Shown piece by piece: positions 1 through 49,376 of a stretch of DNA of 49,376 nt. Where the stretch lies: the IMG/VR virus record IMGVR_UViG_2909251562_000001; one strand, 5' to 3'. Within the stretch, counting starts at the first letter, position 1; every line of letters begins with the position of its first letter. The notes below the pieces were generated by a model. It was not told where the DNA came from and searched no databases. It was given only the letters and a program-made list of their open reading frames with translations. The position numbers were made by a program, and so were the translations under genes. The DNA is from a virus (lineage: Duplodnaviria; Heunggongvirae; Uroviricota; Caudoviricetes).

Positions 1-1131
1 TCAAATGACCAGTTTTTTCCACTCCTTACCACGTGCATCGTTGTAAATATCGGTCATTTTTTGATTCGAATGGCCAAGCAAAATTTGGGTGTCGATCCCT
101 TGCTCCCTGAACAAACGCTCCGACAATGATCGCTGTTCATGGAAAGAGGGTGGGGTACCATTAGCGCACCAGTTGTAATCTACAGAGTCCCGCGCTTTTT
201 TAAATGCAACTGTTAACGTTGCTGGCTTAACCATCCCGCCGCGCTTGGCTGTCCCTTTCGCATGATGGTGGTGCAATAGCCACGGACTAAGAACGCAATC
301 GCGACAGGATGACACCACATCATCCAGGGTGAGATTTAATTTATTGCAACGCAGAGCAAGAGGGATGGCAATCCGGGTTCCTGTTTTTTGCTGTTCGACA
401 TGAAGATAACCATCCCGGATATCCGAAAATTGCATTTTGCAAATATCTGAAAGGCGCTGGCCTGTCATCAGTGCCAGCAGCATGCCGCGCTGTAAAAAGT
501 AACCATCCTTTTCCGCTGCGTTATAAATCATCATCCACTCATCAAAAGTCAGTCGCTGTCTTGATATCCGCACCTGCGGTTTTTTTGCCGATTCTGCAGG
601 GTTAAAGCCTGGCGGAACATCGCCTGTTTGCTGAGCTTCTCGGAAAACATCGATCAGTACCTTCCTGAAAATTTGTCCCATTCTGTTATGTCCTCTGGCC
701 TTGTACTCTTCCAGCACCGATACCACATCTTTTACGGTTATGGCATCTAACGGTCTGGTGCCAAAACGTTCATCAAATACCCTGAGAGGGGCCGCTTTTT
801 GTTTCAGCGTGTTGAGTTTGATCTCTCCGTTTTCATATCTTTCCTGTTGAATTTTTCTGTAATTATTCAGAAAAATGGAAACGGTTGATGAACCGCCGGT
901 ATCATTAATAATTTTCTCCTGCAGACTGAGCATTTGTTTCATTTGCTGCCTGGCAAGACGGCTGTTCGCTTCTGCTGCAATAGTTTCTGCCAGTTTCTGG
1001 TCAATACTGCCGAGACCGTGATTTTTGCCTGTTATGGGATGCCTGTAACGCCAGTAAACTTTGTTATTTCTTTTGTCAAAATACGGAGATAATCCCGGAA
1101 CATCAGTTTTATATTTTCGCGGGCGCGCCAT
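1..1131 (-). CDS. int: phage tyrosine integrase
   Basis: 376-aa ORF ending at the window edge (stop at 1-3). C-terminal catalytic region with conserved His/Arg/Tyr context (LLGHSNQKMTDIY). Overlapped at its start by a small Xis-like gene, the usual int-xis arrangement. Confidence 0.9.
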   Translation of the reverse strand: MARPRKYKTDVPGLSPYFDKRNNKVYWRYRHPITGKNHGLGSIDQKLAETIAAEANSRLARQQMKQMLSLQEKIINDTGGSSTVSIFLNNYRKIQQERYENGEIKLNTLKQKAAPLRVFDERFGTRPLDAITVKDVVSVLEEYKARGHNRMGQIFRKVLIDVFREAQQTGDVPPGFNPAESAKKPQVRISRQRLTFDEWMMIYNAAEKDGYFLQRGMLLALMTGQRLSDICKMQFSDIRDGYLHVEQQKTGTRIAIPLALRCNKLNLTLDDVVSSCRDCVLSPWLLHHHHAKGTAKRGGMVKPATLTVAFKKARDSVDYNWCANGTPPSFHEQRSLSERLFREQGIDTQILLGHSNQKMTDIYNDARGKEWKKLVI

Positions 1132-1357
1132 CTTCCAGTATCCTCTTCAAGGCTGGGTGATCTGTAGCGATCACCTCCGGCTTGTTTACCATTCCGACAA
1201 AGCGAGCTTGCGGATCCACTCGCCAGTGTCTTCCAACTTTTTTGGGAAGAGGAAATATCATTCCGGCTTTAGCGTATTTACTTAACGTGCCCGGAGTAGG
1301 GACCGGATCGCTGAATTCCTCTTTTGCCCACTCAGTGAGCAGAATAAGTCTTGCCAT
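1109..1357 (-). CDS. xis: excisionase-like small basic protein
   Basis: 82-aa ORF directly upstream of int, overlapping its start by 23 nt. Size, position and basic character fit an excisionase; start codon not certain. Confidence 0.6.
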   Translation of the reverse strand: MARLILLTEWAKEEFSDPVPTPGTLSKYAKAGMIFPLPKKVGRHWRVDPQARFVGMVNKPEVIATDHPALKRILEDGAPAKI

Positions 1358-1421
1358 GAGCGTCGTTCGCTAATCATGGTCGTCGCCACTATAGCTGGTG
1401 GGCGACGACCGGGGTTGAACA

Positions 1422-3893
1422 TTAAAAATCAGCCTGACTCGGGATCAGTTTTTGCCAGATAGCTGAAACGTATTTTGCCTGGTAACGAGCGTCATCAAGT
1501 GCATTATGGCGCTCACCTTCGAATGGGATAGCAGTTCTGGCATCGAAGTCTATGGCTTTCCCCAGCTCAACGATTGTGCGTACATCGCGATCGTTGTAGT
1601 AACGCCACGGGCAGGGGATCCCCTGCCGCTCGTATGAACGGCGCAAAATAGTGTTGTCGAAGTTGGCTCCATTTCCCCAGACCTGAACAAAAAATTCACC
1701 GGAGTTTTCGTCGATAAATTCCCGCAATTGTAACAGTGCATCATCTAACGGGATTTCATCGGTCATAATGGCAGATTGCGCTTCGCGTGATTGTTTAAGC
1801 CACCATTTAATGGTGTCCCGATCAATGACTCCGCCAGCAGTTTCCAGATCGATAGTCTTACTAAATTCCGGTCCCATATCTCCGGTTTGCGGATCGAAAA
1901 ATATTGCACCTATTGAGATAATCGGGGCATCGGGATTTTTTCCCATGGTTTCAAGGTCGATCATCAGATGAATCCCCGCTCTGCTGGTGGATGTGAGATT
2001 ATGATGACCGTTCGCCTTAATTAAGGGATCTGACGCCTCGCCAGTTTCACTATCGCTGGCATGATGCTGATTGCCGCCAGTGTTCTCCTTGTGCTGATGC
2101 GCAGTGCCTTCCATTTCCTCCGGATCATTTTCCTGAACTTCAGGCTGATTCTCTCCATCGAATATTTCCTGGTATGTTGCGTCACCCATCACCGCACCAC
2201 AATCAGGGCAGTTGCCGCCACCGCTCTGACCGCAGGCGGTGCAGATCTTTTCCGGTTCCTGTTGCACTACTGGTTCAGGTTGTTTCGTTTCTGGCTCGTT
2301 TTGTTGCGTATTTGGGCTGTTTTGTTCCGCTTTCTGGTCGTTCTGTTCCGTTTCTTGCTGGTTCTGGTTCGCAGAATCGCGGGTCTGGATCCCCTTAACC
2401 CATTTCGGATCATTCGGGTCGCTAATCCCTTCAACAAATTCACCACGTGATACTGCAAGCAGTTCATCGGCGTCAGGCTGGCTGATATTGGCTGCCTGCA
2501 TAATTTTGTTTACTTCGTCAGCGGTAACTTTTACTGACCCTGGTTGTGCGGTCGTGTCAGATGCACCAGTATTTTGTTGTGAACCTGAGTATGTACCGTT
2601 TTTGCGGGCGAAATATTCTTCTTTCGTGATTTCAGTAGCCCCAGCAGACAGCGCCTTATCCAGACCAGAAAGTTTGTTTGCGCGACCGTATTTTTCGCCA
2701 TCCTTGTCGGTGAAGAGGAAGTAGAACGGCCCCTCACGTTCTACAGATGGTTCGACTTCCACTTTGCATTCGGTTTTTTCGTTGTCTGGAATTGCCGTTT
2801 CCACTGCATCAGTTTCTGGTACTGGCGACGAGAGAGTATCAGTTGCGCTCTGATTTGTTCCTTCATCTTCAAACACGCCCTTTGTAGTCAGGTATTCAGT
2901 AATGTATTTGTTCAGTGCCACAGGGTCTTTGTGAATGTCGATCGGACGTTCACGGACAAGGCCAAAAATAGTCTGGCGGTCGTAGCGAAGGGCATCAGGC
3001 TGTTTGCGCATTGATGCCGAGATACGCTTCCAGTCTTCGCGGTCGTTGTCGATAACTTCATTTTTTGCCCAGCGATGGATGCTGCCGTCAATGTTTCCGG
3101 CATCCACATCACCAGGCCAGAGAGCGTAGGCCAGTTCGTCATCCAGTGTTTTCCATGTCTGCTTGTATTCGCGATGAATGGCAGCAATGACCAGGTTGAT
3201 TTTTCCTGTTGAATTTTCAGTGTGCTGTTGATTGGCTCTGGCGCGGGCGAGATCAACAACAGACGTGTATTTTCCGGTTTCCTTGCGTTCACCTTCGCGA
3301 CGTTTTTTCCAGATGCGCATCTCTGCCTGAATTTCGGGCCATTTGGCACCAGGCTTACATTTATGCTTAACCCACCCGATGGCATGCAGCTTAAGCTCCG
3401 GATACATGGCGTTAACTTCTGGCATTTTCATCAACGCTTCAACGATATGTCCGTCGAATGTTGCCATGTCTTCCTGCAACAATTCCTGCGCGCTAATCAC
3501 CATATCAACGGTGATGTTTTCACATGTGTCGAACTTAACCATGACAGCGTTCTGTACTTCAGGGGCCAGCTTGTCAAAAGTGACGTTCATCGGATCTGAT
3601 TCAGTCTCAACCGGGACAAAGGAAGCAGACTCCTCATCCCAGCGGTTTTCCTGCATATATTCAGCATCCCAGGAATCGAGGGCAGGGCGGGGTATACCGG
3701 GTTTATCCTCGCAAACAAGAAATTTATAAGCGCAGTCCTGAGCAGCCGGATAATGTTCCAGGAATTGCCAGTGAAATTTTGCTCGTGCACGGCGTTCGTC
3801 GCCAGCTTCAATGGCTGTGGCTACAGCCACAGCGCCTTCTTCCCTTGTTGCCAGTTCGTCAGGAATAGCGGCGCAAATAAAGACTTTACTCAT
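1422..3893 (-). CDS. large early-region exonuclease (RecE/exodeoxyribonuclease VIII-like), C-terminal DEDDh 3'-5' exonuclease domain
   Basis: 823-aa ORF. C-terminus carries three exonuclease motifs (MIDLETMG; NGANFDNTIL; HNALDDARY). Central segment SRGEFVEGISDPNDPKWVKGIQTRD resembles RecE-family prophage proteins as recalled. Sits where lambdoid recombination genes lie. Confidence 0.7.
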   Translation of the reverse strand: MSKVFICAAIPDELATREEGAVAVATAIEAGDERRARAKFHWQFLEHYPAAQDCAYKFLVCEDKPGIPRPALDSWDAEYMQENRWDEESASFVPVETESDPMNVTFDKLAPEVQNAVMVKFDTCENITVDMVISAQELLQEDMATFDGHIVEALMKMPEVNAMYPELKLHAIGWVKHKCKPGAKWPEIQAEMRIWKKRREGERKETGKYTSVVDLARARANQQHTENSTGKINLVIAAIHREYKQTWKTLDDELAYALWPGDVDAGNIDGSIHRWAKNEVIDNDREDWKRISASMRKQPDALRYDRQTIFGLVRERPIDIHKDPVALNKYITEYLTTKGVFEDEGTNQSATDTLSSPVPETDAVETAIPDNEKTECKVEVEPSVEREGPFYFLFTDKDGEKYGRANKLSGLDKALSAGATEITKEEYFARKNGTYSGSQQNTGASDTTAQPGSVKVTADEVNKIMQAANISQPDADELLAVSRGEFVEGISDPNDPKWVKGIQTRDSANQNQQETEQNDQKAEQNSPNTQQNEPETKQPEPVVQQEPEKICTACGQSGGGNCPDCGAVMGDATYQEIFDGENQPEVQENDPEEMEGTAHQHKENTGGNQHHASDSETGEASDPLIKANGHHNLTSTSRAGIHLMIDLETMGKNPDAPIISIGAIFFDPQTGDMGPEFSKTIDLETAGGVIDRDTIKWWLKQSREAQSAIMTDEIPLDDALLQLREFIDENSGEFFVQVWGNGANFDNTILRRSYERQGIPCPWRYYNDRDVRTIVELGKAIDFDARTAIPFEGERHNALDDARYQAKYVSAIWQKLIPSQADF

Positions 3894-4016
3894 TTTGTTT
3901 TAACCTCATGACAGATTTAAGGATGAACAAATCCCTGCCATTGCTGGCATATAAGAATCAAATCTGATGTATTCATTAAGCTGAATGTCGTATTGTGGCA
4001 GTTATTTTATTACTGC

Positions 4017-4250
4017 TCACCATGACTCTGCTTTTACAGGTAAACCATCACGACCAAGGAAGACTTTAATCATGGTTTCCTTAATACAGTGTTGTGTGGA
4101 AAAATCACGAATATAGAGCCGTTGTTTTTTAATGTTGTTTACCGAAGCAATATATGTTCTTCCTTTATGAATAACATAATCACCGGGAGTCACGCACTGA
4201 CGAGGAATCTCATCAGTTCCGAAGTGATGAGCAATCATAATTATCTCCAT
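4017..4250 (-). CDS. hypothetical small early protein
   Basis: 77-aa ORF downstream (same strand) of the DicF-like sRNA, at the position dicB occupies in Qin-type prophages, but with no recognisable similarity to DicB. Start ambiguous (MEIIM or MIAHH). Confidence 0.45.
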
Positions 4251-4417
4251 TTTTACAAATGAACTTTGTTGATGCGGTGCCTGGTGCCTCCAGGTGACGT
4301 TAACCAGTTAACAATTAACGCCGGATACAGAGAACCCACCCATAACACTGTTTTTGGTTTTAACTGTTCCGCGTGCGCTTAGCCGCATTCACCGCATCAC
4401 AAAATTCACTTTAAAAA

Positions 4418-4469
4418 GGGCGGCAGAGCAGTCACGGAGTAAACTGATACCGCCAAACGCCACCAGAAA
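4418..4469 (-). ncRNA. dicF: DicF-like small regulatory RNA
   Basis: Minus-strand sequence TTTCTGGTGGCGTTTGGCGGTATCAGTTTACTCCGTGACTGCTCTGCCGCCC followed by a T-run closely matches the ~53-nt E. coli DicF sRNA as recalled from memory. Lies in a ~500-bp stretch of the leftward operon with no convincing ORF. Confidence 0.6.
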
Positions 4470-4800
4470 ATTGATAACAGAGGGCGTTGTAGCGGGGTTG
4501 TCACTTAAGCGTATGGTCAACCTGACAACCCGGTGTCCTCAACGGGGAAGGAATAACCCCGCCATACTTACCGCCGCGCCATTTCGCGGATTGCCACAAC
4601 CGGAAGCGCACGGTCGAATTAAATTTAACGACACCGTACAGTGAGACGAACATCGCCGTGCGCTTTCGCGTTATGCCCTGACTTTTCAGGAAAATGCCCT
4701 TTCAGTAAACTGTCAGTGCCGGATGCTCACCCGTGTCCGGCGCACGCACTCCACCTGACCCGTGGAGAACTCCTTAATTACCAACCCTCAGGAGGGTGAA

Positions 4801-5022
4801 ATGACTAGTAAAAATGTAAATATCCAGTTTAACCACGATGTTTCTCCTGCTGGACTTGCGGATGAGCTCACTGCTATAAAAACGGCAATTATGCTACTTG
4901 CTGCTAAGTTGCCTGCGTCATCAAAGCCAGCGGAAATTTGTGACTCATTGCGTAAGATGAATTCAACAAAATGCAATGAGATGGCATCACTTATTGAAAG
5001 TGCAATTGATTTTAATGATTAA
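4801..5022 (+). CDS. hypothetical protein, plus-strand gene embedded in the leftward early operon
   Basis: ATG at 4801 preceded by GGAGGG (4791-4796). 73 aa, Ala/Leu-rich. Converges on and overlaps the 3' end of minus-strand gene 5012..5386 by 11 nt. Confidence 0.5.
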   Translation: MTSKNVNIQFNHDVSPAGLADELTAIKTAIMLLAAKLPASSKPAEICDSLRKMNSTKCNEMASLIESAIDFND

Positions 5023-5386
5023 TCGAAATTTCATGGCTAACTGTAACACTCCCATCTGTGGCGGGATGGTTTAAATCGCTGGGATTAATGCCGCACTCAG
5101 TAAAATGGTTCTTAAGGGGTTCTATCCGAATCCCTTTCTTTTTCATTAACAAGCCAAAACCCTTATCAATGATATCCATTAATTCCAGGAAGTATTTTTC
5201 ATGTAAATCCTGGTTATCAGAGAGCTGCTTCTCTTCGTACAGACCGATAAAGGCACGACGCACGTTACCGGATATAGTATCGATGGTTTCTTTTTCTACG
5301 GTACTCAGGTCAAGAGTCGCCAGTTGGGAACGAACTATATTCGCTGCCATTTCCTGGAATTGCATTGGTAAATCTTTAAATTCCAT
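5012..5386 (-). CDS. hypothetical early protein
   Basis: 124-aa ORF in the leftward early operon; no recognisable motif. Confidence 0.55.
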   Translation of the reverse strand: MEFKDLPMQFQEMAANIVRSQLATLDLSTVEKETIDTISGNVRRAFIGLYEEKQLSDNQDLHEKYFLELMDIIDKGFGLLMKKKGIRIEPLKNHFTECGINPSDLNHPATDGSVTVSHEISINH

Positions 5387-5408
5387 TATTAGCCTCGTTG
5401 GTTAGCTA

Positions 5409-5627
5409 TTAACGCGGGCATGTAATCATTCTGGCAATGCTTAATGCCGCTGCTTTTTCCAGCCTGGTGATATCCTGCTCCAGAGCGGACAGATTTTCAG
5501 CCTGCTTAGCCCTGGCTTCATTGGCCCATTTCAGGTCCTGCGCAGCCTTAATTTTCTGGTGCATCCACTCATAAAGTTCATCATCGGTATAGTCTGGCGC
5601 GATGATGACGGGTTCTCGTTTCTGCAT
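5409..5627 (-). CDS. hypothetical small early protein (YdfC-sized)
   Basis: 72-aa ORF with GAGGAA Shine-Dalgarno upstream; directly follows a 42-codon ORF in the same operon. Confidence 0.55.
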   Translation of the reverse strand: MQKREPVIIAPDYTDDELYEWMHQKIKAAQDLKWANEARAKQAENLSALEQDITRLEKAAALSIARMITCPR

Positions 5628-5656
5628 ACTGATTCCTCGCGGTGCTGCTTCGCTTA

Positions 5657-5785
5657 TCAGCCGTTAGATTTTGCCGGGCTGGAAAGCGCCTGTATAAACT
5701 CACTGAAGCTGAGAGCTTCTTCGCCTTTGGCAAGGCCTTCGAAGTATTCTTCGTAAGCCTTTTCCATGATTGTGTCGAAATCCAT
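5657..5785 (-). CDS. 42-aa small protein (YdfB-like), translationally coupled
   Basis: Hand translation of the minus strand from ATG 5785-5783 gives MDFDTIMEKAYEEYFEGLAKGEEALSFSEFIQALSSPAKSNG, stop at 5659-5657. Its ATG is 2 nt after the upstream stop (TGAtATG). Absent from the ORF track because it is under 60 aa. Confidence 0.5.
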   Translation of the reverse strand: MDFDTIMEKAYEEYFEGLAKGEEALSFSEFIQALSSPAKSNG

Positions 5786-5786
5786 A

Positions 5787-5942
5787 TCACTCACCTGAGT
5801 TTCTTTTCAGCCAGCGACGGGCACCATTTTCGGTTTTAAACGTTTTGCTTTTGGTATACGTCATCGCGGTGAACGTACCGTCCTGGTTGGGGAACACGCC
5901 ACATACCAGAGATTCGTTGTTGCCAAGATCGATAGTATCCAT
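5787..5942 (-). CDS. YdfA-like 51-aa small protein
   Basis: Internal Met (MDTIDLGNNESLVCGVFPNQDGTF...) with GAGG 7 nt upstream is the likely start. The open frame extends to 6023 (78 aa). Sequence recalled as similar to Qin-prophage YdfA. Confidence 0.5.
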   Translation of the reverse strand: MDTIDLGNNESLVCGVFPNQDGTFTAMTYTKSKTFKTENGARRWLKRNSGE

Positions 5943-6150
5943 GTTGACCTCATTTCCCCTTAACGCCGGGGTAGCGGAACAAAAACCTGCTGCATAGTTA
6001 TTAAAGTTGAACCCTGCCGTCATGTTCTTACGCCTCGGGCTGGCTACTTAACCCCTGACCACTGCCGGGTAACTCGAAGTATTGCCCTGCATTCTGTGGG
6101 GTGGAGTGAAGGAATGAATGAAGTTTAGAAAAATGAACTTTACAGGTCAA

Positions 6151-6168
6151 TGTTTTTTTATCAAAACA
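6151..6168. promoter_or_regulatory. putative left operator (18-bp palindrome TGTTTT-N6-AAAACA)
   Basis: TGTTTTTTTATCAAAACA lies between the repressor 3' end and the leftward early genes; same half-sites as the element at 6873-6890. Confidence 0.4.
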
Positions 6169-6234
6169 TTTTAAGCAGGCAGCTGTTAAGCCATCACCAC
6201 GATGGCATACAGTTAATCAAATAGATGAGGTTGG

Positions 6235-6873
6235 TTAAATATCTTGTTGAATTTTAAAGCATACGCCCAATATGCAAGATAGATCATCCAGCATAATTGA
6301 AGGGTAGCGAGGATTCGTGGGGACTAAAAGAATATCCGGCCCTTCTATCTCCAGTTTACGAATGACAGGTGTTGTGGTCCCTTTGGGTAAGGCAAGGACA
6401 ATATTTCCTGGTTGTACGGTTCGATCGGGATCAACAAAAACTGTTGAACCATTTGGGATGGAAACTCCCCCACCAGATGTTGACATACTGTCACTCTCTA
6501 GAACAACTGCAAAGGTATTGGCCGGGATTTCTCCGACAAGCTGCACACAAGAGGTTATTGAGGAATTTTTCATATAATCACTCCAGCTTGCTGCCTGCTG
6601 AAGTGATAGTAGCGGAACCGTTTTTATCGGCGGTAAAGATAGATCAAGCGAATCACCTGTATTTAACTCTCCTCCATTAAGAAGCCAATTTTCGTTTACT
6701 TTCAATATCTTTGCCAGTGAACTTATGTAACGCGAGGACGGCGCTCCTCCACCGTTCATCCATTGACTTACGGAGCCTTTTGATGCGCCAGTGGCATTGA
6801 CAAGGTCTTTGCCTTTCAGGTTTAGCGCATGCATACGTTGGGTTATGCGTTCAGATATTGTTTGCTTGCTCAT
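6235..6873 (-). CDS. CI-type phage repressor (HTH plus S24 LexA-like autopeptidase domain)
   Basis: 212 aa. N-terminal helix-turn-helix region (DLVNATGASKGSVSQWMNGG), C-terminal S24 signature with Ser (LESDSMSTSG) and Lys (VIRKLE). Divergent from the Cro-like gene. Confidence 0.85.
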   Translation of the reverse strand: MSKQTISERITQRMHALNLKGKDLVNATGASKGSVSQWMNGGGAPSSRYISSLAKILKVNENWLLNGGELNTGDSLDLSLPPIKTVPLLSLQQAASWSDYMKNSSITSCVQLVGEIPANTFAVVLESDSMSTSGGGVSIPNGSTVFVDPDRTVQPGNIVLALPKGTTTPVIRKLEIEGPDILLVPTNPRYPSIMLDDLSCILGVCFKIQQDI

Positions 6874-6964
6874 GTTTTGATTTTAAAACACAGATGGTTT
6901 TGTTTCTTGACTTTCTTTGGTTTTGATTATTAAACTTTTGGCGTTCAGTTTTATGGAGCGACTC
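6873..6964. promoter_or_regulatory. divergent immunity promoter/operator region
   Basis: 92-bp gap between divergent repressor and Cro-like genes. Holds the palindrome TGTTTTGATTTTAAAACA (6873-6890, overlapping the repressor start codon), a second half-site GGTTTTGAT (6919-6927) and a TTGACT -35-like hexamer (6907-6912). Confidence 0.45.
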
Positions 6965-7195
6965 ATGAAAAAATCAGAAGTATTAGGCTATTTTGGCGGA
7001 GTTGTTAAAACAGCCGCAGCTCTAGGAACGTCAAAAACCACAGTCAGCATGTGGGGGGAAGAGGTTCCGTGGAAATGGGCGTTGCTAATTCAGGCAGTCA
7101 CTGCCGGGGCGCTCAAATATGAGTTACACATACCGACGGTTGTCATTCCCGGTTCTGATCATAATCCGCCTTCTAACCAAGGGGGGGATTCATGA
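6965..7195 (+). CDS. Cro-like small HTH regulator
   Basis: ATG 6965 preceded by GGAG; about 76 aa; HTH-like stretch LGTSKTTVSMWGEE; divergent from the repressor. Confidence 0.65.
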   Translation: MKKSEVLGYFGGVVKTAAALGTSKTTVSMWGEEVPWKWALLIQAVTAGALKYELHIPTVVIPGSDHNPPSNQGGDS

Positions 7196-7617
7196 AAATC
7201 AAGCATGAACACATCCGCATGGCGATGAATGCCTGGGCGCATCCGGACGGCGAGAAAGTACCGGCTGCAGAGATTACCAAAGCGTATTTCGAGCTGGGAA
7301 TGACGTTCCCGGAACTGTATGACGACAGCCATCCGGAAGCCCTGGCTCGCAATACCCAGAAAATTTTCCGCTGGGTAGAGAAAGACACCCCTGATGCAGT
7401 TGAAAAAATTCAGGCGTTGTTACCAGCGATCGAAAAGGCAATGCCACCTTTGCTGGTGGCCAGAATGCGCAGCCACAGTTCTGCTTATTTTCGGGAGCTG
7501 GTGGAGACGCGGGAGCGACTGGTGAGAGACGCTGATGATTTTGTCGCAGTGGCAATCGCCGGTTTCAATCAGATGAACCGCGGTGGCCCGGCGGGAAATG
7601 CCGTGGTGATGCACTAA
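7192..7617 (+). CDS. YdaT-like / CII-like early protein
   Basis: 141 aa starting MKIKHEHI, as in Rac YdaT-family proteins (recalled). Overlaps the Cro-like stop by 4 nt. Confidence 0.5.
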   Translation: MKIKHEHIRMAMNAWAHPDGEKVPAAEITKAYFELGMTFPELYDDSHPEALARNTQKIFRWVEKDTPDAVEKIQALLPAIEKAMPPLLVARMRSHSSAYFRELVETRERLVRDADDFVAVAIAGFNQMNRGGPAGNAVVMH

Positions 7618-7640
7618 AAGCACGGTGTTCGGAGTTTTTT

Positions 7641-8588
7641 ATGAGCAGCAAGCTTCATGGTCTTGTCTGGGAAGGGTGTGCCTTCACCGGCATGATCTTA
7701 TCCAGGGTGGCAGTTATGGCTCGCCTTGCAGATTACAGCAATGACGAAGGTGTGTCATGGCCTGCAGTGGAGACCATTCGTCGTCAGATTGGGGCAAAGA
7801 GTGAATCAACGGTTAAAGCTGCGATAGCAGAACTGGAAAAGAACGGCTGGCTGACGAAGGAGGAACGTAAGGTCGGTGGGCGTAATGAAAGCAATATCTA
7901 CCGTCTTAATGTGGAAAAACTCGAAGCAGCAGCAGCGGCAGCGCGTGAGGCATATAAACCGAAAAGAAAAATTAGCCAGGCAAAAAATGACCCGTCAAAT
8001 ATTGCCCCCTCAACGGTTAACCCATCAAATTTTGATGGATCAACCGTTGATAAAAAACAGTCGGATAGGGGGGCGATGGTTGGCCCCGATCCGTCAGTAT
8101 TAAAACCTGATCCGTCAGATAAAAGATCTTTTCGTCCGGAAGCTTCGCAACCGGACATGCAGACGGCTGAACAGGATTTTTTAACCCGACACCCTGACGC
8201 GGTTGTGTTCAGTGCGAAAAAACGCCAGTGGGGTAGCCAGGAAGATTTAGCGTGTGCGCAGTGGATCTGGGGGCGAATCGTGAGTCTTTACGAGCAGGCC
8301 GCCAGCGATGATGGCGAGATTTCGCGACCGAAAGAACCCAACTGGACCGCATGGGCCAACGACGTGCGCACAATGCGGATGCTGGATGGCAGAACTCACA
8401 GACAAATTTGTGAAATGTTTGGTCGGGTGCAGCGGGATCCATTTTGGGTAAAAAATATCATGAGTCCGTCAAAGCTTCGCGAAAAATGGGATGAACTGGT
8501 TATCCGCCTGGGGCGTTCGTCTGTACAGCGTTGTGTGAATCATATTTCTGAGCCGGATACCGAAATTCCGCCGGGGTTCAGGGGGTAA
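7641..8588 (+). CDS. putative replication initiation protein
   Basis: 315 aa; N-terminal winged-helix-like region; immediately precedes the DnaC-like loader, the usual initiator-loader pair. Confidence 0.6.
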   Translation: MSSKLHGLVWEGCAFTGMILSRVAVMARLADYSNDEGVSWPAVETIRRQIGAKSESTVKAAIAELEKNGWLTKEERKVGGRNESNIYRLNVEKLEAAAAAAREAYKPKRKISQAKNDPSNIAPSTVNPSNFDGSTVDKKQSDRGAMVGPDPSVLKPDPSDKRSFRPEASQPDMQTAEQDFLTRHPDAVVFSAKKRQWGSQEDLACAQWIWGRIVSLYEQAASDDGEISRPKEPNWTAWANDVRTMRMLDGRTHRQICEMFGRVQRDPFWVKNIMSPSKLREKWDELVIRLGRSSVQRCVNHISEPDTEIPPGFRG

Positions 8589-8594
8589 CGGGCC

Positions 8595-9341
8595 ATGAAA
8601 AATATCGCGGCAGGTGGTGTTCTTGAGCGTATCCGTAAGCTGACCCCGCAGCATGTAATCGCGCCGTACCGGACAGTGGACGAGTGGCGCGAGTGGCAAC
8701 TGGCAGAAGGGCGAAAACGTAGCGAGGAGATCAACCGCCAGAATCGCCAGTTGCGGGTGGAAAAAATCCTGAATCGTTCGGGCATCCAGCCTCTGCACAG
8801 CAAATGCTCGTTTGCGAATTATCAGGTGCAGAACGACGGGCAAAAACACGCGCTGAGCCAGGCAAAATCCATCGCTGACGAACTGATGACCGGGTGCACG
8901 AATTTTGTGTTCAGCGGTAAGCCGGGTACCGGAAAGAACCACCTTGCAGCCGCCATTGGCAATCATCTTCTGGCGAAAGGTCGCAGCGTGATTGTGATAA
9001 CGGTGGCTGATGTGATGCTGGCGTTACACAACAGCTACGACAACAAAAACTCAGGCGAAAAATTTTTACAGGGGTTGTGTGATGTTGACCTGCTTGTCCT
9101 GGATGAAATCGGAATGCAGCGGGATACGCGCAACGAGCAGGTCACGCTGAACCAGATAGTCGACCGCAGAACGGCTTCGATGCGTAGTGTCGGAATGCTG
9201 ACGAACCTTAACCACGTAGCGATGAGTACGCTTCTTGGCGAGCGTGTAATGGACCGCATGGTCATGAACGGTGGTCGCTGGGTGAATTTTAACTGGGAGA
9301 GCTGGCGTTCGAATGTCAGACACCTGAGGGTTGTGAAGTAA
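8595..9341 (+). CDS. DnaC-like helicase loader (IstB-type AAA+ ATPase)
   Basis: Walker A GKPGTGKNHLAAAIG and Walker B LLVLDEIG in a 248-aa protein. Confidence 0.85.
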   Translation: MKNIAAGGVLERIRKLTPQHVIAPYRTVDEWREWQLAEGRKRSEEINRQNRQLRVEKILNRSGIQPLHSKCSFANYQVQNDGQKHALSQAKSIADELMTGCTNFVFSGKPGTGKNHLAAAIGNHLLAKGRSVIVITVADVMLALHNSYDNKNSGEKFLQGLCDVDLLVLDEIGMQRDTRNEQVTLNQIVDRRTASMRSVGMLTNLNHVAMSTLLGERVMDRMVMNGGRWVNFNWESWRSNVRHLRVVK

Positions 9342-9355
9342 TTTCAGGAGGATTT

Positions 9356-9751
9356 ATGGCGAAACCTTTTTCTCTCGAACAGCGGGAAGAGCTGAAGGCA
9401 CGAATTATCGGGTTGGTACGCAAAAATGAACGCATGACGATGTCGCAGCTGGAGAGAGCGACAGGGGCAGGCTGGCACTCGGTCCGACGCTGCCTTGTGG
9501 ATGTGCTGGCTTGTGGCGATTTATACATGTCCGGGGAATACGGTGTTTTTGCATCAGAGCAGGCGTATCGCGTATGGCGTAAGACACCGGAGAAAAGAAC
9601 CGACCTGACACTGATTCGAAAGTTACCAGACGGAGAAATACGCCGCTACGACAGGAGCCAGAACATAATCTGTCGCGAGTGCCGGAAGAGTGAGGTTATG
9701 CAGCGAGTGCTGGCGTTTTATCAGGGTAATTTTCAGGAGGTGATGGCGTGA
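9356..9751 (+). CDS. hypothetical protein (possible winged-helix)
   Basis: 131-aa ORF, good coding context, overlaps the next gene by 4 nt. Confidence 0.55.
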   Translation: MAKPFSLEQREELKARIIGLVRKNERMTMSQLERATGAGWHSVRRCLVDVLACGDLYMSGEYGVFASEQAYRVWRKTPEKRTDLTLIRKLPDGEIRRYDRSQNIICRECRKSEVMQRVLAFYQGNFQEVMA

Positions 9752-10044
9752 GGGTGAGAGTCTATATCGCCGGTCCAATGACCGGGTATAAAAATTTCAA
9801 CCGTGAGGCGTTCCACAATGCGGAAGAGGAACTGAAACGGGAAGGGCATACCGTCTTAAACCCGGCAGTACTTCCGGACGGGCTGACACAGCCGCAGTAC
9901 ATGGATATCTGCATGGCGATGATTCGTTGCGTGGATGCGATTTACATGCTGCAAGGCTGGCAGCGGTCAGCAGGCGCTAAGGCGGAACTGGCGCTGGCGG
10001 AGAAGCTGGGGCATGCAGTTATTTTCCAGGAGGAGGTACAGTGA
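9748..10044 (+). CDS. DUF4406 / nucleoside 2-deoxyribosyltransferase-like protein
   Basis: 98 aa, MRVRVYIAGPMTGY N-terminus typical of this Rossmann-like family (recalled). Confidence 0.55.
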   Translation: MRVRVYIAGPMTGYKNFNREAFHNAEEELKREGHTVLNPAVLPDGLTQPQYMDICMAMIRCVDAIYMLQGWQRSAGAKAELALAEKLGHAVIFQEEVQ

Positions 10045-10325
10045 ATATCGACGCAACAATGACGATTGGTACGGCCCTCAATACGGGGCTGGCGCTTCTT
10101 GGTTGGTGCTACGTCATGTTCTGCTCATGGCGGTGGCTGTCACTGATGTTACTGAAAAAATGGAATAAACGCTGTAAACAGACGCAGCGGCAGAAGGCAA
10201 TGAATGCGTTTTTTGAGACCTTCGATATTGACAGTATGGAGCCAGGAGAGCCAGCTCGCGTGATTAGCAGAGGAGACGTTGTAATTCTTGTATACCGGAG
10301 TGAAGAGAAATATGAGCGAAATTAA
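10041..10325 (+). CDS. small membrane protein
   Basis: 94 aa with a hydrophobic segment (LALLGWCYVMFCSWRWLSLML); overlaps the previous gene by 4 nt. Confidence 0.5.
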   Translation: MNIDATMTIGTALNTGLALLGWCYVMFCSWRWLSLMLLKKWNKRCKQTQRQKAMNAFFETFDIDSMEPGEPARVISRGDVVILVYRSEEKYERN

Positions 10326-10424
10326 CTATCAGGCACTGCGTGAAGAAGAGAAAGCATAATCCAAATCTGAATAATTAAATTCAGCACTGTAAATAAAATT
10401 TAATCCTTAACCGGAGGAGTATCT

Positions 10425-10637
10425 ATGTTAAATACACAAAAAAACATTAACGCGGAAAAATATAACGAGTGGGTGAAAAAATTTTCTGAGCAGATTTTTA
10501 AAATTACTGGCGACGAGAATGCGGCAAAAAGTGAATTAGAACCATGGACACCTGAAGGAGCCAACCCAAATTATTGCTGGTGGGATGTTGATCCAGTTGA
10601 TGCTGCAAATGAAGCCATGAGTTACCACAACGATTAA
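10425..10637 (+). CDS. hypothetical small protein (AT-rich, first gene of the accessory island)
   Basis: 70 aa; GGAGGAG Shine-Dalgarno before the ATG; followed by a GC-rich stem-loop. Confidence 0.55.
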   Translation: MLNTQKNINAEKYNEWVKKFSEQIFKITGDENAAKSELEPWTPEGANPNYCWWDVDPVDAANEAMSYHND

Positions 10638-10646
10638 TGTCAGGAG

Positions 10647-10664
10647 GCCGCCCGAAAGGGCGGC
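10647..10664. terminator. GC-rich stem-loop between convergent genes
   Basis: GCCGCCC-GAAA-GGGCGGC (7-bp stem, GAAA loop) between the stops of 10425..10637 (+) and 10676..11230 (-). No clear U-tract on either strand. Confidence 0.35.
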
Positions 10665-10675
10665 TGTTCCGCTGT

Positions 10676-11230
10676 TCAATTATCTAAAATTGTGCTAAAT
10701 CTTTTTATTACCATTAAGAACGTTATAACAGTGATAAAAAAGGATGCATAGGATAAAAAGCTAACAATATATGCAGGTGCGCGAAAATACCATTTCATTA
10801 AATCTACTGCATTGTCAGGCAGGAAATATATTATCACTGAAAATATAACCAATACTATTGAAGTTAATATTGCATAAGCGACGTTGTGGCATAACTGCTC
10901 ATATATGGTTTTGTTAGTGTTTAATGATATCAATTTGTCTCGGGATTTGTTTCCTTCAATTATGTCTGATATCTTAGTGATGGTTTTTTGTTTTTGTTCA
11001 TAAATCATTATTACTGCACTCATTAATAGTGCTGTTGTAATAGCCCCGAAGTTAACGAAGACGGAAGCAATTGCCGGTTTCATTATTCCGTATGTCCAGC
11101 ACAGAACGAAAGAAAGAGATAACGGAACAATAAAATGTACGATAATGTCGCTCATCAACATTGTTCCACGCTGATCTGACATTGTTTTGTAGTGTTTTAT
11201 TATTACACCCAGCACATTTATTTTATTCAT
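10676..11230 (-). CDS. four-helix integral membrane protein (candidate effector of a two-gene module)
   Basis: 184 aa with four long hydrophobic segments. Its ATG overlaps the upstream gene's stop (ATGA). Very AT-rich. Confidence 0.7.
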   Translation of the reverse strand: MNKINVLGVIIKHYKTMSDQRGTMLMSDIIVHFIVPLSLSFVLCWTYGIMKPAIASVFVNFGAITTALLMSAVIMIYEQKQKTITKISDIIEGNKSRDKLISLNTNKTIYEQLCHNVAYAILTSIVLVIFSVIIYFLPDNAVDLMKWYFRAPAYIVSFLSYASFFITVITFLMVIKRFSTILDN

Positions 11231-12159
11231 ATAATCACCCCTTTGTTTCCGCTATGCAGTTCTAACAATATATCATTAGAAAGGTTTTTTATCGTGTCAT
11301 GAAGTGCTGTTAGATCAGGTATGCCTGTTAATGGGTCGATTTTTAAATCATTATCATCTAACTCTGCGGAAATTCCTTTTTTTAGTATGGTCTCATAATT
11401 GAAAACGACAGTCCGACTGCCGAGTTGTAAGCTTACTTTTATTGCATCACATTTATCTTCAATAATCTCAATGATGTTTCCTATATTCTTGTTTCTTAAA
11501 TCCCTGAAACTTCCGAACATGCCATTGTTTGCTTTTATTATTAAGTCTGTCTTGATGTTTGTTTTGTTTTGACCAAAGGAATCAGCAATGTCTTTTGGTG
11601 CTTTATATCCTTGAGCCTTAATTTGTTTTAATTCGGAATTGAGAATATATTGAGGGATTTTCTTATGATGTAATGGATTGATTCTTGCTTCGAGTTGAAA
11701 TTTGTTTTTTAGATATTCAGTGATAGAATCAGAAAGGACACCTCGAGCAGAAATATTATCGCAAGAGTGGAATGCAATAATTCCTTCTTCAAGGGTGTCT
11801 GGTAGGTATATTAAAATATAACGTTCTTTGAGTGTTACATCATAAGCAGTTGTCCTATAGTGGATTTTTTTGAGTTTTACATCTTTTATTTCACTGCTTT
11901 CTCCATATTTCCCAACTTTTATATAACCATATATAATTTTCTTTGAGTTATCAAAGTGAAGTTTAGCGTGTTGTTCCAGAGATATTTTAGTTTTGGATAC
12001 GCCAAACTCGATAGGGGTGTTTTTATATAGAGTAAAATAATCAACAAAAAGTTCATATGCCGTTTTTTTATTACTTAAACCCAATTCATTAAGTTTTTTG
12101 CTGGCTCGACTGCCTTTATGGGTCAATACGCGGAATGAATAGAAATTAACGCTGTGCAT
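11227..12159 (-). CDS. 310-aa protein of unknown function (candidate sensor/enzyme partner)
   Basis: Long AT-rich ORF, Lys/Ile/Asn-rich, no motif I can recognise by eye; translationally coupled to the downstream membrane protein. Confidence 0.7.
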   Translation of the reverse strand: MHSVNFYSFRVLTHKGSRASKKLNELGLSNKKTAYELFVDYFTLYKNTPIEFGVSKTKISLEQHAKLHFDNSKKIIYGYIKVGKYGESSEIKDVKLKKIHYRTTAYDVTLKERYILIYLPDTLEEGIIAFHSCDNISARGVLSDSITEYLKNKFQLEARINPLHHKKIPQYILNSELKQIKAQGYKAPKDIADSFGQNKTNIKTDLIIKANNGMFGSFRDLRNKNIGNIIEIIEDKCDAIKVSLQLGSRTVVFNYETILKKGISAELDDNDLKIDPLTGIPDLTALHDTIKNLSNDILLELHSGNKGVII

Positions 12160-12585
12160 GAAAAGTCCTTTTGAACATATAGGAGTATACTAGAACATAA
12201 ATAGATGCAATGCATAAAGGAAAAGCTACCGCAGGGCGAACTCACCCACCGATAACTCTTAACTGGTTGTTTGTAAAAGATAATACATAAATTTGGGTCT
12301 GTGTAAAGAGGTAAGCATCGTCAGGGCAAGGGAGATGTGTTAGGCAATATTGGTAAAATTTACGTTGAGGATAAAAACGGTTTGCGGGAAAAGGAGAGTT
12401 AAGTAGAATTGCTGCGGGTGCTTGAGGCTATCTGTCTCAGGCATGAACACCAAAAGGCAGATAGAGAAAAGCCCCAGTTAACATTACGCGTCCTGCAAGA
12501 CGCCTAACATTAATCTGAGGCCCAATCTATGTCTCACAAATGTAGGTTAGCCTCTTACGTGCCGAAAGGCAAGGAGAAGCAGGCT

Positions 12586-12741
12586 ATGAAGCAGCAAAAG
12601 GCGATGTTAATCGCCCTGATCGTCATCTGTTTAACCGTCATAGTGACGGCACTGGTAACGAGGAAAGACCTCTGCGAGGTACGAATCCGAACCGGCCAGA
12701 CGGAGGTCGCTGTCTTCACAGCTTACGAACCTGAGGAGTAA
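12586..12741 (+). CDS. hokD: Hok/Gef-family toxin (HokD/RelF-like)
   Basis: MKQQKAMLIALIVICLTVIVTALVTRKDLCEVRIRTGQTEVAVFTAYEPEE, 51 aa, matches the Hok family signature and E. coli RelF/HokD as recalled. Structured leader upstream. Confidence 0.85.
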   Translation: MKQQKAMLIALIVICLTVIVTALVTRKDLCEVRIRTGQTEVAVFTAYEPEE

Positions 12742-12808
12742 GAGACCAGGCGGGGGCGAAATCCCTCGCCACCTCTGATGTGTCAGGCATCCTCAACGCA
12801 CCCGCACT

Positions 12809-12831
12809 TAACCCGCTTCGGCGGGTTTTTT
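12809..12831 (+). terminator. rho-independent terminator (copy 1 of a 23-bp repeat)
   Basis: TAACCCGCTTCGGCGGGTTTTTT: hairpin plus T-run downstream of hok. Confidence 0.7.
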
Positions 12832-12832
12832 A

Positions 12833-12879
12833 TTGGTTGACAAAATTATGAATATGCACCAATATCTTGGTTGACAAAA
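12833..12879 (+). promoter_or_regulatory. tandem 13-bp direct repeats, each with a TTGACA -35 hexamer
   Basis: TTGGTTGACAAAA at 12833-12845 and again at 12867-12879, just upstream of the cassette's first gene. Confidence 0.4.
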
Positions 12880-12914
12880 GTCGTTTTTTGCACGGATTAG
12901 GCGGAGAAGTGTCT

Positions 12915-13508
12915 ATGCAGAACCATCCATTCCCTTGGGAGTTCTTTCCTGAGTTAACAGAGGAGCGTTTAACCATTATAGCTGAGGAGTTGCTCAGGAT
13001 ACAGGATATTACTCATGAGTTATTGTCATCGCCCTATGATGATAATTACACTCGTGGTGGTTGTACATTTGGGCGTCAGCGGCAGGCGTTGCTACAAATG
13101 TGCGTACGAAAGACATATGACTGGTTAAGACTACTTAATCCTGGCATGGATCTTACGTTTTCAATTGGGAATGTCCCTATTCGTTTCTTTACTGATGACG
13201 CAGATAACCCCAAGAAACGCGGTTTTTTCAAAAGAAATGATGCTGATCGACTCTTTGAGTCAGAGGAGACTACTCCAACTATGCATCGCTTTGTGGTTGA
13301 AAAGCCTGAATTTGAAGGCGAGGGTGGTAGAGTCATTTTTAATGGCTATAACGTGTTTGGTGAGATCGTGTCAACTTGGACATATGGTGCGGACCGTGTT
13401 GTTATGCTGAACTCTGTCGATGATGTACCTCCAGCACCGGTACCTATCGAACTAGAACCTATCAGTGCGTCTAAGACTGAGAAGGAAAAGAAACAAAATA
13501 GCAAATAG
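12915..13508 (+). CDS. 197-aa protein of unknown function (candidate toxin/effector)
   Basis: ATG 12915 preceded by GGCGGAG; no recognisable motif; 10 nt upstream of the XRE/ImmA gene. Confidence 0.6.
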   Translation: MQNHPFPWEFFPELTEERLTIIAEELLRIQDITHELLSSPYDDNYTRGGCTFGRQRQALLQMCVRKTYDWLRLLNPGMDLTFSIGNVPIRFFTDDADNPKKRGFFKRNDADRLFESEETTPTMHRFVVEKPEFEGEGGRVIFNGYNVFGEIVSTWTYGADRVVMLNSVDDVPPAPVPIELEPISASKTEKEKKQNSK

Positions 13509-13518
13509 TGGGTGAAAT

Positions 13519-14640
13519 GTGTTTAACGGTACTAATTTAAGACTTGCTCGTCTGTATCACGAGCTATCTCTGGAGCAGGTTGCTGAGAAGGTTGAAAAAA
13601 CACGCCAGTATGTACAGCGACTGGAGTCTGGTTCAGCTACTCCATCCCCAGAGCTTATAAATAAATTAGCCGAGGTTTTGCGCGTGAAGCCCGCCTTTTT
13701 CGAAGGGCAGGAACATTCTCCTGTTAATGAAGAGATTGTACATTTTCGTAAACGCGCCTCGACAAGGATGTCAACGAAGCTATCAACACTCGCTAAGGCT
13801 GAGTTTTATCGTCGTTTTATTGATGTATTTGAAGATAACCTTAATTTGTCACCTGTTCGATTTCCTGAATTTCGTGTCCATACACAAGAAGATATCGAGC
13901 GAGCGGCAGAAAAATGTCGTATTGAGTGGGGCTTAGGCTTTGGCCCAATTGAAAATATGACTCGCCTTGCCGAGAAACTTGGGGCGTTTGTTACTTCATT
14001 TGACTCCGTTTCGGATGAAGTAGATGCACTGTCTGTTCCTCTACGAAGGCCTTTTATTGTTCGAAATACAGCTAAAAATTCACCTTGTAGGCAACGCTTT
14101 GATATTGCTCATGAGGTTGCCCATTTGATTCTTCATGAAGGAATTTCTACTGGGGATAGATTAACTGAATCCCAGGCAAACCGTTTTGCCTCTGCTCTGT
14201 TGCTTCCCAGAACGTCGATGGCGAAATATTTTCCAAGACCTGTGGGGGGGAGGATAAATTGGCAGGGACTAAGCCAATTTAAGTTGACATGGAAAGTAAG
14301 TAAGGCTGCCATTGTTTACAGGGCTCATCAATTAGGACTTTTGACTGATGAGCAGTACAGAACTGCATTTATGGGGTTGAAACGGAAAGGGGAAGCTATT
14401 GATGAAAAAGAAGATTATCTAATCCCTCATGAGCGTCCTGAGTTATTCCGTCGGGCTTTATCGTTTTTATTTGAAGAGTTAGGATACGACCCACAGCGTA
14501 TAGCTGATGAAATGGATATAGAAGTGGACATTTTTTATGAGTTAGCAGGAGATGATCTTCCTGCGGTTCATGAACTGCCAGGAAGTGGTGATGTTGTTTC
14601 ACTACAATCTTACCGAACTCTTAGAGGCAAAATTCACTAG
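13519..14640 (+). CDS. XRE-family HTH fused to ImmA/IrrE-type zinc metallopeptidase (COG2856-like)
   Basis: N-terminal HTH (LSLEQVAEKVEKTRQYVQRLESG) and HEXXH motif HEVAHLILH in a 373-aa protein. Confidence 0.8.
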   Translation: MFNGTNLRLARLYHELSLEQVAEKVEKTRQYVQRLESGSATPSPELINKLAEVLRVKPAFFEGQEHSPVNEEIVHFRKRASTRMSTKLSTLAKAEFYRRFIDVFEDNLNLSPVRFPEFRVHTQEDIERAAEKCRIEWGLGFGPIENMTRLAEKLGAFVTSFDSVSDEVDALSVPLRRPFIVRNTAKNSPCRQRFDIAHEVAHLILHEGISTGDRLTESQANRFASALLLPRTSMAKYFPRPVGGRINWQGLSQFKLTWKVSKAAIVYRAHQLGLLTDEQYRTAFMGLKRKGEAIDEKEDYLIPHERPELFRRALSFLFEELGYDPQRIADEMDIEVDIFYELAGDDLPAVHELPGSGDVVSLQSYRTLRGKIH

Positions 14641-14643
14641 GCA

Positions 14644-14666
14644 TAACCCGCTTCGGCGGGTTTTTT
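14644..14666 (+). terminator. rho-independent terminator (copy 2 of the 23-bp repeat)
   Basis: Identical TAACCCGCTTCGGCGGGTTTTTT immediately after the XRE/ImmA gene. Confidence 0.7.
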
Positions 14667-14741
14667 GTTTTACGTATTCTGGTTTACAATCTACAGGCCA
14701 GCCTGAACAACTGGCACCTGCTGCGCCAGCAGAGAAAACCG

Positions 14742-15014
14742 ATGGCGCACAATACCAAACATCACAATTCTGATACCGACCTTGCCAGCTGGCACGGGCG
14801 GCGTTCTCATACATTCAAATATGACTGGTACCAGCATGCTCCATGCACTGAAGAACAGGCCGAATGGCTGATTCAGAACTACCGCAGGCGTGGGTACGAC
14901 TTTCAGAAAGACCTCAGCCCTGACTTCCGACACTGGATAATTTCTGTCAGGCTCCCTTATTCCGAACGCCCACCGCGTCCGTCCCGCACATTCCAGCAAC
15001 GCATCTGGAGGTAA
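14742..15014 (+). CDS. hypothetical small protein
   Basis: 90-aa ORF abutting the DUF968 gene (stop and start adjacent); start uncertain. Confidence 0.4.
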   Translation: MAHNTKHHNSDTDLASWHGRRSHTFKYDWYQHAPCTEEQAEWLIQNYRRRGYDFQKDLSPDFRHWIISVRLPYSERPPRPSRTFQQRIWR

Positions 15015-15015
15015 C

Positions 15016-16062
15016 GTGCGGGTATTACTTCGACCTGTTCTGGTGCCGGAACTTGGGGTGGTTATCGTTAAGCCAGGTCGTGAATCCATGCAGGTATTCC
15101 ATAACGGCAGAGTGCTGGTTGAACCGGAGCCAAAAAGCATGCGCGGTCTGCCGTCCGGAGTCGTTCCTGCTGTTCGCCAGCCGCTGGCGGAGGATAAATC
15201 ATTACTGCCATTTTTCAGCGATGAGCGGGTGATTCGTGCTGCTGGTGGTGCTGGTGCATTGTCTGACTGGCTGTTACGCCACGTTAAATCCTGCCAGTGG
15301 CCTCATGGTGACTATCATCACAGTGAAACCGTCATACATCGTTATGGTACCGGCGCAATGGTGTTGTGCTGGCACTGCGACAACCAGCTGCGTGACCAGA
15401 CATCCGAATCACTCGAGCAACTTGCTCATCAAAACCTGTCAGCATGGATGATTGACGTCATACGCCATGCAATGAATGGCACGCAGGAGCGGGAATTATC
15501 GCTGGCTGAATTATCTTGGTGGGCAACCATAAATAACGTAGCGGACGCACTACCGGAGACGGTATTACGTCGTTCGCTGGGATTGCGCGCGGAAAAAATT
15601 CGCTCAGTATACCGCGAGAGCGACATCGTGCCGGGAGAGCAGACTGCCACCAGCATACTGAAGCAGCGCACAAAAAATCTTGCGCCGCTGCCTCACGCCC
15701 ACCAGCAAAACCCGCCACAGGAAAAGACGGTGGTCAGCATTGCTGTTGATCCGGAGTCTCCGGAATCTTTCATGAAACGACCTAAACGTCGCCGCTGGGT
15801 TAACGAGAAATACACACGCTGGGTGAAGACACAGCCGTGTGCGTGTTGTGGTAAGCCAGCCGACGATCCCCATCACCTGATTGGTCATGGTCAGGGCGGA
15901 ATGGGGACAAAATCTCACGATATTTTTACGCTACCGCTGTGTCGGGAGCATCACAACGAGCTTCATGCGGATCCGCTGGCGTTCGAAGAAAAGCATGGTT
16001 CTCAGGTTGATTTAATTTTTCGTTTTCTTGATCACGCCTTTGCAACTGGCGTGCTTGGGTAA
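15016..16062 (+). CDS. DUF968-family phage protein with C-terminal Cys/His (HNH-like) motif
   Basis: 348 aa; C-terminal CACCGKPADDPHHLIGHG...CREHHNELH; resembles Qin YdfU-type proteins (recalled). Confidence 0.65.
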   Translation: MRVLLRPVLVPELGVVIVKPGRESMQVFHNGRVLVEPEPKSMRGLPSGVVPAVRQPLAEDKSLLPFFSDERVIRAAGGAGALSDWLLRHVKSCQWPHGDYHHSETVIHRYGTGAMVLCWHCDNQLRDQTSESLEQLAHQNLSAWMIDVIRHAMNGTQERELSLAELSWWATINNVADALPETVLRRSLGLRAEKIRSVYRESDIVPGEQTATSILKQRTKNLAPLPHAHQQNPPQEKTVVSIAVDPESPESFMKRPKRRRWVNEKYTRWVKTQPCACCGKPADDPHHLIGHGQGGMGTKSHDIFTLPLCREHHNELHADPLAFEEKHGSQVDLIFRFLDHAFATGVLG

Positions 16063-16074
16063 AAGAGGTGACTG

Positions 16075-16434
16075 ATGCTCATAGATTTGGTTTTACCTTA
16101 CCCGCCGACGGTGAACACTTACTGGCGACGCCGTGGCAGCACATATTTTATCTCGGAGGAGGGAAAGCGTTATCGCCGTGATGTGGCGCTTATTGTTCGC
16201 CAGCAGCGACTGAAATTAAAGCTGTCCGGACGGCTGGCGATAAAGGTGATTGCAGAGCCACCGGATAAACGTCGTCGTGACCTGGACAATATCCTGAAAG
16301 CACCACTGGATGCACTGACACATGCGGGGTTGCTTATCGACGACGAGCAGTTTGATGAAATCAATATTGTGCGCGGTCAGCTCGTTCCTGGTGGGCGACT
16401 GGGGATAAAAATCACAGAATTGGGGTGCGCATGA
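16075..16434 (+). CDS. rusA: RusA-family Holliday junction resolvase
   Basis: 119 aa, MLIDLVLPYPPTVNTYW N-terminus and conserved acidic residues (RRDLDNILKAPLDAL). Confidence 0.85.
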   Translation: MLIDLVLPYPPTVNTYWRRRGSTYFISEEGKRYRRDVALIVRQQRLKLKLSGRLAIKVIAEPPDKRRRDLDNILKAPLDALTHAGLLIDDEQFDEINIVRGQLVPGGRLGIKITELGCA

Positions 16435-17120
16435 ATAACCAGTATTTACAGTTTGTGCGTGAGCAGCTCATTATCGCCACCGCTGATTTGAGTGGGGCAA
16501 CAAAAGGTCAGCTTGAAGCCTGGCAGGAGAATGCCATGTTTGATACAGGGCGTTACAGGCGTAAAAAAATCCGGTACCGAGATGAAGTGACCGGAAAAAT
16601 GATTACGCGGGATAATCCACCAATCCCGGGGAAACAATCGCTGGCGAAGGGGACGTCAATTCCTCTGGTCAGTCCGGTTGAGTTTTCGACATCATCGTGG
16701 CGGCGGGCTGTTCTGTCTCTTGAAGAACATCATAAAGCCTGGTTGTTATGGTGTTACAGCGGGAGTATTTGTTGGGAATATCAGATCGCGATAACACAGT
16801 GGGCGTGGAATGAATTTAATACTCAATCCGGTACCAGAAAAATTGCAGGGAAAACGCAGGAACGCCTGAAAAAATTAATCTGGCTGGCGGCGCAGGCAGT
16901 AAAAGCAGAACTTTTTGGTGGGGAAGGTTATGAATACCAGGAGCTGGCATTACTGGCGGGAGTGACAACTAAAAACTGGTCCAAAACATTTACTCGTCAC
17001 TGGGTTGCAATGAAACACATTTTTCACCGACTGGATAGTGAGGCTTTATTGTTTGTAATGAGAACACGTTCAAAACAAAAGGCGGCATTTTCAAAGCAAA
17101 GTGTTGCAAAAGTAGATTGA
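16425..17120 (+). CDS. late-gene antiterminator Q-like protein
   Basis: 231 aa, overlaps the rusA stop; positioned just upstream of a terminator and the lysis genes. Confidence 0.65.
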   Translation: MRMNNQYLQFVREQLIIATADLSGATKGQLEAWQENAMFDTGRYRRKKIRYRDEVTGKMITRDNPPIPGKQSLAKGTSIPLVSPVEFSTSSWRRAVLSLEEHHKAWLLWCYSGSICWEYQIAITQWAWNEFNTQSGTRKIAGKTQERLKKLIWLAAQAVKAELFGGEGYEYQELALLAGVTTKNWSKTFTRHWVAMKHIFHRLDSEALLFVMRTRSKQKAAFSKQSVAKVD

Positions 17121-17183
17121 AAGGCATATATTTCATGCAAATCTGATATTTTGCCGATTTTGTACGTGATGGCAAAAGCAAAC

Positions 17184-17210
17184 AAAACCCGCCCACAAGC
17201 GGGTTTTTTT
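17184..17210 (+). terminator. tR'-like intrinsic terminator downstream of Q
   Basis: AAAACCCGC-CCACAA-GCGGGTTTTTTT hairpin with U-tract, about 65 nt after the Q stop. Confidence 0.6.
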
Positions 17211-17330
17211 GTGCCACTTATCTCGGATAGAAATGGTGAATGCGCTGGTGGAGGAAGTAAGGGTAATTTTTAACCAGGTGATTCTTGAATGCTTGCAACA
17301 TTTATTTCGTAACGTTATTATCCTGCGCCC

Positions 17331-17406
17331 GGCCCTTTAGCTCAGTGGTGAGAGCGAGCGACTCATAATCGCCAGGTCGCTGGTTCAAATCCAGCAAGGG
17401 CCACCA
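17331..17406 (+). tRNA. tRNA with CAU anticodon (Ile2 lysidine-type or Met)
   Basis: 76 nt with encoded CCA; 7-bp acceptor stem GGCCCTT/AAGGGCC; anticodon loop CUCAUAA; closely resembles E. coli ileX as recalled. Confidence 0.85.
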
Positions 17407-17407
17407 A

Positions 17408-17484
17408 CCGTCACCAGTTCATCAGGAAAGAGCGTCAACCCTTTAAGTTGAGTGTGCGAGGTTCGAGTCCCCGGTGGCGGTCCA
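17408..17484 (+). tRNA. atypical tRNA-like gene (anticodon loop CCUUUAA, possibly Lys-UUU)
   Basis: 77 nt ending in CCA; acceptor CCGTCAC/GTGGCGG (one G-U pair); T-arm with TTCGAGT loop; anticodon stem TCAAC/GTTGA. Position 33 is C rather than U and the 5' nucleotide is C. Confidence 0.4.
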
Positions 17485-17486
17485 GT

Positions 17487-17562
<76 letters not shown>

Positions 17563-17565
17563 TAT

Positions 17566-17640
<75 letters not shown>

Positions 17641-17914
17641 GCATTTGAAATAAGCCTTATTGTATTGCAGCACTGGCGTATTTTTTATTACGTGGGAGCA
17701 GGTTGTTTTAAGAGACATTCTGTTCTCTGGCTATAATTTGAGGCCAGGTGTAGCCTCAGTGCTGATTTTTTTACGACAGCAGAATGGTGCATTATCGGTG
17801 GAGATTTTGTATTTCCTGGCAGGGTCGGTGATGCATCATTCCGATGTTGTAAGCATCGCTCAGAATAACGTTGAGATTAATCGCGTACTAAGCAAAACCT
17901 GGAAATACATCCTT

Positions 17915-17941
17915 AACCGCCGCACCAGGCGGTTTTTTTTA
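17915..17941 (+). terminator. intrinsic terminator after the tRNA cluster
   Basis: AACCGCC-GCACCA-GGCGGTT followed by a run of nine T. Confidence 0.55.
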
Positions 17942-18107
17942 TTCATTTTTTTTTCATGGCTCGCTACGGCGGGCCTTTTTCATATCCTCGCCACACCCGG
18001 CGCATATCACATCAAATAACGCCGCGCAAAAGGCATCTGCGGGTGCCTTTGACGGGGTGTTTTTACGGGCCGCTGGTGGCCCTTTTTTATTTACAGGAGA
18101 AAAACGT

Positions 18108-18497
18108 ATGTCTGAACCCTTATCCGGTTCCGGCACGGCTGCGGCGCTCGGTGGGGCGACGGTGTACGGGCTGTTTACCGGAACGGATTTCGGGATTGTG
18201 TTTGGTGCGTTCGCCGGGGCGTTATTTGTGGCAACGATGCCGCAGGCGCTTTCAGTCTGGCGTGTGGTGGCGCATTTTTTGGTGTCGTTTATCGTCGGCG
18301 TGCTGGGGGCGCGCGTGCTGTCAGCCTGGATTGCATCAAAAACAGGGTATGACGGTACATCGGCAGATGCGCTGTGTGCGGTGCTGGTATCGGTGGTGTC
18401 GGTGAAGATTCTGTCGTTCATCCACCAGCAGGATATTGCATCGCTGGTGTCCGGTGTGTTCTCCCGTCTGCGGGGTGGAGGCGGTAATGTTAAGTAA
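18108..18497 (+). CDS. putative holin (multi-pass membrane protein)
   Basis: ATG 18108 with AGGAGA Shine-Dalgarno; about 129 aa with three hydrophobic segments; first gene of the lysis cassette. Confidence 0.6.
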   Translation: MSEPLSGSGTAAALGGATVYGLFTGTDFGIVFGAFAGALFVATMPQALSVWRVVAHFLVSFIVGVLGARVLSAWIASKTGYDGTSADALCAVLVSVVSVKILSFIHQQDIASLVSGVFSRLRGGGGNVK

Positions 18498-18762
18498 CCT
18501 TCCCGGATTACTGAATGTGGTGTTAAGCACGGTTATCGTGCTGACGCTCTTTTTTTATCGTCGTGGTGATTCCAGACATAAACCGCTGATGTCGTGGCTG
18601 GCCTGGCTGCTGATGCTGCTGTATGCCTTTGCGCCACTTTGTTATCTGTGTGGTCGCTTTCCACCCGGTAACTGGCTGGTCGTCCTGATTAACCTGGTGT
18701 TCTGCGTGCTGGTGATACGAGCACGCGGGAACGTATCAAAAATCCTTTCATTACGGAGGTGA
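18487..18762 (+). CDS. second holin-like membrane protein
   Basis: 91 aa with three hydrophobic segments; overlaps the previous gene by 11 nt and the endolysin by 4 nt. Confidence 0.5.
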   Translation: MLSNLPGLLNVVLSTVIVLTLFFYRRGDSRHKPLMSWLAWLLMLLYAFAPLCYLCGRFPPGNWLVVLINLVFCVLVIRARGNVSKILSLRR

Positions 18763-19142
18763 GTATGCCCGGTAAATTCAGATTCAGTCGTCGAAGTGAG
18801 AAAAATCTGGAGGGCGTCAAACCACAGCTGGTTGCTGTTGTTCGCCGTGCGCTGGAGCTGACGGAGGTTGACTTCGGTATTACGGAAGGCCTGCGCAGTA
18901 AGTATCGCCAGAAGCAGCTGGTCGCGGAAGGGAAAAGCCAGACCATGAACAGCCGCCACCTGACCGGTGATGCGGTGGATGTTGTGGCCTACATTGGTAG
19001 CCAGGTGTCATGGGACTGGCCTCTGTACGAGAAAATCGCGCAGGCATTTAAGCAGGCTGCCGCAGAGCTGGGAACTGCCATCGAATGGGGCGGGGACTGG
19101 AAAACACTGAAAGACGGGCCTCACTTTCAGTTGAAGCGCTAA
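18759..19142 (+). CDS. endolysin, peptidase M15 (VanY-like) family
   Basis: 127 aa with Zn-ligand motifs SRHLTGDAVD and DGPHFQL. Confidence 0.8.
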   Translation: MSMPGKFRFSRRSEKNLEGVKPQLVAVVRRALELTEVDFGITEGLRSKYRQKQLVAEGKSQTMNSRHLTGDAVDVVAYIGSQVSWDWPLYEKIAQAFKQAAAELGTAIEWGGDWKTLKDGPHFQLKR

Positions 19143-19156
19143 TAACCAGGTGGTTT

Positions 19157-19339
19157 ATGAGCCGAAAACACTGGACACACAGAATGCCGCGAACGGCGGC
19201 GAAATGGGCACTGGTAGCGATACTGGTGCCTTTTTTCCTGGTGGGATGCGTTAGCCTGGATAAGGTGCGCCAGCTTTTCGATACGGCCTCGCAGGTCTGC
19301 GAAATTGTCGAAAGTGCCAGGCAGTGTATGCAGAACTGA
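19157..19339 (+). CDS. small lipoprotein, o-spanin (Rz1)-like
   Basis: 60 aa; signal peptide ending in lipobox LVGC; directly after the endolysin. Confidence 0.45.
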   Translation: MSRKHWTHRMPRTAAKWALVAILVPFFLVGCVSLDKVRQLFDTASQVCEIVESARQCMQN

Positions 19340-19402
19340 TCGCCTGTAAGAGCAGAATATTGTTGAATCTAAGTAAGCGGCTCGTCAGAACCGTATTGAT
19401 AT

Positions 19403-20974
19403 TTACTGAGAGCTCAGATCAACTTTCCAGGGCAACAGATCGCGTACCCGGTTTGCCGGCCAGTCCTGGATATGTTCAATGACGTAGCGCAGCCACTTTT
19501 CTGGCTCCACATTGTTCAGACGGCATGTGCCGATCAGCGAGTACAACACCGCCGCATGTTCACCACCGCTGTCGGAACCCGCGAACATCCACTTTTTCCG
19601 GCCTACGGCCACTCCCCGTAAGGCGTTCTCTGCGATGTTGTTGTCGATTTCCACCCAGCCATTACTGCAGTACACGTTCAGTGCATCCCACTGTTTCAGC
19701 AGGTATGCGAACGCTTTTGCCGTATCTGAGTGACGCGACAGTGTTTTCATCTGTTGCTGTATCCAGTCATACAGTGACTGCATCAGTGGCGCGGCTCTGG
19801 TTTTTCTTGCCGCCAGACGCTGTTCTGCTGAACAGCCCCGGACCTCTGCCTCGATGGCATACAGTTCACCGATACGCTGCAGGGCTTCCGTGGTGATGTC
19901 GGTGGGCGCTCTTGCATGCACATCGTGGATTTTTCTCCGGGCATGAGCCATACACGCGGCTTCCGTTATTCTGCCGGATTCGTATAACGCCCGGTAACCA
20001 CCGTAAGCATCGGCCTGAAGCACACCGCTGTAACCGGCCAGGTGATTTTGTGGATGGATACCTTTCCGGTCCGGACTGTACGCGAACCAGACCGCCGGGG
20101 GCATCTGTGAACCGGCGTTACGGTCATCACGGACGTAGACCCACAGCCGGGCTGTCCGGGTTTTACCGCTGCCCGGCTCCTGGACCGGGACGGGGATATC
20201 ATCAGCATGGACTTTACCGGGCATCAGCACATACTGGCGCAGGACGTCATACAGCGGCTCCAGTAGTTCAGCAACGGCACCTGTCCAGCGCCCCAGTGTG
20301 GCACGGCTCAGCTCCACACCCTGACGGCGGTATATCTCTGACTGGCGGTATAACGGCAGATGGTCTGCATATTTTCCGGTGACGACATGGGCCAGGAGCC
20401 CCGCTCCGGCATAACTGCGTGCAATGGGTTTTGAAGGTACTGGTGCCTGCACGATATGGTCGCACCGACAACAGGCCAGTTTCGGACGTTGTGTTTCGAT
20501 AACCTTAAAGGCGCTGCTGATAAGCTCCAGTTGCTCTGACACATCACATCCCAGAGAACTGAGTTCACCACCACAGGCAGGACAGCATTCCTCTTCCGGC
20601 CGGATAACCCGGGTTTCACGGGGAAGTGAGGCCGGTAACGGTTTACGGGCTGAAGACTGGCGCAGGGCGGATGGCAGTACCGGGTCATATTGCTCACCCA
20701 GCGTTTCCGCCATTTCTTCCTGAAGTGCGCTGATTCGCTCCTGTGCTTCCTGTATCTGCCGTTCGGTTTTTGCACGAAGTTTTTCTGAGCTTTTACCGAA
20801 CTGCATACGTTGCAGTTTCGCAACCAGCGCCTTCAGCCGGTTGATTTCGGAAGCATAAGCCGCCACCCGCTGTGAGAGCAGGCGGTTGTATTCAGCCATC
20901 TGGCGGATGGTGTCCTGTTGCGTCTGCAACAGTGCCCGCAGGCGGGCGTTCTCATGAGCAAGTGAGGTGTCCAT
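19403..20974 (-). CDS. tnpC: IS66-family transposase TnpC
   Basis: 523 aa with N-terminal coiled-coil/leucine-zipper region, Cys cluster (CPACGG...CRC) and DDE-type core typical of IS66 transposases. Confidence 0.9.
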
Positions 20975-20993
20975 ATCCTCACTTTACAACGGG

Positions 20994-21341
20994 TTATATG
21001 CGGATTCCAGCGCGTTCCGTTCGTTTCGGGTGCTTCCAGTTGATACCTTCAAGAAGCATGGATAACTGAGCCGGAGTAAGGTGCACCTTGCCGTCACGGG
21101 TGACTGGCCAGACGAAGCGGCCCCGCTCCAGGCGTTTGGTGAAGAGGCACAGTCCGTCACTGTCAGCCCACAACACTTTTATCTGGTCACCCCGGCGTCC
21201 GCGGAAGATGAACAGGTGTCCGGAGAACGGGTCATCCTTCAGGACGTTCTGAACTTTTGATGCCAGGCCGTTAAAGCCATTTCGCATATCGGTGATACCT
21301 GCAACCAGCCAGATACGCGAACCTGCAGGGAGAGATATCAT
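20994..21341 (-). CDS. tnpB: IS66 Orf2 (TnpB) accessory protein
   Basis: 115 aa, MISLPAGSRIWLVAGITDMRNGFNGL... matches the conserved IS66 Orf2 family. Confidence 0.85.
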   Translation of the reverse strand: MISLPAGSRIWLVAGITDMRNGFNGLASKVQNVLKDDPFSGHLFIFRGRRGDQIKVLWADSDGLCLFTKRLERGRFVWPVTRDGKVHLTPAQLSMLLEGINWKHPKRTERAGIRI

Positions 21342-22018
21342 CAGTGGCTGCTCCCTTTTATTTCGCGGATAAGTGTCTGTAATAACGCCGGCGTCAGTTT
21401 ACCTTTAAGCCTGAGAGTTCCGGCCGGCAGAACCAGCTCACAACACAGACTGTCGGACGGTGTATTTATCTGCTCTGGTTCCTGTGCGGGGGCCGGGATT
21501 TTATTATCCGGCTCCGGCGTTAACGTCACGGGAAGCAGTGCCGGCATATTTTTTCCGGAAGGCAGCAGGCCACCTTTCCGGTATTGATGGCGCCAGTTGA
21601 AGAGCAGGTTATCGTTGATTCCGTTTTCCCGGGCGATCTGCGCCACACAGGCTCCGGGCTGCAGTGACTGCTCCACTAAGGCGATTTTAAACTCATAAGG
21701 GAAGTTGGGCCGCCGGGGACGTTTTTTTACCACGGGGGCTTCGGATATAACGGTGCTTTCAGGACGTACGACTGGTACCGTGGAAAATTGTCCGTAAAGG
21801 CAGGCATCAAGTTCCTGCTCCGACATGCCTGCGGGCAAAGGCCACGAAAGGCCAGCTCTCCGAAAGCGCACGAACATACTACAAACTGTTGATTTTGGTA
21901 CACCCAGGCGACGCCCGGCCACAACCCGGGGTAAATGTTCTTCAAAGTGAAGACGTAAAGCTTCAGTGATCCAGGTCCGGTGTTTCATACGATAGTGTCC
22001 ATTAAAAATGATGGACAT
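21341..22018 (-). CDS. tnpA: IS66 Orf1 (TnpA-like) accessory protein
   Basis: 225-aa ORF (start may be internal) with HTH-like N-terminus; stop overlaps the Orf2 start. Confidence 0.65.
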   Translation of the reverse strand: MSIIFNGHYRMKHRTWITEALRLHFEEHLPRVVAGRRLGVPKSTVCSMFVRFRRAGLSWPLPAGMSEQELDACLYGQFSTVPVVRPESTVISEAPVVKKRPRRPNFPYEFKIALVEQSLQPGACVAQIARENGINDNLLFNWRHQYRKGGLLPSGKNMPALLPVTLTPEPDNKIPAPAQEPEQINTPSDSLCCELVLPAGTLRLKGKLTPALLQTLIREIKGSSH

Positions 22019-22133
22019 TATTTTTGTAGAGCCGGAGGAAACAGACCAGACGGTTTAAATGAGCCGGTTACGAATCTAAATTTACTTTGAACAGTGGCCC
22101 GGATGGAAAGGGCATCTAAATAGGAGCAGAAAA

Positions 22134-22343
22134 ATGTTAACTGTAAAAGTCATGTCTCAAAATGGTGGGGAAGAGCTCCATTGCGGGCGTAGCATTGGCT
22201 ATCATCCAGAGCAGCGGAGTATTGCCGTATCGGGAAAGGATGGGAAAGTCATTCTGAAAGATGGAGATATTGCTTATGTAATGAACCAAAACGCTCAAAT
22301 AATATCTGTTTATCGGCCCAATAATAGTCAGAAAAACATTTGA
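22134..22343 (+). CDS. hypothetical small protein (AT-rich moron)
   Basis: 69 aa, AGGAG before the ATG; begins 55 bp from the IS66 target duplication. Confidence 0.5.
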   Translation: MLTVKVMSQNGGEELHCGRSIGYHPEQRSIAVSGKDGKVILKDGDIAYVMNQNAQIISVYRPNNSQKNI

Positions 22344-22466
22344 ATTTCGCAAGTCCAAAGTTCAGTGGTGATCGTTATCAACTAATTGAAATAACAAGCT
22401 TATGTTTGTGTAATTGGTGATATAGCATGTTAATGCTGAATATCAGCGTCAACATGGAGTTATACA

Positions 22467-22682
22467 ATGGTTTTTAAACACTATTACGTGAACAAAAATG
22501 CTCAGAGCAATGGCGATCATGAGGTGCATGCTGAGGAATGTTCATATCTTCCTGCTGTAGCTAACCGCGATTACCTTGGTTACTATAGTGATTGTTCTTC
22601 GGCGGTAACAGAGGCAAAGGCCAAAGGATATTCCCGGGTGAATGGTTGCTATTGGTGTGCCAATAAGTGCCACACGTCTTAA
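22467..22682 (+). CDS. hypothetical Cys-rich small protein (AT-rich moron)
   Basis: 71 aa with GGAG Shine-Dalgarno; six Cys including CYWCANKCH; followed by a terminator. Confidence 0.5.
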   Translation: MVFKHYYVNKNAQSNGDHEVHAEECSYLPAVANRDYLGYYSDCSSAVTEAKAKGYSRVNGCYWCANKCHTS

Positions 22683-22702
22683 TCAATTGTCAATAAACCA
22701 TA

Positions 22703-22724
22703 AAGGCCGCTCTGCGGCCTTTTT
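22703..22724 (+). terminator. intrinsic terminator
   Basis: GGCCGC-TCT-GCGGCC followed by TTTT. Confidence 0.65.
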
Positions 22725-23003
22725 CATGTTAAAAAAGATTGCGGCATTACAGCAGCCCTTCACACTGAGTGGCTGCGATAATGTGAGAAATAAAAAACCG
22801 GCAGGGGAAATCCATTGAAGATTTGCCGGTGGCAAAAAGATGGCCATGCTTTCAACCTTAGTCGCAGGGTTACGGAGTGCAACTACGAATGCTGCCGGTA
22901 TATGGCTGAATGGCGTTTCAATGATGTACGTCATCTTATCTGTAAATGTTAATGATAAACGCTCTCATTTGTGCGGGTCCTTCCGGTGGGGTGGCCTGCC
23001 ACG

Positions 23004-23015
23004 GGGCGGAAGGCG
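23004..23015. other. cosN-equivalent (cohesive-end site), diverged from lambda
   Basis: Flanks align to lambda (upstream ...CACG, downstream CGCGGGTTTTCGCTATTTATGAAAATTTTCCGG is identical) but the 12-nt core reads GGGCGGAAGGCG against lambda GGGCGGCGACCT as recalled. Confidence 0.55.
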
Positions 23016-23054
23016 CGCGGGTTTTCGCTATTTATGAAAATTTTCCGGGGAAAA

Positions 23055-23167
23055 TCATGTCGGTACTTCTCGAACATAACTATTTGTTTTTTCTAATATC
23101 GAATCCGTAAAAGGTCCGACATGAAAACGCCTAAAAAAGTCATTTTCGGGCACTTTCATGTCGGACC
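23055..23167. promoter_or_regulatory. cosB-like terminase-binding region (R3, R2, R1 repeats)
   Basis: Shared core CATGTCGG three times: TCATGTCGGTAC (23055-23066), GGTCCGACATGAAA (23113-23126, inverted) and TTTCATGTCGGACC (23154-23167). R2 and R1 form a perfect 14-bp inverted repeat. Arrangement mirrors lambda cosB. Confidence 0.55.
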
Positions 23168-23191
23168 CTGTGTTTGTTGTGAGACTGTTTC

Positions 23192-23711
23192 ATGAAGGTT
23201 AATAAAAAGAAACTTGCCGAAATTTTCAACGTGGATCCGCGAACGATTGAACGCTGGCAGTCTCAGGGACTCCCTTGCGTCTCCGGAGGTGGTAAGGGCG
23301 TTGAATCTGTATTTGATACCTCCATGGCAATTCAGTGGTATGCGCAGAGGGAGGCTGATATCGAAAATGAAAAACTCCGTAAAGAGGTTGAGGATTTCAG
23401 GGCTGCCAGTGAGGCAGATCTCCAGCCTGGGACTATTGAGTACGAACGCCATCGACTTACGCGTGCGCAGGCTGACGCCCAGGAGCTGAAGAATGCCAGA
23501 GACTCCGCAGAAGTGGTGGAAACCGCATTCTGTACTTTCGTGCTGTCACGGATCGCAGGTGAAATTGCCAGTATTCTTGACGGGATCCCTCTCTCGGTAC
23601 AGCGGCGTTTTCCGGAACTGGAAAACCGACATGTTGATTTCCTGAAACGGGATATCATCAAAGCCATGAACAAAGCAGCCGCGCTGGATGAACTGATACC
23701 GGGGTTGCTGA

Positions 23712-23737
<26 letters not shown>
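23192..23737 (+). CDS. nu1: terminase small subunit Nu1
   Basis: 181 aa. C-terminal two-thirds essentially identical to lambda Nu1 as recalled; N-terminal DNA-binding region diverged. Confidence 0.95.
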
Positions 23738-27418
<3,681 letters not shown>

Positions 27419-27438
<20 letters not shown>

Positions 27439-28738
27439 TCTCCCGCATATTGCCAGTATGGCTTTTAATGAGCCGCTGATGCTTGAACCCGCCTATGCGC
27501 GGGTTTTCTTTTGTGCGCTTGCAGGCCAGCTGGGGATCAGCCGCCTGACGGATGCGGTGTCCGGTGACAGCCTGACTGCCGGAGAGGCACCCGCGACGCT
27601 GGCGTTATCCGGTAATGATGACGGGCCACGACAGGCCCGCAGTTATCAGGTCATGAACGGCATCGCCGTGCTGCCGGTGTCCGGCACGCTGGTCAGCCGG
27701 ACGCGGGCGCTGCAGCCGTATTCGGGGATGACCGGTTACAACGGCATTATCGCCCGTCTGCAACAGGCTGCCAGCGACCCGATGGTGGACGGCATTCTGC
27801 TGGATATGGACACGCCCGGCGGAATGGTGGCAGGGGCATTTGACTGCGCTGACATCATCGCCCGTGTGCGTGACATAAAGCCGGTATGGGCGCTGGCCAA
27901 TGACATGAACTGCAGCGCAGGTCAGCTGCTTGCCAGTGCCGCCTCCCGGCGTCTGGTCACGCAGACCGCCCGGACAGGCTCCATCGGCGTCATGATGGCC
28001 CACAGTAATTACGGTGCTGCGCTGGAGAAACAGGGCGTGGAAATCACGCTGATTTACAGCGGCAGCCATAAGGTGGATGGCAACCCCTACAGCCATCTAC
28101 CGGATGATGTCCGGGAGACACTGCAGTCCCGGATGGATGCAACCCGCCGGATGTTTGCACAGAAGGTGTCGGCATATACCGGCCTGTCCGTGCAGGCTGT
28201 GCTGGATACCGAGGCTGCAGTGTACAGCGGTCAGGAGGCCATTGATGCCGGACTGGCTGATGAACTTGTTAACAGTACCGATGCGATCACCGTCATGCGT
28301 GATGCACTGGATGCACGTAAATCCCGTCTCTCAGGAGGGCGAATGACCAAAGAGACTCAATCAACAACTGTTTCAGCCACTGCTTCGCAGGCTGACGTTA
28401 CTGGCGTGGTGCAAGCGACGGAGGGCGAGAACGCCAGCGCTGCGCAGCCGGACGTGAACGCGCAGATCACCGCAGCGGTTGCGGCAGAAAACAGTCGCAT
28501 TATGGGGATCCTCAACTGTGAGGAGGCTCACGGACGCGAAGAACAGGCACGCGTGCTGGCCGAAACCCCCGGTATGACCGTGGAAACGGCCCGCCGTATT
28601 CTGGCCGCAGCACCACAGAGTGCACAGGCGCGCAGTGACACTGCGCTGGATCGTCTGATGCAGGGGGCACCGGCACCGCTGGCTGCAGGTAACCCGGCAT
28701 CTGATGCCGTTAACGATTTGCTGAACACACCAGTGTAA
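27419..28738 (+). CDS. C: capsid assembly protease C
   Basis: GTG start at 27419 after GGAGGAG, giving 439 aa as in lambda gpC. The ORF-track Met at 27305 would overlap B by 134 nt. Confidence 0.9.
28343..28738 (+). CDS. nu3: scaffolding protein Nu3 (in-frame internal start within C)
   Basis: Internal ATG at 28343 with AGGAGGG Shine-Dalgarno gives 131 aa sharing the C-terminus of C, as in lambda. Confidence 0.75.
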   Translation: MTKETQSTTVSATASQADVTGVVQATEGENASAAQPDVNAQITAAVAAENSRIMGILNCEEAHGREEQARVLAETPGMTVETARRILAAAPQSAQARSDTALDRLMQGAPAPLAAGNPASDAVNDLLNTPV

Positions 28739-28747
28739 GGGATGTTT

Positions 28748-29080
28748 ATGACGAGCAAAGAAACCTTTACCCATTACCAGCCGCTGGGCAACAGTGACCC
28801 GGCTCATACCGCAACCGCGCCCGGCGGATTGAGTGCGAAAGCGCCTGCAATGACCCCGCTGATGCTGAACACCTCCACCCGTAAGCTGGTTGCGTGGGAT
28901 GGCACCACCGACGGTGCTGCCGTTGGCATTCTGGCGGTTGCTGCTGACCAGACCAGCACCACACTGACGTTCTACAAGTCCGGCACGTTCCGTTATGAGG
29001 ATGTGCTCTGGCCGGAGGCTGCCAGCGACGAGACGAAAAAACGGACCGCGTTTGCCGGAACGGCAATCAGCATCGTTTAA
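28748..29080 (+). CDS. D: head decoration protein D
   Basis: 110 aa, [12 protein letters not shown]..., near-identical to lambda gpD. Confidence 0.95.
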
Positions 29081-29100
29081 CCTGACCCTTCATCACTAAA

Positions 29101-29122
29101 GGCCGCCTGTGCGGCTTTTTTT
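29101..29122 (+). other. conserved stem-loop between D and E
   Basis: GGCCGC-CTGT-GCGGC followed by seven T; also present between lambda D and E as recalled. Confidence 0.5.
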
Positions 29123-29135
29123 ACGGGATTTTTTT

Positions 29136-30161
29136 ATGTCGATGTACACAACCGCCCAACTGCTGGCGGCAAATGAGCAGAAATTTAAGTTTGATCCGCT
29201 GTTTCTGCGTCTCTTTTTCCGTGAGAGCTATCCCTTCACCACGGAGAAAGTCTATCTCTCACAAATTCCGGGACTGGTAAACATGGCGCTGTACGTTTCG
29301 CCGATTGTTTCCGGTGAGGTTATCCGCTCCCGTGGCGGCTCCACCTCTGAATTTACACCGGGATATGTCAAGCCCAAGCATGAGGTGAATCCGCAGATGA
29401 CCCTGCGTCGCCTGCCGGATGAAGATCCACAGAATCTGGCGGACCCGGCTTACCGCCGCCGTCGCATCATCCTGCAGAACATGCGAGACGAAGAGCTGGC
29501 CATTGCCCAGGTCGAAGAGATGCAGGCAGTTTCTGCCGTGCTTAAGGGCAAATACACCATGACCGGTGAAGCCTTCGATCCGGTTGAGGTGGATATGGGT
29601 CGCAGTGAAGCGAATAACATCACGCAGTCCGGCAGCACGGAGTGGAGCAAGCGCGACAAGTCCACGTATGACCCGACCGACGATATCGAAGCCTACGCGC
29701 TGAACGCCAGCGGTGTGGTGAATATTATCGTTTTTGATCCGAAAGGCTGGGCGCTGTTCCGTTCCTTCAAAGCCGTCAGGGAGAAGCTGGATACCCGTCG
29801 CGGCTCTCATTCCGAGCTGGAGACAGCGGTGAAAGACCTGGGCAAAGCGGTGTCCTATAAGGGGATGTATGGCGATGTGGCCATCGTCGTGTATTCCGGA
29901 CAGTACGTGGAAAACGGCGTCAAAAAGAACTTTCTGCCGGACAACACGATGGTGCTGGGGAACACTCAGGCTCGCGGTCTGCGCACCTATGGCTGCATTC
30001 AGGATGCGGACGCACAGCGCGAAGGTATTAACGCTTCTGCCCGCTACCCGAAAAACTGGGTGACCAGCGGCGATCCGGCGCGTGAGTTCACCATGATTCA
30101 GTCAGCACCGCTGATGCTGCTGGCTGATCCTGATGAGTTCGTGTCCGTTCAACTGGCGTAA
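29136..30161 (+). CDS. E: major capsid protein E
   Basis: 341 aa from MSMYTTAQLLA..., near-identical to lambda gpE. Confidence 0.97.
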   Translation: MSMYTTAQLLAANEQKFKFDPLFLRLFFRESYPFTTEKVYLSQIPGLVNMALYVSPIVSGEVIRSRGGSTSEFTPGYVKPKHEVNPQMTLRRLPDEDPQNLADPAYRRRRIILQNMRDEELAIAQVEEMQAVSAVLKGKYTMTGEAFDPVEVDMGRSEANNITQSGSTEWSKRDKSTYDPTDDIEAYALNASGVVNIIVFDPKGWALFRSFKAVREKLDTRRGSHSELETAVKDLGKAVSYKGMYGDVAIVVYSGQYVENGVKKNFLPDNTMVLGNTQARGLRTYGCIQDADAQREGINASARYPKNWVTSGDPAREFTMIQSAPLMLLADPDEFVSVQLA

Positions 30162-30202
30162 TCATGGCCCTTCGGGGCCATTTTCTCTCTGTGGAGGAGT
30201 CC

Positions 30203-30598
30203 ATGACGAAAGATGAACTGATTGCCCGTCTCCGGTCGCTGGGTGAGCAACTGAACCGTGATGTCAGCCTGACGGGGACGAAAGAAGAACTGGCGCTCCG
30301 TGTGGCAGAGCTGGAAGAGGAGCTTGATGACAAGGATGACGCAGCCGGTCAGGACACGTCTGTCAGCCCGGAAAATGCGCTGACCGGACATGAAAATGAG
30401 GTGGTATCAGCACAGACGGATACCGTGACTGATACGGCTGTTCTGGTCACGGTTGTGGCACTGGTGACGCTGCATACCGATGCACTTCACGCCACGCGGG
30501 ATGAGGCTGTGGCATTTGTGCTGCCGGGAACGGCGTTCCGTGTCTCTGCCGGTGTGGCAGCTGAAATGACAGAGCGCGGCCTGGCCAGAATGCAATAA
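30203..30598 (+). CDS. FI: DNA-packaging protein FI
   Basis: 131 aa from MTKDELIARLR..., lambda gpFI-like. Confidence 0.9.
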   Translation: MTKDELIARLRSLGEQLNRDVSLTGTKEELALRVAELEEELDDKDDAAGQDTSVSPENALTGHENEVVSAQTDTVTDTAVLVTVVALVTLHTDALHATRDEAVAFVLPGTAFRVSAGVAAEMTERGLARMQ

Positions 30599-30609
30599 CG
30601 GGAGGCGCT

Positions 30610-49376: not shown

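What the first reader, a model, noticed from the sequence alone, without database searches (positions are those of the whole stretch)
4418..4469. DicF-like sRNA embedded in the leftward early operon
The minus strand carries a near-copy of the roughly 53-nt DicF sRNA (as recalled) with its terminal U-tract. It lies inside a ~500-bp stretch of the operon with no convincing ORF. DicF represses ftsZ and other host mRNAs, so induction of this prophage's early operon could block host cell division. The gene downstream is not DicB-like, which suggests a recombined dic region.
Basis: partly seen in the sequence, partly recalled or inferred. Interest (0 to 1): 0.55.

Follow-up and report, generated by a model that had tools for sequence, protein, structure and literature searches.

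The report
DicF small RNA beside kil gene
This is a genuine copy of DicF, a long-known prophage small RNA that blocks synthesis of the cell-division protein FtsZ; it sits in the early-left operon of a lambdoid prophage just upstream of a second known division inhibitor (Kil), which is an ordinary arrangement already present in many E. coli genomes.

Summary
Window 4469..4418 (minus strand) matches the Rfam DicF model over its full length (69.6 bits against a gathering score of 48; E 2e-13). It differs from K-12 dicF at two positions: A10G, and one U missing from the U27-30 run. The terminator stem, the U-tract and every nucleotide shown by mutagenesis to matter for ftsZ or xylR control are intact.

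The roughly 560-nt stretch without an ORF is the conserved DicF precursor leader plus a strongly structured linker downstream. The downstream gene is indeed not dicB. It is a KilR homologue (81% identity to Rac KilR), another FtsZ inhibitor, which has replaced the dicB-ydfD cassette. The recombination joint maps to window 4279..4271, inside the 3' arm of a conserved long helix that follows DicF.

The operon lies downstream of a CI-type repressor (HTH plus S24 peptidase) and a PL-like promoter overlapped by an operator palindrome.

None of this is new:
- DicF-like sequence occurs in 60-73% of 5,426 complete E. coli genomes.
- The DicF-kil junction occurs in about 195 of them and in phage Evi.
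- The window is 99.99% identical to a RefSeq genome.

Only the exact G10/deleted-U allele is rare (6 genomes). It is predicted to hide the 5' seed.

The parts
4418..4469 (-). DicF sRNA gene (52 nt; equivalent to the 53-nt K-12 form). Allele G10 (window 4460) with one U missing from the U27-30 run (window 4443..4441).
   Evidence: Rfam RF00039 69.6 bits against GA 48, E 2.2e-13, full-length match. Alignment to K-12 dicF.
4413..4417 (-). U-tract of the DicF intrinsic terminator. It is also the start of the 5' arm of the linker helix.
   Evidence: Sequence read directly. Identical in Qin, Rac, Evi and Tritos.
4470..4786 (-). Non-coding DicF precursor leader, homologous to the ydfC-dicF spacer of K-12 Qin. 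The RNase E 5'-processing site is inferred at the AAUU/UUCUGG junction.
   Evidence: The blastn segment window 4786..4258, which contains this leader, is 93.4% identical to Qin L003 3063..3594; alignment. Fold z-score is only -1.97. The processing route is taken from PMC5069750.
4231..4417 (-). Structured linker, which is the 5' UTR of kil. A closing helix of 27 predicted pairs (window 4417..4390 paired with 4279..4250) encloses three smaller hairpins. It is the likely RNase III substrate that yields the 72-nt DicF form.
   Evidence: MFE -65.4 kcal/mol, z = -6.16, 0 of 200 shuffles as stable. The helix is kept in 6 sequences covering Qin, Rac, Evi, Tritos and IrN, with only one-sided changes such as G-C to G-U. 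Sub-threshold STnc100 RF02076 match, 37.6 bits against GA 47.
4271..4279 (-). Crossover interval between Qin-type sequence (upstream) and Rac-type kil sequence (downstream).
   Evidence: The window follows the Qin type, not the Rac type, through G4280, and follows Rac rather than Qin from 4270 onward.
4265..4348 (-). Remnant of the in-frame upstream extension of the dicB reading frame, annotated as a pseudogene in RefSeq. It lies inside the linker.
   Evidence: PGAP annotation of identical sequence in NZ_CP068155.1 and NZ_CP035826.1. No NCBIfam hit on its own.
4017..4238 (-). kil, a 73-aa homologue of the Rac KilR FtsZ inhibitor, in the position held by dicB-ydfD in Qin.
   Evidence: 81% identity to K-12 KilR, E 2e-47. 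NCBIfam NF008465, 140 bits against cut-off 92. phrog_294 Kil. RefSeq product WP_000560212.1.
5409..5942 (-). ydfA-like (5942..5787, DUF1391), ydfB-like (5785..5657) and ydfC (5627..5409): the upstream genes of the dicBF-type operon.
   Evidence: The blastn segment window 5980..5389, which contains these genes, is 95.4% identical to Qin ydfA-ydfC. Pfam DUF1391. RefSeq annotation.
4787..5388 (.). 600-bp insertion relative to K-12 Qin. It carries a 124-aa gene (5386..5012, minus) and a convergent 73-aa gene (4801..5022, plus, with a strong AGGAGG site).
   Evidence: Absent from Qin and present in strain IrN. phrog_6937 and phrog_7249, both of unknown function. No Pfam, NCBIfam or PADLOC hit.
6122..6169 (-). 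Candidate PL-type promoter (TTGACC, 17-nt spacer, TAAACT; 6150..6122). It abuts, and shares its first base (6150) with, an operator-like palindrome ATGTTTTgataaaAAAACAT (6169..6150).
   Evidence: Consensus scan. Sequence. Related palindromes at 6872-6890 and 6920-6938 in the repressor-cro intergenic region. Homology to other phages begins at 6108, just downstream. Function is inferred.
6235..6873 (-). CI-type repressor, 212 aa, with an HTH domain and an S24 (LexA-like) peptidase domain.
   Evidence: Pfam Peptidase_S24 at E 2e-13, and HTH_3 at 22.0 bits, just under its 23-bit cut-off. RefSeq annotates only the C-terminal 112 aa as 'LexA family protein'.
1422..3893 (-). 823-aa exonuclease, followed by xis (1357..1109) and int (1131..1): the distal genes of the same leftward transcription unit.
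   Evidence: Pfam Rv2179c-like 3'-5' exoribonuclease domain. RefSeq annotation.

Best explanation
Window 4469..4418 (minus strand) is a genuine dicF gene inside the early-left (PL-type) operon of a lambdoid prophage integrated next to ompW. The operon reads: promoter/operator, ydfA-like, ydfB-like, ydfC, orf124, non-coding leader, DicF, structured linker, kil, exonuclease, xis, int.

The proposed mechanism is as follows.
1. When the CI-type repressor (HTH plus S24 peptidase) is inactivated, leftward transcription runs through the leader.
2. DicF is released by RNase E cleavage at its A/U-rich 5' border.
3. Its 3' end is made either by termination at its own hairpin and U-tract, or, on read-through transcripts, by RNase III cleavage in the long helix that the U-tract region forms with the sequence just upstream of the kil ribosome-binding site.
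4. Hfq-bound DicF then pairs through ACUCCG and neighbouring bases with the ftsZ Shine-Dalgarno region and blocks FtsZ synthesis.
5. Kil, translated from the read-through mRNA, inhibits FtsZ at the protein level. The operon therefore acts on cell division twice.

Shown here: family membership, intact functional nucleotides, synteny, the mosaic structure and its breakpoint, conservation of the linker helix, and the domains of the repressor. Inferred from work on K-12 Qin and Rac: transcription on induction, the processing steps, Hfq dependence, ftsZ repression and Kil activity.
For: - Rfam DicF match at 69.6 bits against 48, E 2.2e-13, full length.
- Only two differences from K-12 dicF.
- The nucleotides defined by the published mutants DicF3, 9, 11, 21 and 23 are unchanged (PMC5069750 supplement).
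- Predicted core duplex with the ftsZ RBS is -15.3 kcal/mol, against -16.9 for K-12. Whole-molecule binding remains favourable at -9.8 kcal/mol.
- Flanks are collinear with Qin ydfABC, leader, dicF and UTR at 93-95% identity.
- The downstream protein is a KilR homologue.
- The linker folds at z = -6.2 and its closing helix is kept in Qin, Rac and the mosaics. This is consistent with the published RNase III-derived 72-nt DicF (PMC5069750).
- The repressor has an S24 peptidase domain and an HTH domain.
- An operator palindrome abuts, and shares one base with, the -35 of a TTGACC/TAAACT promoter, and recurs in the repressor-cro region.
- The same DicF-kil junction is in about 195 complete genomes and in the isolated phage Evi.
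- It is the only DicF-like place found in the identical genome NZ_CP068155.1.
Against: - There is no expression or processing data for this locus.
- The exact allele is rare: 6 of 5,426 genomes. The G10 allele with the same flanks occurs in only 30 more records.
- Thermodynamic folding predicts that G10 favours an alternative hairpin (nt 6-12 paired with 45-51). That hairpin buries the 5' seed (P unpaired 0.03 against 0.89) and lowers anti-SD accessibility (0.72 against 0.90).
- Predicted ftsZ binding is about 4 kcal/mol weaker than for K-12 DicF.
- RefSeq annotation of a 99.99% identical prophage shows an IS66 insertion and a frameshifted gpJ, and flags cro as frameshifted. The prophage may therefore be defective and its regulation altered.
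- The promoter call is a 9-of-12 consensus match, and such matches are no more frequent here than in shuffled sequence.
Confidence: 0.88

Rival explanations
1. The sequence is a DicF homologue but a functionally weakened or re-tuned allele. G10 locks the 5' seed into an alternative hairpin, and the missing U shortens the ftsZ duplex. The RNA would then regulate fewer targets, or none, in trans. It would resemble a natural DicF3-like variant: ftsZ repression kept, and the 5'-seed targets lost.
For: - The MFE structure switches to the alternative fold for both G10 alleles: -18.5 and -19.1 kcal/mol, against -13.7 to -13.8 for the canonical structure evaluated on the same sequences.
- P(unpaired) for nt 6-12 is 0.02-0.03, against 0.89.
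- Ensemble binding energy to ftsZ, xylR and pykA is 3-4 kcal/mol weaker than for K-12.
- The allele is rare.
- The Rfam score is 7 bits below that of K-12 DicF.
Against: - All experimentally defined seed nucleotides are intact.
- G10 still pairs with xylR as a G-U wobble, and the MFE duplex with xylR is retained.
- The G10 allele is carried by the isolated phage Evi and by dicB-type loci such as strain IrN, so it is not confined to one decaying lineage.
- Energies for a 52-nt RNA ignore Hfq and co-transcriptional folding.
Confidence: 0.09
2. The element works mainly in cis. It would be an intra-operon terminator plus RNase III processing site that sets how much kil, exonuclease, xis and int mRNA is made. 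Any trans-acting sRNA would be a by-product.
For: - The DicF hairpin and U-tract sit directly upstream of kil, and the U-tract is part of the long helix that ends next to the kil ribosome-binding site.
- Rac has a different sRNA body (KilS) but the same terminator 3' end and the same linker. The cis elements are therefore the most conserved part.
Against: - The DicF body, including the seed regions, is nearly invariant across thousands of genomes. A mere terminator would not need that.
- The cis and trans roles are not mutually exclusive.
Confidence: 0.03
3. The match is a chance resemblance or a non-transcribed relic.
For: None beyond the lack of annotation: RefSeq records list no feature under the match.
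Against: - E 2.2e-13 against the covariance model.
- 93-95% identity of several hundred bases of both flanks to the K-12 dicBF operon.
Confidence: 0

Closest known systems
DicF of the Qin cryptic prophage, E. coli K-12 (b1574; Rfam RF00039)
   Same: - 50 of 52 aligned positions are identical, plus one 1-nt deletion.
- Same terminator, same anti-SD and 5' seed nucleotides, same upstream leader, and ydfA/B/C genes upstream.
- Same linker downstream.
   Different: - A10G, and one U fewer in the U27-30 run.
- A 600-bp two-gene insertion lies between ydfC and the leader.
- kil is downstream instead of dicB-ydfD.
- The repressor is a CI type with an S24 peptidase domain rather than the 135-aa DicA.
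- The prophage sits at ompW and still carries a full set of structural genes.
DicF-kil loci in other E. coli (e.g. O121 RM8352, NZ_CP028110.1) and in Escherichia phage Evi (LR597642.1)
   Same: - Same DicF, linker and kil junction, and the same exonuclease downstream.
- The O121 locus encodes the identical Kil protein WP_000560212.1.
   Different: - Evi has G10 but keeps four U's.
- O121 has A10/U4 plus C43G.
- The upstream genes and immunity regions differ.
- DicF is not annotated in any of these records.
KilS-kilR of the Rac prophage, E. coli K-12 (b4833, b1352)
   Same: - An sRNA that ends at the same CCGCCCUUUUU terminator, followed by the same linker and a kil gene.
- The 3' part of KilS weakly matches the DicF model (39.1 bits).
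- KilS was verified by northern blot in PMC8175672.
   Different: - The body and seed of KilS are unrelated to DicF.
- Rac KilR is 81% identical to the protein here.
- The central part of the linker differs.
Multiple DicF copies in EHEC O157:H7 prophages
   Same: DicF is carried by several lambdoid prophages, in varied contexts of partial dicBF operons (PMC5069750; PMC7873438).
   Different: - Those copies were shown to respond to low oxygen and to activate pchA. None of that is testable here.
- The identical genome NZ_CP068155.1 shows a single DicF place.
STnc100 / PasD prophage sRNA family (RF02076)
   Same: The linker between DicF and kil aligns to the whole STnc100 model, including the CACCnGGAGGCACCnGGCACC hairpin and the closing stem.
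   Different: The score of 37.6 bits is below the gathering score of 47, so it is not filed as a member. K-12 Qin and Evi give 34.4 bits.

Membership tests
DicF sRNA (Rfam RF00039) | Covariance-model score at or above the curated gathering score, over the full model | tested here: met
   69.6 bits against 48, model positions 1-52 of 52, E 2.2e-13. For comparison: K-12 76.7, Evi 76.4, Tritos 72.5.
DicF sRNA (Rfam RF00039) | Intrinsic terminator: GGCGG...CCGCC stem followed by a U-tract | tested here: met
   Stem pairs show no non-canonical flags in the cmscan alignment. UUUUU at 4417..4413. The simple terminator scan missed it, most likely because the apical loop exceeds that tool's 3-8 nt limit.
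DicF sRNA (Rfam RF00039) | Anti-Shine-Dalgarno region that pairs with ftsZ (positions altered in DicF9, DicF21, DicF23) | tested here: met
   A31-G36 (ACUCCG) and U30 are unchanged; mutant sequences come from the oligo table of PMC5069750. Predicted core duplex is -15.3 kcal/mol, against -16.9 for K-12. One flanking U-A pair is lost.
DicF sRNA (Rfam RF00039) | 5' seed used for xylR/pykA (positions altered in DicF3, DicF11) | tested here: inconclusive
   G6-G7-U8 are unchanged. The neighbouring A10G turns an A-U pair with xylR into G-U. It is also predicted to sequester nt 6-12 in an alternative hairpin.
DicF sRNA (Rfam RF00039) | Location in a PL-type prophage operon, downstream of ydfA/B/C and upstream of a cell-division inhibitor gene | tested here: met
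   The inhibitor is kil rather than dicB.
DicF sRNA (Rfam RF00039) | Production of a 53/72-nt RNA by RNase E, termination and RNase III; Hfq binding; repression of ftsZ translation | not testable with these tools
   Known for K-12 (PMC5069750). Here only the sequence prerequisites are present: an A/U-rich 5' border, the terminator and the long linker helix.
Kil / KilR FtsZ inhibitor (NCBIfam NF008465; phrog_294) | Full-length profile match above the curated cut-off, and close identity to Rac KilR | tested here: met
   140 bits against 92, residues 1-73 of 73. 81% identity to K-12 KilR. phrog_294 at E 8e-33.
Kil / KilR FtsZ inhibitor (NCBIfam NF008465; phrog_294) | Inhibition of FtsZ ring formation / filamentation on expression | not testable with these tools
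   Known for Rac KilR (PMC12482147 title and abstract).
DicB (MinC-dependent division inhibitor) | A 62-aa DicB reading frame downstream of DicF | tested here: not met
   Only the upstream, non-essential in-frame extension survives, as a pseudogene fragment at 4348..4265. The DicB coding sequence and ydfD are replaced.
STnc100 (RF02076) | Covariance-model score at or above the gathering score | tested here: not met
   37.6 bits against 47.

The most novel reading that the evidence does not exclude
The most novel reading has two parts.

1. The rare G10/deleted-U allele may be a naturally re-tuned DicF. The single A10G change would create an alternative terminator hairpin that hides the 5' seed. 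That seed is the region whose loss, in the DicF3 mutant, relieves DicF growth inhibition in liquid culture while ftsZ repression is kept. Such an allele would be a milder, division-specific DicF.

2. The sRNA cassette (DicF or KilS) and the inhibitor cassette (dicB-ydfD or kil) may be exchanged independently. The exchange would occur by recombination inside a conserved, RNase III-processed, STnc100-like linker that serves as a portable junction.
Probability: 0.2. Interest if true: 0.35.

Novelty: already known. Interest (0 to 1): 0.17.

Why it matters
It matters little for discovery. DicF has been known since the 1980s, its presence in many different prophage contexts has been published, and this exact sequence is already in RefSeq genomes.

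The practical value is for annotation. None of the RefSeq records or the phage Evi record examined here lists DicF at this site. RefSeq also labels the kil product 'cell division protein FtsZ', which is misleading.

For biology, the locus shows that a prophage early operon can act on FtsZ twice: an sRNA against its synthesis and Kil against the protein. It does so under what appears to be a cleavable CI-type repressor. The signals that induce the K-12 dicBF operon are still unknown (PMC6832061), so an SOS-inducible relative could be an easier system in which to study native DicF expression.

Tried and rejected
- **Terminator scan.** The simple promoter/terminator scan did not report the DicF terminator, most likely because its apical loop exceeds the tool's 3-8 nt limit. 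This says nothing against the terminator.
- **STnc100.** I considered filing the DicF-kil linker under STnc100. It is rejected as a member because 37.6 bits is below the gathering score of 47, and is kept only as a resemblance.
- **Small ORFs that overlap DicF.** These are 4389..4520 (-, 43 aa), 4501..4653 (-, 50 aa) and 4354..4644 (+, 96 aa). I do not treat them as genes, for three reasons. RefSeq annotates none of them. The ATG of the 50-aa frame is created by a SNP at 4652 that is absent from the two closest genomes. They lie on a sequence explained by a known RNA.
- **Insertion genes.** Pfam, NCBIfam and PADLOC searches of the two insertion genes (orf124, orf73) gave nothing. Only PHROGs of unknown function matched.
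- **KilS-dicB combination.** I looked for it in the phage collection and found none.
- **Failed scripts.** Both were rerun.

Full report

Yes. A covariance-model scan of the whole window against Rfam places DicF (RF00039) at 4468..4418 on the minus strand. The score is 69.6 bits against a gathering score of 48, with E 2.2e-13, and covers all 52 model positions (repeated locally).

I fetched the annotated K-12 gene (dicF, b1574, NC_000913.3 1649382-1649434) and aligned it. The window matches from 4469 to 4418 with two differences:
- A10 is G (window 4460).
- One U is missing from the run U27-U30 (window 4443..4441).

The terminator arm CCGCCC is followed by UUUUU at 4417..4413.

**2. What surrounds it?**

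The window is 99.99% identical (5 mismatches in 49,083 bases) to a prophage next to ompW in E. coli strain 67-1, NZ_CP035826.1. Over its leftmost 9.6 kb it also matches FDAARGOS_1077, apart from one SNP.

On the minus strand the order of features is as follows:

| Feature | Window coordinates |
|---|---|
| CI-type repressor | 6873..6235 |
| ydfA-like (DUF1391) | 5942..5787 |
| ydfB-like | 5785..5657 |
| ydfC | 5627..5409 |
| 124-aa gene | 5386..5012 |
| DicF | 4469..4418 |
| 73-aa gene (kil) | 4238..4017 |
| 823-aa exonuclease | 3893..1422 |
| xis | 1357..1109 |
| int | 1131..1 |

A 73-aa gene on the plus strand (4801..5022) converges on the 124-aa gene.

A segment-by-segment comparison with K-12 Qin gives this map:
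- Window 5980..5389 corresponds to ydfA through ydfC (95.4% identity).
- Window 5388..4787 is a 600-bp insertion, absent from Qin and present in strain IrN.
- Window 4786..4258 corresponds to the non-coding leader, dicF and the dicB 5' UTR (93.4%).
- Window 4257..3979 is replaced.
- Window 3978..3127 corresponds to ydfE, the exonuclease N-terminus (96.9%).

The 'roughly 500-bp stretch without an ORF' is therefore the known untranslated DicF precursor region. RefSeq annotates nothing in it except a 28-codon dicB N-terminal pseudogene fragment at 4348..4265.

**3. The downstream gene.**

It is a KilR homologue:
- 81% identity over all 73 residues to K-12 Rac KilR.
- NCBIfam NF008465 'FtsZ inhibitor protein', 140 bits against a cut-off of 92.
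- phrog_294 'Kil protein for bacterial septation inhibition'.

Alignment to both Qin and Rac maps the joint. The window carries the Qin-type base, not the Rac-type base, at 4280. It follows Rac rather than Qin from 4270 onward. The crossover therefore lies in the nine shared bases 4279..4271, about 35 nt upstream of the kil start codon. The dicB-ydfD cassette has been exchanged cleanly for a kil cassette.

**4. The linker.**

The 187 nt between the DicF stem and the kil start (4417..4231) fold far better than shuffled sequence: -65.4 kcal/mol, z = -6.16, with 0 of 200 shuffles as stable.

The dominant feature is a closing helix of 27 predicted pairs. It pairs 4417..4390, which begins with the DicF U-tract, against 4279..4250, which ends just before the kil ribosome-binding site. 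In an alignment of six loci (window, Qin, IrN, Evi, Tritos, Rac) every pair of this helix is kept. The only changes are one-sided ones such as G-C to G-U, even though the 3' arm comes in a dicB type and a kil type.

DicF is reported to have two 3' ends: a 53-nt terminated form and a 72-nt form made by RNase III from the full-length mRNA (PMC5069750). A cut about 19 nt past the terminator falls in the 5' arm of this helix, so I infer that the helix is the RNase III substrate. The recombination joint lies in its 3' arm.

The same stretch gives a full-length but sub-threshold match to STnc100 (37.6 bits against 47). I record this as a resemblance only.

In Rac, the northern-verified sRNA KilS (PMC8175672) occupies the DicF position and ends at the same CCGCCCUUUUU. 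It is followed by the same linker, and its 3' part weakly matches the DicF model (39.1 bits).

**5. Are the functional nucleotides intact?**

The oligonucleotide table of PMC5069750 defines the published mutants:
- DicF9 changes CUC32-34 and abolishes ftsZ control.
- DicF23 changes G36.
- DicF21 changes U30-A31-C32.
- DicF3 changes G6-G7-U8; it loses xylR and pykA control but keeps ftsZ control.
- DicF11 changes G7.

All of these positions are unchanged here. The missing U removes one flanking pair. The predicted core duplex with the ftsZ ribosome-binding site is -15.3 kcal/mol, against -16.9 for K-12.

Thermodynamic folding does predict an effect of A10G. GGUGGCG (nt 6-12) can pair with UGCCGCC (nt 45-51), and this gives an alternative hairpin that becomes the minimum-energy structure. 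Its energy is -18.5 to -19.1 kcal/mol, against -13.7 to -13.8 for the canonical structure on the same sequences. The predicted probability that nt 6-12 are unpaired falls from 0.89 to 0.03, and for the anti-SD from 0.90 to 0.72. Ensemble binding energies to ftsZ, xylR and pykA are 3-4 kcal/mol weaker than for the K-12 allele. These are calculations on naked RNA, without Hfq. I treat them as a hypothesis, not a finding.

**6. Control of the operon.**

The repressor ORF is 212 aa. It has a clear Peptidase_S24 domain (E 2e-13) and an N-terminal HTH_3 match at 22.0 bits, just under Pfam's 23-bit cut-off. K-12 DicA, by contrast, is 135 aa.

Between the repressor and ydfA there is a TTGACC, 17-nt spacer, TAAACT promoter candidate at 6150..6122. 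Its -35 abuts the palindrome ATGTTTTgataaaAAAACAT (6169..6150), sharing one base with it. Relatives of that palindrome lie at 6872-6890 and 6920-6938 in the repressor-cro intergenic region. Homology with other phages resumes at 6108, just downstream of the predicted start site, as expected at the edge of an immunity region.

Leftward transcription on repressor cleavage is therefore plausible but inferred. The promoter scan as a whole finds no more sites than in shuffled sequence.

**7. How common is it?**

- DicF-like sequence is found in 3,255 of 5,426 complete E. coli genomes with the window allele as query, and in 3,952 with a four-U query. Some genomes have up to 7 places.
- The DicF-kil junction is present full-length in about 195 genomes. 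One is STEC O121 RM8352, which encodes the identical Kil protein but carries an A10/U4/C43G DicF.
- The junction is also in the isolated phage Evi, which has G10/U4.
- Phage Tritos annotates DicF explicitly, next to dicB.
- Published work already describes dicF in multiple prophage contexts and in multiple copies in O157:H7 (PMC5069750; PMC7873438).
- Only the exact allele is rare: 6 genomes. The G10/U4 77-mer occurs in 30 records.
- In the identical genome NZ_CP068155.1 this is the only DicF place found.

**8. Verdict.**

This is an authentic dicF gene in a dicBF-type early-left operon in which dicB-ydfD has been swapped for kil. It is a known RNA in a known kind of context, and the sequence is already public although unannotated there.

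The residual points of mild interest are the predicted refolding of the G10 allele, and the modular exchange of the sRNA and inhibitor cassettes around a conserved structured linker. Both would need experiments.

Noticed in passing
window 4231-4417 (-): The DicF-kil linker is very strongly structured (z = -6.2). It gives a full-length but sub-threshold STnc100 (RF02076) match of 37.6 bits. The same is true of the K-12 dicF-dicB spacer and of phage Evi (34.4 bits each). A 2026 preprint links STnc100 to the PasD prophage sRNAs.
   Followed up: partly
L004 7411-7466 (-) (K-12 Rac, NC_000913.3 about 1418410-1418465): The 3' part of the Rac sRNA KilS matches the DicF covariance model at 39.1 bits (gathering score 48). 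KilS shares DicF's terminator end and downstream linker, so it looks like a diverged positional paralogue of DicF. The paper that named KilS does not mention DicF.
   Followed up: partly
window 4787-5388: A 600-bp insertion relative to K-12 Qin carries two convergent genes whose 3' ends overlap by 11 bp: a 124-aa gene (minus, phrog_6937) and a 73-aa gene (plus, phrog_7249, strong AGGAGG site). Neither has a Pfam, NCBIfam or PADLOC hit. The plus-strand gene would be transcribed against the early-left operon, much as sieB is in Rac.
   Followed up: partly
window 10676-12159 (-): A two-gene unit lies between the replication module and hokD. It encodes a 310-aa protein and an overlapping 184-aa protein that looks membrane-embedded by eye. 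Neither has a Pfam or PADLOC match. The position is typical of a prophage accessory or exclusion cargo.
   Followed up: partly
window 12416-12591 (+): A sok antitoxin RNA (RF01794, 118.6 bits) lies over the start of an annotated hokD toxin gene and the sequence just upstream of it. This is a type I toxin-antitoxin pair inside the prophage.
   Followed up: no
window 17331-17640 (+): tRNA cluster downstream of the Q antiterminator. Rfam and RefSeq give three tRNAs. ARAGORN adds a fourth, tRNA-Lys(ttt), at 17408-17484. The first tRNA has anticodon CAT and is called Met by ARAGORN but Ile in RefSeq.
   Followed up: no
window 4652: This is the only difference from FDAARGOS_1077 in the leftmost 9.6 kb, and one of five differences from strain 67-1 (A here, T in both). 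On the minus strand it creates the ATG of a 50-aa ORF (4653..4501) inside the DicF leader. K-12 and Evi have G on the minus strand at this position.
   Followed up: partly
window 6235-6873 (-) and 6965-7208 (+): RefSeq annotates only the C-terminal 112 aa of the repressor ('LexA family protein'), although a 212-aa ORF with an N-terminal HTH is open. RefSeq also flags the adjacent cro gene as frameshifted, although a 76-aa ORF matches P22_Cro over positions 1-52 of 60.
   Followed up: partly
window about 19400-22020 and about 38500-41975: In the 99.99% identical strain 67-1 prophage, RefSeq annotates an IS66-family element (ISCro1) inserted after the lysis genes and a frameshifted tail-tip gene J. 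The prophage may therefore not form infectious particles.
   Followed up: no
window 49130-49333 (+): Rfam IS009 match (122.2 bits against a gathering score of 117) at the right end of the window, beyond the tail-fibre genes.
   Followed up: no
window 4017-4238 (-): RefSeq gives the kil gene product the name 'cell division protein FtsZ'. This is a misleading label for an inhibitor of FtsZ.
   Followed up: yes

Follow-up and report, generated by a model that had tools for sequence, protein, structure and literature searches.

A variable cargo site in a lambdoid prophage holds hok/sok, RosmerTA and a gene pair best read as RexAB-type

What does a lambdoid prophage keep between its replication genes and its DUF968-RusA-Q block, and how constant is that content? 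In the 49,376-nt stretch of phage DNA analyzed here (the window), a first-pass annotation had singled out about 4.3 kb at this position as a markedly AT-rich, hypervariable island stacked with defense and toxin cargo. We found that the GC content across the region (10330-14670) is 0.399, against 0.515 for the whole window, 0.521 for the flank on the replication side (7641-10325) and 0.509 for the flank on the DUF968-Q side (14742-17120), and the region is thus clearly unlike its surroundings. It is the GC minimum at the 4.3-kb scale, with just 2 of 901 sliding 4,341-bp windows lower, both of them 50-nt shifts of the same place. However, marked AT-richness is limited to the left 2 kb, which contain orf70 and the gene pair that we call A and B, and does not extend over the full 4.3 kb as had been proposed. 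This core (10326-12340) has a GC content of 0.346, the minimum among all 2-kb windows and about 3 standard deviations under the mean; gene A stands at 0.328 (GC3, 0.28) and gene B at 0.324. Farther right, rmrT and rmrA both have a GC content of 0.43, and the hok/sok module (12416-12834), at 0.523, is not AT-rich.

The gene set agrees with the original description of a small ORF, a minus-strand pair, hok and an XRE/ImmA cassette in mixed orientation; these are orf70, B/A, mok/hok and rmrT/rmrA, respectively. The plus-strand orf70 (10425-10637) is a small acidic ORF that belongs to phrog_4659 (E value, 1.4e-50), a family of unknown function, and had no match in Pfam, NCBIfam or PADLOC. Since another prophage (L006) has orf70 without the A/B pair, we regard it as an independent module. 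Convergent with orf70, gene B (10676-11230) and gene A (11227-12159) lie on the minus strand, A being transcribed first, with an AAGGA ribosome-binding site 6 nt ahead of the A start codon at 12159. A consensus scan returned a candidate sigma-70 promoter on the same strand (12280-12307; TTTACA-16-TATTAT; 10 of 12 matches) that may drive an A-B operon. On the plus strand, hok/mok/sok (12416-12741) comprises a sok/leader region (12416-12591), the mok frame (12529-12741) and hok (12586-12741), and is followed by rmrT (12915-13508; 197 amino acids from the RefSeq start, with the frame open from 12867) and rmrA (13519-14640). The proposal that terminators separate the genes stands for two canonical plus-strand terminators, which have identical stems (12810-12827 and 14645-14662) and lie within the two copies of a 26-nt direct repeat identical at 25 of 26 positions. 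Copy 1 (12809-12834) closes the hok module and forms the left junction of the rmrT/rmrA cassette, while copy 2 (14644-14669) forms its right junction. Between orf70 and gene B, the separator is instead a GC-rich hairpin without a T-run (10643-10670; ΔG of −21.8 kcal/mol on the plus strand, z score of −3.2, and −19.0 kcal/mol on the minus strand), which serves as the pair cassette's left junction.

We then compared a 7.2-kb query containing the locus with 5,426 complete E. coli genomes. Some part of the query was matched in 5,009 of them, but at least 80% of it in only 5, plus 1 in which the match was split at the record origin. The A/B pair was present in 36 genomes, with both genes every time and in two alleles (≥98% and approximately 76% nucleotide identity), and the RosmerTA allele of this phage (rmrT/rmrA; see below) was present in 22; in the matrix of modules, the two assort independently. 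By contrast with these low counts, hok/sok is found at 86 to 100% identity in nearly all loci compared. The island amounts to a conserved hok/sok anchor flanked by two variable slots. In other prophages, slot 1 is occupied by a gene of the ParA family or by DUF4014/DUF551 genes, and slot 2 contains rem or a 393-nt ORF, or is empty. Breakpoints fall at the orf70/B hairpin, where homology to other prophages begins or ends at 10640/10663, at 12362/12363, and at both terminator copies, with copy 1 marking the breakpoint (12826-12831) in four other prophages. A junction alignment with strain IrN resolved RosmerTA as a clean 1,835-bp indel edged by the 26-nt repeat; because IrN has a single repeat copy with a hok-side left flank and a DUF968-side right flank, it represents the empty site. 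With hairpins or terminators at the joints between modules, recombination between related prophages would swap whole cassettes. The locus is thus highly variable rather than invariant among prophages, and the hypervariability first suspected from one sequence is borne out by the rarity of the complete arrangement and by the reassortment of its modules.

The anchor is a complete type I toxin-antitoxin locus, with a Hok/Gef ORF (Pfam HOK_GEF, 3e-23; named hokD in RefSeq), an overlapping mok frame and a sok RNA region (Rfam RF01794, scoring 118.6 bits where the gathering score is 59). In their relBE-hokD / rem-hokD region, Qin-type prophages of E. coli K-12 have the same conserved hokD anchor upstream of rem/ydfU (DUF968)-rusA-Q, with an adjoining slot whose toxin or defense cargo varies from prophage to prophage. 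In our phage, the sok RNA and the mok frame are intact, and the places of relBE and rem are taken by the putative RexAB-like pair and RosmerTA. We assign the XRE/ImmA cassette, which had been left unnamed, to RosmerTA on the basis of profile matches that span almost the whole of both proteins. RmrT, the predicted toxin, matched PADLOC PDLC03929 (E value, 7.4e-93; profile positions 1 to 197 of 198) and phrog_5786, and RmrA, the predicted antitoxin/regulator, matched PDLC03943 (E value, 8.2e-201; positions 1 to 368 of 370). RmrA combines an XRE helix-turn-helix (Pfam HTH_3, 1.5e-12) with an ImmA/IrrE zinc-peptidase domain (Peptidase_M78, 8.3e-17), whose HEVAH (HExxH) motif can be read from the translation, and rmrA follows rmrT on the same strand after a 10-nt gap. 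RosmerTA is a validated antiphage system, and both its activity and the relief of RmrT toxicity by RmrA have been published for a family member (10.1101/2022.05.11.491447; Millman et al. 2022). We saw no structural difference from it here; the 1.8-kb cassette lies inside a prophage and is edged by the duplicated terminator.

Neither A nor B has a database annotation, and B had no match in Pfam, NCBIfam or PADLOC. One might therefore take the stretch for a compositional accident or a decaying remnant with non-functional minus-strand ORFs, and the disrupted copies of the pair at two other loci (L034 and L040) and a frameshifted Salmonella variant would fit such an origin. Conservation argues strongly the other way: within and outside Enterobacterales, both proteins keep their full length and a large number of invariant residues, and the gene order and the 4-nt overlap (ATGA) of the A stop with the B start, which is conserved across loci, persist down to approximately 20% identity. 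In addition, the AF2 model of the 184-amino-acid B protein is confident (pLDDT, 86) and consists of four long helices, in keeping with hydropathy, which places transmembrane segments at residues ~25-47, 55-77, 117-137 and 151-175. The N terminus of B and its TM2-TM3 loop are rich in K/R, and the B family (phrog_15250) has an invariant VNFGAITTALLMSAV..DQK motif. We consider a remnant extremely improbable and effectively refuted. In its most common Salmonella variant, A nonetheless carries a frameshift near the N terminus, and decay of the system is possible over part of the range.

Gene A encodes a basic soluble protein of 310 amino acids (pI 9.2), whose predicted fold matches the two-domain RexA/RdgC type in a structure search against a PDB library current to 2026. 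Model quality is intermediate (mean pLDDT of 68, with residues 165 to 260 below 50), and the fold match thus rests mainly on the N-terminal half. A is strictly linked to B: a B-family homologue lies directly downstream in 6/6 sampled A relatives at 20 to 26% identity, and down to approximately 20% identity the two genes stay together on prophages, on a small plasmid, in a filamentous phage and in a defense island. The pair adjoins gpA in a P2-like prophage and the repressor in the filamentous phage PfAC16; it is otherwise found in a tail module, on a Col plasmid of 5.7 kb, beside integrases or transposases, and in an island with restriction-modification, PemK and EVE genes. At distant loci, too, it is AT-rich relative to the host. 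All 26 IMG/VR loci are predicted proviruses.

Our preferred reading of the pair is a RexAB-type abortive-infection system, with A as the proposed sensor and B as the proposed RexB-like effector. The comparison with RexAB of phage lambda (PF15969/PF15968; RexA structure, PDB 8TWQ) supports this reading at the level of organization. The lambda system classically excludes superinfecting T4 rII phage, needs both genes to do so and acts with loss of membrane potential. Both are prophage-encoded two-gene operons alike in order and size, in which a basic soluble protein of about 300 amino acids with a RexA/RdgC fold precedes a small membrane protein with four transmembrane helices; transcription independent of the lytic genes is possible in both, and in each the sensor is proposed to switch on an effector in the membrane. 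Relative to lambda RexA (279 amino acids) and RexB (144 amino acids), A is longer by 31 and B by 40 residues. Moreover, the 4-nt overlap of A with B contrasts with a 15-nt gap between rexA and rexB, and the pair sits in a nin-like cargo region, divergent from hok, whereas rexAB lies next to cI in the immunity region. Sequence comparison gave no link to lambda RexA or RexB: Pfam RexA/RexB had no match (E ≤ 0.01), an A profile searched against PDB sequences did not find 8TWQ, and the reciprocal hmmsearch was not significant. With hhalign, A and lambda RexA gave a weak collinear signal (probability of 2 to 13%; scores of 22 to 30), narrowly above 21/21 shuffled or reversed controls, and lambda RexA was absent among the best 50 Foldseek matches of A in BFVD. 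B, whose four-helix membrane architecture is generic, matched neither RexB nor RexBpp significantly by structure or by profile.

The fold of A is common to RdgC and RexA, which leaves room for a role in the prophage's own life cycle. A would then be a DNA-binding modulator of recombination or of the choice between lysogeny and lysis, and B an accessory membrane anchor or a superinfection exclusion protein that blocks DNA entry. Lambda RexA indeed biases the bistable switch without RexB (PMC11077077), and in PfAC16 the pair adjoins the repressor. However, the pair also occurs outside prophages, on the Col plasmid, in the restriction-modification/toxin island and near transposases, where there is no lysogeny switch, and the strict co-inheritance of A with B across approximately 20% identity speaks for a membrane partner that is essential to function. 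On balance, a life-cycle role seems improbable to us.

Could the pair instead be an addiction module, in which A restrains a membrane toxin B and so keeps a prophage or plasmid stable without contributing to phage defense? The two genes form a small, translationally coupled operon, which adjoins hok/sok in E. coli prophages and has a RelE/ParE toxin-antitoxin system next to it on a Serratia plasmid, all of which suit such a module. The validated analogue RexABpp of the P. putida prophage P1 (PP_5643/PP_5644) points elsewhere, as overexpressed RexApp activates the toxicity of RexBpp and does not neutralize it (PMC12894663). RexABpp had no sequence similarity to A or B in profile searches and differs in that its genes lack the 4-nt overlap and lie downstream of a CI-like repressor. 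The order of the genes, with the large A first as in lambda rexA-rexB, also suits a sensor followed by an effector better than an antitoxin with a small toxin. We judge pure addiction to be distinctly improbable, and it overlaps the RexAB-type reading, since many toxin-antitoxin systems are themselves defense systems. Kiwa bears a superficial likeness to the pair in joining a 4-TM protein of ~190 amino acids (KwaA) to a soluble one of ~310 (KwaB, DUF4868); we rejected it because the gene order is reversed, PADLOC KwaA/KwaB and Pfam DUF4868 gave no match, and the fold of A matches RexA rather than any Kiwa structure in the PDB library.

A closer relative of the RexAB-type pair may already have a name. 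Sucellos (SclA/SclB), from cassette 68 of the Vibrio cholerae superintegron, is RexAB-like by structure and unmatched by Pfam models; both genes are required, the operon has its own promoter, SclB is a predicted transmembrane pore, the phenotype is abortive infection, and homologues are found preferentially in prophages, often of Salmonella (10.1101/2024.07.02.601686). DefenseFinder reports Sucellos in approximately 98% of the S. Enteritidis isolates (PT1/PT4) examined in another study (PMC13656390). Compared by description only, Sucellos and our pair are both two-gene systems with RexAB-like predicted structures and no Pfam RexA/RexB match. Their distributions agree as well, which is circumstantial: the largest clusters of A and B come from Salmonella enterica, serovar Enteritidis included, and hundreds of Salmonella sequences fall into the cluster of A at ≥90% identity. 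The pair is probably a member of the DefenseFinder family Sucellos. None of the 20 A-family cluster representatives whose source names were checked came from Vibrio, and Sucellos could instead correspond to a second A-like subfamily (P0108; 308 amino acids) found in Salmonella and Enterobacter.

Taken as a whole, we consider it likely that the region is an accessory cargo site of a Rac/lambdoid prophage in enterotoxigenic E. coli, with two slots around hok/sok and three autonomous modules, one of them a RexAB-type pair. In this model, hok/mok/sok stabilizes the element, RosmerTA is the third module, a toxin with an XRE-HTH/M78-peptidase antitoxin, and the A-B operon, having its own candidate promoter and running against early-right transcription, could be active while the prophage is repressed. 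If lambda RexAB, RexABpp and V. cholerae Sucellos are taken as guides, A would be a dimeric DNA-binding sensor of the RexA/RdgC fold that, upon invasion by a second phage, activates B in the inner membrane. B would then oligomerize into a pore and collapse the membrane potential, and the infected cell would be stopped or killed before the invader replicates. That the lysogen expresses the pair, that A binds DNA, that B forms pores and that the pair acts against phages are inferences. The earlier expectation of stacked defense and toxin cargo thus finds its counterparts in RosmerTA, a full hok/mok/sok locus and, on our reading, the pair.

The main new result is an identity proposed for the previously unnamed A/B pair; the biology is otherwise typical of such sites. 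It is also conceivable, if rather unlikely, that the pair represents a lineage of RexAB-type sensor-plus-pore systems separate from Sucellos. The A/B lineage comprises at least 581 clusters at 50% identity, would be recognizable by an MH..x.Y.xR N terminus and a G..YG motif in A and by a VNFGAITTALL..DQK helix in B, and is carried by lambdoid, P2-like, myovirus-like and filamentous prophages, small Col plasmids and defense islands. If this were true, a RexA-fold sensor joined to a 4-TM effector would define a broad abortive-infection superfamily with at least three sequence-unrelated branches.

The window is a prophage of the Rac/lambdoid type. On its left side, a CI-like repressor, an O-like replication gene and a DnaC-like gene are followed by DUF977, DUF4406 and DUF4752 genes and then by the island. 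To the right of the island lie a 90-aa ORF, DUF968 (ydfU-like), RusA, Q, three tRNAs (17331-17637, directly 3′ of Q, a position that many Stx/lambdoid phages share) and the lysis genes. The 7.2-kb stretch that spans the island is 100% identical to the chromosomes of enterotoxigenic Escherichia coli (ETEC) TW11681 and four more ETEC isolates. The first-pass annotation had described about 4.3 kb between the replication genes and the DUF968/RusA/Q block as markedly AT-rich, and GC computation bore this out: positions 10330-14670 have a GC content of 0.399, compared to 0.521 in the left flank, 0.509 in the right flank and 0.515 in the whole window, and form the lowest-GC 4.3-kb stretch of the window. 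Composition within the island is uneven, with values of 0.346 for the core (10326-12340), 0.523 for hok/sok and 0.43 for rmrT and rmrA; GC is about 0.325 in genes A and B, and third-position GC of A is 0.28. Gene calls and annotation reproduced the gene content and mixed orientation reported earlier, namely orf70 (10425-10637, plus strand), B (10676-11230, minus strand), A (11227-12159, minus strand), mok/hok/sok, rmrT (12915-13508, plus strand) and rmrA (13519-14640, plus strand). The separators between these genes are a stable GC-rich hairpin between the convergent orf70 and B and two canonical terminators with identical stems, one after hok and one after rmrA. The island itself is ordinary, expected biology for lambdoid prophages.

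Two of the modules are already known systems. RmrT and RmrA matched their PADLOC profiles over essentially the whole profile length (E values of 7e-93 and 8e-201, respectively), and RmrA carries the Pfam domains HTH_3 and Peptidase_M78 with a HEVAH motif, identifying the XRE/ImmA cassette by sequence as RosmerTA. Millman et al. (bioRxiv 10.1101/2022.05.11.491447) showed that RosmerTA protects against phages and were unable to delete its antitoxin. The hok locus is a complete type I toxin-antitoxin: it matched Pfam Hok/Gef (3e-23), the mok frame encloses hok, and Rfam detected sok at 118.6 bits. Within the prophage, hok/sok would stabilize the element and RosmerTA would provide a second abortive layer.

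Other parts of the window also carry features of interest. A complete IS66-family element (19403-22018, minus strand), consisting of a 225-aa HTH protein, a 115-aa TnpB_IS66 and a 523-aa DDE_Tnp_IS66, is inserted just 3′ of the holin gene (18057-18497); this insertion may have disrupted the lysis module and left the prophage defective. Two convergent tail fibre assembly genes (Caudo_TAP; 45881-46411, plus strand, and 46440-46973, minus strand) are adjacent to a tail fibre C-terminal ORF (gp37_C; 46976-47719, minus strand), and the layout of 45881-47719 resembles an invertible host range segment of the Mu G or e14 Pin type. At the right provirus end, a class I SAM-dependent methyltransferase gene (48382-49050, minus strand) lies in an AT-rich stretch (GC of about 0.44) and may be further cargo.

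We then compared the island across 5426 complete E. coli genomes. Some part of the 7.2-kb query was matched in 5009 of them, while the match covered 80% or more of the query in only 5; in a sixth genome, the island arrangement is split at the record origin. The A/B cassette was found in 36 genomes, with both genes present every time, as two alleles of at least 98% and about 76% nucleotide identity, and this RosmerTA allele was found in 22. The annotated neighbours of the compared loci revealed two variable slots flanking a conserved hokD. The slot that separates hok from the replication-side genes contains orf70 with the A/B pair in some loci and a ParA-family gene or DUF4014/DUF551 genes in others; the slot from hok to the 90-aa ORF/DUF968 contains RosmerTA, rem or a 393-nt ORF, or is empty. 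In a presence/absence matrix of 35 loci, the A/B pair and RosmerTA assorted independently. The earlier description of the island as hypervariable is supported by the rarity of the whole arrangement (5 to 6 genomes), the swapping of slot contents and this independent assortment. In ETEC O6-type strains, a ParA-family gene occupies the slot left of hok (E. coli 99-3165, locus L003, 1647-2970); there, the N-terminus of hok is truncated and RosmerTA is kept at 99.9% identity.

Pairwise BLAST placed the breakpoints at 10640/10663, which is the hairpin, at 12362/12363, and at 12826-12831 and 14641-14644. The last two are copies of a 26-nt direct repeat that contains the terminator. Strain IrN has a single copy of this repeat, with the hok-side flank on its left and the DUF968-side flank on its right, so RosmerTA represents a clean 1835-bp insertion or deletion. 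In the model that we favour, every module would be its own promoter-terminator unit, and shared terminator sequences would act as recombination joints between cassettes, thus giving rise to cassette-wise mosaicism.

The remaining module is the A/B pair. A (310 aa, pI 9.2; WP_000556394) and B (184 aa; WP_001033795) overlap at ATGA on the strand opposite to rightward early phage transcription, and A is preceded by a candidate sigma-70 promoter and by a good ribosome-binding site. Scans of Pfam, NCBIfam and PADLOC v2 assigned no family to A, B or orf70; PHROGs lists A and B as families of unknown function, RefSeq annotates them as two hypothetical proteins, and their close homologues are restricted to Enterobacterales, every one annotated as hypothetical. 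A scan of species-representative genomes returned a single locus. Searching 1.84 billion cluster representatives with a profile recovered 581 relatives of A, nearly all of 300 to 330 aa, and ten distant relatives that we scanned matched no Pfam or PADLOC family. Linkage of the two genes is tight: the 4-nt overlap of the A stop and B start was present in every intact locus examined, down to 28% (A) and 38% (B) identity, and a B-family homologue followed A in all six sampled relatives with 20 to 26% identity to A (hmmsearch E values of 3e-12 to 9e-40). The commonest Salmonella A variant (protein P0295, 475 contigs of Salmonella enterica) has an annotated length of 276 aa and an alternative-frame start, MNFLLIILLF..., which implies a putative frameshift near the A N-terminus (window 11919-12159) in many Salmonella genomes; either decay or the use of another start may account for this.

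The pair occupies typical cargo positions and, in distant hosts too, has a higher AT content than the sequence around it. Enterobacter prophages carry it in the same replication-to-Q slot. In a P2-like prophage of Yersinia enterocolitica (locus L015, 4069-9544), it directly follows the P2 replication gene gpA, a site known as a defence hotspot, and is itself followed by an AAA ATPase and a 742-aa S8 peptidase, which may be another defence system. One further locus has the pair within the tail module, and others have it next to integrases. On a metagenome contig (SRR22824311_60216, locus L045, 1-8981), a distant pair is flanked by an MmeI-type methyltransferase/restriction enzyme with a PLD-helicase on one side and by PemK, CBS/DUF4268, EVE and DprA-like genes on the other, surroundings that constitute a classical defence island. 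The pair also occurs (locus L049, 3690-5143) on a 5.7-kb Col-type mobilizable plasmid of Serratia proteamaculans, EBP3064_p2, which contains little besides mob, rep, a RelE/ParE toxin-antitoxin and A/B. In the filamentous Pseudomonas phage PfAC16 (locus L050, 412-1883), the members are ORF1 and ORF2, overlapping by 4 nt and immediately beside the repressor gene, a layout that mirrors lambda rexAB-cI.

Predicted structures provided a further comparison. The AF2 model of B (pLDDT 86) consists of four long helices; the protein has four hydrophobic segments, with an N-terminus and central loop rich in K/R, suggesting a predicted N-in/C-in topology. The second helix is strikingly invariant across the B family (VNFGAITTALLMSAV..DQK). 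The AF2 model of A was of medium quality (pLDDT 68), good for residues 1-165 and the C-terminal helix and poor for residues 165-260. Among PDB structures, its best fold match was RexA, and Foldseek searches of BFVD returned uncharacterized phage proteins of equal length followed by RdgC-like proteins. The second-ranked BFVD matches of A and of B belong to one uncultured phage, ctylc9, which was the sole helpful lead from the B comparisons.

At the sequence level, the A profile did not find RexA among PDB sequences, and hmmsearch between the A and RexA families was not significant in either direction. Alignment of the two families with hhalign gave a weak collinear match with scores of 22 to 30, marginally above 21 controls, which we do not count as evidence of homology. 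Nothing significant was found for B against lambda RexB (hhalign) or against BFVD (Foldseek). We also recovered rexABpp, the RexAB-type pair of Pseudomonas putida prophage P1, from IMG/VR via a primer sequence in the supplement of the RexABpp paper. It showed no sequence similarity to A/B in a single-sequence query, an underpowered test that missed lambda RexA too; its protein sizes and transmembrane spacing are close to those of A and B. In HHpred, P. putida RexApp matches RexA with a probability of 98%. Two other systems were considered and dropped: Kiwa, which has the reverse gene order and whose models gave no match, and a Hailong-type nucleotidyltransferase with a channel, since A has no nucleotidyltransferase match in Pfam or PADLOC and the PDB fold that it matches best is RexA.

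Two recent studies recognized RexAB-type systems by predicted structure and gene pair architecture rather than by Pfam or BLAST, one of them describing Sucellos (SclA/SclB) of Vibrio cholerae as [quoted passage not shown] (bioRxiv 10.1101/2024.07.02.601686). The A/B pair is like these systems in being recognized in the same way, without a Pfam or BLAST match. Sucellos, which in V. cholerae N16961 is superintegron cassette 68, immediately 5′ of VCA0373, needs both genes, has an abortive infection phenotype, and has homologues "often in Salmonella" prophages (bioRxiv 10.1101/2024.07.02.601686). DefenseFinder reports it in ~98% of Enteritidis PT1/PT4 isolates, and PADLOC does not report it (PMC13656390). 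The A cluster at ≥90% identity contains hundreds of Salmonella sequences, serovar Enteritidis among them; this membership and the ~98% figure are circumstantial support, from a comparison by description, for Sucellos being the A/B family. No Vibrio member was present among the 20 A-family cluster representatives whose source names were checked. A second A-like subfamily is likewise present in Salmonella and Enterobacter, so Sucellos could be that subfamily instead. The A/B pair is best read as a new, or newly recognized, member of the RexAB/Sucellos kind. We infer that A probably works as a dimer, sensing a nucleic-acid or replication intermediate of the invading phage, and, once triggered, would activate B, which would oligomerize in the inner membrane and dissipate the membrane potential, aborting the infection.

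Overall, the first-pass finding proved real, and its interpretation of the island is supported. The locus shows, at nucleotide resolution, the exchange of defence cassettes at shared terminators in a lambdoid cargo region, the clearest case of such terminator-bounded exchange being the RosmerTA indel with the 26-nt terminator repeat at its ends. Rex is the oldest known phage exclusion system. A RexAB-type reading of the A/B pair would add a compact, widely mobile family of about 580 diverse clusters, with a strictly conserved two-gene architecture, in which the gating of a membrane pore by a DNA-binding sensor could be compared, and the assignment would replace a pair of "hypothetical" annotations in clinical ETEC and Salmonella genomes.

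Follow-up and report, generated by a model that had tools for sequence, protein, structure and literature searches.

We identified a pair of adjacent genes, here called A and B, on the minus strand of a lambdoid prophage. The reading that best accounts for them is a remote Rex-like (RexAB-type) two-component abortive-infection or exclusion system, carried as an independently transcribed moron, and we give this reading a probability of roughly 60%. The DNA analyzed (hereafter the window) is a stretch of 49,376 nucleotides, IMG/VR record IMGVR_UViG_2909251562_000001. Gene A (positions 11227-12159) encodes a soluble protein of 310 amino acids (aa; pI 9.2) with a RexA-like predicted fold, a putative cytosolic sensor, and gene B (10676-11230) encodes a 184-aa inner-membrane protein with four predicted transmembrane (TM) helices, a putative effector. 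The reading is based on the fold similarity of A, a weak profile similarity between A and RexA, and the four-TM topology of B, together with strict A-then-B synteny and the presence of the pair on mobile elements and within defence islands. A sensing step, an interaction between A and B, damage to the membrane, and a defence phenotype are inferred from the analogy to lambda RexAB, Sbash gp30/31 and RexABpp.

RexAB-type systems are already known as a kind, and a remote example from Pseudomonas putida has been validated; to our knowledge, no phage-exclusion system has been known for longer than RexAB. The novelty appears to lie in the particular A/B family, which is large and widespread, is missed by Pfam, NCBIfam and PADLOC, and has a membrane partner with no detectable relation to RexB. 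A broader reading, in which the family forms a large Rex-like branch of at least 581 clusters that joins a RexA-fold sensor to a new family of pore-forming effectors unrelated to RexB, is more tentative, and we hold it at a little short of even odds. The family extends across Gamma- and Betaproteobacteria and beyond, and is carried by lambdoid, P2-like, myovirus and filamentous prophages as well as by Tn7-like elements.

The window corresponds to a lambdoid prophage with identical or almost identical counterparts in ETEC-type Escherichia coli, such as strains 504239, TW11681 and E24377A, and both A and B are labeled as hypothetical proteins in RefSeq. An earlier note on this DNA had described the two genes, and the coordinates, strand and lengths that it gave agree exactly with ours. 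It had also called the pair AT-rich, which the composition bears out: the GC content is 32.8% in A and 32.4% in B against 51.5% in the whole window (GC3, 28% and 34%), and a 300-nt profile falls to 0.28-0.36 over the pair and is at about 0.5 again on either side. On the coding strand, the A/B junction, ...GGGGTGATTATATGAATAAA, reads GGG GTG ATT ATA TGA in the frame of A and ATG AAT AAA in the +1 register, and therefore the TGA of A and the ATG of B share the ATGA at 11227-11230 (minus strand), the overlap that the note had reported. This overlap suggests that A and B are translationally coupled; a 4-nt overlap recurs in many homologous loci. Because the flanking genes at about 7192-10637 (replication region) and 12529-17120 (nin/Q region) lie on the plus strand, the pair is locally counter-oriented. 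The earlier statement that it opposes all surrounding phage genes holds for these neighbors; further minus-strand blocks are present elsewhere in the window.

Both open reading frames are real genes and not chance frames. A stop-free frame of 310 codons would arise by chance with p of about 1e-10 at the local composition, as estimated from base frequencies, and full-length homologues of both A and B were found at 28-95% identity. A Kyte-Doolittle scan predicted four TM segments in B (residues of about 25-43, 58-76, 119-137 and 151-169), matching the four hydrophobic helices described before, and zero TM segments in A.

The pair occupies a short stretch of cassette-specific AT-rich DNA of about 1.7 kb (10664-12368), delimited by megablast and by the composition profile. 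Megablast matches to Stx and other phages stop at about 10663 and restart at about 12363-12369, and both flanks recur, at 90-98% identity, in Stx and other lambdoid prophages without A and B. The left flank contains a 70-aa open reading frame and a GC-rich hairpin, and the right flank contains hok/sok. A comparison of the same locus in related prophages had been proposed in the earlier note; it revealed phages that share the flanks and carry either no A/B or other cargo, such as phage PhiR42_1, which has another small gene between the same conserved flanks. The module was present in 22 of 5,426 complete E. coli genomes, always as one chromosomal copy, and is interrupted by IS1 in one strain. 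No flanking repeats were found around the cassette. Given this rarity and the cassette-less relatives with shared flanks, the module looks horizontally acquired and its position looks like a variable moron site. A and B therefore look like AT-rich foreign cargo, in whose place related phages carry different cargo.

The candidate regulatory signals lie at the two edges of the cassette. The hairpin, GCCGCCC-TTTC-GGGCGGC on the minus strand (10647-10664), stands between B and the convergent 70-aa open reading frame and is probably a shared terminator. It has no U-tract after it on the strand of B, it also occurs in the flank of cassette-less phages, and it was not called by a terminator scan. About 120 nt upstream of the ATG of A, a sigma-70-like sequence on the minus strand (TTTACA-16-TATTAT, 12280-12307) matches the consensus at 10 of 12 positions. 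If functional, it could make the expression of A and B independent of the rightward operon of the prophage. Because the number of such sites in the region was not above that of shuffled controls, we regard it as a candidate only; the promoter and terminator scans as a whole did not exceed the shuffled expectation.

We then consider what the proteins resemble. Neither A nor B had a match at E <= 1 in Pfam, NCBIfam or PADLOC, in line with the earlier remark that the 310-aa protein has no recognizable motif. In PHROGs the matches were limited to phrog_15676 and phrog_15250, both of unknown function, and a literature search on the RefSeq protein accessions and PHROG identifiers found nothing. A sequence-profile search of the PDB with the alignment of A also returned nothing. 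The RexA models (Pfam PF15969 and PADLOC RexA) did not match A at E <= 1, and among 137 members of the A family RexA was found in none by PADLOC and was not among the best 25 of the 78 weakly matched Pfam families. As a positive control, lambda RexA matched its own Pfam and PADLOC models with E values of 1e-97 and 9e-110, and for lambda RexA and RexB together the values ranged from 1e-61 to 1e-110. Because the RexA and RexB models miss A, B and the distant members tested, the pair falls outside the RexA and RexB sequence families as formally defined.

The link to RexA came from the predicted structure. From an alignment of 29 A sequences, AlphaFold2 gave a model with a pLDDT of 62 in which residues 165-266 were unmodeled, and from the 137-sequence superfamily alignment it gave a model with a pLDDT of 89.8 and a pTM of 0.76. 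The predicted protein comprises a beta-rich N-terminal domain with two helices (residues 1 to about 164), a central alpha/beta domain with a four-stranded sheet (about 170-266), and a long C-terminal helix (283-301). The top PDB match of this predicted fold was RexA (PDB 8TWQ), and the RdgC and IML3 folds scored lower. The model appears to reproduce the arrangement that characterizes the RexA fold, a split globular domain with an inserted dimerization domain. Foldseek proved less sensitive: a search against the PDB gave low-TM matches with IML3 first and RexA absent among the best 50, and a Foldseek search against BFVD gave only uncharacterized phage proteins of 277-322 aa. Proteins of the RdgC, IML3-CHL4 and CENP-N fold group, which scored below RexA, differ from the A/B pair in that they are not known to be membrane-coupled or to have a phage-exclusion role. 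The likeness of the gene layout to lambda rexA-rexB had been set down before any fold search.

Profile-to-profile comparison gave a second, weaker indication of a link to RexA. The comparison of A with the single lambda RexA sequence, or with an alignment of four RexA sequences, was not significant in hhalign. Additional divergent RexA homologues, down to 44% identity to the lambda protein, were collected from IMG/VR. With the 137-sequence A alignment and a 9-sequence RexA alignment, hhalign run without secondary-structure scoring gave a P value of 6.8e-4 and a probability of 27%. In the controls, the minimum P value among 30 column-shuffled alignments was 0.045, and the reversed alignment gave 0.31. 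The alignment is colinear, pairing residues 103-257 of A with residues 84-237 of RexA over 138 columns, and it extended to full length (1-311 against 1-279) at low mact. The aligned pieces include LEARINPL with VQIEPLM at the hinge and DLIIKAN with LDIVIKPK. A and RexA share about 8-12% identity, and A is 31 residues longer. A conserved GxxxxGxYG stretch of about 13 residues in A (about 76-88) has no RexA counterpart in the profile-profile alignment.

The earlier note had called for profile and structure searches and had raised the possibility of an undescribed defence or exclusion system. The searches of the Pfam, NCBIfam and PADLOC models were empty, and the predicted fold led to RexA as its top PDB match. 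Because that match is accompanied by the gene order of rexA and rexB, with a soluble protein of about 310 aa followed by a four-TM protein of about 180 aa, the system is most likely not of an undescribed kind, and its closest known counterpart is lambda RexA/RexB.

In contrast to A, protein B showed no detectable similarity to its presumed counterpart. The RexB models (PF15968 and PADLOC RexB) did not match B, and hhalign comparisons of B with RexB gave P values of 0.12-0.4. Lambda RexB also has four TM segments by the same Kyte-Doolittle scan, and this is the sole feature that it has in common with B. B is 40 residues longer; its central loop is longer, and its N-terminal cytosolic segment is conserved. 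Given this lack of similarity, the effector may be analogous rather than homologous to RexB. The B family has its own signature, consisting of a conserved polar motif in TM2, VNFGAITTALLMSA, and a C-terminal KRFS. Invariant or nearly invariant positions include an M-N-K-I-N segment, H13, D28, H32 and P36 in the N-terminal part; the TM2 block VNFG-ITTALLM-A followed by Q79 and K80; Y110, C114 and N116 at the start of TM3; and K176-R177-F178 at the C-terminus. A polar and highly conserved TM helix of this kind would suit the lining of a channel or pore.

Some B homologues had matches below threshold, namely to DUF6419 (9 of 32 homologues, best E 4.7e-4), S_4TM (PF18159; 3 of 32, best E 0.01) and DUF4231 (PF14015; 3 of 32, best E 0.088). 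Weak matches between TM segments are often compositional, and we take these as hints only. S_4TM is a SMODS-associated effector, and its appearance here would fit a Kiwa-like system or a nucleotide-signaling system (type I CBASS or Pycsar) with a TM effector, the comparators named in the earlier note. The protein sizes also resemble those of Kiwa, in which the four-TM protein has about 190 aa and the soluble protein about 310 aa. Neither A nor B matched DUF4868, KwaA or KwaB, and the soluble gene comes first in the A/B pair, the opposite of the order in Kiwa. Among the 137 A-family members, PADLOC found KwaB in none, DUF4868 was not among the best 25 of the 78 Pfam families, and no member matched a CD-NTase or Pycsar cyclase model. 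Because the defining domains are absent and, for Kiwa, because of the gene order, these systems are effectively excluded, and we leave them only the slightest chance. The earlier idea of a soluble sensor coupled to a membrane effector in a moron position is nevertheless the best-supported reading, while the systems with which it had been compared do not fit.

To delineate the family, we used several searches that differ in depth. With a word-indexed search, 33 clusters were recovered for A and 60 for B; every cluster came from Enterobacterales and consisted of hypothetical proteins. Each of the distant B homologues (37-49% identity) had a protein of 306-312 aa encoded directly upstream with a 4-nt overlap. 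These upstream partners are A homologues (28-56% identity), indicating that A and B diverge together. An exhaustive profile search with the A alignment, against clusters defined at 50% identity, showed that the A superfamily comprises at least 581 clusters whose representatives score E <= 1e-3, 117 of them E <= 1e-10; most members have 300-320 aa. Ten distant relatives of A searched against Pfam and PADLOC gave nothing above chance level, and a repeat homologue search with the deep A alignment again returned the close clade only. When four distant A members were checked in their contigs, each had an open reading frame of 176-201 aa immediately downstream. These frames encode four predicted TM segments, and most carry LVNFG[AS]IFTALL and IVKRMH.

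The pairing was also evident from the side of B. A degenerate DNA pattern for VNFG[AS]I[FT]TALL, searched in one genome per GTDB species, detected 30 loci, 29 of which contained genuine B homologues. An A homologue lay directly upstream on the same strand in all 29, cases at contig or locus edges included. The order of a soluble gene followed by a four-TM gene was kept in the nine loci inspected and in all 29 motif-derived loci, and in the loci inspected a B partner was always present beside distant A homologues. The A-B pairing is therefore obligate. Within the Gammaproteobacteria, B was found in Halomonas, Vreelandella, Alcanivorax, Vibrio, Psychromonas, Pseudomonas, Aeromonas, Alteromonas, Pseudoalteromonas, Acinetobacter, Zobellella, Methyloglobulus, Modicisalibacter and several Enterobacterales. 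Among the Betaproteobacteria it was found in Paludibacterium and one Alcaligenaceae MAG, and outside the Proteobacteria in one Phycisphaerae MAG.

The genomic contexts of the family are diverse. In the window and in Enterobacter prophages, the pair lies in the lambdoid replication-to-nin region. Other copies were found inside a myovirus tail module, in a P2-like Ogr/Delta region with an HsdR_N-like gene alongside, in a Pf-like filamentous prophage of P. aeruginosa where the integrase and repressor C flank the pair, and on a chromosomal island in Providencia that is not a prophage. The genes adjoining the pair in further loci were two GmrSD genes, a P2-type gpD (in two Pseudomonas genomes), a Tn7-like TnsD/TniQ gene, and genes for a TIR/SEFIR protein, a DNA methylase and an AAA_15/21 protein. 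Judged from the loci inspected, this distribution is the one expected of mobile defence cargo.

These contexts bear on the first of the alternatives, in which A is a DNA-binding protein of the RexA/RdgC fold that serves the biology of the element itself, such as the lysis-lysogeny decision, recombination or replication, with B as its anchor or modulator and with defence absent or secondary. The RexA/RdgC/IML3 fold of A, its basic pI and the position of the pair beside repressor C in the Pf-like prophage all accord with this view, as does the report that lambda RexA affects the CI-Cro switch without involving RexB (PMC11077077, which also reviews the biology of lambda RexAB). However, the pair is not confined to prophages. 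It was also found on a Tn7-like element, on the Providencia island and next to TIR and GmrSD genes, settings in which there is no lysis-lysogeny switch. Moreover, A was never found without B in the loci inspected, and the pair sits in varied positions on many unrelated phage backbones. We therefore consider a role in the element's own biology unlikely.

Returning to the Rex-like reading, the A/B pair differs from lambda rexA and rexB in its arrangement as well as in sequence. The genes of A and B overlap by 4 nt, whereas a 15-nt gap separates lambda rexA and rexB. The lambda rex genes adjoin cI and are transcribed from PRM, whereas A and B lie in the replication-to-nin region on the opposite strand. 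In the window, the cI-like gene (6235-6873) is about 3.8 kb away from the pair, past the replication genes and on the other strand, so that the pair is not beside the immunity repressor and co-transcription with it is impossible. Adjacency to a repressor is absent in the window and present in the Pf-like prophage copy, which lies beside repressor C. Among accepted Rex-like systems, adjacency to the repressor, orientation and distance are known to vary (PMC6426596, PMC11077077).

The validated relative most relevant here is RexABpp of P. putida prophage P1 (PP_5643/PP_5644), in which both genes are required for defence and an excess of the RexA-like protein permeabilizes the membrane and arrests growth, provided that the membrane partner is present (PMC12894663). 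The N-terminus of PP_5643 deduced from primers, MHRTATFV, resembles the MH start of the A family. The primer-deduced termini of PP_5644 (MLIGQLANP... and ...LYYLGYKLQE) lack the N-terminal KINV and C-terminal KR[FM][SH] motifs of the B family, and therefore the membrane partners of RexABpp and of the A/B pair may belong to different families.

RexABpp also bears on a second alternative, a toxin-antitoxin or addiction module in which B is a membrane toxin restrained by A and the pair stabilizes the element without sensing phage. B is indeed a small membrane protein whose TM helices contain conserved polar residues, the two genes are tightly coupled, the cassette adjoins the hok/sok addiction locus, and one E. 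coli strain carries the module interrupted by IS1. In the validated relative, however, toxicity is triggered by an excess of the RexA-like protein and not by its loss (PMC12894663), and a 310-aa RexA-fold protein upstream of the supposed toxin would be an atypical antitoxin. Taken together, we regard addiction as the function of the pair as improbable. Toxin-antitoxin-like behavior and abortive infection are compatible with each other.

Further relatives are known from actinobacteriophages. Sbash gp30/gp31, CarolAnn and Butters each combine a cytoplasmic RexA-like protein with a four-TM partner, are expressed from the prophage, and confer heterotypic defence (PMC6426596, PMC11077077). These systems differ from the A/B pair in that their hosts are Actinobacteria and in that their link to RexA is by sequence or domain similarity, a link absent in A at the HMM level; the comparison was made by description. 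With Sbash gp30/31, the attacking phage still expresses its early genes (PMC6426596). This observation argues against a third alternative, in which B excludes superinfecting phage by blocking DNA entry at the membrane as Sie or Imm proteins do, A plays an accessory part, and the cells survive. A prophage-encoded membrane protein in a moron position would be expected under such a scheme, but entry blockers seldom depend on a cytosolic protein of 310 aa that has a DNA-binding fold, and the RexA-fold match of A points to sensing inside the cell. An entry block is thus highly improbable.

Under the Rex-like reading, A would be a cytosolic homologue of RexA, consisting of a globular domain rich in beta structure, a central alpha/beta domain of four strands that corresponds to the dimerization domain of RexA, and a C-terminal helix. 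It is probably a dimer and, by analogy with the known systems, may sense a cue specific to infection, for instance a protein of the phage or a protein-DNA intermediate. The A protein of the E. coli copy may bind DNA, given its pI of 9.2; across the family the pI ranges from 5.2 to 9.5, so that non-specific DNA binding may not be universal. The ATGA-coupled junction would ensure that B is made in a fixed proportion to A. Once activated, A would cause B to open or to oligomerize into a pore, the membrane would become depolarized or permeable, ATP would fall, and the infection would be aborted before progeny are released.

As recognized by sequence, the RexAB family looks small, with RexA relatives in 19 of 50,697 phage records. 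If A and B are truly Rex-like, the combination of RexA-fold sensors with four-TM effectors would be a common and unnoticed form of defence cargo. Hundreds of natural variants would then be available for learning how RexA-type proteins sense infection and gate their membrane partners, and the annotation of defence islands could be improved. If the tentative reading of a large branch with its own effector family also holds, RexA-type sensors would be modular and much more common than one would expect from the narrow lambda RexAB family, and the 70-year-old Rex/rII exclusion problem would become approachable by comparison. Should RexABpp fall within the A/B family, the pair would be a new member of a validated family. 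The copy described here is carried in prophages of enterotoxigenic lineages such as E24377A and TW11681, and its short 1.7-kb cassette is directly clonable.

Homologous A/B pairs were also identified in filamentous prophages; an inovirus is an unusual carrier for a Rex-like module. In a Pf-like filamentous prophage of Pseudomonas aeruginosa (OQ658363.1), the pair occupies positions 2524-3995, and it is also present in the Pf-like OR863247.1 (PfAC16). The Pf-like proteins are 311 aa and 179 aa long, with genes that overlap by 4 nt, and the pair is placed between the integrase and repressor C. This location beside a repressor mirrors the cI-rexA-rexB arrangement of lambda.

In other genomes, A/B pairs have known defence-type genes as neighbours: at locus L005 (9796-12537) an AAA_15/AAA_21 ATPase together with a DNA methylase, at L011 (7566-11254) two GmrSD_N proteins, and at L037 (4310-5746) a TIR/SEFIR protein. 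In one of the 22 module-carrying E. coli genomes, that of strain DS26-1, an IS1 transposase was found inside the A/B region (NZ_CP035879.1, 830819-833078; matches H33/H74), a possible sign that a costly system has been inactivated.

The structural model of the gene A protein also matched A0A482MSH0, a 284-aa protein of Escherichia phage PTXU04 (Foldseek against BFVD, E = 1.2e-4) that is annotated as 'Exonuclease'. This label may be wrong, or the protein may be a further diverged relative.

Both flanks of the cassette in the window carry small elements. Convergent with gene B lies an AT-rich 70-aa ORF (10425-10637, plus strand), and a GC-rich hairpin (10647-10664) separates the two genes. Because this ORF is 90-92% conserved in Stx2 and other phages without the A/B cassette, it does not belong to the module. 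On the other side, a hok/sok-type type I toxin-antitoxin locus (12416-12741, plus strand) lies directly upstream of the promoter region of gene A. It comprises an Rfam sok match (12416-12591, 118.6 bits) and a Hok-family ORF (MKQQKAMLIALIVICLTVIV...), and the same locus is annotated as hokD in E24377A.

A second low-GC block (about 0.43) of two genes was observed at 12867-14640 on the plus strand. The first gene encodes a 213-aa protein of unknown function, and the second a 373-aa protein with an XRE-type HTH at its N-terminus and an HEXXH motif (IAHEVAHLILHEG), resembling ImmA/IrrE-type metallopeptidases. Different genes (rem and others) occupy the equivalent position in the related E24377A prophage, and the block could be another moron, a regulatory module or a defence module.

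Elsewhere in the window, the Q/lysis region and the terminase genes are separated by an insertion of three minus-strand ORFs in a row (19403-22018; 523, 115 and 225 aa), whose sizes fit the pattern of an IS66-family element (TnpC/TnpB/TnpA). Rfam matches, all passing the gathering threshold, revealed three tRNA genes (17331-17637, plus strand) located, like those of Stx-type phages, downstream of the region for the Q antiterminator, a DicF sRNA (4418-4468, minus strand) near a dicB-like region, and an IS009 RNA (49130-49333, plus strand) near the right end.

What the first reader, a model, noticed from the sequence alone, without database searches (positions are those of the whole stretch)
12480..12831. 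Orphan Hok-family toxin without adjacent relBE
The 51-aa Hok/RelF-like toxin is intact with a structured leader and its own terminator. In the Qin-type arrangement I recall, relB-relE precede hokD; here the neighbours are the two candidate modules. An antisense Sok-like RNA and overlapping mok frame are expected but could not be delimited by eye.
Basis: partly seen in the sequence, partly recalled or inferred. Interest (0 to 1): 0.45.

Follow-up and report, generated by a model that had tools for sequence, protein, structure and literature searches.

The report
Complete prophage hok/mok/sok toxin–antitoxin cassette
This is an ordinary, complete copy of the well-known hok/mok/sok killer-gene cassette carried by a lambda-like prophage of E. 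coli; it has its own antisense antidote RNA, so it is not an orphan toxin.

Summary
An intact 51-aa Hok toxin gene (12586-12741), a structured leader and a terminator (12810-12833) are present.

The toxin is not orphan. The cassette has:
- a mok leader frame (12529-12741, in frame with hok);
- an antisense Sok gene (minus strand, about 12537 to 12467) with its own promoter;
- every RNA switch element described for plasmid R1 hok mRNA: tac, metastable hairpin, ucb, mok SD, dcb and fbi.

Main evidence:
- Rfam RF01794 scores 118.6 bits, against a threshold of 59.
- The full-length RNA folds with z = -7.6.
- The 5'-3' pairing shows compensatory changes in 35 relatives.

The Hok protein is identical to K-12 HokD. 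[quoted passage not shown]

Lack of relBE is the common state. 4105 of 5426 complete E. coli genomes carry this full leader; 1172 carry the relE-hokD junction, in which relBE has replaced the leader.

Verdict: already known, low interest.

Side notes: a RosmerTA defence pair lies downstream, an uncharacterised two-gene module lies upstream, and the Sok recognition tail is hypervariable.

The parts
12382..12409 (+). hok/mok mRNA promoter: -35 TTGCGG (12382-12387), 16-nt spacer, -10 TAGAAT (12404-12409)
   Evidence: Read. A TAnAAT/TATAnT-type -10 sits at the same distance from the GGG start in all 35 relatives, while the sequence further upstream diverges. The consensus scan did not flag it because it matches only 8 of 12 positions. 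The assignment is an inference.
12416..12833 (+). Full-length hok mRNA (418 nt), from the start site to the end of the terminator T run
   Evidence: The Rfam model begins at 12416. In the R1-type plasmid control the model also begins at the known mRNA 5' end. MFE -165.9 kcal/mol, z = -7.6.
12416..12429 (+). tac (translational activator element), GGGUGCUUGAGGCU. It pairs with fbi, with the metastable partner or with ucb, one at a time.
12434..12444 (+). 3' arm of the metastable 5' hairpin that sequesters tac in the nascent transcript
   Evidence: The first 35 nt fold into this hairpin at -16.9 kcal/mol, z = -4.0. It is 96.3% paired in 35 relatives, and position 4/28 shows U-A 22 against C-G 12.
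12469..12475 (+). ucb / anti-SD box AAGCCCC. It pairs with the mok SD in the closed form and with tac in the open form.
   Evidence: Closed stem in the MFE, with compensatory pairs in helix 4. The tac/ucb stem is the MFE of nt 1-60 and is 99.6% paired and invariant in relatives.
12467..12537 (-). sok gene: antisense Sok RNA of about 71 nt. It has a 5' single-stranded tail (GUGAGACAUAGAUU), a long hairpin and a GGGGCUUUU end. It is complementary to ucb, the mok SD and the mok start codon.
   Evidence: Projected from the sokW feature of phage 933W. The hairpin folds at -33.7 kcal/mol, z = -5.35. Expression was not tested here.
12544..12572 (-). Sok promoter on the minus strand: -35 TTGCCT (12572 to 12567), 17-nt spacer, -10 TAACCT (12549 to 12544)
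   Evidence: Read. The architecture is kept in all 35 relatives (TTGCCT or TTGACC, 17 nt, TAAYCT-like). The sequence is identical in 933W, where mutating the sokW promoter abolished antitoxin activity (PMC8621323). The consensus scan did not flag it because it matches only 7 of 12 positions.
12517..12520 (+). mok Shine-Dalgarno GAGG
   Evidence: Invariant in 35 relatives. It pairs with ucb in the closed fold and with dcb in the open fold.
12529..12741 (+). mok reading frame (70 codons, in frame with hok, so its product is an N-terminally extended Hok)
   Evidence: The ATG is kept in 33 of 35 relatives, in frame 0 or +1 relative to hok. It is 90% identical to MokW.
12533..12539 (+). Loop of the Sok-target hairpin (CUCACAA, contains a YUNR motif), complementary to the 5' end of Sok
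   Evidence: Hairpin. Positions 12532-12536 are hypervariable among close relatives.
12549..12554 (+). dcb box AGCCUC. It pairs with the mok SD in the processed (open) form.
   Evidence: Constrained fold of the truncated RNA. The five pairs are 100% paired and invariant.
12572..12576 (+). hok Shine-Dalgarno AGGAG
   Evidence: Read. Conserved block AAGGAG. Homology with K-12 hokD begins here.
12586..12741 (+). hok toxin gene (51 aa plus stop), identical to K-12 HokD/RelF
12724..12727 (+). UACG motif at the Tyr47 codon, in a small stem-loop (12719-12721 with 12731-12733). It is a TadA-type A-to-I editing site that would recode Tyr to Cys.
   Evidence: TTACGAA is invariant in 35 relatives. The stem pairs covary: C-G 21 against U-A 14, and G-C 22 against A-U 11. 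Editing of hokD is reported in PMC12214031. Editing was not tested here.
12791..12803 (+). fbi (fold-back inhibition element), CCUCAACGCACCC, pairs with tac
   Evidence: MFE pairs 1-12 with 376-388. Duplex energy -21.5 kcal/mol, and an equivalent duplex occurs in the relatives. Compensatory U-A 22 against C-G 11.
12810..12833 (+). Intrinsic terminator of hok mRNA (stem 12810-12827, then a T run)
   Evidence: Homology to other E. coli copies ends at about 12830.

Best explanation
The locus is a complete, canonical hok/mok/sok type I toxin-antitoxin cassette of the hokD/hokW subtype. It sits in the early-right region of a Rac-like lambdoid prophage, between the replication genes and DUF968-RusA-Q.

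Inferred mechanism, by homology with plasmid R1 hok/sok and with hokW-sokW:
1. A weak promoter at 12382-12409 makes a stable 418-nt mRNA.
2. While the RNA is being made, a 5' hairpin (12418-12428 with 12434-12444) hides tac.
3. In the finished RNA, tac (12416-12429) pairs with fbi (12791-12803), and ucb (12469-12475) covers the mok ribosome-binding site (12517-12520). The RNA can then neither be translated nor bound by Sok.
4. Slow 3' trimming removes fbi. tac switches to ucb, and the mok SD moves into a hairpin with dcb (12549-12554). That hairpin's loop (12533-12539) is the entry site for Sok.
5. The short-lived Sok RNA of about 71 nt (minus strand, 12537 to 12467, own promoter at 12544-12572) pairs with this region, blocks mok translation, and marks the duplex for RNase III. 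Because hok translation is coupled to mok, no toxin is made.
6. If Sok supply stops, the stable mRNA pool is translated and the 51-aa Hok peptide depolarises the inner membrane. Sok supply could stop through loss of the prophage, prophage induction or transcription shut-off by an infecting phage.

Shown here: all sequence elements, their conservation and covariation, and the energetics of the two folds. Inferred: transcription, processing, Sok turnover, toxicity and the biological role. The closest tested relative points to help with lysis and phage release on induction. Prophage addiction and phage exclusion are the other known roles of the family.
For: Toxin:
- Pfam HOK_GEF 1.2e-23.
- Same RefSeq protein as HokD.

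Leader:
- Rfam RF01794 scores 118.6 bits on the sense strand.
- That is higher than the positive controls: 933W at 113.5 and an R1-type plasmid at 88.9. K-12 hokD gives no hit.

Folds:
- The full-length MFE contains tac/fbi and ucb/SD, z = -7.6.
- In the full-length RNA the closed form is 12.4 kcal/mol more stable than the open form.
- After removal of 44 nt from the 3' end the gap is 0.8 kcal/mol, and the open form shows tac/ucb plus SD/dcb stems.

Conservation in 35 relatives from Escherichia, Kluyvera, Citrobacter, Pseudocitrobacter, Pantoea and Photorhabdus:
- 84.9% of cells are paired, against 40-47% for slid controls, and 36 pairs have changes on both sides.
- tac position 4 covaries with its fbi partner (U-A 22, C-G 11) and with its metastable-hairpin partner (U-A 22, C-G 12).
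- The tac/ucb and SD/dcb stems are invariant.
- The mok ATG is kept in 33 of 35.
- The Sok and hok promoter architectures are kept.

Other:
- The Sok hairpin has z = -5.35.
- The R1 switch model follows the description in PMC9841398.
Against: - No expression, processing or toxicity data exist for this copy.
- Both promoters are weak by consensus (8 of 12 and 7 of 12 matches), and the promoter scan missed both.
- The unconstrained MFE of the truncated RNA keeps the closed ucb/SD stem and forms the 5' hairpin rather than the tac/ucb stem. The open form is near-isoenergetic, not favoured, in this calculation.
- The tac/ucb and SD/dcb stems never vary, so they carry no covariation evidence.
- Most chromosomal hok loci of K-12 are reported to be inactive (PMC12214031), so an intact sequence does not prove activity.
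- The Sok tail differs from sokW at 6 positions within 12532-12539 (plus 12528). These changes are on both strands by construction, so they cannot break pairing.
Confidence: 0.9

Rival explanations
1. Orphan or decayed Hok toxin. On this view it is a stand-alone toxin gene without a working antitoxin or regulatory leader, comparable to K-12 hokD, kept silent or on its way to loss.
For: RefSeq annotates only 'hokD' here and nothing over the leader. The protein is identical to K-12 HokD, whose locus does lack the regulatory parts.
Against: The leader, mok, the Sok promoter, the Sok hairpin, tac and fbi are all present and match the family model. K-12 hokD shares only the part from about 12572 onward and gives no Rfam hit.
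Confidence: 0.02
2. Intact in sequence but functionally silent. On this view the cassette is carried passively with the prophage backbone, is expressed too weakly to matter or needs rare mRNA editing to be toxic, and has no phenotype.
For: Both promoters are weak by consensus. hokD mRNA editing at the Tyr-to-Cys site is only 6% in K-12, and the second cysteine is reported as important in HokB (PMC12214031). Deleting hokW-sokW had no effect on growth without induction (PMC8621323).
Against: The switch elements are strictly conserved across genera, with compensatory changes. The cassette is present in about three quarters of complete E. coli genomes, often in several copies. HokW, whose mature region is 47/51 identical and which carries Tyr at the same position, is toxic and its loss halves phage release (PMC8621323).
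Confidence: 0.07
3. Same cassette, but its main role here is abortive-infection defence, acting as one member of a small prophage defence island with its neighbours. On this view an infecting phage shuts off host transcription, Sok decays, and Hok kills the cell before the phage completes.
For: A RosmerTA pair lies directly downstream: RmrT 5.5e-93 and RmrA 8.2e-201 in PADLOC. A low-GC uncharacterised two-gene module lies directly upstream. Plasmid R1 hok/sok has been reported to exclude T4, as cited in PMC8621323 and in 10.1101/2025.08.07.668861.
Against: - A survey found that hok genes are not enriched near defence systems (12% against 9.4% expected), although they are enriched in prophages (10.1101/2025.08.07.668861).
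- In most related prophages the same cassette sits between ordinary small phage ORFs and DUF968-RusA-Q, with no defence genes beside it.
- Only 32 of 5426 genomes share this window's flanks, so the neighbourhood looks like cargo inserted beside a fixed backbone element.
Confidence: 0.15

Closest known systems
hokW-mokW-sokW of Stx2 phage 933W / Sakai prophage Sp5
   Same: The DNA is 93.8% identical over 434 nt. The order of mok, hok and antisense sok is the same. Mok is 90% identical. The hok promoter, tac, ucb, Sok promoter, dcb and fbi sequences are identical. Both sit on a lambdoid prophage. hokW-sokW was shown experimentally to be a type I TA that speeds lysis and doubles phage release on induction (PMC8621323).
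   Different: The Sok 5' tail and target loop differ: CUAUGUCUCACAAAUGU here against CCAUGCUGAACACAUGU in 933W. The Hok C-terminus differs (FTAYEPEE here, FVDYESEK in HokW). The sequence after fbi, including the terminator, is unrelated. In 933W the cassette lies near the attR end of the phage, whereas here it lies upstream of DUF968-RusA-Q.
hokD (relF) of the E. coli K-12 Qin prophage, downstream of relBE
   Same: The Hok protein is identical (WP_000813254.1). The DNA is 98.8% identical from the hok SD to the terminator. The prophage position is the same, upstream of DUF968 and Q.
   Different: In K-12 everything upstream of about 12572 is replaced by relB-relE. K-12 therefore has no hok promoter, tac, ucb, mok start or Sok gene and no Rfam leader hit. 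The window has the whole regulatory region and no relBE. The relE-hokD junction is the minority arrangement: 1172 genomes, against 4105 with the full leader.
hok/sok (parB) of plasmid R1, the paradigm of the family
   Same: The element order and logic are the same: tac, hairpin, ucb, mok SD, mok, dcb and Sok promoter, hok SD, hok, fbi. Shared sequence blocks are GCUUGAGGCU, GGCAGA..AGCCCC, AGGWUAGCCUCUUAC, GCAAGGAGAAG and GCUUACGAA. The same Rfam model hits both. The mechanism is described in PMC9841398.
   Different: HokW, the 933W counterpart of this toxin, is only 44% identical to R1 Hok (PMC8621323). In R1 mok is out of frame with hok, whereas here it is in frame. The Sok-target hairpin carries an extra 18-nt top here. 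R1 is on a plasmid and serves post-segregational killing; this copy is on a prophage.
hokC (gef)-mokC-sokC of the E. coli chromosome
   Same: mok is in frame, giving a 69-70-aa extended product. The toxin is about 80% identical. tac and fbi are the same.
   Different: The leader is about 20 nt shorter because it lacks the extended top of the Sok-target hairpin. It is a chromosomal locus, not a prophage one. The K-12 copy showed no tac/fbi duplex in its 3' UTR in my scan (L016), which agrees with the reported insertion-element inactivation (PMC12214031).

Membership tests
[quoted passage not shown] | Toxin ORF of about 50 aa of the Hok/Gef family | tested here: met
   Pfam PF01848 at 1.2e-23, 82.9 bits against a cut-off of 22. 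PHROG 251 at 2.8e-33. Identical to HokD.
[quoted passage not shown] | mok leader frame with its own SD, starting upstream of hok and overlapping it | tested here: met
   ATG at 12529 with GAGG 8 nt upstream, reading through hok. The ATG is kept in 33 of 35 relatives, in frame 0 or +1.
[quoted passage not shown] | cis-encoded antisense Sok gene: a promoter on the opposite strand inside the mok/hok-SD region, and an RNA of about 65-70 nt with a free 5' tail and a terminator hairpin | tested here: met
   -35 TTGCCT, 17 nt, -10 TAACCT at 12572 to 12544, kept in 35 relatives and identical to 933W. Hairpin -33.7 kcal/mol, z = -5.35, then CUUUU. Transcription itself could not be tested.
[quoted passage not shown] | Long-range tac/fbi pairing that closes the full-length mRNA | tested here: met
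   12 pairs in the MFE. Duplex energy -21.5 kcal/mol, and the duplex is found in the relatives. Compensatory U-A 22 against C-G 11.
[quoted passage not shown] | ucb sequesters the mok SD in the closed form; tac/ucb and SD/dcb stems form in the 3'-processed form | tested here: met
   The closed stem has compensatory pairs (helix 4). The open form is 12.4 kcal/mol less stable in the full-length RNA and 0.8 kcal/mol less stable after 3' truncation. Both open-form stems are 99.6-100% paired but invariant. The unconstrained MFE of the truncated RNA did not adopt the open form.
[quoted passage not shown] | Metastable 5' hairpin that hides tac during transcription | tested here: met
   It is the MFE of nt 1-35 at -16.9 kcal/mol, z = -4.0. 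96.3% paired, three pairs with changes on both sides, slid controls 29-53%.
[quoted passage not shown] | Match to the curated covariance model of the locus (Rfam RF01794) | tested here: met
   118.6 bits against a gathering score of 59, over the full model 1-157. Controls: 933W 113.5, R1-type plasmid 88.9, K-12 hokD no hit. The model matches the sense strand, so it describes the hok leader rather than Sok itself.
[quoted passage not shown] | Differential RNA stability, 3' exonucleolytic processing, RNase III cleavage of the duplex, and membrane toxicity of Hok | not testable with these tools
   Shown for R1 (summarised in PMC9841398) and in part for hokW-sokW (PMC8621323). No data exist for this copy.
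Qin-type relB-relE-hokD arrangement of E. coli K-12 | relBE directly upstream of hok, with the hok leader missing | tested here: not met
   No RelB or RelE match in the window; best E-value 0.5. The full leader is present. The K-12 junction lies at about window position 12572.

The most novel reading that the evidence does not exclude
The short stretch that forms the Sok 5' tail and the loop of its target hairpin (12532-12539) may act as a private address. On this view diversifying change here insulates each hok/sok copy from the Sok RNAs of the other copies in the same genome (up to 10 in E. coli), so every prophage keeps its own independent addiction or lysis timer.

Evidence so far:
- Among 10 copies that are at least 91% identical, positions 12532-12535 are multi-allelic, with 5-6 minority states each.
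- In co-resident Photorhabdus copies the leader can be identical over 107 columns and over the following 43, yet differ at 9 of the 25 columns around the mok start.

This was not tested functionally. Relaxed constraint on a loop, or a mutational hot spot, could explain the same pattern. An analogous discrimination mechanism may already be described for other type I families.
Probability: 0.35. Interest if true: 0.35.

Novelty: already known. Interest (0 to 1): 0.08.

Why it matters
There is little new biology in the locus. The cassette, its RNA switch and its presence in lambdoid prophages are all documented, and a 94%-identical copy has been tested experimentally.

The practical value is in annotation:
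- RefSeq labels only 'hokD' and leaves the leader, mok and Sok unannotated.
- The Rfam 'sok' model actually marks the sense-strand leader.
- The K-12 relBE-hokD arrangement, often taken as the reference, is the truncated minority form.

A reader of this prophage should treat 12369-12833 as one self-contained type I TA unit. It is a fixed backbone landmark, and variable cargo has been inserted on both sides of it: RosmerTA downstream and an uncharacterised pair upstream.

Tried and rejected
1. My first assignment of 'ucb' was wrong. I took AGCCUC...GUGCC (12549-12563) to be the tac partner and counted pairs for it. PMC9841398 places ucb upstream of the mok SD. The correct box is AAGCCCC (12469-12475), and AGCCUC is dcb. 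The apparent covariation of tac position 4 with alignment column 150 should not be used as evidence.

2. The unconstrained fold of the 3'-truncated RNA did not give the published open form. I therefore compared constrained folds. They show the open form becoming near-isoenergetic, not favoured.

3. The consensus promoter scan found neither the hok nor the Sok promoter. Both assignments rest on position, conservation and the 933W experiment.

4. The MAFFT alignment shifts the fbi 5' half in Photorhabdus by one base, so pairs 7-12 of tac/fbi look partly broken. The per-locus duplex calculation shows that they pair.

5. A PDB sequence search with Hok found no solved relative.

6. Loci L006, L007, L028 and L044 lack tac and were left out of the alignment as truncated copies.

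7. I ran no further search on a 51-aa peptide of known family.

Full report
**What is at the coordinates.** The stretch 12480-12831 lies inside a longer unit. An ORF at 12586..12741 encodes a 51-aa hydrophobic peptide. It matches Pfam HOK_GEF at E = 1.2e-23 and PHROG 251 'MokW-like host killing' at 2.8e-33. In a 100%-identical E. coli genome it carries the same RefSeq protein accession as K-12 HokD. It is the only Hok-like ORF in the window. An intrinsic terminator follows at 12810-12827 plus a T run. Rfam family RF01794 matches 12416-12591 on the + strand at 118.6 bits, twice its gathering score, E = 1.6e-26. The left border should move to about 12416 for the transcript start, or 12382 for the promoter.

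**What the Rfam hit means.** The model is named 'sok', but it matches the strand that encodes hok and ends at the hok start codon, so it describes the hok mRNA leader. Three controls agree. It hits the sense strand of hokW in phage 933W at 113.5 bits. It hits an R1-type plasmid hok at 88.9 bits, starting at the mRNA 5' end. It finds nothing at K-12 hokD.

**Delimiting mok and Sok.** An ATG at 12529, preceded by GAGG at 12517-12520, opens a 70-codon frame that runs in frame into hok. It is 90% identical to MokW. The ATG is kept in 33 of 35 relatives. Its frame relative to hok is 0 in most and +1 in others. That pattern fits a leader whose translation matters more than its peptide.

On the minus strand, TTGCCT (12572 to 12567), a 17-nt spacer and TAACCT (12549 to 12544) form a promoter. 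Its architecture is kept in all 35 relatives and is identical in 933W. Projecting the annotated sokW feature onto the window gives Sok at 12537 to 12467. That RNA has a 14-nt free 5' tail, a long hairpin (-33.7 kcal/mol, z = -5.35) and a GGGGCUUUU end. It is complementary to ucb, the mok SD and the mok start codon.

The hok promoter is read as TTGCGG, 16 nt, TAGAAT (12382-12409). Its -10 sits at a fixed distance from the GGG start in every relative, while the upstream sequence diverges. Neither promoter passed the consensus scan, so both are assignments by position, conservation and homology.

**The RNA switch.** The 418-nt transcript folds to -165.9 kcal/mol (z = -7.6). Its first 12 nt pair with 12791-12803, and AAGCCCC (12469-12475) pairs across the mok SD. 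These are the tac/fbi and ucb/SD stems of the closed, untranslatable full-length hok mRNA described for plasmid R1 (PMC9841398).

I collected 53 loci from other genomes. I aligned 35 that keep a tac, from Escherichia, Kluyvera, Citrobacter, Pseudocitrobacter, Pantoea and Photorhabdus.
- On the window's fold, 84.9% of cells pair, against 40-47% when partners are slid, and 36 pairs show changes on both sides.
- tac position 4 covaries with its fbi partner (U-A 22, C-G 11) and with its partner in the 5' metastable hairpin (U-A 22, C-G 12). This is the coupled pattern expected when one segment has alternative partners.
- Per-locus duplex calculations find a tac/fbi duplex of -18 to -27 kcal/mol in nearly all full copies.

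The first 35 nt fold into the metastable hairpin. The first 60 nt fold into the tac/ucb stem.

Constrained folding shows the expected effect of 3' processing. The open form (tac/ucb) is 12.4 kcal/mol worse than the closed form in the full-length RNA. It is only 0.8 kcal/mol worse after 44 nt are removed. It then shows the mok SD paired with AGCCUC (dcb, 12549-12554) in a hairpin whose loop, 12533-12539, faces the Sok 5' tail. The open-form stems are 99.6-100% paired in relatives but invariant, so they carry no covariation signal. The unconstrained fold of the truncated RNA stayed closed. The switch is thus energetically plausible here, not demonstrated.

**How it most likely works.** By homology the cassette works like R1 hok/sok.
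- A stable, initially inert mRNA is slowly activated by 3' trimming.
- A short-lived antisense RNA blocks mok, and through translational coupling blocks hok. It also triggers RNase III cleavage.
- A membrane-depolarising peptide is made once Sok supply stops.

For the nearest relative, hokW-sokW, several steps were shown experimentally (PMC8621323). HokW is toxic. Mutating the sokW promoter unmasks the toxicity. Protection needs RNase III and Hfq. sokW disappears after mitomycin C in a RecA-dependent way, HokW then appears in the inner membrane about an hour before the endolysin, and deleting the locus delays lysis and halves phage release. I consider that role the best supported for this prophage copy. 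Prophage addiction and phage exclusion are alternatives that are not mutually exclusive.

**Why 'orphan without relBE' is the wrong frame.** K-12 hokD aligns with the window only from about 12572 (the hok SD) to the terminator. Upstream of that point K-12 has relE. K-12 therefore lacks the promoter, tac, ucb, the mok start and the Sok gene. This agrees with the literature statement that the locus lost canonical components by rearrangement (PMC12214031).

In 5426 complete E. coli genomes:
- the full leader is present, at 80% coverage or more, in 4105, with a median of two copies per genome and up to eight;
- the relE-hokD junction is present in 1172.

The window holds the complete, common form, and the Qin arrangement is the truncated one. 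No relBE is present in the window.

**Context.** The window matches a Rac-like lambdoid prophage next to ompW in E. coli 67-1. In related prophages the same block of about 460 bp (window about 12369/12396 to 12830) sits between small early genes and a small ORF, DUF968, RusA and Q. The block has sharp borders and variable flanks. Only 32 genomes share this window's flanks.

The cassette has about 51% GC. It lies between a 31-35% GC block upstream and a 43% GC block downstream. Downstream is a RosmerTA pair: RmrT 5.5e-93 and RmrA 8.2e-201 in PADLOC, a family described in PMC10440598. Upstream, on the other strand, is a two-gene module with no family assignment, found in 21 genomes.

A recent survey reports that hok is enriched in prophages but not near defence systems (10.1101/2025.08.07.668861). 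This fits a reading in which hok is a backbone landmark beside which cargo has been inserted, rather than a member of a defence operon.

**Comparison and verdict.** The locus meets every sequence-testable defining feature of the hok/sok family and fails the defining feature of the Qin relBE-hokD arrangement. The closest known elements are, in order:
1. hokW-mokW-sokW of 933W/Sp5 (93.8% DNA identity);
2. K-12 hokD (identical toxin, truncated locus);
3. hokC/gef;
4. R1 hok/sok.

It is already known, and interest is low. The most novel reading left open concerns the Sok tail and target loop. It is hypervariable among near-identical copies and differs between copies in one genome, which may insulate co-resident cassettes from each other.

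Noticed in passing
window 10676-12159 (minus strand), promoter-like site 12307 to 12280: A two-gene operon encodes 310 aa (11227-12159) and a hydrophobic 184 aa (10676-11230), with a 4-nt overlap. GC is 31-35%. There is no Pfam, NCBIfam, PADLOC or PDB sequence match; the only hits are PHROGs 15676 and 15250, both of unknown function. It occurs in 21 of 5426 complete E. coli genomes. A TTTACA-16-TATTAT promoter-like site lies upstream. It is uncharacterised cargo next to known defence genes and a candidate worth its own study.
   Followed up: partly
window 12915-14640 (+): A RosmerTA phage-defence toxin-antitoxin pair lies directly after the hok terminator. RmrT (197 aa, 12915-13508) scores 5.5e-93 in PADLOC. 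RmrA (373 aa, 13519-14640, HTH plus ImmA/IrrE peptidase) scores 8.2e-201. The family is described in PMC10440598. A different pair in the same slot is seen in strain EC67.
   Followed up: partly
window 12833-12845 and 12867-12879: The 13-nt direct repeat TTGGTTGACAAAA occurs twice, 34 nt apart, between the hok terminator and rmrT. Each copy contains TTGACA. It may be the promoter or operator of the RosmerTA operon (read).
   Followed up: no
window 12719-12733: The Tyr47 codon of hok sits in an invariant UUACGAA inside a small stem-loop whose stem covaries (C-G 21 against U-A 14; G-C 22 against A-U 11). This matches the TadA A-to-I editing motif, which would recode Tyr to Cys. Editing of hokD mRNA at this site is reported at 6% in K-12 (PMC12214031).
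   Followed up: partly
window 12532-12539; loci L033-L047 and L005, L008, L013: The Sok 5' tail and target-hairpin loop are hypervariable. They are multi-allelic among copies at least 91% identical. In Photorhabdus, co-resident copies can be identical over the rest of the leader yet differ at up to 9 of 25 columns here.
   Followed up: partly
window 12416-12591; L001 2887-3061; L061 300-476: Rfam RF01794, named 'sok antitoxin', matches the sense strand of the hok leader in the window, in 933W and in an R1-type plasmid. The strand of a hit should therefore not be read as the strand of Sok. RefSeq leaves the leader, mok and Sok unannotated in E. coli genomes.
   Followed up: yes
window 4418-4468 (-), 17331-17637 (+), 49130-49333 (+): Other RNA features of the prophage are a DicF sRNA (69.6 bits), three tRNA genes downstream of the Q antiterminator gene, and an IS009 RNA match (122.2 bits) near the window end. 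In the 100%-identical genome the tRNAs are annotated Ile, Thr and Gly.
   Followed up: no

What the first reader, a model, noticed from the sequence alone, without database searches (positions are those of the whole stretch)
12809..14666. Identical 23-bp terminator repeats bracket the two-gene cassette
The sequence TAACCCGCTTCGGCGGGTTTTTT occurs at 12809-12831 (after hok) and again at 14644-14666 (after the XRE/ImmA gene). The cassette looks like it was inserted, or is exchangeable, by recombination between terminator copies. Terminator-flanked cassettes of this kind are a recurring way that morons move between lambdoid phages.
Basis: seen in the sequence. Interest (0 to 1): 0.6.

Follow-up and report, generated by a model that had tools for sequence, protein, structure and literature searches.

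The report
Defence cassette inserted at hok terminator
Two identical 23-base transcription terminators bracket a known anti-phage toxin-antitoxin cassette (RosmerTA) inserted right after the hokD gene of a lambda-like prophage, and at least four other accessory cassettes occupy the same spot in related prophages, each ending in the same terminator core, so this terminator looks like a recurrent joint for swapping accessory genes.

Summary
TAACCCGCTTCGGCGGGTTTTTT occurs exactly twice in the window (12809-12831 and 14644-14666), where chance predicts none, and both copies are intrinsic-terminator hairpins.

The left copy is the 3' hairpin of the hokD transcript. The right copy ends a two-gene RosmerTA defence operon (RmrT 12915-13508, RmrA 13519-14640) with its own tandem promoter/operator repeats.

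Related prophages carry one terminator copy and no cassette. Strain TUM1880 has the window's exact flanking allele. The cassette plus one copy is therefore an insertion.

At least four other cassettes sit at the same point: a second RosmerTA, an HTH + M78 pair, Phd/Doc, and a lipoprotein. Each is followed by the same 14-nt core, CCCGCTTCGGCGGG. In 835 kb of hok-carrying phage DNA the core occurs only at these two kinds of position.

The exact 21-mer also recurs in about 36 unrelated phage contexts. Relatives of three cassette families carry core-type terminators away from hok. The terminator therefore travels with cassettes and is not unique.

Best reading: short-homology recombination inside a shared terminator, resembling the PeSL cassettes of T4-like phages. 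The mechanism is inferred, not shown. The components are known; the terminator-bounded hotspot appears undescribed. Interest is moderate.

The parts
12529..12741 (+). hok/mok locus. The mok-frame ORF spans 12529-12741. hokD is annotated at 12586-12741 in the identical RefSeq region.
   Evidence: Pfam HOK_GEF, 3e-23. RefSeq annotates hokD in L002, which is 100% identical to the window here.
12742..12808 (+). hokD 3' UTR. It is conserved in all hok-context loci and stays attached to the left terminator even where hokD itself is missing (L011).
12809..12831 (+). Left copy of the 23-mer: the Rho-independent terminator hairpin of the hokD transcript (stem 12810-12827, T-run 12826-12831). It is the only copy in empty sites.
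12833..12896 (+). The cassette's own promoter/operator region. It holds two tandem repeats, TTGGTTGACAAAA-N9-TGCAC, at 12833 and 12867 (34-bp spacing). Each contains TTGACA (12837-12842 and 12871-12876). A candidate -10, CAATAT, lies at 12860-12865.
   Evidence: families D5 and D1. The same tandem GTTGACAAA..TGCAC pair precedes rmrT in most of the Enterobacterales relatives examined. That RmrA binds here is an inference.
12915..13508 (+). rmrT, the RosmerTA toxin (197 aa).
   Evidence: PADLOC RmrT PDLC03929, 5.5e-93, full length. phrog_5786. No Pfam match.
13519..14640 (+). rmrA, the RosmerTA antitoxin (373 aa): an N-terminal XRE helix-turn-helix and a Peptidase_M78 (ImmA/IrrE) domain.
   Evidence: PADLOC RmrA PDLC03943, 8e-201. 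Pfam HTH_3 1.5e-12 and Peptidase_M78 8e-17.
14644..14666 (+). Right copy of the 23-mer: the terminator of the rmrTA operon, 3 nt after the stop codon. From the hairpin core onward it is continuous with the flank seen in empty sites.
   Evidence: Relatives of the cassette carry their own terminator of the same type after rmrA.
14667..14741 (+). Promoter-like element (TTTACA at 14683-14688) and the conserved leader GCCAGCCTGAACAACTGGCACCTGCTGC of the downstream module. In empty sites this follows the single terminator directly.
14742..16062 (+). Downstream module: a Rem-like 90-aa ORF (14742-15014) and the DUF968 ydfU homologue (15016-16062). RusA (16075-16434) and antiterminator Q (16425-17120) follow.

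Best explanation
The two 23-mers are two working Rho-independent terminators.

The left one ends the hokD (hok/sok-type) transcript. The right one ends a self-contained, probably autoregulated RosmerTA operon: promoter/operator repeats, the rmrT toxin, and the rmrA XRE-M78 antitoxin. This operon was inserted exactly at the T-tract of the hokD terminator, in the nin region of a lambdoid prophage, upstream of rem-like/ydfU/rusA/Q.

The insertion is shown. How it happened is inferred. The cassette carried a terminator with the same 14-nt core (CCCGCTTCGGCGGG) as the hokD terminator. It was joined to the phage by short-homology recombination within that terminator. This could have been a single crossover with a circularised cassette, or two successive single crossovers between collinear phages that each had a core-type terminator at a module boundary. 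Either route leaves a direct repeat: the left arm of hokD's terminator, then the core, then the cassette, then the cassette's own left arm, then the core, then the resident right flank.

The same joint has been used repeatedly, so the hokD terminator acts as a hotspot where TA and defence morons are inserted and exchanged.

Functionally (inferred), the left copy keeps the hok mRNA 3' end intact. The right copy stops lysogen-expressed rmrTA transcription from running into the genes leading to the late-gene antiterminator Q.
For: Insertion:
- Empty sites have one copy flanked by the window's left and right flanks (L001 and L006).
- L091 has the identical alleles.
- 17 of 43 hok-context IMG/VR loci are empty.
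- 2753 of 5426 complete E. coli genomes link the two flanks within about 0.7 kb (an upper bound on empty sites). Only 22 carry the cassette, all at 99.5% identity or more.
- Cassette GC is 42-45%, against 52-55% in the flanks.

Identity of the cassette:
- PADLOC RmrT 5.5e-93 and RmrA 8e-201.
- RosmerTA is an experimentally validated defence TA with a Zn-peptidase antitoxin (Millman et al., bioRxiv 10.1101/2022.05.11.491447).

Recurrent joint:
- Four other cassettes sit at the same point, each followed by the core.
- RosmerTA-B is only 43% (RmrA) and 24% (RmrT) identical in amino acids to the window's proteins, while the hok flank is 87% identical in DNA over about 180 bp. This argues for independent occupancy.
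- In 78 hok-context loci (835 kb, about 290 predicted simple terminators) the core occurs only at the hok terminator (78 times) and at cassette right ends (18 loci). It occurs nowhere else.

Crossover inside the terminator:
- Right-hand copies have different 5' arms (TAA, ATA, AAA, AAA, ATA), but from the core onward they match resident flank alleles.
- In L011 and L019 the cassette differs from the window at 5-6 sites in 1.8 kb. Divergence then jumps to 13-14 differences in the next 75 bp, starting inside the T-tract of the right terminator.
- The same Doc cassette occurs without hok upstream but still has core + rem-like leader downstream (L246, L247).
- A lipoprotein relative in a non-hok phage is preceded by a core terminator and a homologous leader (L357).

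Cassette-borne terminators:
- rmrTA relatives in P2-like and other contexts end in ATCCCGCTTCGGCGGGAT-TTTT (L008, L047).
- Doc relatives end in TAACCCGCTTCGGCGGGTTTTTTT.

Precedent: PeSL promoter/stem-loop cassettes and their mini-circles in T4-like phages (PMC2839356).
Against: - No recombination intermediate or event is observed. Everything is inferred from end-products.
- The perfectly shared block is 14-23 nt. That is below the roughly 30 bp quoted as the minimum for Red-beta recombination (PMC3945230).
- The exact 21-mer occurs in about 36 mutually unrelated phage contexts with GC from 39% to 64%. This hairpin is therefore reached convergently, and identity alone does not prove common origin.
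- The closest rmrTA relatives (77% aa) have ATCCCG...CGGGAT stems, not AACCCGC...GCGGGTT. The window's right copy needs either two compensatory changes or templating by the hok copy.
- This particular cassette was found only in the hok context: 22 genomes, 11 viral contigs and 3 metagenome contigs. Its donor arrangement is unknown.
- Two other inserts at the site, rem and an AT-rich segment, lack a second copy.
Confidence: 0.6

Rival explanations
1. Convergence plus 'safe harbour' selection. Each moron evolved or brought its own strong terminator: a GC stem with a UUCG tetraloop. The space just after the hokD terminator is simply a tolerated place where random illegitimate insertions survive. 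On this view the identity of the copies is coincidental and plays no part in recombination.
For: - The exact 21-mer occurs in about 36 unrelated phage contexts.
- Relatives of rmrTA and phd/doc carry core-type terminators in non-hok contexts.
- Inserts without a second copy exist at the same place: rem and an AT-rich segment.
- The debate between illegitimate recombination with selection and limited-homology recombination is unresolved for phage mosaicism (PMC3945230).
Against: - None of the roughly 194 other predicted terminators in 835 kb of the same phages has the core, yet all five cassettes do.
- Junctions fall within the hairpin or T-tract to within a few nucleotides.
- There is a sharp divergence breakpoint inside the right terminator in L011 and L019.
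- The closing base pair of the window's right copy matches hok's version rather than its relatives'.
Confidence: 0.22
2. Replication-based copy-choice. A polymerase stalls at the terminator hairpin, switches to a donor template, and switches back at the donor's similar hairpin, which duplicates the terminator.
For: - Hairpins with T-runs are classic sites of template switching (established knowledge).
- The product anatomy (direct repeat, variable arm sequences) is the same as for crossover.
Against: End-products cannot distinguish this from break-join recombination. Nothing here specifically favours it.
Confidence: 0.1
3. Target-site duplication by a trans-acting hairpin-specific enzyme, such as an HUH/IS200-like transposase, an integron-like integrase or an IS110-type recombinase, that inserts cassettes at the terminator.
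For: Direct repeats flank the insert, and the target forms a hairpin.
Against: - No transposase or integrase gene lies in any of the five cassettes.
- The repeated length varies from 13 to 23 nt, and the 5' arms of the right copies differ.
- The cassettes have no terminal inverted repeats.
Confidence: 0.05

Closest known systems
RosmerTA (RmrT/RmrA) anti-phage toxin-antitoxin system (Millman et al. 2022)
   Same: It is a two-gene operon with an upstream toxin of unknown fold and a downstream antitoxin that has an XRE HTH and a Zn-peptidase M78 domain. Both proteins match the PADLOC RmrT and RmrA models over their full length.
   Different: Nothing about the proteins differs. What is new here is the genomic setting: the nin region of a lambdoid prophage, at the hokD terminator. 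Relatives sit in P2-like hotspots and in other lambdoid positions.
Morons of lambdoid phages: promoter-gene-terminator units inserted between genes that are adjacent in related phages (Juhala/Hendrix concept, cited from my own knowledge)
   Same: It has its own promoter-like region and its own terminator. It is absent from otherwise collinear relatives. Its GC content differs from the flanks.
   Different: The moron concept does not require the moron's terminator to be identical to the resident terminator at the insertion point. It also does not predict that several unrelated morons at one site would share the same terminator core.
PeSL (promoter-early stem-loop) mobile regulatory cassettes and mini-circles of T4-like phages (Arbiol et al. 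2010, PMC2839356)
   Same: A repeated regulatory element containing a terminator stem-loop flanks an accessory gene. The genome lacking the gene has a single copy. Both are interpreted as recombination between the repeats, possibly through a circle. In both, the terminator is proposed to prevent spill-over into late genes.
   Different: PeSLs are about 100 bp and include a consensus sigma-70 promoter. They are numerous per genome and occur in lytic T4-like phages. Here the shared block is only 14-23 nt and consists of the terminator alone. It occurs once or twice per genome, in temperate lambdoid prophages. Circles have not been looked for.
Prophage and satellite defence hotspots (P2/P4; Rousset et al. 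2022, PMC9122126)
   Same: A fixed position in a temperate phage genome holds alternative defence or TA cassettes. A 70%-identical rmrTA cassette sits in the P2-type position between the replication endonuclease and the portal gene (L008).
   Different: The hotspot is in a different phage family and at a different locus. Here the boundary is a specific terminator hairpin that is repeated on the far side of each cassette. The P2/P4 paper that I word-searched does not contain the word 'terminator'.

Membership tests
RosmerTA defence system | Antitoxin with an XRE-type HTH and a Zn-peptidase (M78/ImmA-IrrE) domain | tested here: met
   Pfam HTH_3 1.5e-12 and Peptidase_M78 8.3e-17. PADLOC RmrA PDLC03943, 8.2e-201, covering 1-368 of 370.
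RosmerTA defence system | Adjacent upstream toxin gene of the RmrT family in the same operon | tested here: met
   PADLOC RmrT PDLC03929, 5.5e-93, covering 1-197 of 198. The gap to rmrA is 10 nt on the same strand.
RosmerTA defence system | Protection against phage infection, and toxicity when the antitoxin is removed | not testable with these tools
   This requires plaque assays and deletion mutants, as in Millman et al..
Lambdoid moron | Absent from otherwise collinear relatives, so that the flanking genes are adjacent | tested here: met
   Empty sites L001, L006 and L091, plus 17 IMG/VR loci.
Lambdoid moron | Own promoter and own terminator | tested here: met
   Terminator at 14644-14666. 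TTGACA-17-CAATAT plus tandem operator-like repeats, conserved in most of the relatives examined. Promoter activity itself was not measured.
Lambdoid moron | Base composition different from the surrounding phage genes | tested here: met
   42-45% GC against 52-55%.
PeSL-type mobile regulatory cassette | Direct repeats of a regulatory element flank the accessory gene, with a single element in genomes lacking it | tested here: met
PeSL-type mobile regulatory cassette | The repeated element is about 100 bp and includes a consensus promoter as well as the stem-loop | tested here: not met
   Identity is limited to 23 nt (26 nt at 96%). Downstream, only TGGTT[G/T]ACAA is shared, and it is offset by 11 nt.
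PeSL-type mobile regulatory cassette | Circular excision products (mini-circles) | not testable with these tools
   This needs outward-facing PCR on induced lysogens or phage DNA.
Transposon / IS with target-site duplication | Transposase gene, terminal inverted repeats and a fixed-length duplication | tested here: not met
   There is no such gene in the cassettes, no terminal inverted repeats, and the repeated length varies from 13 to 23 nt.
hok/sok type I toxin-antitoxin (left neighbour) | Hok/Gef family toxin ORF with an overlapping mok frame and a structured 3' UTR ending in a terminator | tested here: met
   HOK_GEF, 3e-23. RefSeq annotates hokD. The 3' UTR folds at -33.9 kcal/mol with a terminal hairpin. 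The Sok antisense RNA was not examined.

The most novel reading that the evidence does not exclude
The hairpin CCCGCTTCGGCGGG plus its T-tract works as a portable, enzyme-independent 'attachment site'. Promoter-gene-terminator units excise as mini-circles by recombination between the flanking terminator copies. They then reintegrate at any resident terminator with the same core. Phage single-strand-annealing recombinases would catalyse this. The result would be an integron-like, integrase-free cassette exchange system that shuttles TA and defence genes among lambdoid, and perhaps P2-like, prophages of Enterobacteria.
Probability: 0.25. Interest if true: 0.75.

Novelty: new variant of a known kind. 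Interest (0 to 1): 0.5.

Why it matters
If terminator hairpins with a shared core are preferred joints for inserting and exchanging accessory cassettes, three things follow.

1. It gives a concrete, testable sequence-level mechanism for an old question in phage mosaicism: limited-homology recombination versus random illegitimate joining followed by selection.

2. It defines a new, easily searched hotspot in lambdoid prophages: the interval between the hokD terminator and the rem-like/ydfU module. Uncharacterised occupants of this interval are candidate defence or exclusion genes. Examples are the 130-aa lipoprotein and the HTH + M78 pair with a Cys-rich small ORF.

3. It explains why such cassettes must end in a strong terminator. 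They lie just upstream of the late-gene antiterminator Q.

The cassette itself (RosmerTA) and the hok locus are ordinary, known elements.

Tried and rejected
- I looked for this exact cassette in any non-hok context: complete E. coli genomes, phages, plasmids, IMG/VR with three junction or internal patterns and metagenomes. All 36 occurrences have the hok 3' UTR and terminator on the left, so the donor arrangement could not be recovered.
- I asked whether flanking direct repeats are a general property of the rmrTA family. In the Enterobacterales relatives examined, no shared word of 11 nt or more occurs between the 400 nt upstream and the 400 nt downstream. This idea is rejected.
- I asked whether rem (K-12 Qin type) and the AT-rich insert have a second terminator copy. 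They do not.
- I considered a transposon or target-site-duplication model. I rejected it because of the variable repeat length, the absence of a transposase and the absence of inverted repeats.
- I first read the 'truncated' left copy of the lipoprotein cassette as a crossover in the middle of the hairpin. L357 shows it is more simply a 2-nt deletion variant of a full core terminator followed by a homologous leader.
- I considered that the shared TGGTT[G/T]ACAA after both copies extends the repeat. The match is 10 of 17 with an 11-nt offset and is explained by both being -35 regions. I did not pursue it.
- The literature searches I ran for a described hokD-terminator hotspot returned no paper on one, judged from titles and abstracts. 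The one P2/P4 hotspot paper I word-searched does not contain the word 'terminator'.
Full report
OBSERVATION

The 23-mer TAACCCGCTTCGGCGGGTTTTTT is present exactly at 12809-12831 and 14644-14666 (+ strand). No other site in the 49,376-bp window matches it with up to three mismatches, and 100 shuffles gave none. Identity ends at the borders of the 23-mer. The sequence before it is cact on the left and ggca on the right. The base after it is A on the left and G on the right (26 nt at 96%).

Both copies are textbook intrinsic terminators: a 7-bp stem with 5 G-C pairs, a TTCG loop and a T-run. They fold at -12.6 and -13.5 kcal/mol as RNA.

WHAT LIES BETWEEN AND AROUND THE COPIES

- Left of the first copy is a hok/mok locus (HOK_GEF, 3e-23). 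In strain 67-1, whose sequence is 100% identical to the window here, RefSeq annotates hokD at the equivalent of 12586-12741.
- Between the copies lie two tandem repeats, TTGGTTGACAAAA-N9-TGCAC (12833 and 12867), each containing TTGACA.
- These are followed by a 197-aa ORF (12915-13508) and a 373-aa ORF (13519-14640).
- The 373-aa protein has HTH_3 and Peptidase_M78 domains.
- Both proteins match the PADLOC models for the RosmerTA system over their full length: RmrT 5.5e-93 and RmrA 8.2e-201. RosmerTA is a published anti-phage toxin-antitoxin system whose antitoxin carries a Zn-peptidase (bioRxiv 10.1101/2022.05.11.491447).
- Right of the second copy come a promoter-like TTTACA, a conserved leader, a Rem-like 90-aa ORF, DUF968/ydfU, rusA and the antiterminator Q. 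This is the nin region of a lambdoid prophage.
- The cassette is 42-45% GC, against 52-55% in the flanks.

THE CASSETTE PLUS ONE COPY IS AN INSERTION

A megablast of the region against 5,426 complete E. coli genomes found the whole arrangement in 21 genomes. The cassette alone is in 22, all at 99.5% identity or more. Thousands of genomes have hokD and the rem-like/DUF968 genes about 0.9 kb apart.

Reading those sites shows one terminator copy. It has the window's left flank on one side and the window's right flank on the other (L001 and L006).

I built an 'empty-site' query from the two flanks joined at one copy. It is covered at 80% or more in 2,753 genomes. This is an upper bound on true empty sites, because the tool joins pieces up to about 0.7 kb apart.

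Strain TUM1880 (L091) carries precisely the window's alleles: cact-TAACCCGCTTCGGCGGGTTTTTT-gttttacgtattctggtttacaat, with a single copy. Among 43 hok-context contigs sampled from IMG/VR, 17 are empty.

THE SAME JOINT IS USED BY OTHER CASSETTES

Downstream of the hokD terminator the sequence is hypervariable. Besides empty sites I found:
- the K-12 Qin-type rem gene;
- an AT-rich non-coding segment;
- a direct junction to a DUF1367/ninB-type module.

I also found four further cassettes, each followed by a second copy of the terminator core CCCGCTTCGGCGGG:
- A second, very different RosmerTA pair (L148, L102, L107). It matches RmrT at 4.6e-25 and RmrA at 6e-105, but is only 24% and 43% identical in amino acids to the window's proteins.
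- An HTH + Peptidase_M78 two-gene unit (L131).
- A Phd/Doc (Fic family) toxin-antitoxin (L141, L145). It is present with its flanks in 94 complete genomes.
- A 130-aa lipoprotein-like gene (L092, L093), present in 255 genomes.

The right-hand copies have different 5' arms: gcaTAA, gtATA, caAAA, gaAAA and gcATA. From the core onward they continue into one of the resident right-flank alleles.

IS THE MOTIF JUST COMMON?

Across databases, yes. Of the 79 fetched, about 36 are in mutually unrelated contexts with GC contents of 39-64%. This hairpin is therefore reached repeatedly, and identity alone is weak evidence.

Within the relevant phages, no. In 78 hok-context loci (835 kb, about 290 simple predicted terminators on both strands) the core occurs 78 times at the hok terminator. 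It occurs at the right end of a cassette in 18 loci. It never occurs anywhere else. All five cassettes at this site sharing a core that none of the other roughly 194 terminators has is not what independent convergence predicts.

THE TERMINATOR TRAVELS WITH CASSETTES

Relatives of the window's rmrTA (67-77% amino-acid identity) occur in Klebsiella, Salmonella, Providencia, Pectobacterium, Yersinia, Photorhabdus and others. They sit in other lambdoid positions or in the P2-type position between the replication endonuclease and the portal gene.
- Most of them keep the tandem GTTGACAAA..TGCAC operator pair, and those examined have their own terminator after rmrA.
- Several of these terminators have the same core: L008 AATCCCGCTTCGGCGGGATTTTTTT, and L047.
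- None has flanking repeats.

Doc relatives (69-76% identity) in non-hok phages often end in ...TATAACCCGCTTCGGCGGGTTTTTTT.

The same Doc cassette also occurs without hok upstream. It is still joined through the core to the rem-like leader (L246, L247).

A lipoprotein relative in a non-hok phage is preceded by a core terminator plus a leader homologous to the one in the hok context (L357). This is the donor-like arrangement that a crossover inside the terminator requires.

BREAKPOINTS

Among 11 IMG/VR contigs, 3 metagenome contigs and 22 genomes the cassette is nearly invariant, but the backgrounds differ.
- In L011 and L019 the cassette differs from the window at 5-6 positions in 1.8 kb.
- Divergence then rises to 13-14 differences in the next 75 bp, starting inside the T-tract of the right terminator at 14663.
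- In L011 the left homology starts only 55 bp before the left terminator, and hokD itself is absent.

MECHANISM

Shown:
- this is an insertion;
- there are two terminator hairpins;
- the site is used recurrently;
- cassettes share the core;
- junctions and one divergence breakpoint lie inside the terminator.

Inferred:
- Joining occurred by short-homology recombination within the terminator. This could be a single crossover with a circular cassette, or two successive single crossovers between collinear phages with core-type terminators at module boundaries.

The published precedent is the PeSL system of T4-like phages. There, promoter + stem-loop elements flank ORFans, a single element marks the empty genome, and mini-circles were detected (PMC2839356).

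Weak points:
- The perfectly shared block is only 14-23 nt, whereas about 30 bp is quoted as the Red-beta minimum (PMC3945230).
- The donor of this particular cassette was not found.
- The stem-closing pair of the window's right copy (A...T) matches hok's version rather than the T...A of the cassette's relatives. This needs either templating by the hok copy or two compensatory changes.

I put 0.6 on the recombination-at-terminator reading and 0.22 on convergence plus safe-harbour selection. The remainder goes to copy-choice or a trans-acting enzyme.

FUNCTION OF THE ARRANGEMENT (INFERENCE)

Inserting after the hok terminator leaves the hok mRNA 3' end intact. The cassette is presumably expressed in the lysogen from its own autoregulated promoter. 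Its terminator would prevent read-through towards rusA and Q, and so towards the late genes.

NOVELTY

RosmerTA, hok loci, morons and prophage defence hotspots are all known. I did not find a description of the hokD terminator as a hotspot whose occupants all end in the same terminator core. I classify it as a new variant of a known kind: regulatory-element-bounded cassette shuffling, previously documented for T4-like PeSLs. It is moderately interesting, mainly because it is directly testable.

Noticed in passing
window 10676-12159 (- strand): Two overlapping minus-strand genes (184 aa, with several hydrophobic stretches, and 310 aa) lie in a 30-34% GC island immediately left of the hok locus. 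They have no Pfam or PADLOC match, only the unknown-function families phrog_15250 and phrog_15676. They are absent from the corresponding position in L001. This looks like another moron, possibly a defence or exclusion pair.
   Followed up: partly
window 12812-14647 versus L148 3366-5201: The two RosmerTA variants are only 43% (RmrA) and 24% (RmrT) identical in amino acids, with gene lengths of 197+373 aa against 216+367 aa. Yet both have exactly the same core-to-core distance of 1835 bp. This may be coincidence or a constraint; I have no explanation.
   Followed up: no
window 12833-12896; most of the relatives L007-L009, L021-L035 and L047: A tandem pair of GTTGACAAA-N9-TGCAC(C) elements, 34 bp apart, precedes rmrT in most of the relatives examined. 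It is presumably the RmrA HTH operator overlapping the promoter. The window's cassette lacks the 25-70-nt conserved leader (…gctgtaaaaattaacaggggtta) that precedes the first element in several relatives.
   Followed up: partly
L011 (IMGVR_UViG_2529292883_000004), equivalent to window ~12753: Here hokD is missing. Unrelated sequence (…cccttaagttagcgcttatgg) abuts the last 55 bp of the hok 3' UTR, then the terminator and the cassette. This may be the end of an IS element or a deletion joint.
   Followed up: no
window 14698-14741; L006 3498-3520: The leader GCCAGCCTGAACAACTGGCACCTGCTGC downstream of the site is itself a conserved boundary. In L006 it continues into a DUF1367/DUF1364/DUF1133 (ninB-type) module instead of rem-like/ydfU. 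It is therefore a second mosaic joint about 40-70 bp from the terminator.
   Followed up: no
L131 (reverse-complement orientation) 12380-12530: The HTH + M78 cassette carries an extra unannotated small Cys-rich ORF (MAMGTCRKCGCPCEIIF…CSCSGKHAA) between its own first terminator-like hairpin and the core terminator.
   Followed up: no
window ~17330-17640 and ~19400 onward (from the L002 annotation): Three tRNA genes (Ile, Thr, Gly) lie downstream of Q. An IS66-like ISCro1 transposase lies just after the lysis genes in the identical RefSeq region.
   Followed up: no
Hosts of the 22 cassette-positive genomes: Several carriers have names that I recognise, from my own knowledge, as enterotoxigenic E. 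coli: TW11681, TW10598, B2C, UMNF18, ETEC4090 and O6:H16 2011EL-1370-2. The cassette-bearing prophage may be lineage-associated.
   Followed up: no

Follow-up and report, generated by a model that had tools for sequence, protein, structure and literature searches.

A conserved pair of direct repeat units at the predicted promoter of a prophage RosmerTA operon: candidate operators for the antitoxin RmrA

The analyzed DNA stretch (49,376 nucleotides of a Caudoviricetes genome, referred to below as the window) contains a RosmerTA toxin-antitoxin cassette inserted behind the hokD gene of a prophage. The 83 bp that separate the hokD terminator from rmrT, the first gene of this cassette, are best explained as the cassette's own promoter-operator region. 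This DNA segment is composed largely of two adjacent direct units of about 34 bp, the first of which is predicted to provide the -35 hexamer of a single promoter, while the second would overlap the transcription start. We estimate at roughly 0.6 the probability that RmrA, the antitoxin encoded by the second gene, binds both units (termed O1 and O2) and represses its own operon; this estimate is derived from comparative sequence analysis.

The repeat pair and the cassette to which it belongs

Exact copies of the 13-bp sequence TTGGTTGACAAAA were found at positions 12833-12845 and 12867-12879 (+ strand), with a start-to-start distance of 34 bp, and no other copy is present in the window. The hexamer TTGACA lies within each of them (12837-12842 and 12871-12876). 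The original prediction, made from the sequence of the window, was thus correct in placing a 13-bp repeat twice, 34 bp apart, with a consensus TTGACA in each copy, between the hok terminator and the first gene of the cassette (the terminator hairpin, 12810-12831, precedes the pair and the ATG at 12915 follows it). Its description of the pair as tandem 13-bp repeats holds only in part: the repeats are direct, but they are not strictly tandem 13-mers, since they form the cores of two adjacent units of about 34 bp. These units (12833-12866 and 12867-12900) are identical at 22 of 34 positions, as counted from the sequence, and in both of them the sequence TGCAC is located 13 nt past TTGACA.

The TTGGTTGACAAAA pair is the sole exact direct repeat of at least 13 bp within 60 bp across the 49-kb window, and when the window was simulated 300 times with a second-order Markov model, only 8 runs contained any repeat of this kind. 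The rarity of the repeat by itself is modest evidence, suggestive and not decisive. A search of the window for further operator-like sites yielded six matches with 2 mismatches, which were unconvincing; the only exact sites are the two described above.

The features of the region, in the coordinates of the window, are as follows.

12416-12591: sok RNA (Rfam RF01794)
12529-12741: hok ORF (Pfam HOK_GEF; annotated hokD in RefSeq genomes)
12810-12831, + strand: hokD intrinsic terminator AACCCGCTTCGGCGGGTTTTTT, 22 nt, found by terminator scan; left edge of the inserted cassette
12833-12866, + strand: unit 1, proposed operator O1; 13-mer, -35 hexamer TTGACA, TGCAC (12855-12859) and -10 hexamer CAATAT (12860-12865)
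12837-12865, + strand: predicted sigma-70 promoter of rmrTA; TTGACA, 17-nt spacer, CAATAT
12867-12900, + strand: unit 2, proposed operator O2; 13-mer (12867-12879), TTGACA (12871-12876) and TGCAC (12889-12893)
12903-12906, + strand: Shine-Dalgarno sequence GGAG of rmrT, 8 nt ahead of the ATG at 12915, read from the sequence
12915-13508, + strand: rmrT, RosmerTA toxin gene, 197 aa (PADLOC RmrT PDLC03929, E = 5.5e-93, full length)
13519-14640, + strand: rmrA, antitoxin gene, 373 aa (PADLOC RmrA PDLC03943, E = 8.2e-201)
14645-14666, + strand: second, identical copy of the hokD terminator, found by terminator scan; right edge of the cassette

The two genes located downstream of the pair match the PADLOC models of RosmerTA over their full length, in the order toxin then antitoxin, and are separated by a gap of 10 nt. 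A Pfam search detected no domain in RmrT. RmrA contains an XRE-type helix-turn-helix (HTH) domain (aa 7-61; Pfam HTH_3, 1.5e-12) and a peptidase domain of the M78/ImmA-IrrE type (aa 151-269; Peptidase_M78, 8.3e-17). The assignment to RosmerTA is based on this combination of an XRE HTH and a Zn-peptidase (M78) in RmrA and on the adjoining RmrT gene in the same operon. RosmerTA is an anti-phage toxin-antitoxin system (Millman et al. 2022; Ernits et al. 2023). For the neutralisation of toxicity by RmrA and for protection against phage the evidence is that of the literature, according to which rmrA resisted deletion and those Pectobacteriaceae that carry the system depend on it. The published accounts consulted treat defence, toxicity and the essentiality of rmrA, and none of them treats a promoter or an operator. 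Among the papers searched, no description of either was found for RosmerTA, and the conserved two-unit region appears to have gone undescribed so far.

Comparison with related prophages revealed that the 1.8-kb RosmerTA insert starts 1 nt before the first repeat, and the repeats therefore belong to the cassette. The site is empty in related O157 prophages (L001, 1910-1935), in which hokD is followed by a single terminator and then by DUF968 and rusA. In E. coli AREA_R505 (L002) the same point is occupied by other cargo, a 130-aa ORF, and the terminator is duplicated (1905-1925 and 2575-2600). Such a duplication of the terminator hairpin at the right end of the insert was found in each filled case. 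The RosmerTA insert is present at the hokD site in 21 of 5426 complete E. coli genomes. Judging from these sequence comparisons, the hokD terminator serves as a hotspot at which morons insert into prophages. The RosmerTA cassette itself is a self-contained moron with its own control region.

Additional features were noted in the vicinity of hok/sok. The DNA segment 12750-12831 (+ strand), which spans the 3′ end of hokD and its terminator, gave a full-length match to the Salmonella prophage sRNA isrK (Rfam RF01394) that is below the threshold of this family (31.8 bits compared with a gathering score of 50; E = 7e-5). Just upstream of hok/sok, the opposite strand (10676-12159, - strand) carries two overlapping ORFs of 184 and 310 aa without any Pfam or PADLOC match. 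The 184-aa product looks, from its sequence, like a membrane protein, and the two ORFs could represent another accessory or defence cassette.

The predicted promoter and the conservation of both units

The comparative set consisted of 33 loci, i.e. the window and 32 genomes encoding relatives of RmrT (40-87% identical), and covered Enterobacterales, Pseudomonadales, Xanthomonadales, Burkholderiales, Rhodocyclales and others. rmrA was found directly downstream of rmrT in 31 of the 32 related loci, that is, in every one with a long enough contig (43-77% identity).

In the window, the TTGACA of unit 1 agrees with the -35 consensus at 6/6 positions and is followed, after a spacer of 17 nt, by the hexamer CAATAT, which agrees with the -10 consensus at 3/6 positions, including A2 and T6. 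This promoter, with its 3/6 match at -10, was not listed by the consensus promoter scan, which requires at least 4/6 matches per hexamer; it was found by hand and by comparison across the loci. The hexamer located 17 nt past the unit-1 TTGACA contains A2 and T6 in 29 of the 33 loci (e.g. CAATAT, CAACAT, GATTAT or TATTTT) and agrees with TATAAT at 3.2/6 positions on average. The elements found at unit 1 are thus those of a sigma-70 promoter: a -35 hexamer, a spacer within the range of 16-18 nt and a -10 hexamer with A2 and T6. The sequences indicate that the operon has a single sigma-70 promoter with its -35 hexamer in unit 1. Transcription of rmrTA is predicted to start at approximately 12872-12874, within unit 2, and unit 2 would then constitute the first 20-25 nt of the 5′ UTR. 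Two other promoter types were considered and rejected: the TG needed for an extended -10 element is misplaced by 2 bp, and the sigma-54 consensus (GG-N10-GC) does not appear to fit.

Two copies of GTTGACA(A/G)A are present upstream of rmrT in all 33 loci, with spacings of 34 bp (23 loci), 33 bp (8 loci) and 31 bp (2 loci). Sequence logos anchored on the pair defined a unit of about 34 bp, GGTTGACAAA-N10-(T)TGCA, in which GCA is located exactly 13 nt past TTGACA in both units. The GG ahead of TTGACA, the AAA behind it and the GCA 13 nt downstream are kept in both units; in the logo of unit 1 TGCA is followed by nAnnAT, and the positions flanking the units carry next to no information. In most of nine distant plasmid loci (RmrT 26-34% identical), including representatives of the Alphaproteobacteria, the pair can still be recognised, and it is degenerate in those of Salmonella houtenae and Proteus. 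Among the lines of sequence evidence concerning the pair, its occurrence with the same spacing upstream of every related operon examined is the decisive one. The logos point to conservation beyond the needs of a promoter: GG, AAA and TGCA play no role in -35 recognition, and unit 2, which is predicted not to be a promoter, is conserved as well.

RmrA as the candidate binding protein, and competing explanations

Each unit forms a pseudo-palindrome of about 22 bp, TTG(A)CAAA-N8-TTTGCA(A/C), with the best axis of symmetry at the unit centre, and across the loci a few double substitutions keep this symmetry. The palindrome is imperfect: its halves are one base out of register, and in Enterobacterales the right half reads TGCAC, not TGCAA. 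The dyad of unit 2 (TTGACAAA...TTTTGCA) is better than that of unit 1, in which the right half is weaker. Such a dyad suggests, with the reservation that the palindrome is imperfect, a site for a dimeric HTH protein.

Among 31 orthologues, the recognition helix of the RmrA HTH, GKTRQY(I/L)(Q/H)(R/K)LE, hardly varies, and the linker and C-terminus of the protein are poorly conserved. An alignment of this HTH was used to scan IMG/VR contigs, which gave 41 loci, all of them RmrA. Fifteen of these were new to the motif-based scan described below, and all 15 contain the pair upstream of rmrT, 630-705 nt before rmrA. Six RmrA clades with different recognition helices were compared; in five of them (Polaromonas, Acinetobacter soli, Shewanella, A. 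haemolyticus and A. pittii) the upstream repeats are different or absent, and the sixth is the Zymomonas clade described below.

Some further observations concern RmrA and its more distant relatives. In Zymomonas mobilis plasmid pZZM401 (L048, approximately 590-650), which encodes an RmrA of 30% identity with the helix GVSRQAISQFE, two TTGACA hexamers located 31 bp apart precede the toxin gene; TGCA is absent and the first hexamer is followed by a good -10 sequence, TATACT. This pair hints that the two-site architecture may be older than the RmrA subfamily studied here. The strongly conserved motif (V/F)HFRK was found right after the HTH, at the end of the variable linker, in all RmrA orthologues (window 13738-13752, aa 74-78), and is a candidate cleavage or toxin-contact site. 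A sequence search of the PDB with RmrA retrieved generic HTH proteins only and no DNA complex on which a model could be built.

The original prediction had offered two alternatives for the pair, namely paired operators for the HTH domain of the downstream XRE/ImmA protein or tandem promoters. The latter is not supported by the data presented below. For the former, phylogenetic footprinting provides good support: the conservation of both units extends beyond promoter needs, each unit is pseudo-palindromic, and they always travel with an RmrA of nearly invariant recognition helix. As expected of autoregulatory operators, the sites overlap the core promoter of the operon and its predicted start, and they co-occur and are co-conserved with the DNA-binding domain of the antitoxin. 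In the mechanism that we propose, unit 1 would supply the -35 hexamer of the one sigma-70 promoter and transcription would begin inside unit 2. Dimers of the XRE-HTH domain of RmrA, with or without RmrT, would bind, probably in a cooperative manner, to O1 over the -35 hexamer and spacer and to O2 from +1 to about +22. This binding would shut off transcription of rmrTA, a negative autoregulation of the kind known from classical type II toxin-antitoxin operons. The loss or cleavage of RmrA during phage infection would then have two effects, release of the toxin and derepression of the operon. The centres of the two units lie 31-34 bp apart (34 bp in the window), which corresponds to about three helical turns; the units are therefore placed roughly on the same face of the DNA, a spacing compatible with two dimers touching each other.

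If, instead, both TTGACA hexamers acted as -35 elements, each would produce its own rmrTA transcript. Both copies are perfect -35 hexamers and tandem promoters occur in prophage morons, but no -10 element was found 16-18 nt past unit 2 in the window (GGATTA matches the consensus at 0/6 positions, and the best candidate, GATTAG, matches at 3/6 and lacks T6). Across the set, the hexamer 17 nt past the unit-2 TTGACA has A2 and T6 in 1 of 33 loci, compared with 29 for unit 1, and its mean match to TATAAT is 1.7/6. In addition, the start codon is located 3-24 nt past the GCA of unit 2 and in 16 of the 33 loci within 3-13 nt (3 nt in L024, with the sequence TGCAAAAATG, and 5-13 nt in 15 others), a distance that leaves no room for a -10 element, a transcription start and a ribosome-binding site; a transcript initiated from unit 2 would therefore often lack a ribosome-binding site or a start codon. 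These data make tandem promoters highly improbable. It is also very unlikely that the conserved entity is an RNA element, in which transcribed unit 2 would fold into a hairpin (UUGaCAAA/UUUGCAA) that controls the stability or translation of the mRNA, with unit 1 as a duplicate kept for the promoter. The dyad could indeed pair as RNA, a few double substitutions keep the pairing of unit 2, and this unit abuts the Shine-Dalgarno sequence in many loci. However, unit 1, which precedes the predicted transcription start, has the same dyad and the same conserved bases, the bases of the stem do not covary but are invariant, which is the expectation for sequence-specific recognition by a protein, and the predicted fold of the 5′ UTR is no more stable than those of shuffled sequences (z = -0.41) and leaves the dyad unused. 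An Rfam search of positions 12833-12914 gave no family match. As for chance or a recent local duplication, with a single -35 hexamer as the sole function of the pair, the probability of a 13-bp repeat within 47 bp arising somewhere in the window is roughly 3%; nevertheless, the pair and its fixed spacing are kept over three proteobacterial classes, in which the bases around and between the units are randomised, and these comparative data effectively refute this explanation.

The same element was also encountered outside RosmerTA operons. A motif-first scan of IMG/VR with the pattern GTTGACAAA-N9-11-TGCA-N8-12-GTTGACA identified 55 loci, compared with approximately three expected by chance according to our own estimate. 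RmrT, usually with RmrA, is encoded immediately downstream in 31 of these loci (RosmerTA), 3 are chance-like, and 21 are GC-rich phage contigs (L052, L054, L055, L057, L059, L060 [6071-6140], L062, L069-L071, L080, L085-L088, L093, L094, L097, L099, L102 and L104). In all 21 phage contigs GGTTGACAAAnCGnCGAATnTGCAAG occurs twice, exactly 33 bp apart. In 14 of them the element is placed in frame inside a long ORF and reads VDKxxxLQ twice; these ORFs are not mutually homologous, and one encodes a RecE-like exonuclease (PHROGs), the other PHROGs annotation being uninformative. The codons GTT, AAA and CAA used within the element are atypical for DNA of mostly 55-67% G+C. Downstream of the element no RmrT or RmrA was found in any of the 21 contigs, and no HTH of the KTRQY type was detected anywhere on them. 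The phage copies have no -10 after unit 1 and no conserved neighbouring gene or surroundings. L069 contains three units and L086 contains extra TTGACA copies.

The phage contigs carry the element without RmrT or RmrA; therefore, recognition by something other than a cis-encoded RmrA may occur. The serious rival of the operator model is thus a portable DNA element read by another factor, such as a host protein conserved over the Proteobacteria, a phage regulator or RNA polymerase, which RosmerTA would have borrowed as its promoter region. Several observations speak for it: 21 of the 55 motif loci lie in non-homologous phage contexts, mostly in long ORFs, lacking RmrT and RmrA downstream, none of these contigs encodes a KTRQY-type HTH, and the atypical codons in G+C-rich DNA point to a constraint acting at the DNA level. 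On the other hand, every RmrA-type HTH found is accompanied by the pair. The phage-class element has no -10 and therefore represents a functional unit other than the RosmerTA promoter; moreover, the phage-class matches are not mutually independent, as several of the contigs are related. Among the consensus sequences of LexA, CRP, Fur, FNR, IHF, PhoB, NtrC and sigma-54 none is known to match. Taken as a whole, recognition by a different binder is unlikely, albeit deserving of serious attention. A more speculative option, to which we assign a rather small probability, is that RmrA itself reads phage DNA through operator-like pairs, which would trigger the system by titration of the antitoxin or be bound by RmrA acting as a transcriptional roadblock against the phage, or that the phage copies are anti-defence decoys. 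The element would in this view be both the operator of RmrA and a DNA signature placed in early genes of many unrelated GC-rich phages. In the titration variant, incoming or replicating phage genomes would draw RmrA off RmrT and off its own promoter, and the system would thus be triggered. If true, any such reading of phage DNA would tie a toxin-antitoxin operator to phage sensing.

Binding of RmrA to O1 and O2 remains the reading that we favour, and the following points count against it: the conservation of TTGACA in unit 1 is partly explained simply by its role as a -35 hexamer, the -10 sequence of the window matches the consensus at 3/6 positions only, the palindrome is imperfect, and the same element is present in 21 phage contigs without RmrA. 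The conserved 68-bp target (O1 and O2), with its predicted promoter and start, makes autoregulation by RmrA directly testable, and also provides a handle on whether RmrA relieves repression by cleaving itself, in analogy to the action of CapP on CapH. That an HTH antitoxin represses its own operon would be expected by a specialist, although it has not yet been described for RosmerTA; the surprise is limited to the strength of site conservation over proteobacterial classes and to the unexplained presence of the same element inside phage genes.

Comparison with known regulatory systems

As a genetic unit, the cassette resembles phage morons, i.e. promoter-gene-terminator cassettes located between prophage genes: it is a 1.8-kb insert with its own promoter, bounded by terminators, and its site is empty in some related prophages and filled with other cargo in others. 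It differs from them in that the right-hand terminator is a duplicate of the hokD terminator of the target and not the cassette's own. Replication-origin iterons were also considered and rejected: such origins have at least three direct repeats beside or inside an initiator gene and an AT-rich segment for unwinding, whereas the region has two units only, there is no adjacent rep gene, and a defence operon follows in all loci.

Repeated dyad sites (imperfect ones in RosmerTA) placed over the operon's own promoter, together with an antitoxin of the XRE-HTH type, are shared with type II toxin-antitoxin operons. HipB recognizes four TATCC-N8-GGATA operators in PhipBA, the O1 and O2 sites of HigA are located over -35 and -10, and MqsA binds palindromes. 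By analogy with these operons negative autoregulation would be expected, and the presence of two sites suggests cooperative binding by two dimers. Unlike in these systems, in RosmerTA (i) the toxin gene comes first, (ii) the HTH of the antitoxin is fused to an M78 metallopeptidase, (iii) the sites are two direct 34-bp units, the second of which is located at +1 and not over -10, and (iv) the half-sites are offset by one base.

The domain composition of RmrA recalls CapH/CapP, a repressor-peptidase pair that controls CBASS and other immune operons and combines an XRE HTH with a Zn peptidase of the ImmA/IrrE type; the PADLOC models of capP (2.8e-17) and capH (4.9e-10) both match RmrA. As a precedent for the binding proposed here, the HTH of CapH binds a conserved 22-bp promoter site and requires oligomerisation for this, and CapH-CapP fusions exist. 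In most cases, however, CapH and CapP are separate proteins and control a divergently transcribed immune operon from a site upstream of -35, whereas RmrA combines both domains in one polypeptide, also serves as the antitoxin and is encoded in the operon that it would regulate, with sites over -35 and +1. A CapH/CapP module is further characterised by cleavage of the HTH protein in response to ssDNA. The separate HTH and M78 genes and the divergent operon that also define such a module are absent from the RosmerTA locus, and the resemblance would thus concern the mechanism only. The same logic may extend to ImmR/ImmA and DdrO/IrrE: in these systems, as in CapH/CapP, an M78 peptidase inactivates an XRE repressor.

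Follow-up and report, generated by a model that had tools for sequence, protein, structure and literature searches.

The adjacent genes rmrT and rmrA most probably form a two-gene toxin-antitoxin or abortive-infection module of the RosmerTA type, which a lambdoid prophage carries in its nin region as a low-GC moron, with rmrT encoding the putative toxin and rmrA its antidote. We put the probability of this reading at roughly 85%. All positions given here refer to the window, by which we mean the whole stretch of 49,376 nucleotides that was analysed.

That RmrT would be toxic and would be neutralised by RmrA is argued by analogy, from the Vmi480/Vmi470 pair of Vibrio mimicus, from a strain-specific essentiality traced to an allele in E. 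coli E101, and from the essentiality of rmrA in other bacteria. A role in anti-phage defence would likewise follow by analogy, the only subtypes with demonstrated activity being those of OLC-716 and Kita, whose toxins are dissimilar in sequence to the RmrT of the window.

The gene pair, its boundaries and its control region

A first-pass annotation of this DNA had described a 197-aa open reading frame lying 10 nt upstream of a gene that fuses an XRE-type HTH to an ImmA/IrrE-type peptidase. This description is confirmed in all its parts: the stop codon of rmrT and the start of rmrA are separated by a 10-nt gap, RefSeq places both coding sequences at the same coordinates (in E. coli TW11681, which is 100% identical along the stretch), both Pfam domains are found in the second protein, and the motif HEVAHLILH occupies residues 198–206 of RmrA (nt 14110–14136), with HEVAH at 198–202. 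The pair does sit beside hok, as had been noted, since hokD (12586–12741) lies immediately 5' of it (Table 1). It was also correctly seen that the first gene has no recognisable domain, as a search of the 197-aa protein gave no Pfam or NCBIfam match. When 70 diverse relatives of RmrT were compared with Pfam at E≤1, only scattered single matches were obtained, none of them recurrent, and these are treated as noise. Because of the cluster numbers of the first reading frame and the conserved synteny (see below), we consider rmrT and rmrA to be real genes.

Table 1. Features of the rmrTA cassette and its borders, with positions in the window.
Feature	Position	Strand	Description and evidence
Intrinsic terminator of hokD	12809..12834	+	Left copy of a 26-nt direct repeat (D2); terminator scan, direct repeat
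Candidate promoter/operator	12833..12893 (modules 12837–12859 and 12871–12893)	+	Two tandem modules TTGACAAA-N10-TGCAC; inferred rmrTA promoter and operator for the RmrA HTH
rmrT	12915..13508	+	Putative 197-aa toxin component; start ATG; PADLOC PDLC03929, PHROG 5786, RefSeq WP_001179381.1
rmrA	13519..14640	+	Putative 373-aa antitoxin/regulator; start GTG; XRE HTH, M78 Zn-peptidase and C-terminal region; RefSeq WP_000481764.1
XRE-type HTH of RmrA	13537..13701	+	Residues 7–61; Pfam HTH_3, E 1.5e-12
Peptidase_M78 (ImmA/IrrE) of RmrA	13969..14325	+	Residues 151–269; Pfam E 8.3e-17; HEVAH at nt 14110–14124
Intrinsic terminator 3' of rmrA	14644..14669	+	Right repeat copy; terminator scan, repeat, K-12 Qin comparison

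The cassette is bounded by two terminator copies that are 96% identical to each other, and its GC content (about 43%) is well below that of the phage backbone (about 53%). Comparison with the Qin prophage of E. coli K-12 defines the same borders: homology extends over 12572–12830 (98.8% identity, comprising hokD and its terminator), ends at 12830, returns as the second terminator copy at 14644–14672 and resumes at 14725, upstream of a DUF968 gene. Within the nin region the cassette is flanked by hokD on one side and the DUF968/RusA/Q genes on the other, at a moron position with other low-GC cargo nearby. The pair had initially been thought to replace relBE. The gene order in K-12 Qin is relB-relE-hokD-rem-ydfU-Q, and the cassette, being downstream of hokD, therefore takes the position of rem; the relBE slot upstream of hokD is occupied in the window by two antisense genes of no assigned function, so that this part of the earlier interpretation has to be abandoned.

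The region 5' of rmrT contains a 13-nt exact direct repeat (D6), and each of the two TTGACAAA-N10-TGCAC modules opens with a perfect -35 hexamer. Two copies of the TTGACAAA...TGCAC motif are present in the 49-kb window, against an expectation of 0.02, and in related loci, including those of Variovorax and Methylomonas, the motif is found only just 5' of rmrT. In an alignment from nine genera its columns are invariant while the flanking DNA does not align. We interpret the tandem repeats as a probable promoter overlapping operators for the HTH of RmrA, an assignment that is based on the conservation of the motif and not on a consensus scan: a sigma-70 consensus scan upstream of rmrT yielded no promoter at threshold, because the candidate -10 element (CAATAT) is weak.

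Assignment to RosmerTA, distribution and the E101 allele

RosmerTA has been described as a Zn-peptidase antitoxin coupled to a toxin without assigned function, with a delta-rmrA mutant that could not be transformed (Millman 2022). The system is defined by its antitoxin, the toxins being heterogeneous (Millman 2022; Ernits et al. 2023, PMC10440598). RmrA of the window has the features by which such antitoxins are recognised, namely an M78 HEXXH Zn-metallopeptidase with an N-terminal XRE HTH, and the adjacent, co-oriented gene matches a catalogued RmrT model. RmrT aligns with PADLOC PDLC03929 over residues 1–197 of a 198-position model (E 5.5e-93), a model that is also matched by all 70 of the diverse RmrT relatives. 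RmrA matches PDLC03943 over its full length (E 8.2e-201) as well as 13 further RmrA models (14 in total). On these sequence grounds we assign the pair to RosmerTA, in a toxin subtype shared with Vmi480 and E101, a system that is already catalogued in PADLOC and DefenseFinder. The supposition that the protein or the system might be novel is thus contradicted, both by the full-length PADLOC matches and by a near-identical allele reported by Rousset et al. 2021. The more general proposal of a protease-linked toxin or defence module is essentially borne out, as the family consists of a toxin with an XRE/ImmA antitoxin and has anti-phage activity in other subtypes.

The verified RosmerTA system of E. 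coli OLC-716 consists of an RmrT of 239 aa and an RmrA of 370 aa (Millman 2022). Its RmrA, with sequences taken from the supplement of that study, is 31% identical to ours over 311 residues (E 2e-38). The two toxins show no significant similarity (BLASTP E 1.1; probabilities of 0.66%, 0.40% and 0.66% in three hhalign runs), and OLC-716 RmrT falls into a different PADLOC model (PDLC03935). As RosmerTA toxins are heterogeneous by definition, such dissimilarity is to be expected and leaves the membership of the window pair unaffected. Apparently colinear motifs in the two toxins, (T/S)RG..(F/Y)G, (D/E)LT and P..KK.G.F, were read by eye from non-significant alignments, and we make no claim of homology from them. 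A transitive link through other PADLOC RmrT models was likewise rejected, as a second model was reached by only one of the 70 relatives (E about 1e-3). Strains carrying the locus of the window are absent from the entries listed in the supplementary tables of Millman 2022.

Among 5,426 complete E. coli genomes, 23 have the full pair; it lies on the chromosome in every one of them, with at least 99.5% identity, and many of these strains are ETEC. For the RmrT family, about 80 clusters were counted at 90% identity, and the 423 representative clusters obtained at 50% identity consist almost entirely of stand-alone proteins of about 200 aa. The family is also found on 27 plasmids, in hosts ranging from Enterobacterales to Acinetobacter and Alphaproteobacteria. 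A tblastn search of RmrT against a phage collection returned a single distant match (29% identity), which implies that this subtype is rare among deposited phage genomes. To sample synteny, one genome per species was scanned, giving 41 loci from Gamma- and Betaproteobacteria. In 39 of them a homologue of RmrA (41–77% identity) is encoded directly downstream of rmrT on the same strand, with intergenic gaps from -4 to +45 nt, mostly 3–13 nt; the other two hold only truncated rmrT fragments. It had been suggested at the outset that the proposed module should be given up if homologues of the first protein never co-occurred with XRE/ImmA genes, a notion which the 39 paired loci decisively contradict.

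A close counterpart of the module has already been studied genetically. In E. coli E101, the strain-specific essentiality of clpP was traced to a putative TA module borne on a prophage (Rousset et al. 2021, bioRxiv 10.1101/2020.05.25.114553), with a toxin that lacks any predicted domain (E101_02645, WP_001179380.1) and its antidote encoded downstream (E101_02644, WP_000481765.1). The essentiality was suppressed by the conservative substitution T46S in the toxin or by loss of the prophage; three of four clpP-knockdown suppressors had lost the prophage and the cells survived, and transfer of the module made clpP essential in K-12 (Rousset et al. 2021). The E101 proteins are 33% and 42% identical to Vmi480 and Vmi470 of Vibrio mimicus, respectively (Rousset et al. 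2021).

The RmrA of the window differs from the E101 antidote at a single position (A343V), and WP_000481765.1 itself occurs at the locus of the window in four other complete genomes, partnered there by WP_001179381.1 or WP_001179382.1. The accession of the E101 toxin was not found at the seven loci inspected in complete genomes, where that of its partner was. RmrT of the window has a threonine at position 46, the site of the E101 suppressor. Given the partner accession, T46 and the consecutive accession numbers, we infer that the E101 toxin is a near-identical allele of the RmrT studied here. RosmerTA has already been linked to the essentiality of clpX and clpP in the literature: a 2025 preprint equates the E101 toxin with RmrT and reports an essential rmrA in three Pectobacteriaceae; clpX, according to the same work, is essential in no strains but those three carriers of RosmerTA. 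Carriers of the prophage in the window are predicted to be dependent on ClpP.

With a catalogued system and a near-identical allele that has already been analysed genetically, the discovery value of the locus is small. Its practical value is in annotation, as the RefSeq labels of the two products, in every genome inspected (mostly ETEC), still read "hypothetical protein" and "helix-turn-helix domain-containing protein". What the present analysis adds is incremental: a better annotation, a conserved operator-like motif, and a nuclease-fold hypothesis for RmrT.

The antitoxin peptidase and the predicted fold of the toxin

Among 39 orthologues of RmrA conservation is highest in the M78 domain, and residues H198, E199, H202 and E217 are invariant. 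E217, which we take to be the third zinc ligand, is part of an E..A..FA..LL.P motif that is typical of M78 peptidases. The invariance of the active-site residues indicates that the peptidase is under purifying selection and therefore presumably active. Outside the RosmerTA models, RmrA matches PADLOC capP (E 2.8e-17) and capH (E 4.9e-10) weakly, and along its length NCBIfam NF052239, which represents the spr1629 family repressor/antitoxin (E 4.8e-51). It is not placed in that equivalog family, as it scores 174 bits, far short of the cut-off of 335.

For RmrT, an AlphaFold2 model computed from 51 sequences (mean pLDDT 82, pTM 0.74) predicts a soluble protein of the alpha/beta type. In the first part of the model, two long helices (16–36 and 44–65) are followed by three strands (71–75, 81–84, 87–93); the second part has a loop and a short helix, three more strands (123–129, 139–145, 151–157) and a disordered, Lys-rich tail. 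The sequence profile of RmrT gave no match at E≤10 against all PDB chains. The models of window RmrT and OLC-716 RmrT have the order of secondary structure elements and the top PDB match in common. In our reading, both RmrT families probably have the same fold, with EcoRV/NaeI-type PD-(D/E)xK enzymes as its nearest solved relatives.

The pattern of conserved residues was inspected with this in mind. Close relatives of RmrT all have D42, R90, D94 and D95, and nearly all have D79, K101 and E129; across the wider family only P7, L19, D42 and P99 are at least 90% conserved, and D79 is lost. No catalytic motif of the D...(D/E)xK type with canonical spacing stands out among these conserved residues. 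The assignment as a nuclease is for us a lead and not a result. We tentatively consider that the RmrT proteins of the Vmi480/E101/window type and of OLC-716 are divergent PD-(D/E)xK-like nucleases of the EcoRV/NaeI type, and that RosmerTA may be a protease-gated nuclease which RmrA would process or hold and which ClpXP would remove; as it stands this is possible but doubtful. If true, it would explain the recurrent synthetic lethality with clpP and clpX. Weak as it is, the hypothesis is testable and may unify the RmrT families.

Proposed mechanism, alternatives and comparison with known systems

We favour a process in which RmrA would bind the TTGACAAA...TGCAC repeats, so autorepressing the operon, and would in addition bind and/or cleave RmrT, so neutralising it. 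In the cited work, the toxicity becomes manifest upon depletion of ClpP/ClpX. Free or processed RmrT would be cleared by ClpXP, the reverse of classical TA systems, where the host protease degrades the antitoxin. Infection by a phage would upset the balance between RmrT and RmrA, and the freed RmrT, possibly a divergent PD-(D/E)xK-like nuclease, would arrest or kill the cell.

As a mobile element carries the TA-like pair, and as the antidote gene is essential wherever its toxin is present, the pair might also be a pure addiction module, which would stabilise the prophage by post-segregational killing and have no anti-phage role; that the published defence assays concern other RosmerTA subtypes is in keeping with such an interpretation. 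We nevertheless regard it as very unlikely. Three of the four clpP-knockdown suppressors of E101 survived the loss of their prophage, and loss of the module was therefore not lethal under those conditions; furthermore, two other RosmerTA subtypes defend against phages, and the cassette, with other low-GC cargo next to it, occupies the position of a moron. The direction of toxicity could also be the opposite of that assumed, as in PD-lambda-2, where an Xre-peptidase fusion was toxic when over-expressed alone and was rescued by an upstream HigB-like protein. For the present pair such reversed roles, with RmrA toxic and the upstream protein as the antidote, are extremely unlikely: Vmi480 alone is lethal while Vmi470 alone is harmless (Luo et al. 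2015, PMC4671572), T46S in the upstream protein of E101 removes toxicity, and the gene that is refractory to deletion is rmrA and not rmrT.

A different kind of explanation would have RmrA act like ImmR/ImmA or CapH/CapP, i.e. as a protease-repressor activated by damage or by phage that derepresses the prophage or a neighbouring effector, with the 197-aa protein as mere regulated cargo. The weak homology of RmrA to capP and capH fits this, as does the conserved, operator-like tandem repeat that overlaps the -35 boxes, and regulation through HTH cleavage has been proposed for Rosmer-like antitoxins (Ernits et al. 2023, PMC10440598). We consider it unlikely as the primary function, since the prophage already encodes, at other positions, a LexA-family repressor and Cro of its own, and since rmrT and rmrA always occur as a pair with a probable promoter of its own, in contexts that are otherwise unrelated. 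Moreover, Vmi480 was still neutralised by Vmi470 when the two were expressed from a heterologous promoter (PMC4671572), which argues for neutralisation at a post-transcriptional level. A switch of this kind is compatible with the toxin-antidote module that we favour, as an additional layer of it.

Separate proteins serve as protease and repressor in ImmR/ImmA (ICEBs1), IrrE/DdrO and CapH/CapP, where they switch the transcription of an element or a defence operon; RmrA resembles them in combining an M78 HEXXH metallopeptidase with an XRE HTH, but both are fused in one protein that is paired with a toxin. A CBASS or integrase module under the control of the pair was not found in the annotation of the locus. 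An assignment as an ImmR/ImmA-type element regulator was considered and rejected in view of the fused domains, the position in the nin region, and the LexA-family repressor and Cro of the prophage. The spr1630/spr1629 pair of Streptococcus pneumoniae has a similar architecture, and its toxin is reported, as relayed in a 2025 preprint, to make ClpX essential; RmrA differs in scoring below the NF052239 equivalog cut-off for the spr1629 family.

Within RosmerTA, the RmrTA system of Gordonia phage Kita provides a narrow anti-phage defence (Ernits et al. 2023, PMC10440598). It is phage-encoded and has an antitoxin of the ImmA protease type, as in our case, but its toxin (node D5) depolarises membranes and has a predicted C-terminal membrane region, whereas RmrT of the window is predicted to be soluble and has no detectable sequence similarity to it. 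The OLC-716 system shares with the window pair the order of toxin and antitoxin genes and a homologous HTH + M78 RmrA; it differs in that its toxin lacks detectable sequence similarity to the RmrT of the window and that phage defence has been demonstrated for it.

In the Vmi480/Vmi470 pair of the V. mimicus island MGIVmi1, Vmi480 kills E. coli, Vmi470 neutralises it, and vmi470 could not be deleted alone (Luo et al. 2015, PMC4671572). The arrangement is the same as in the window, with the toxin gene first (198 aa), a 5-bp gap and a 362-aa antidote that combines an HTH with a Zn-peptidase. It is a distant orthologue, the likeness being known from the reported identities to the E101 proteins, and is carried by a mobilisable genomic island instead of a prophage. 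The E101 module, in contrast, is found at the same type of locus, likewise on a prophage and with a toxin that has no known domain, and the difference is allelic only, between WP_001179381.1 with WP_000481764.1 in the window and WP_001179380.1 with WP_000481765.1 in E101.

Boundaries of the rmrTA cassette

The rmrTA cassette, a RosmerTA toxin-antitoxin pair located downstream of hokD, lies between two copies of the hokD intrinsic terminator, which form a direct repeat of 26 nt and are 96% identical. As the window carries two copies of this terminator versus only one in the Qin prophage of E. coli K-12, the repeat suggests that the cassette was gained or exchanged by recombination at the terminator, or that it arrived with a copy of its own.

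Downstream of the cassette, window positions 14672-14725 were set against K-12 NC_000913.3 1644651-1644902. The rem gene of K-12 is missing from the window, and homology to Qin restarts only upstream of a DUF968 (ydfU-like) gene. A 90-aa ORF from this region is without annotation in K-12.

The window begins with the integrase of a lambdoid prophage, the integration site of which adjoins ompW, and probably covers most of that prophage. Its counterpart is found in E. coli TW11681 (NZ_CP035855.1, from about 844445). In the annotated TW11681 twin, a YdaT-family toxin gene adjoins a cro/cI-type gene that carries a frameshift. Downstream of Q comes a tRNA Ile/Thr/Gly cluster, and the lysis genes are followed by an IS66-family (ISCro1) insertion.

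Features in and around the rmrTA cassette (window positions)
Feature	Position	Strand	Remark
Antisense gene, 184 aa	10676-11230	minus	about 4 hydrophobic helices (by eye)
Antisense gene, 310 aa	11227-12159	minus	
Terminator repeat, hokD side	12809-12834		
RmrT residue 46	13050-13052		
Terminator repeat, distal to rmrA	14644-14669		
ORF, 90 aa	14742-15014		PHROG 1212 match (function unknown)

Variation in toxin and antitoxin

The change T46S, a suppressor of clpP essentiality in the near-identical module of E. coli strain E101 (Rousset et al. 2021), disarms the E. coli allele although it is very conservative, and serine is the natural residue 46 in several RmrT orthologues (e.g. P0051 and P0087, within DDNYSR). 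The RmrT of the verified OLC-716 system (Millman et al. 2022), which belongs to another toxin family, likewise has serine at the apparently equivalent TSRG position, in the register of a non-significant hhalign alignment.

In two of the 23 complete E. coli genomes carrying the pair, 2011EL-1370-2 and ETEC4090 (H36 and H37), the rmrA region is annotated as two hypothetical proteins, the match being one base shorter at 99.8% identity. RmrA fragments of 118 aa and 245 aa from E. coli were also retrieved by cluster look-up. For a toxin-antitoxin module, an apparently split antitoxin beside an intact toxin gene is unexpected.

An antisense gene pair upstream of hokD

Two overlapping genes on the minus strand (together 10676-12159) have a GC content of 33% versus about 52% in the backbone. 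Neither protein has a Pfam or PADLOC match, and they are assigned to PHROG 15676 and 15250, both labelled 'unknown function'. A plausible interpretation is an uncharacterised defence or exclusion pair in a moron position, with one cytosolic partner and one small membrane protein. The pair, which may be more novel than the rmrTA cassette, occupies the slot upstream of hokD where relBE stands in K-12 Qin.

What the first reader, a model, noticed from the sequence alone, without database searches (positions are those of the whole stretch)
22996..23167. cos region has a diverged cosN core and re-specified cosB repeats
The cos flanks align with lambda, but the 12-nt core reads GGGCGGAAGGCG rather than the lambda cohesive end GGGCGGCGACCT as I recall it. 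The cosB-like R3, R2 and R1 elements share a CATGTCGG core unlike lambda's. The Nu1 protein matches this: its N-terminal DNA-binding third is diverged while the rest is near-identical to lambda. This indicates either a packaging-specificity swap, as between lambda and phage 21, or a defective cosN in a prophage with an essentially lambda gpA.
Basis: partly seen in the sequence, partly recalled or inferred. Interest (0 to 1): 0.55.

Follow-up and report, generated by a model that had tools for sequence, protein, structure and literature searches.

The report
Lambda/21 hybrid cos, variant sticky end
This is the DNA-packaging site of a lambda-like E. coli prophage that joins phage-21-type recognition repeats to a minority but widespread version of the 12-base sticky end; both features fit known patterns, so it is real but ordinary.

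Summary
Window 23004-23015 reads GGGCGGAAGGCG where lambda and phage 21 have GGGCGGCGACCT, a difference at bp 7, 8, 9, 10 and 12. The left half, both flanking CG dinucleotides, cosQ and the next 33 bp are conserved.

The three CATGTCGG repeats are phage 21's cosB: R3 15/16, R2 16/16 and R1 15/17 identical, with R3 at bp 50-65.

Nu1 is a natural 21/lambda chimera. Its recognition helix is identical to 21 gp1, and aa 101-181 are 79/81 lambda. It sits next to a gpA that is 632/641 lambda. This is the architecture of the laboratory hybrid lambda-21 hy51.

The cosN variant is not a private defect:
- It occurs in 78 IMG/VR contigs and 154 of 5,426 complete E. coli genomes.
- It is joined to three cosB types and 21 different left flanks.
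- It sits beside lambda, chimeric and 21-type terminases, including one gpA 641/641 identical to lambda.
- It is present in PhiR46_1, a deposited phage genome.

Feiss and colleagues have shown that cosN bp 7-12 vary naturally and tolerate mutation. The specificity-swap reading is supported. The defective-cosN reading is not. Cutting at this allele was not shown here.

The parts
22975..22981 (+). cosQ heptamer GGGTCCT, the packaging-termination subsite
   Evidence: Exact match to the heptamer annotated as cosQ in phage 21 OL657228 and present in lambda. Position. It lies 22 nt from the nick, against 23 nt in lambda.
22982..23003 (+). cosQ-cosN spacer (TCCGGTGGGGTGGCCTGCCACG). It is diverged from lambda, 1 nt shorter, and ends in the conserved CG before the top-strand nick.
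   Evidence: Alignment. The same flank forms the right end of the phage cdtI record AB285204 and occurs in phi458. 26 of 78 IMG/VR carriers of the variant have a 22-nt spacer.
23004..23015 (+). cosN cohesive-end sequence GGGCGGAAGGCG, the predicted 12-nt 5' overhang. The left half equals lambda. The right half differs at bp 7, 8, 9, 10 and 12.
   Evidence: Allele frequency. The nick positions are inferred by homology and were not measured.
23016..23048 (+). Conserved cosN-to-cosB segment, beginning with the CG that flanks the bottom-strand nick
   Evidence: 33/33 identical to lambda (alignment).
23053..23068 (+). cosB R3 (AATCATGTCGGTACTT), phage-21 type TerS binding site at bp 50-65
   Evidence: 15/16 identical to the annotated R3 of phage 21, which is also at bp 50-65.
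23077..23089 (-). I1, the probable IHF site between R3 and R2 (AAACAAATAGTTA on the minus strand)
   Evidence: Same position (bp 74-86) as the I1 annotated in phage 21. It has one mismatch to WATCAANNNNTTR. The consensus match alone is not above chance, so the assignment rests on positional homology.
23111..23126 (-). cosB R2 (AAGGTCCGACATGAAA), inverted relative to R3 and R1
   Evidence: 16/16 identical to phage 21 R2. Forms an inverted repeat with R3 and with R1.
23154..23170 (+). cosB R1 (TTTCATGTCGGACCCTG)
   Evidence: 15/17 identical to phage 21 R1.
23192..23737 (+). Terminase small subunit (Nu1/gp1 chimera). The 5' part is 21-type, including the winged-helix DNA-binding domain. The 3' part is lambda-type and carries the gpA-binding end. 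The crossover lies at about 23390-23410.
   Evidence: Pfam Phage_Nu1, E = 1.8e-90. aa 1-40 are 35/40 identical to 21 gp1 and 23/40 to lambda. aa 101-181 are 79/81 identical to lambda and 31/81 to 21. Sliding nucleotide identity locates the crossover.
23712..25637 (+). Terminase large subunit gpA, lambda-type, with ATPase and endonuclease domains
   Evidence: 632/641 identical to lambda gpA, and 7 of the 9 differences fall in aa 8-37. Pfam GpA_ATPase and GpA_nuclease.

Best explanation
This is a structurally complete lambda-family cos site (cosQ, cosN, cosB) with phage-21 packaging specificity and a naturally occurring alternative cohesive-end sequence.

Inferred mechanism, by homology:
1. The chimeric small subunit binds the 21-type R3, R2 and R1 boxes through its 21-type winged helix-turn-helix. 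IHF bends the DNA at I1.
2. Its lambda-type C-terminus holds a lambda-type gpA at the fixed distance from R3 (bp 50-65).
3. gpA nicks 12 bp apart at the conserved CG-flanked positions.
4. The resulting chromosomes carry the 5' overhang GGGCGGAAGGCG.

The five changes lie in bp 7-12. gpA does not read this half sequence-specifically, because bottom-strand nicking is positioned by cosB-bound TerS. The variant is therefore a tolerated allele that has spread by recombination among lambda-like prophages. It is not a lesion.

Shown here: the sequence anatomy, the homologies, the allele's distribution and its independence from terminase type. Inferred: that this particular copy is actually cut. The prophage carrying it has other defects (J and cro frameshifts, an IS66-family insertion), so it may not yield infectious particles whatever the state of cos.
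For: cosB and TerS are 21-type.
- R boxes: R3 15/16, R2 16/16 and R1 15/17 identical to the annotated phage 21 sites. R3 and I1 lie at identical distances from cosN. R2 and R1 are each shifted by 1 bp.
- Nu1 aa 17-24 are identical to 21 gp1. Nu1 aa 101-181 are 79/81 lambda. gpA is 632/641 lambda.
- The crossover lies at about 23390-23410.

This architecture works.
- Lambda-21 hy51 has cosB21 and a small-subunit gene with a 5' half from 21 gene 1 and a 3' half from Nu1. It is a viable 21-specific phage (PMC4669245).
- The isolated phage IdasGreatGrand has the same cosB (98-99% identity) and the same chimeric Nu1 (179/181).

The cosN allele is widespread and mosaic.
- It is found in 78 IMG/VR contigs: 55 with lambda-type cosB, 18 with 21-type, 4 with a third type and 1 too short to call. 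They carry 21 distinct 30-nt left flanks.
- It is found at 165 places in 154 of 5,426 complete E. coli genomes. The lambda allele is found at 7,413 places in 4,101 genomes.

No co-adapted terminase is needed.
- L047 has the variant beside a gpA 641/641 identical to lambda.
- L053 and L055 have it beside a 21-type large subunit.

The allele is present in PhiR46_1. That phage is named for ECOR46, and its record lists ECOR13 as host.

A graded allele series exists at bp 7-12, including CAGGCG, which is one step from AAGGCG.

Published genetics agree (PMC4669245).
- Natural differences at bp 7-12 are common (N15, Gifsy-1, phiD326).
- Mutations in the right half have minimal effect.
- The flanking CG pairs and the left half are conserved.
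- Terminases containing lambda TerL show no cosN specificity between the lambda and N15 alleles.
Against: - No direct evidence of cutting at this allele was obtained. No phage record, IMG/VR contig or metagenome contig begins or ends at the variant cosN.
- That PhiR46_1 forms plaques is inferred from its record and from a citing paper. The primary paper was not read.
- Five of six right-half positions differ. This is more than in the alleles tested experimentally (2 in N15), so some loss of nicking efficiency cannot be excluded.
- cosQ is 1 nt closer to the nick than in lambda. The effect with a lambda-type gpA is untested.
- The specific combination of variant cosN and cosB21 was not found in any isolated phage.
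- This prophage copy has frameshifts in J and cro and an IS66-family insertion near cos.
Confidence: 0.8

Rival explanations
1. The cosN is defective. The right-half changes abolish or badly impair nicking, and the site is a decaying remnant in a cryptic prophage.
For: The prophage shows decay. PGAP marks gpJ and cro as frameshifted in a 100% identical genome copy. J is split into two ORFs in the window. An IS66-family element sits between the lysis genes and cos. No measured end at this allele was found.
Against: - The identical 12-mer occurs in 154 complete genomes and 78 IMG/VR contigs, with three cosB types, 21 left flanks and several terminase types. A private inactivating lesion would not be spread across backgrounds like this.
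- It is present in the deposited phage PhiR46_1.
- All changes fall in bp 7-12, where mutations have minimal effect. The positions known to matter (left half, flanking CG, cosQ, R3 spacing) are intact (PMC4669245).
Confidence: 0.07
2. The variant defines a separate cosN specificity. It needs a co-adapted large terminase subunit and would not be cut by lambda gpA.
For: Five of 12 bases differ, more than in any allele tested experimentally. The window's gpA differs from lambda's at 9 residues.
Against: - L047 carries the variant next to a gpA 641/641 identical to lambda.
- The two differences the window's gpA has outside its N-terminus (E185, V459) are not shared by PhiR46_1's gpA.
- The variant also sits beside a 21-type large subunit.
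- Terminases containing lambda TerL were shown not to discriminate between the lambda and N15 cosN alleles.
Confidence: 0.03
3. The allele is functional and also selected. With 5 of 12 mismatches, a chromosome cut from a concatemer carrying both alleles could not cyclize. The variant would then act as a compatibility group that limits productive recombination between lambda-like phages sharing a terminase.
For: - A 2/12 mismatch already lowers yield (PMC4669245).
- AAGGCG dominates among alleles with bp 7 not C: 78 of the 86 hits carry it, by comparison with the exact-pattern scan. Six others were read. Two were not listed.
- Most genomes also carry lambda-allele prophages.
Against:
- A graded series of alleles (CAGGCG, CAGACG, CTGACG, CAACCT and others) looks more like relaxed constraint than two discrete classes.
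- The variant is a 2% minority.
- The published interpretation is lack of selection at bp 7-12.
Confidence: 0.1

Closest known systems
Phage 21 cos and gp1 (OL657228, M81255)
   Same: cosB architecture and sequence: R3 at bp 50-65, I1 at bp 74-86, inverted R2, then R1, all with the CATGTCGG core. The TerS recognition helix (aa 17-24) is identical. The small-subunit start codon is at bp 189.
   Different: - Phage 21 has the lambda cohesive end GGGCGGCGACCT.
- Its small-subunit C-terminus and its large subunit are 21-type. The window is 31/81 identical to 21 over Nu1 aa 101-181 and 412/641 over the large subunit.
[quoted passage not shown] The window therefore carries a relative of 21's module, not a recent copy.
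Laboratory hybrid lambda-21 hy51 (Feiss laboratory)
   Same: cosB21 plus a chimeric small subunit, with a 5' half from 21 gene 1 and a 3' half from lambda Nu1, working with lambda gpA. It is a viable phage with 21 packaging specificity (PMC4669245).
   Different: - hy51 was made in the laboratory and has lambda's cosN.
- Its exact crossover point was not compared, because its sequence is not held.
- The window's version is natural and carries the AAGGCG allele.
Escherichia phage IdasGreatGrand (PP925829)
   Same: 99% identical from window 23016 to 23800: the same cosB, and the same chimeric Nu1 at 179/181. It is an isolated phage, which shows that this cosB/TerS arrangement works in nature.
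   Different: It has lambda's cosN (GGGCGGCGACCT) and a lambda-type cosQ-cosN spacer. The region upstream of cos is unrelated.
Natural cosN right-half variants (N15, phiD326, Gifsy-1, mEp213/LLS)
   Same: 12-nt 5' ends with the left half GGGCGG conserved and changes confined to bp 7-12. N15 differs at bp 9 and 12. Gifsy-1 differs at 8, 9 and 11. LLS/mEp213 reads GGGCGGCGCGCT (PMC4669245 and PMC12315714).
   Different: The window's allele differs from lambda at five positions (7, 8, 9, 10, 12), more than any allele named in those papers. It has not been tested experimentally. Its rotational symmetry is 8 of 16 bp against lambda's 10 of 16.
Escherichia phage PhiR46_1 (PV340565) and YDC107_1 (CP025712)
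   Same: These are the only two phage-database records with exactly the same cosN allele. PhiR46_1's gpA is 633/641 identical to the window's.
   Different: Both have lambda-type cosB and Nu1 and a 23-nt lambda-like cosQ spacer.
Phage cdtI (AB285204) and phi458 (OP434518)
   Same: They have the same cosQ and 22-nt spacer as the window. The cdtI record is written so that it ends at ...CCTGCCACG and starts at GGGCGG....
   Different: Their cohesive-end allele is GGGCGGGAGCGT. The sequence to the right of cosN is different, and the large terminase is longer (about 700 aa as annotated).

Membership tests
Lambda-like cos site (cosQ-cosN-cosB, 12-nt 5' cohesive ends) | Conserved 7-bp cosQ (GGGTCCT) about 23 nt to the left of the top-strand nick | tested here: met
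   GGGTCCT at 22975-22981. The spacer is 22 nt, 1 nt shorter than lambda's. The same spacing occurs in phage cdtI and phi458 and in 26 of 78 carriers.
Lambda-like cos site (cosQ-cosN-cosB, 12-nt 5' cohesive ends) | cosN with the conserved left half GGGCGG and CG dinucleotides flanking both nick positions | tested here: met
   ACG|GGGCGGAAGGCG|CGCGGG. The criterion is taken from PMC4669245.
Lambda-like cos site (cosQ-cosN-cosB, 12-nt 5' cohesive ends) | Identity of cosN bp 7-12 to lambda. The literature does not treat this as a defining feature. | tested here: not met
   Only bp 11 is shared. PMC4669245 states that bp 7-12 vary naturally and are not under selection.
Lambda-like cos site (cosQ-cosN-cosB, 12-nt 5' cohesive ends) | Complex cosB: R3 at bp 50-65, an IHF site, inverted R2, then R1, followed by the small and large terminase genes | tested here: met
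   Coordinates. Repeats. Pfam Phage_Nu1, GpA_ATPase and GpA_nuclease.
Lambda-like cos site (cosQ-cosN-cosB, 12-nt 5' cohesive ends) | Staggered nicking that yields 12-nt 5' overhangs in packaged DNA | not testable with these tools
   No record or contig ends at this allele. This needs terminus mapping or a cleavage assay.
Phage 21 packaging specificity | R-box sequences of the 21 type | tested here: met
   R3 15/16, R2 16/16 and R1 15/17 identical to the sites annotated in OL657228 and M81255.
Phage 21 packaging specificity | TerS recognition helix (aa 17-24) of the 21 type | tested here: met
   The window's RTIERWQS is identical to 21 gp1. Lambda has RTIQNWQE. Helix limits are from PMC9026076. 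The wing (aa 31-39) is intermediate: SGGGKGVES, against 21's SKGSKGIES and lambda's RGGGKGNEV.
Phage 21 packaging specificity | More than 1000-fold discrimination against lambda cosB in vivo | not testable with these tools
   The property was measured for 21 and lambda (PMC4669245). Here it is inferred from sequence only.
Phage 21 terminase (gp1/gp2) as a whole | 21-type small-subunit C-terminus and 21-type large subunit | tested here: not met
   Nu1 aa 101-181 are 31/81 identical to 21 and 79/81 to lambda. gpA is 412/641 identical to 21 gp2 and 632/641 to lambda gpA. The enzyme is a 21/lambda hybrid, not 21 terminase.

The most novel reading that the evidence does not exclude
GGGCGGAAGGCG marks a distinct cohesive-end compatibility group among phages that share lambda-type terminases. 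It mismatches lambda's end at 5 of 12 positions. A chromosome cut from a concatemer carrying both alleles would not cyclize. The allele would then act as a post-packaging barrier to gene flow between co-resident lambda-like prophages, rather than being neutral drift.
Probability: 0.1. Interest if true: 0.45.

Novelty: new member of a known kind. Interest (0 to 1): 0.2.

Why it matters
It matters little beyond annotation. The case shows that the three cos subsites and the two halves of the small terminase subunit reassort independently in wild E. coli prophages. It shows that nature has made the same 21/lambda hybrid that was built in the laboratory. [quoted passage not shown]

There are two practical consequences. 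Tools that locate lambda-like cos sites by the exact 12-mer GGGCGGCGACCT will miss these prophages. The allele is also a ready natural substrate for testing how many cohesive-end mismatches cyclization tolerates.

Tried and rejected
- Physical ends at the variant cosN. No phage record, IMG/VR contig or metagenome contig (31 hits) begins or ends at the site. No direct evidence of cutting was obtained.
- Literature search for the 12-mer and related alleles. Only unrelated papers print these strings. LLS/mEp213's GGGCGGCGCGCT is the one relevant hit.
- The survey most likely to list the allele is Vahanian et al. 2017, Virology 509:140. It is not held and is known here only through citations.
- The primary paper for the PhiR phages (Brenes and Laub 2025) is not held either. 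PhiR46_1 is not named in the citing papers searched.
- Identity of the third cosB type that carries the variant. Megablast of L008 against the phage collection matched only the cosN segment, so it remains unidentified.
- IHF consensus scan. The number of matches in the window is not above chance. The I1 assignment rests on position only.
- A co-adapted gpA was considered and rejected.
- Sequencing or assembly error was considered and rejected. Five complete genomes are 100% identical over 18 kb.

Full report
**What is there**

The stated interval holds the nicking and binding subsites of a lambda-family cos. Reading the sequence and aligning it with lambda J02459, phage 21 OL657228, IdasGreatGrand and phiSTEC1575-Stx2k gives the following layout, with coordinates.

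| Element | Window coordinates | Note |
|---|---|---|
| cosQ (GGGTCCT) | 22975-22981 | outside the stated interval |
| cosQ-cosN spacer | 22982-23003 | 22 nt, diverged from lambda |
| Cohesive-end sequence GGGCGGAAGGCG | 23004-23015 | lambda has GGGCGGCGACCT |
| Conserved segment | 23016-23048 | 33/33 identical to lambda |
| R3 | 23053-23068 | bp 50-65 |
| I1 | 23077-23089 | bp 74-86 |
| R2 (inverted) | 23111-23126 | |
| R1 | 23154-23170 | |
| Small terminase gene | starts 23192 | bp 189 |

The window differs at bp 7, 8, 9, 10 and 12.

The CATGTCGG core occurs three times within 110 bp, in + - + orientation. The whole 49 kb window has 5 copies against 1.9 expected. The inverted pairs are recovered independently.

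**The repeats and Nu1 are phage-21 type**

The GenBank records of phage 21 annotate R3, I1, R2 and R1.
- R3 is 15/16 identical, R2 16/16 and R1 15/17.
- R3 and I1 lie at exactly the same distance from cosN as in phage 21. R2 and R1 are each shifted by 1 bp.

The small subunit is a chimera.
- aa 1-40 are 35/40 identical to 21 gp1 and 23/40 to lambda Nu1.
- aa 17-24, the recognition helix, are identical to 21. The helix limits are from PMC9026076.
- aa 101-181 are 79/81 identical to lambda and 31/81 to 21.

Sliding nucleotide identity puts the crossover at about 23390-23410. gpA is 632/641 identical to lambda's. Pfam confirms Phage_Nu1, GpA_ATPase and GpA_nuclease.

This is the architecture of the Feiss laboratory's viable 21-specific hybrid lambda-21 hy51. 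That hybrid has cosB21 and a small-subunit gene whose 5' half is from 21 gene 1 and whose 3' half is from Nu1 (PMC4669245). A free-living counterpart exists. IdasGreatGrand is 99% identical from 23016 onward and has the same chimeric Nu1 at 179/181, but it carries lambda's cosN. The cosB/Nu1 swap and the cosN change are therefore separable events.

**The cosN variant is a widespread allele**

An exact scan of IMG/VR found 78 contigs carrying it, one of which is the window's own contig.
- cosB type: 55 lambda-type, 18 21-type, 4 a third unidentified type, 1 too short to call.
- There are 21 distinct 30-nt left flanks.
- The cosQ spacer is 23 nt in 50 contigs, 22 nt in 26 and 24 nt in 1. In one contig the cosQ heptamer is altered.

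In 5,426 complete E. coli genomes the variant occurs at 165 places in 154 genomes, 16 of them on plasmids. The lambda allele occurs at 7,413 places in 4,101 genomes.

The neighbouring large subunit can be:
- identical to lambda gpA (L047, 641/641);
- near-lambda (most contigs);
- 21-type (L053 and L055, about 412/641 identical to lambda).

No co-adapted nuclease is therefore involved.

Two phage-database records carry the allele. One is PhiR46_1, named for ECOR46 and recorded with host ECOR13. It belongs to a panel of lambda-related temperate phages used in plaque assays. I could not read the primary paper, so its plaque-forming status is an inference.

Degenerate scans revealed a series of right-half alleles: CAACCT, TGACCT, AGACCT, CAGACG, CTGACG, CAGGCG, AAGCGT, GAGCGT, GAGCAT and GAGCGG. 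CAGGCG is one step from the window's allele. It occurs with the window's own left flank and lambda cosB (L123).

The window's left flank is the right end of the phage cdtI record, which is written to start at GGGCGGGAGCGT. The same flank is present in phi458.

**How this fits what is known**

Feiss et al. 2015 (PMC4669245) make four relevant points.
- Differences at cosN bp 7-12 are common among lambda-like phages. N15 differs at bp 9 and 12, Gifsy-1 at 8, 9 and 11, and phiD326 also differs.
- Right-half mutations have minimal phenotype. Bottom-strand nicking is positioned by TerS bound at cosB.
- The left half, the flanking CG pairs and cosQ are conserved.
- Terminases containing lambda TerL gave equal yields with the lambda and N15 cosN alleles.

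The window's site keeps every feature listed there as constrained. It changes only the unconstrained half, although at five positions rather than two or three. Its rotational symmetry drops from 10 of 16 bp to 8 of 16.

A dedicated survey exists (Vahanian et al. 2017, Virology 509:140, cited). It is not held. Whether it lists this allele is unknown. No searchable paper prints the 12-mer in a phage context.

**Mechanism and limits**

The most likely account is as follows. Chimeric TerS dimers bind the 21-type R boxes with IHF at I1. They present lambda-type gpA to cosN. Nicking yields GGGCGGAAGGCG overhangs, and cosQ serves termination. Only the anatomy, the homology and the population evidence are shown here. 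Cleavage at this copy is inferred.

The cohesive-end segment is itself a joint between the two chromosome ends. The left overhang travels with cosB and the right overhang with cosQ. Mismatched ends can also persist through replication (PMC4669245 abstract). This is a plausible route by which the allele became unlinked from both flanks. It is an inference.

The prophage carrying this cos lies next to ompW. It has frameshifts in J and cro and an IS66-family insertion between the lysis genes and cos. It may be non-infectious for reasons unrelated to cos.

**Verdict**

The specificity-swap interpretation is supported. It is phage-21 specificity in a natural lambda/21 hybrid. The defective-cosN alternative is not supported. 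The site is a new member of well-described kinds and of modest interest.

Noticed in passing
window 38497-41975: The tail-tip gene J is split into two overlapping ORFs (38497-39192 and 39153-41975). PGAP marks gpJ as frameshifted in a genome 100% identical over window 14000-32000. This prophage copy probably cannot make infectious tails.
   Followed up: partly
window about 19400-22020: An IS66-family element (ISCro1-like, with tnpA, tnpB and transposase on the minus strand) is inserted between the M15 endolysin gene and cos. It may disrupt the spanin region.
   Followed up: partly
window about 6965-7208 (L111 8866-9109): PGAP annotates the Cro/CI-family regulator gene as frameshifted in the identical genome copy. 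The prophage sits beside ompW and has a Rac-like early region (kil, ydfC, recE-like exonuclease).
   Followed up: no
window about 17330-17640 (L111 19232-19541): There is a cluster of three tRNA genes (Ile, Thr, Gly) just downstream of the Q antiterminator gene, as annotated in the identical genome.
   Followed up: no
L095, L096, L097, L098 (GTDB genome contigs): Lambda-allele cos sites occur in assemblies of Raphidiopsis brookii D9, Aeromicrobium sp. PE09-221, Alicyclobacillus fastidiosus plasmid unnamed3 and Archangium violaceum. The first three have exactly lambda's flanks. Archangium's left flank differs at a few bases. This is most likely lambda or cosmid-vector contamination of those assemblies.
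   Followed up: no
L116, L117, L120, L121 (IMG/VR contigs): Single contigs of about 10 kb carry two or three separate cosQ-cosN sites with different right-half alleles (GAGCGG, CAGACG, GAGCAT, CTGACG), on both strands. These could be adjacent prophages or cos-bearing satellite islands.
   Followed up: no
L008 4116-4900; also L017, L061, L069: A third cosB type (TATTTATGAGCATTTTAAGGGGACTGGTGGTGG...) is joined to the same AAGGCG cohesive end. It has no match in the phage collection beyond the cosN segment, so its packaging specificity is unidentified.
   Followed up: partly
E. coli complete genomes; L126 (CP025712): 16 of the 165 places with the AAGGCG allele lie on plasmids. YDC107_1 is a 46.7 kb linear record filed under Ravinvirus (N15-like). 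It carries the allele with lambda-type cosB and Nu1, and its annotated Nu1 start appears truncated.
   Followed up: partly
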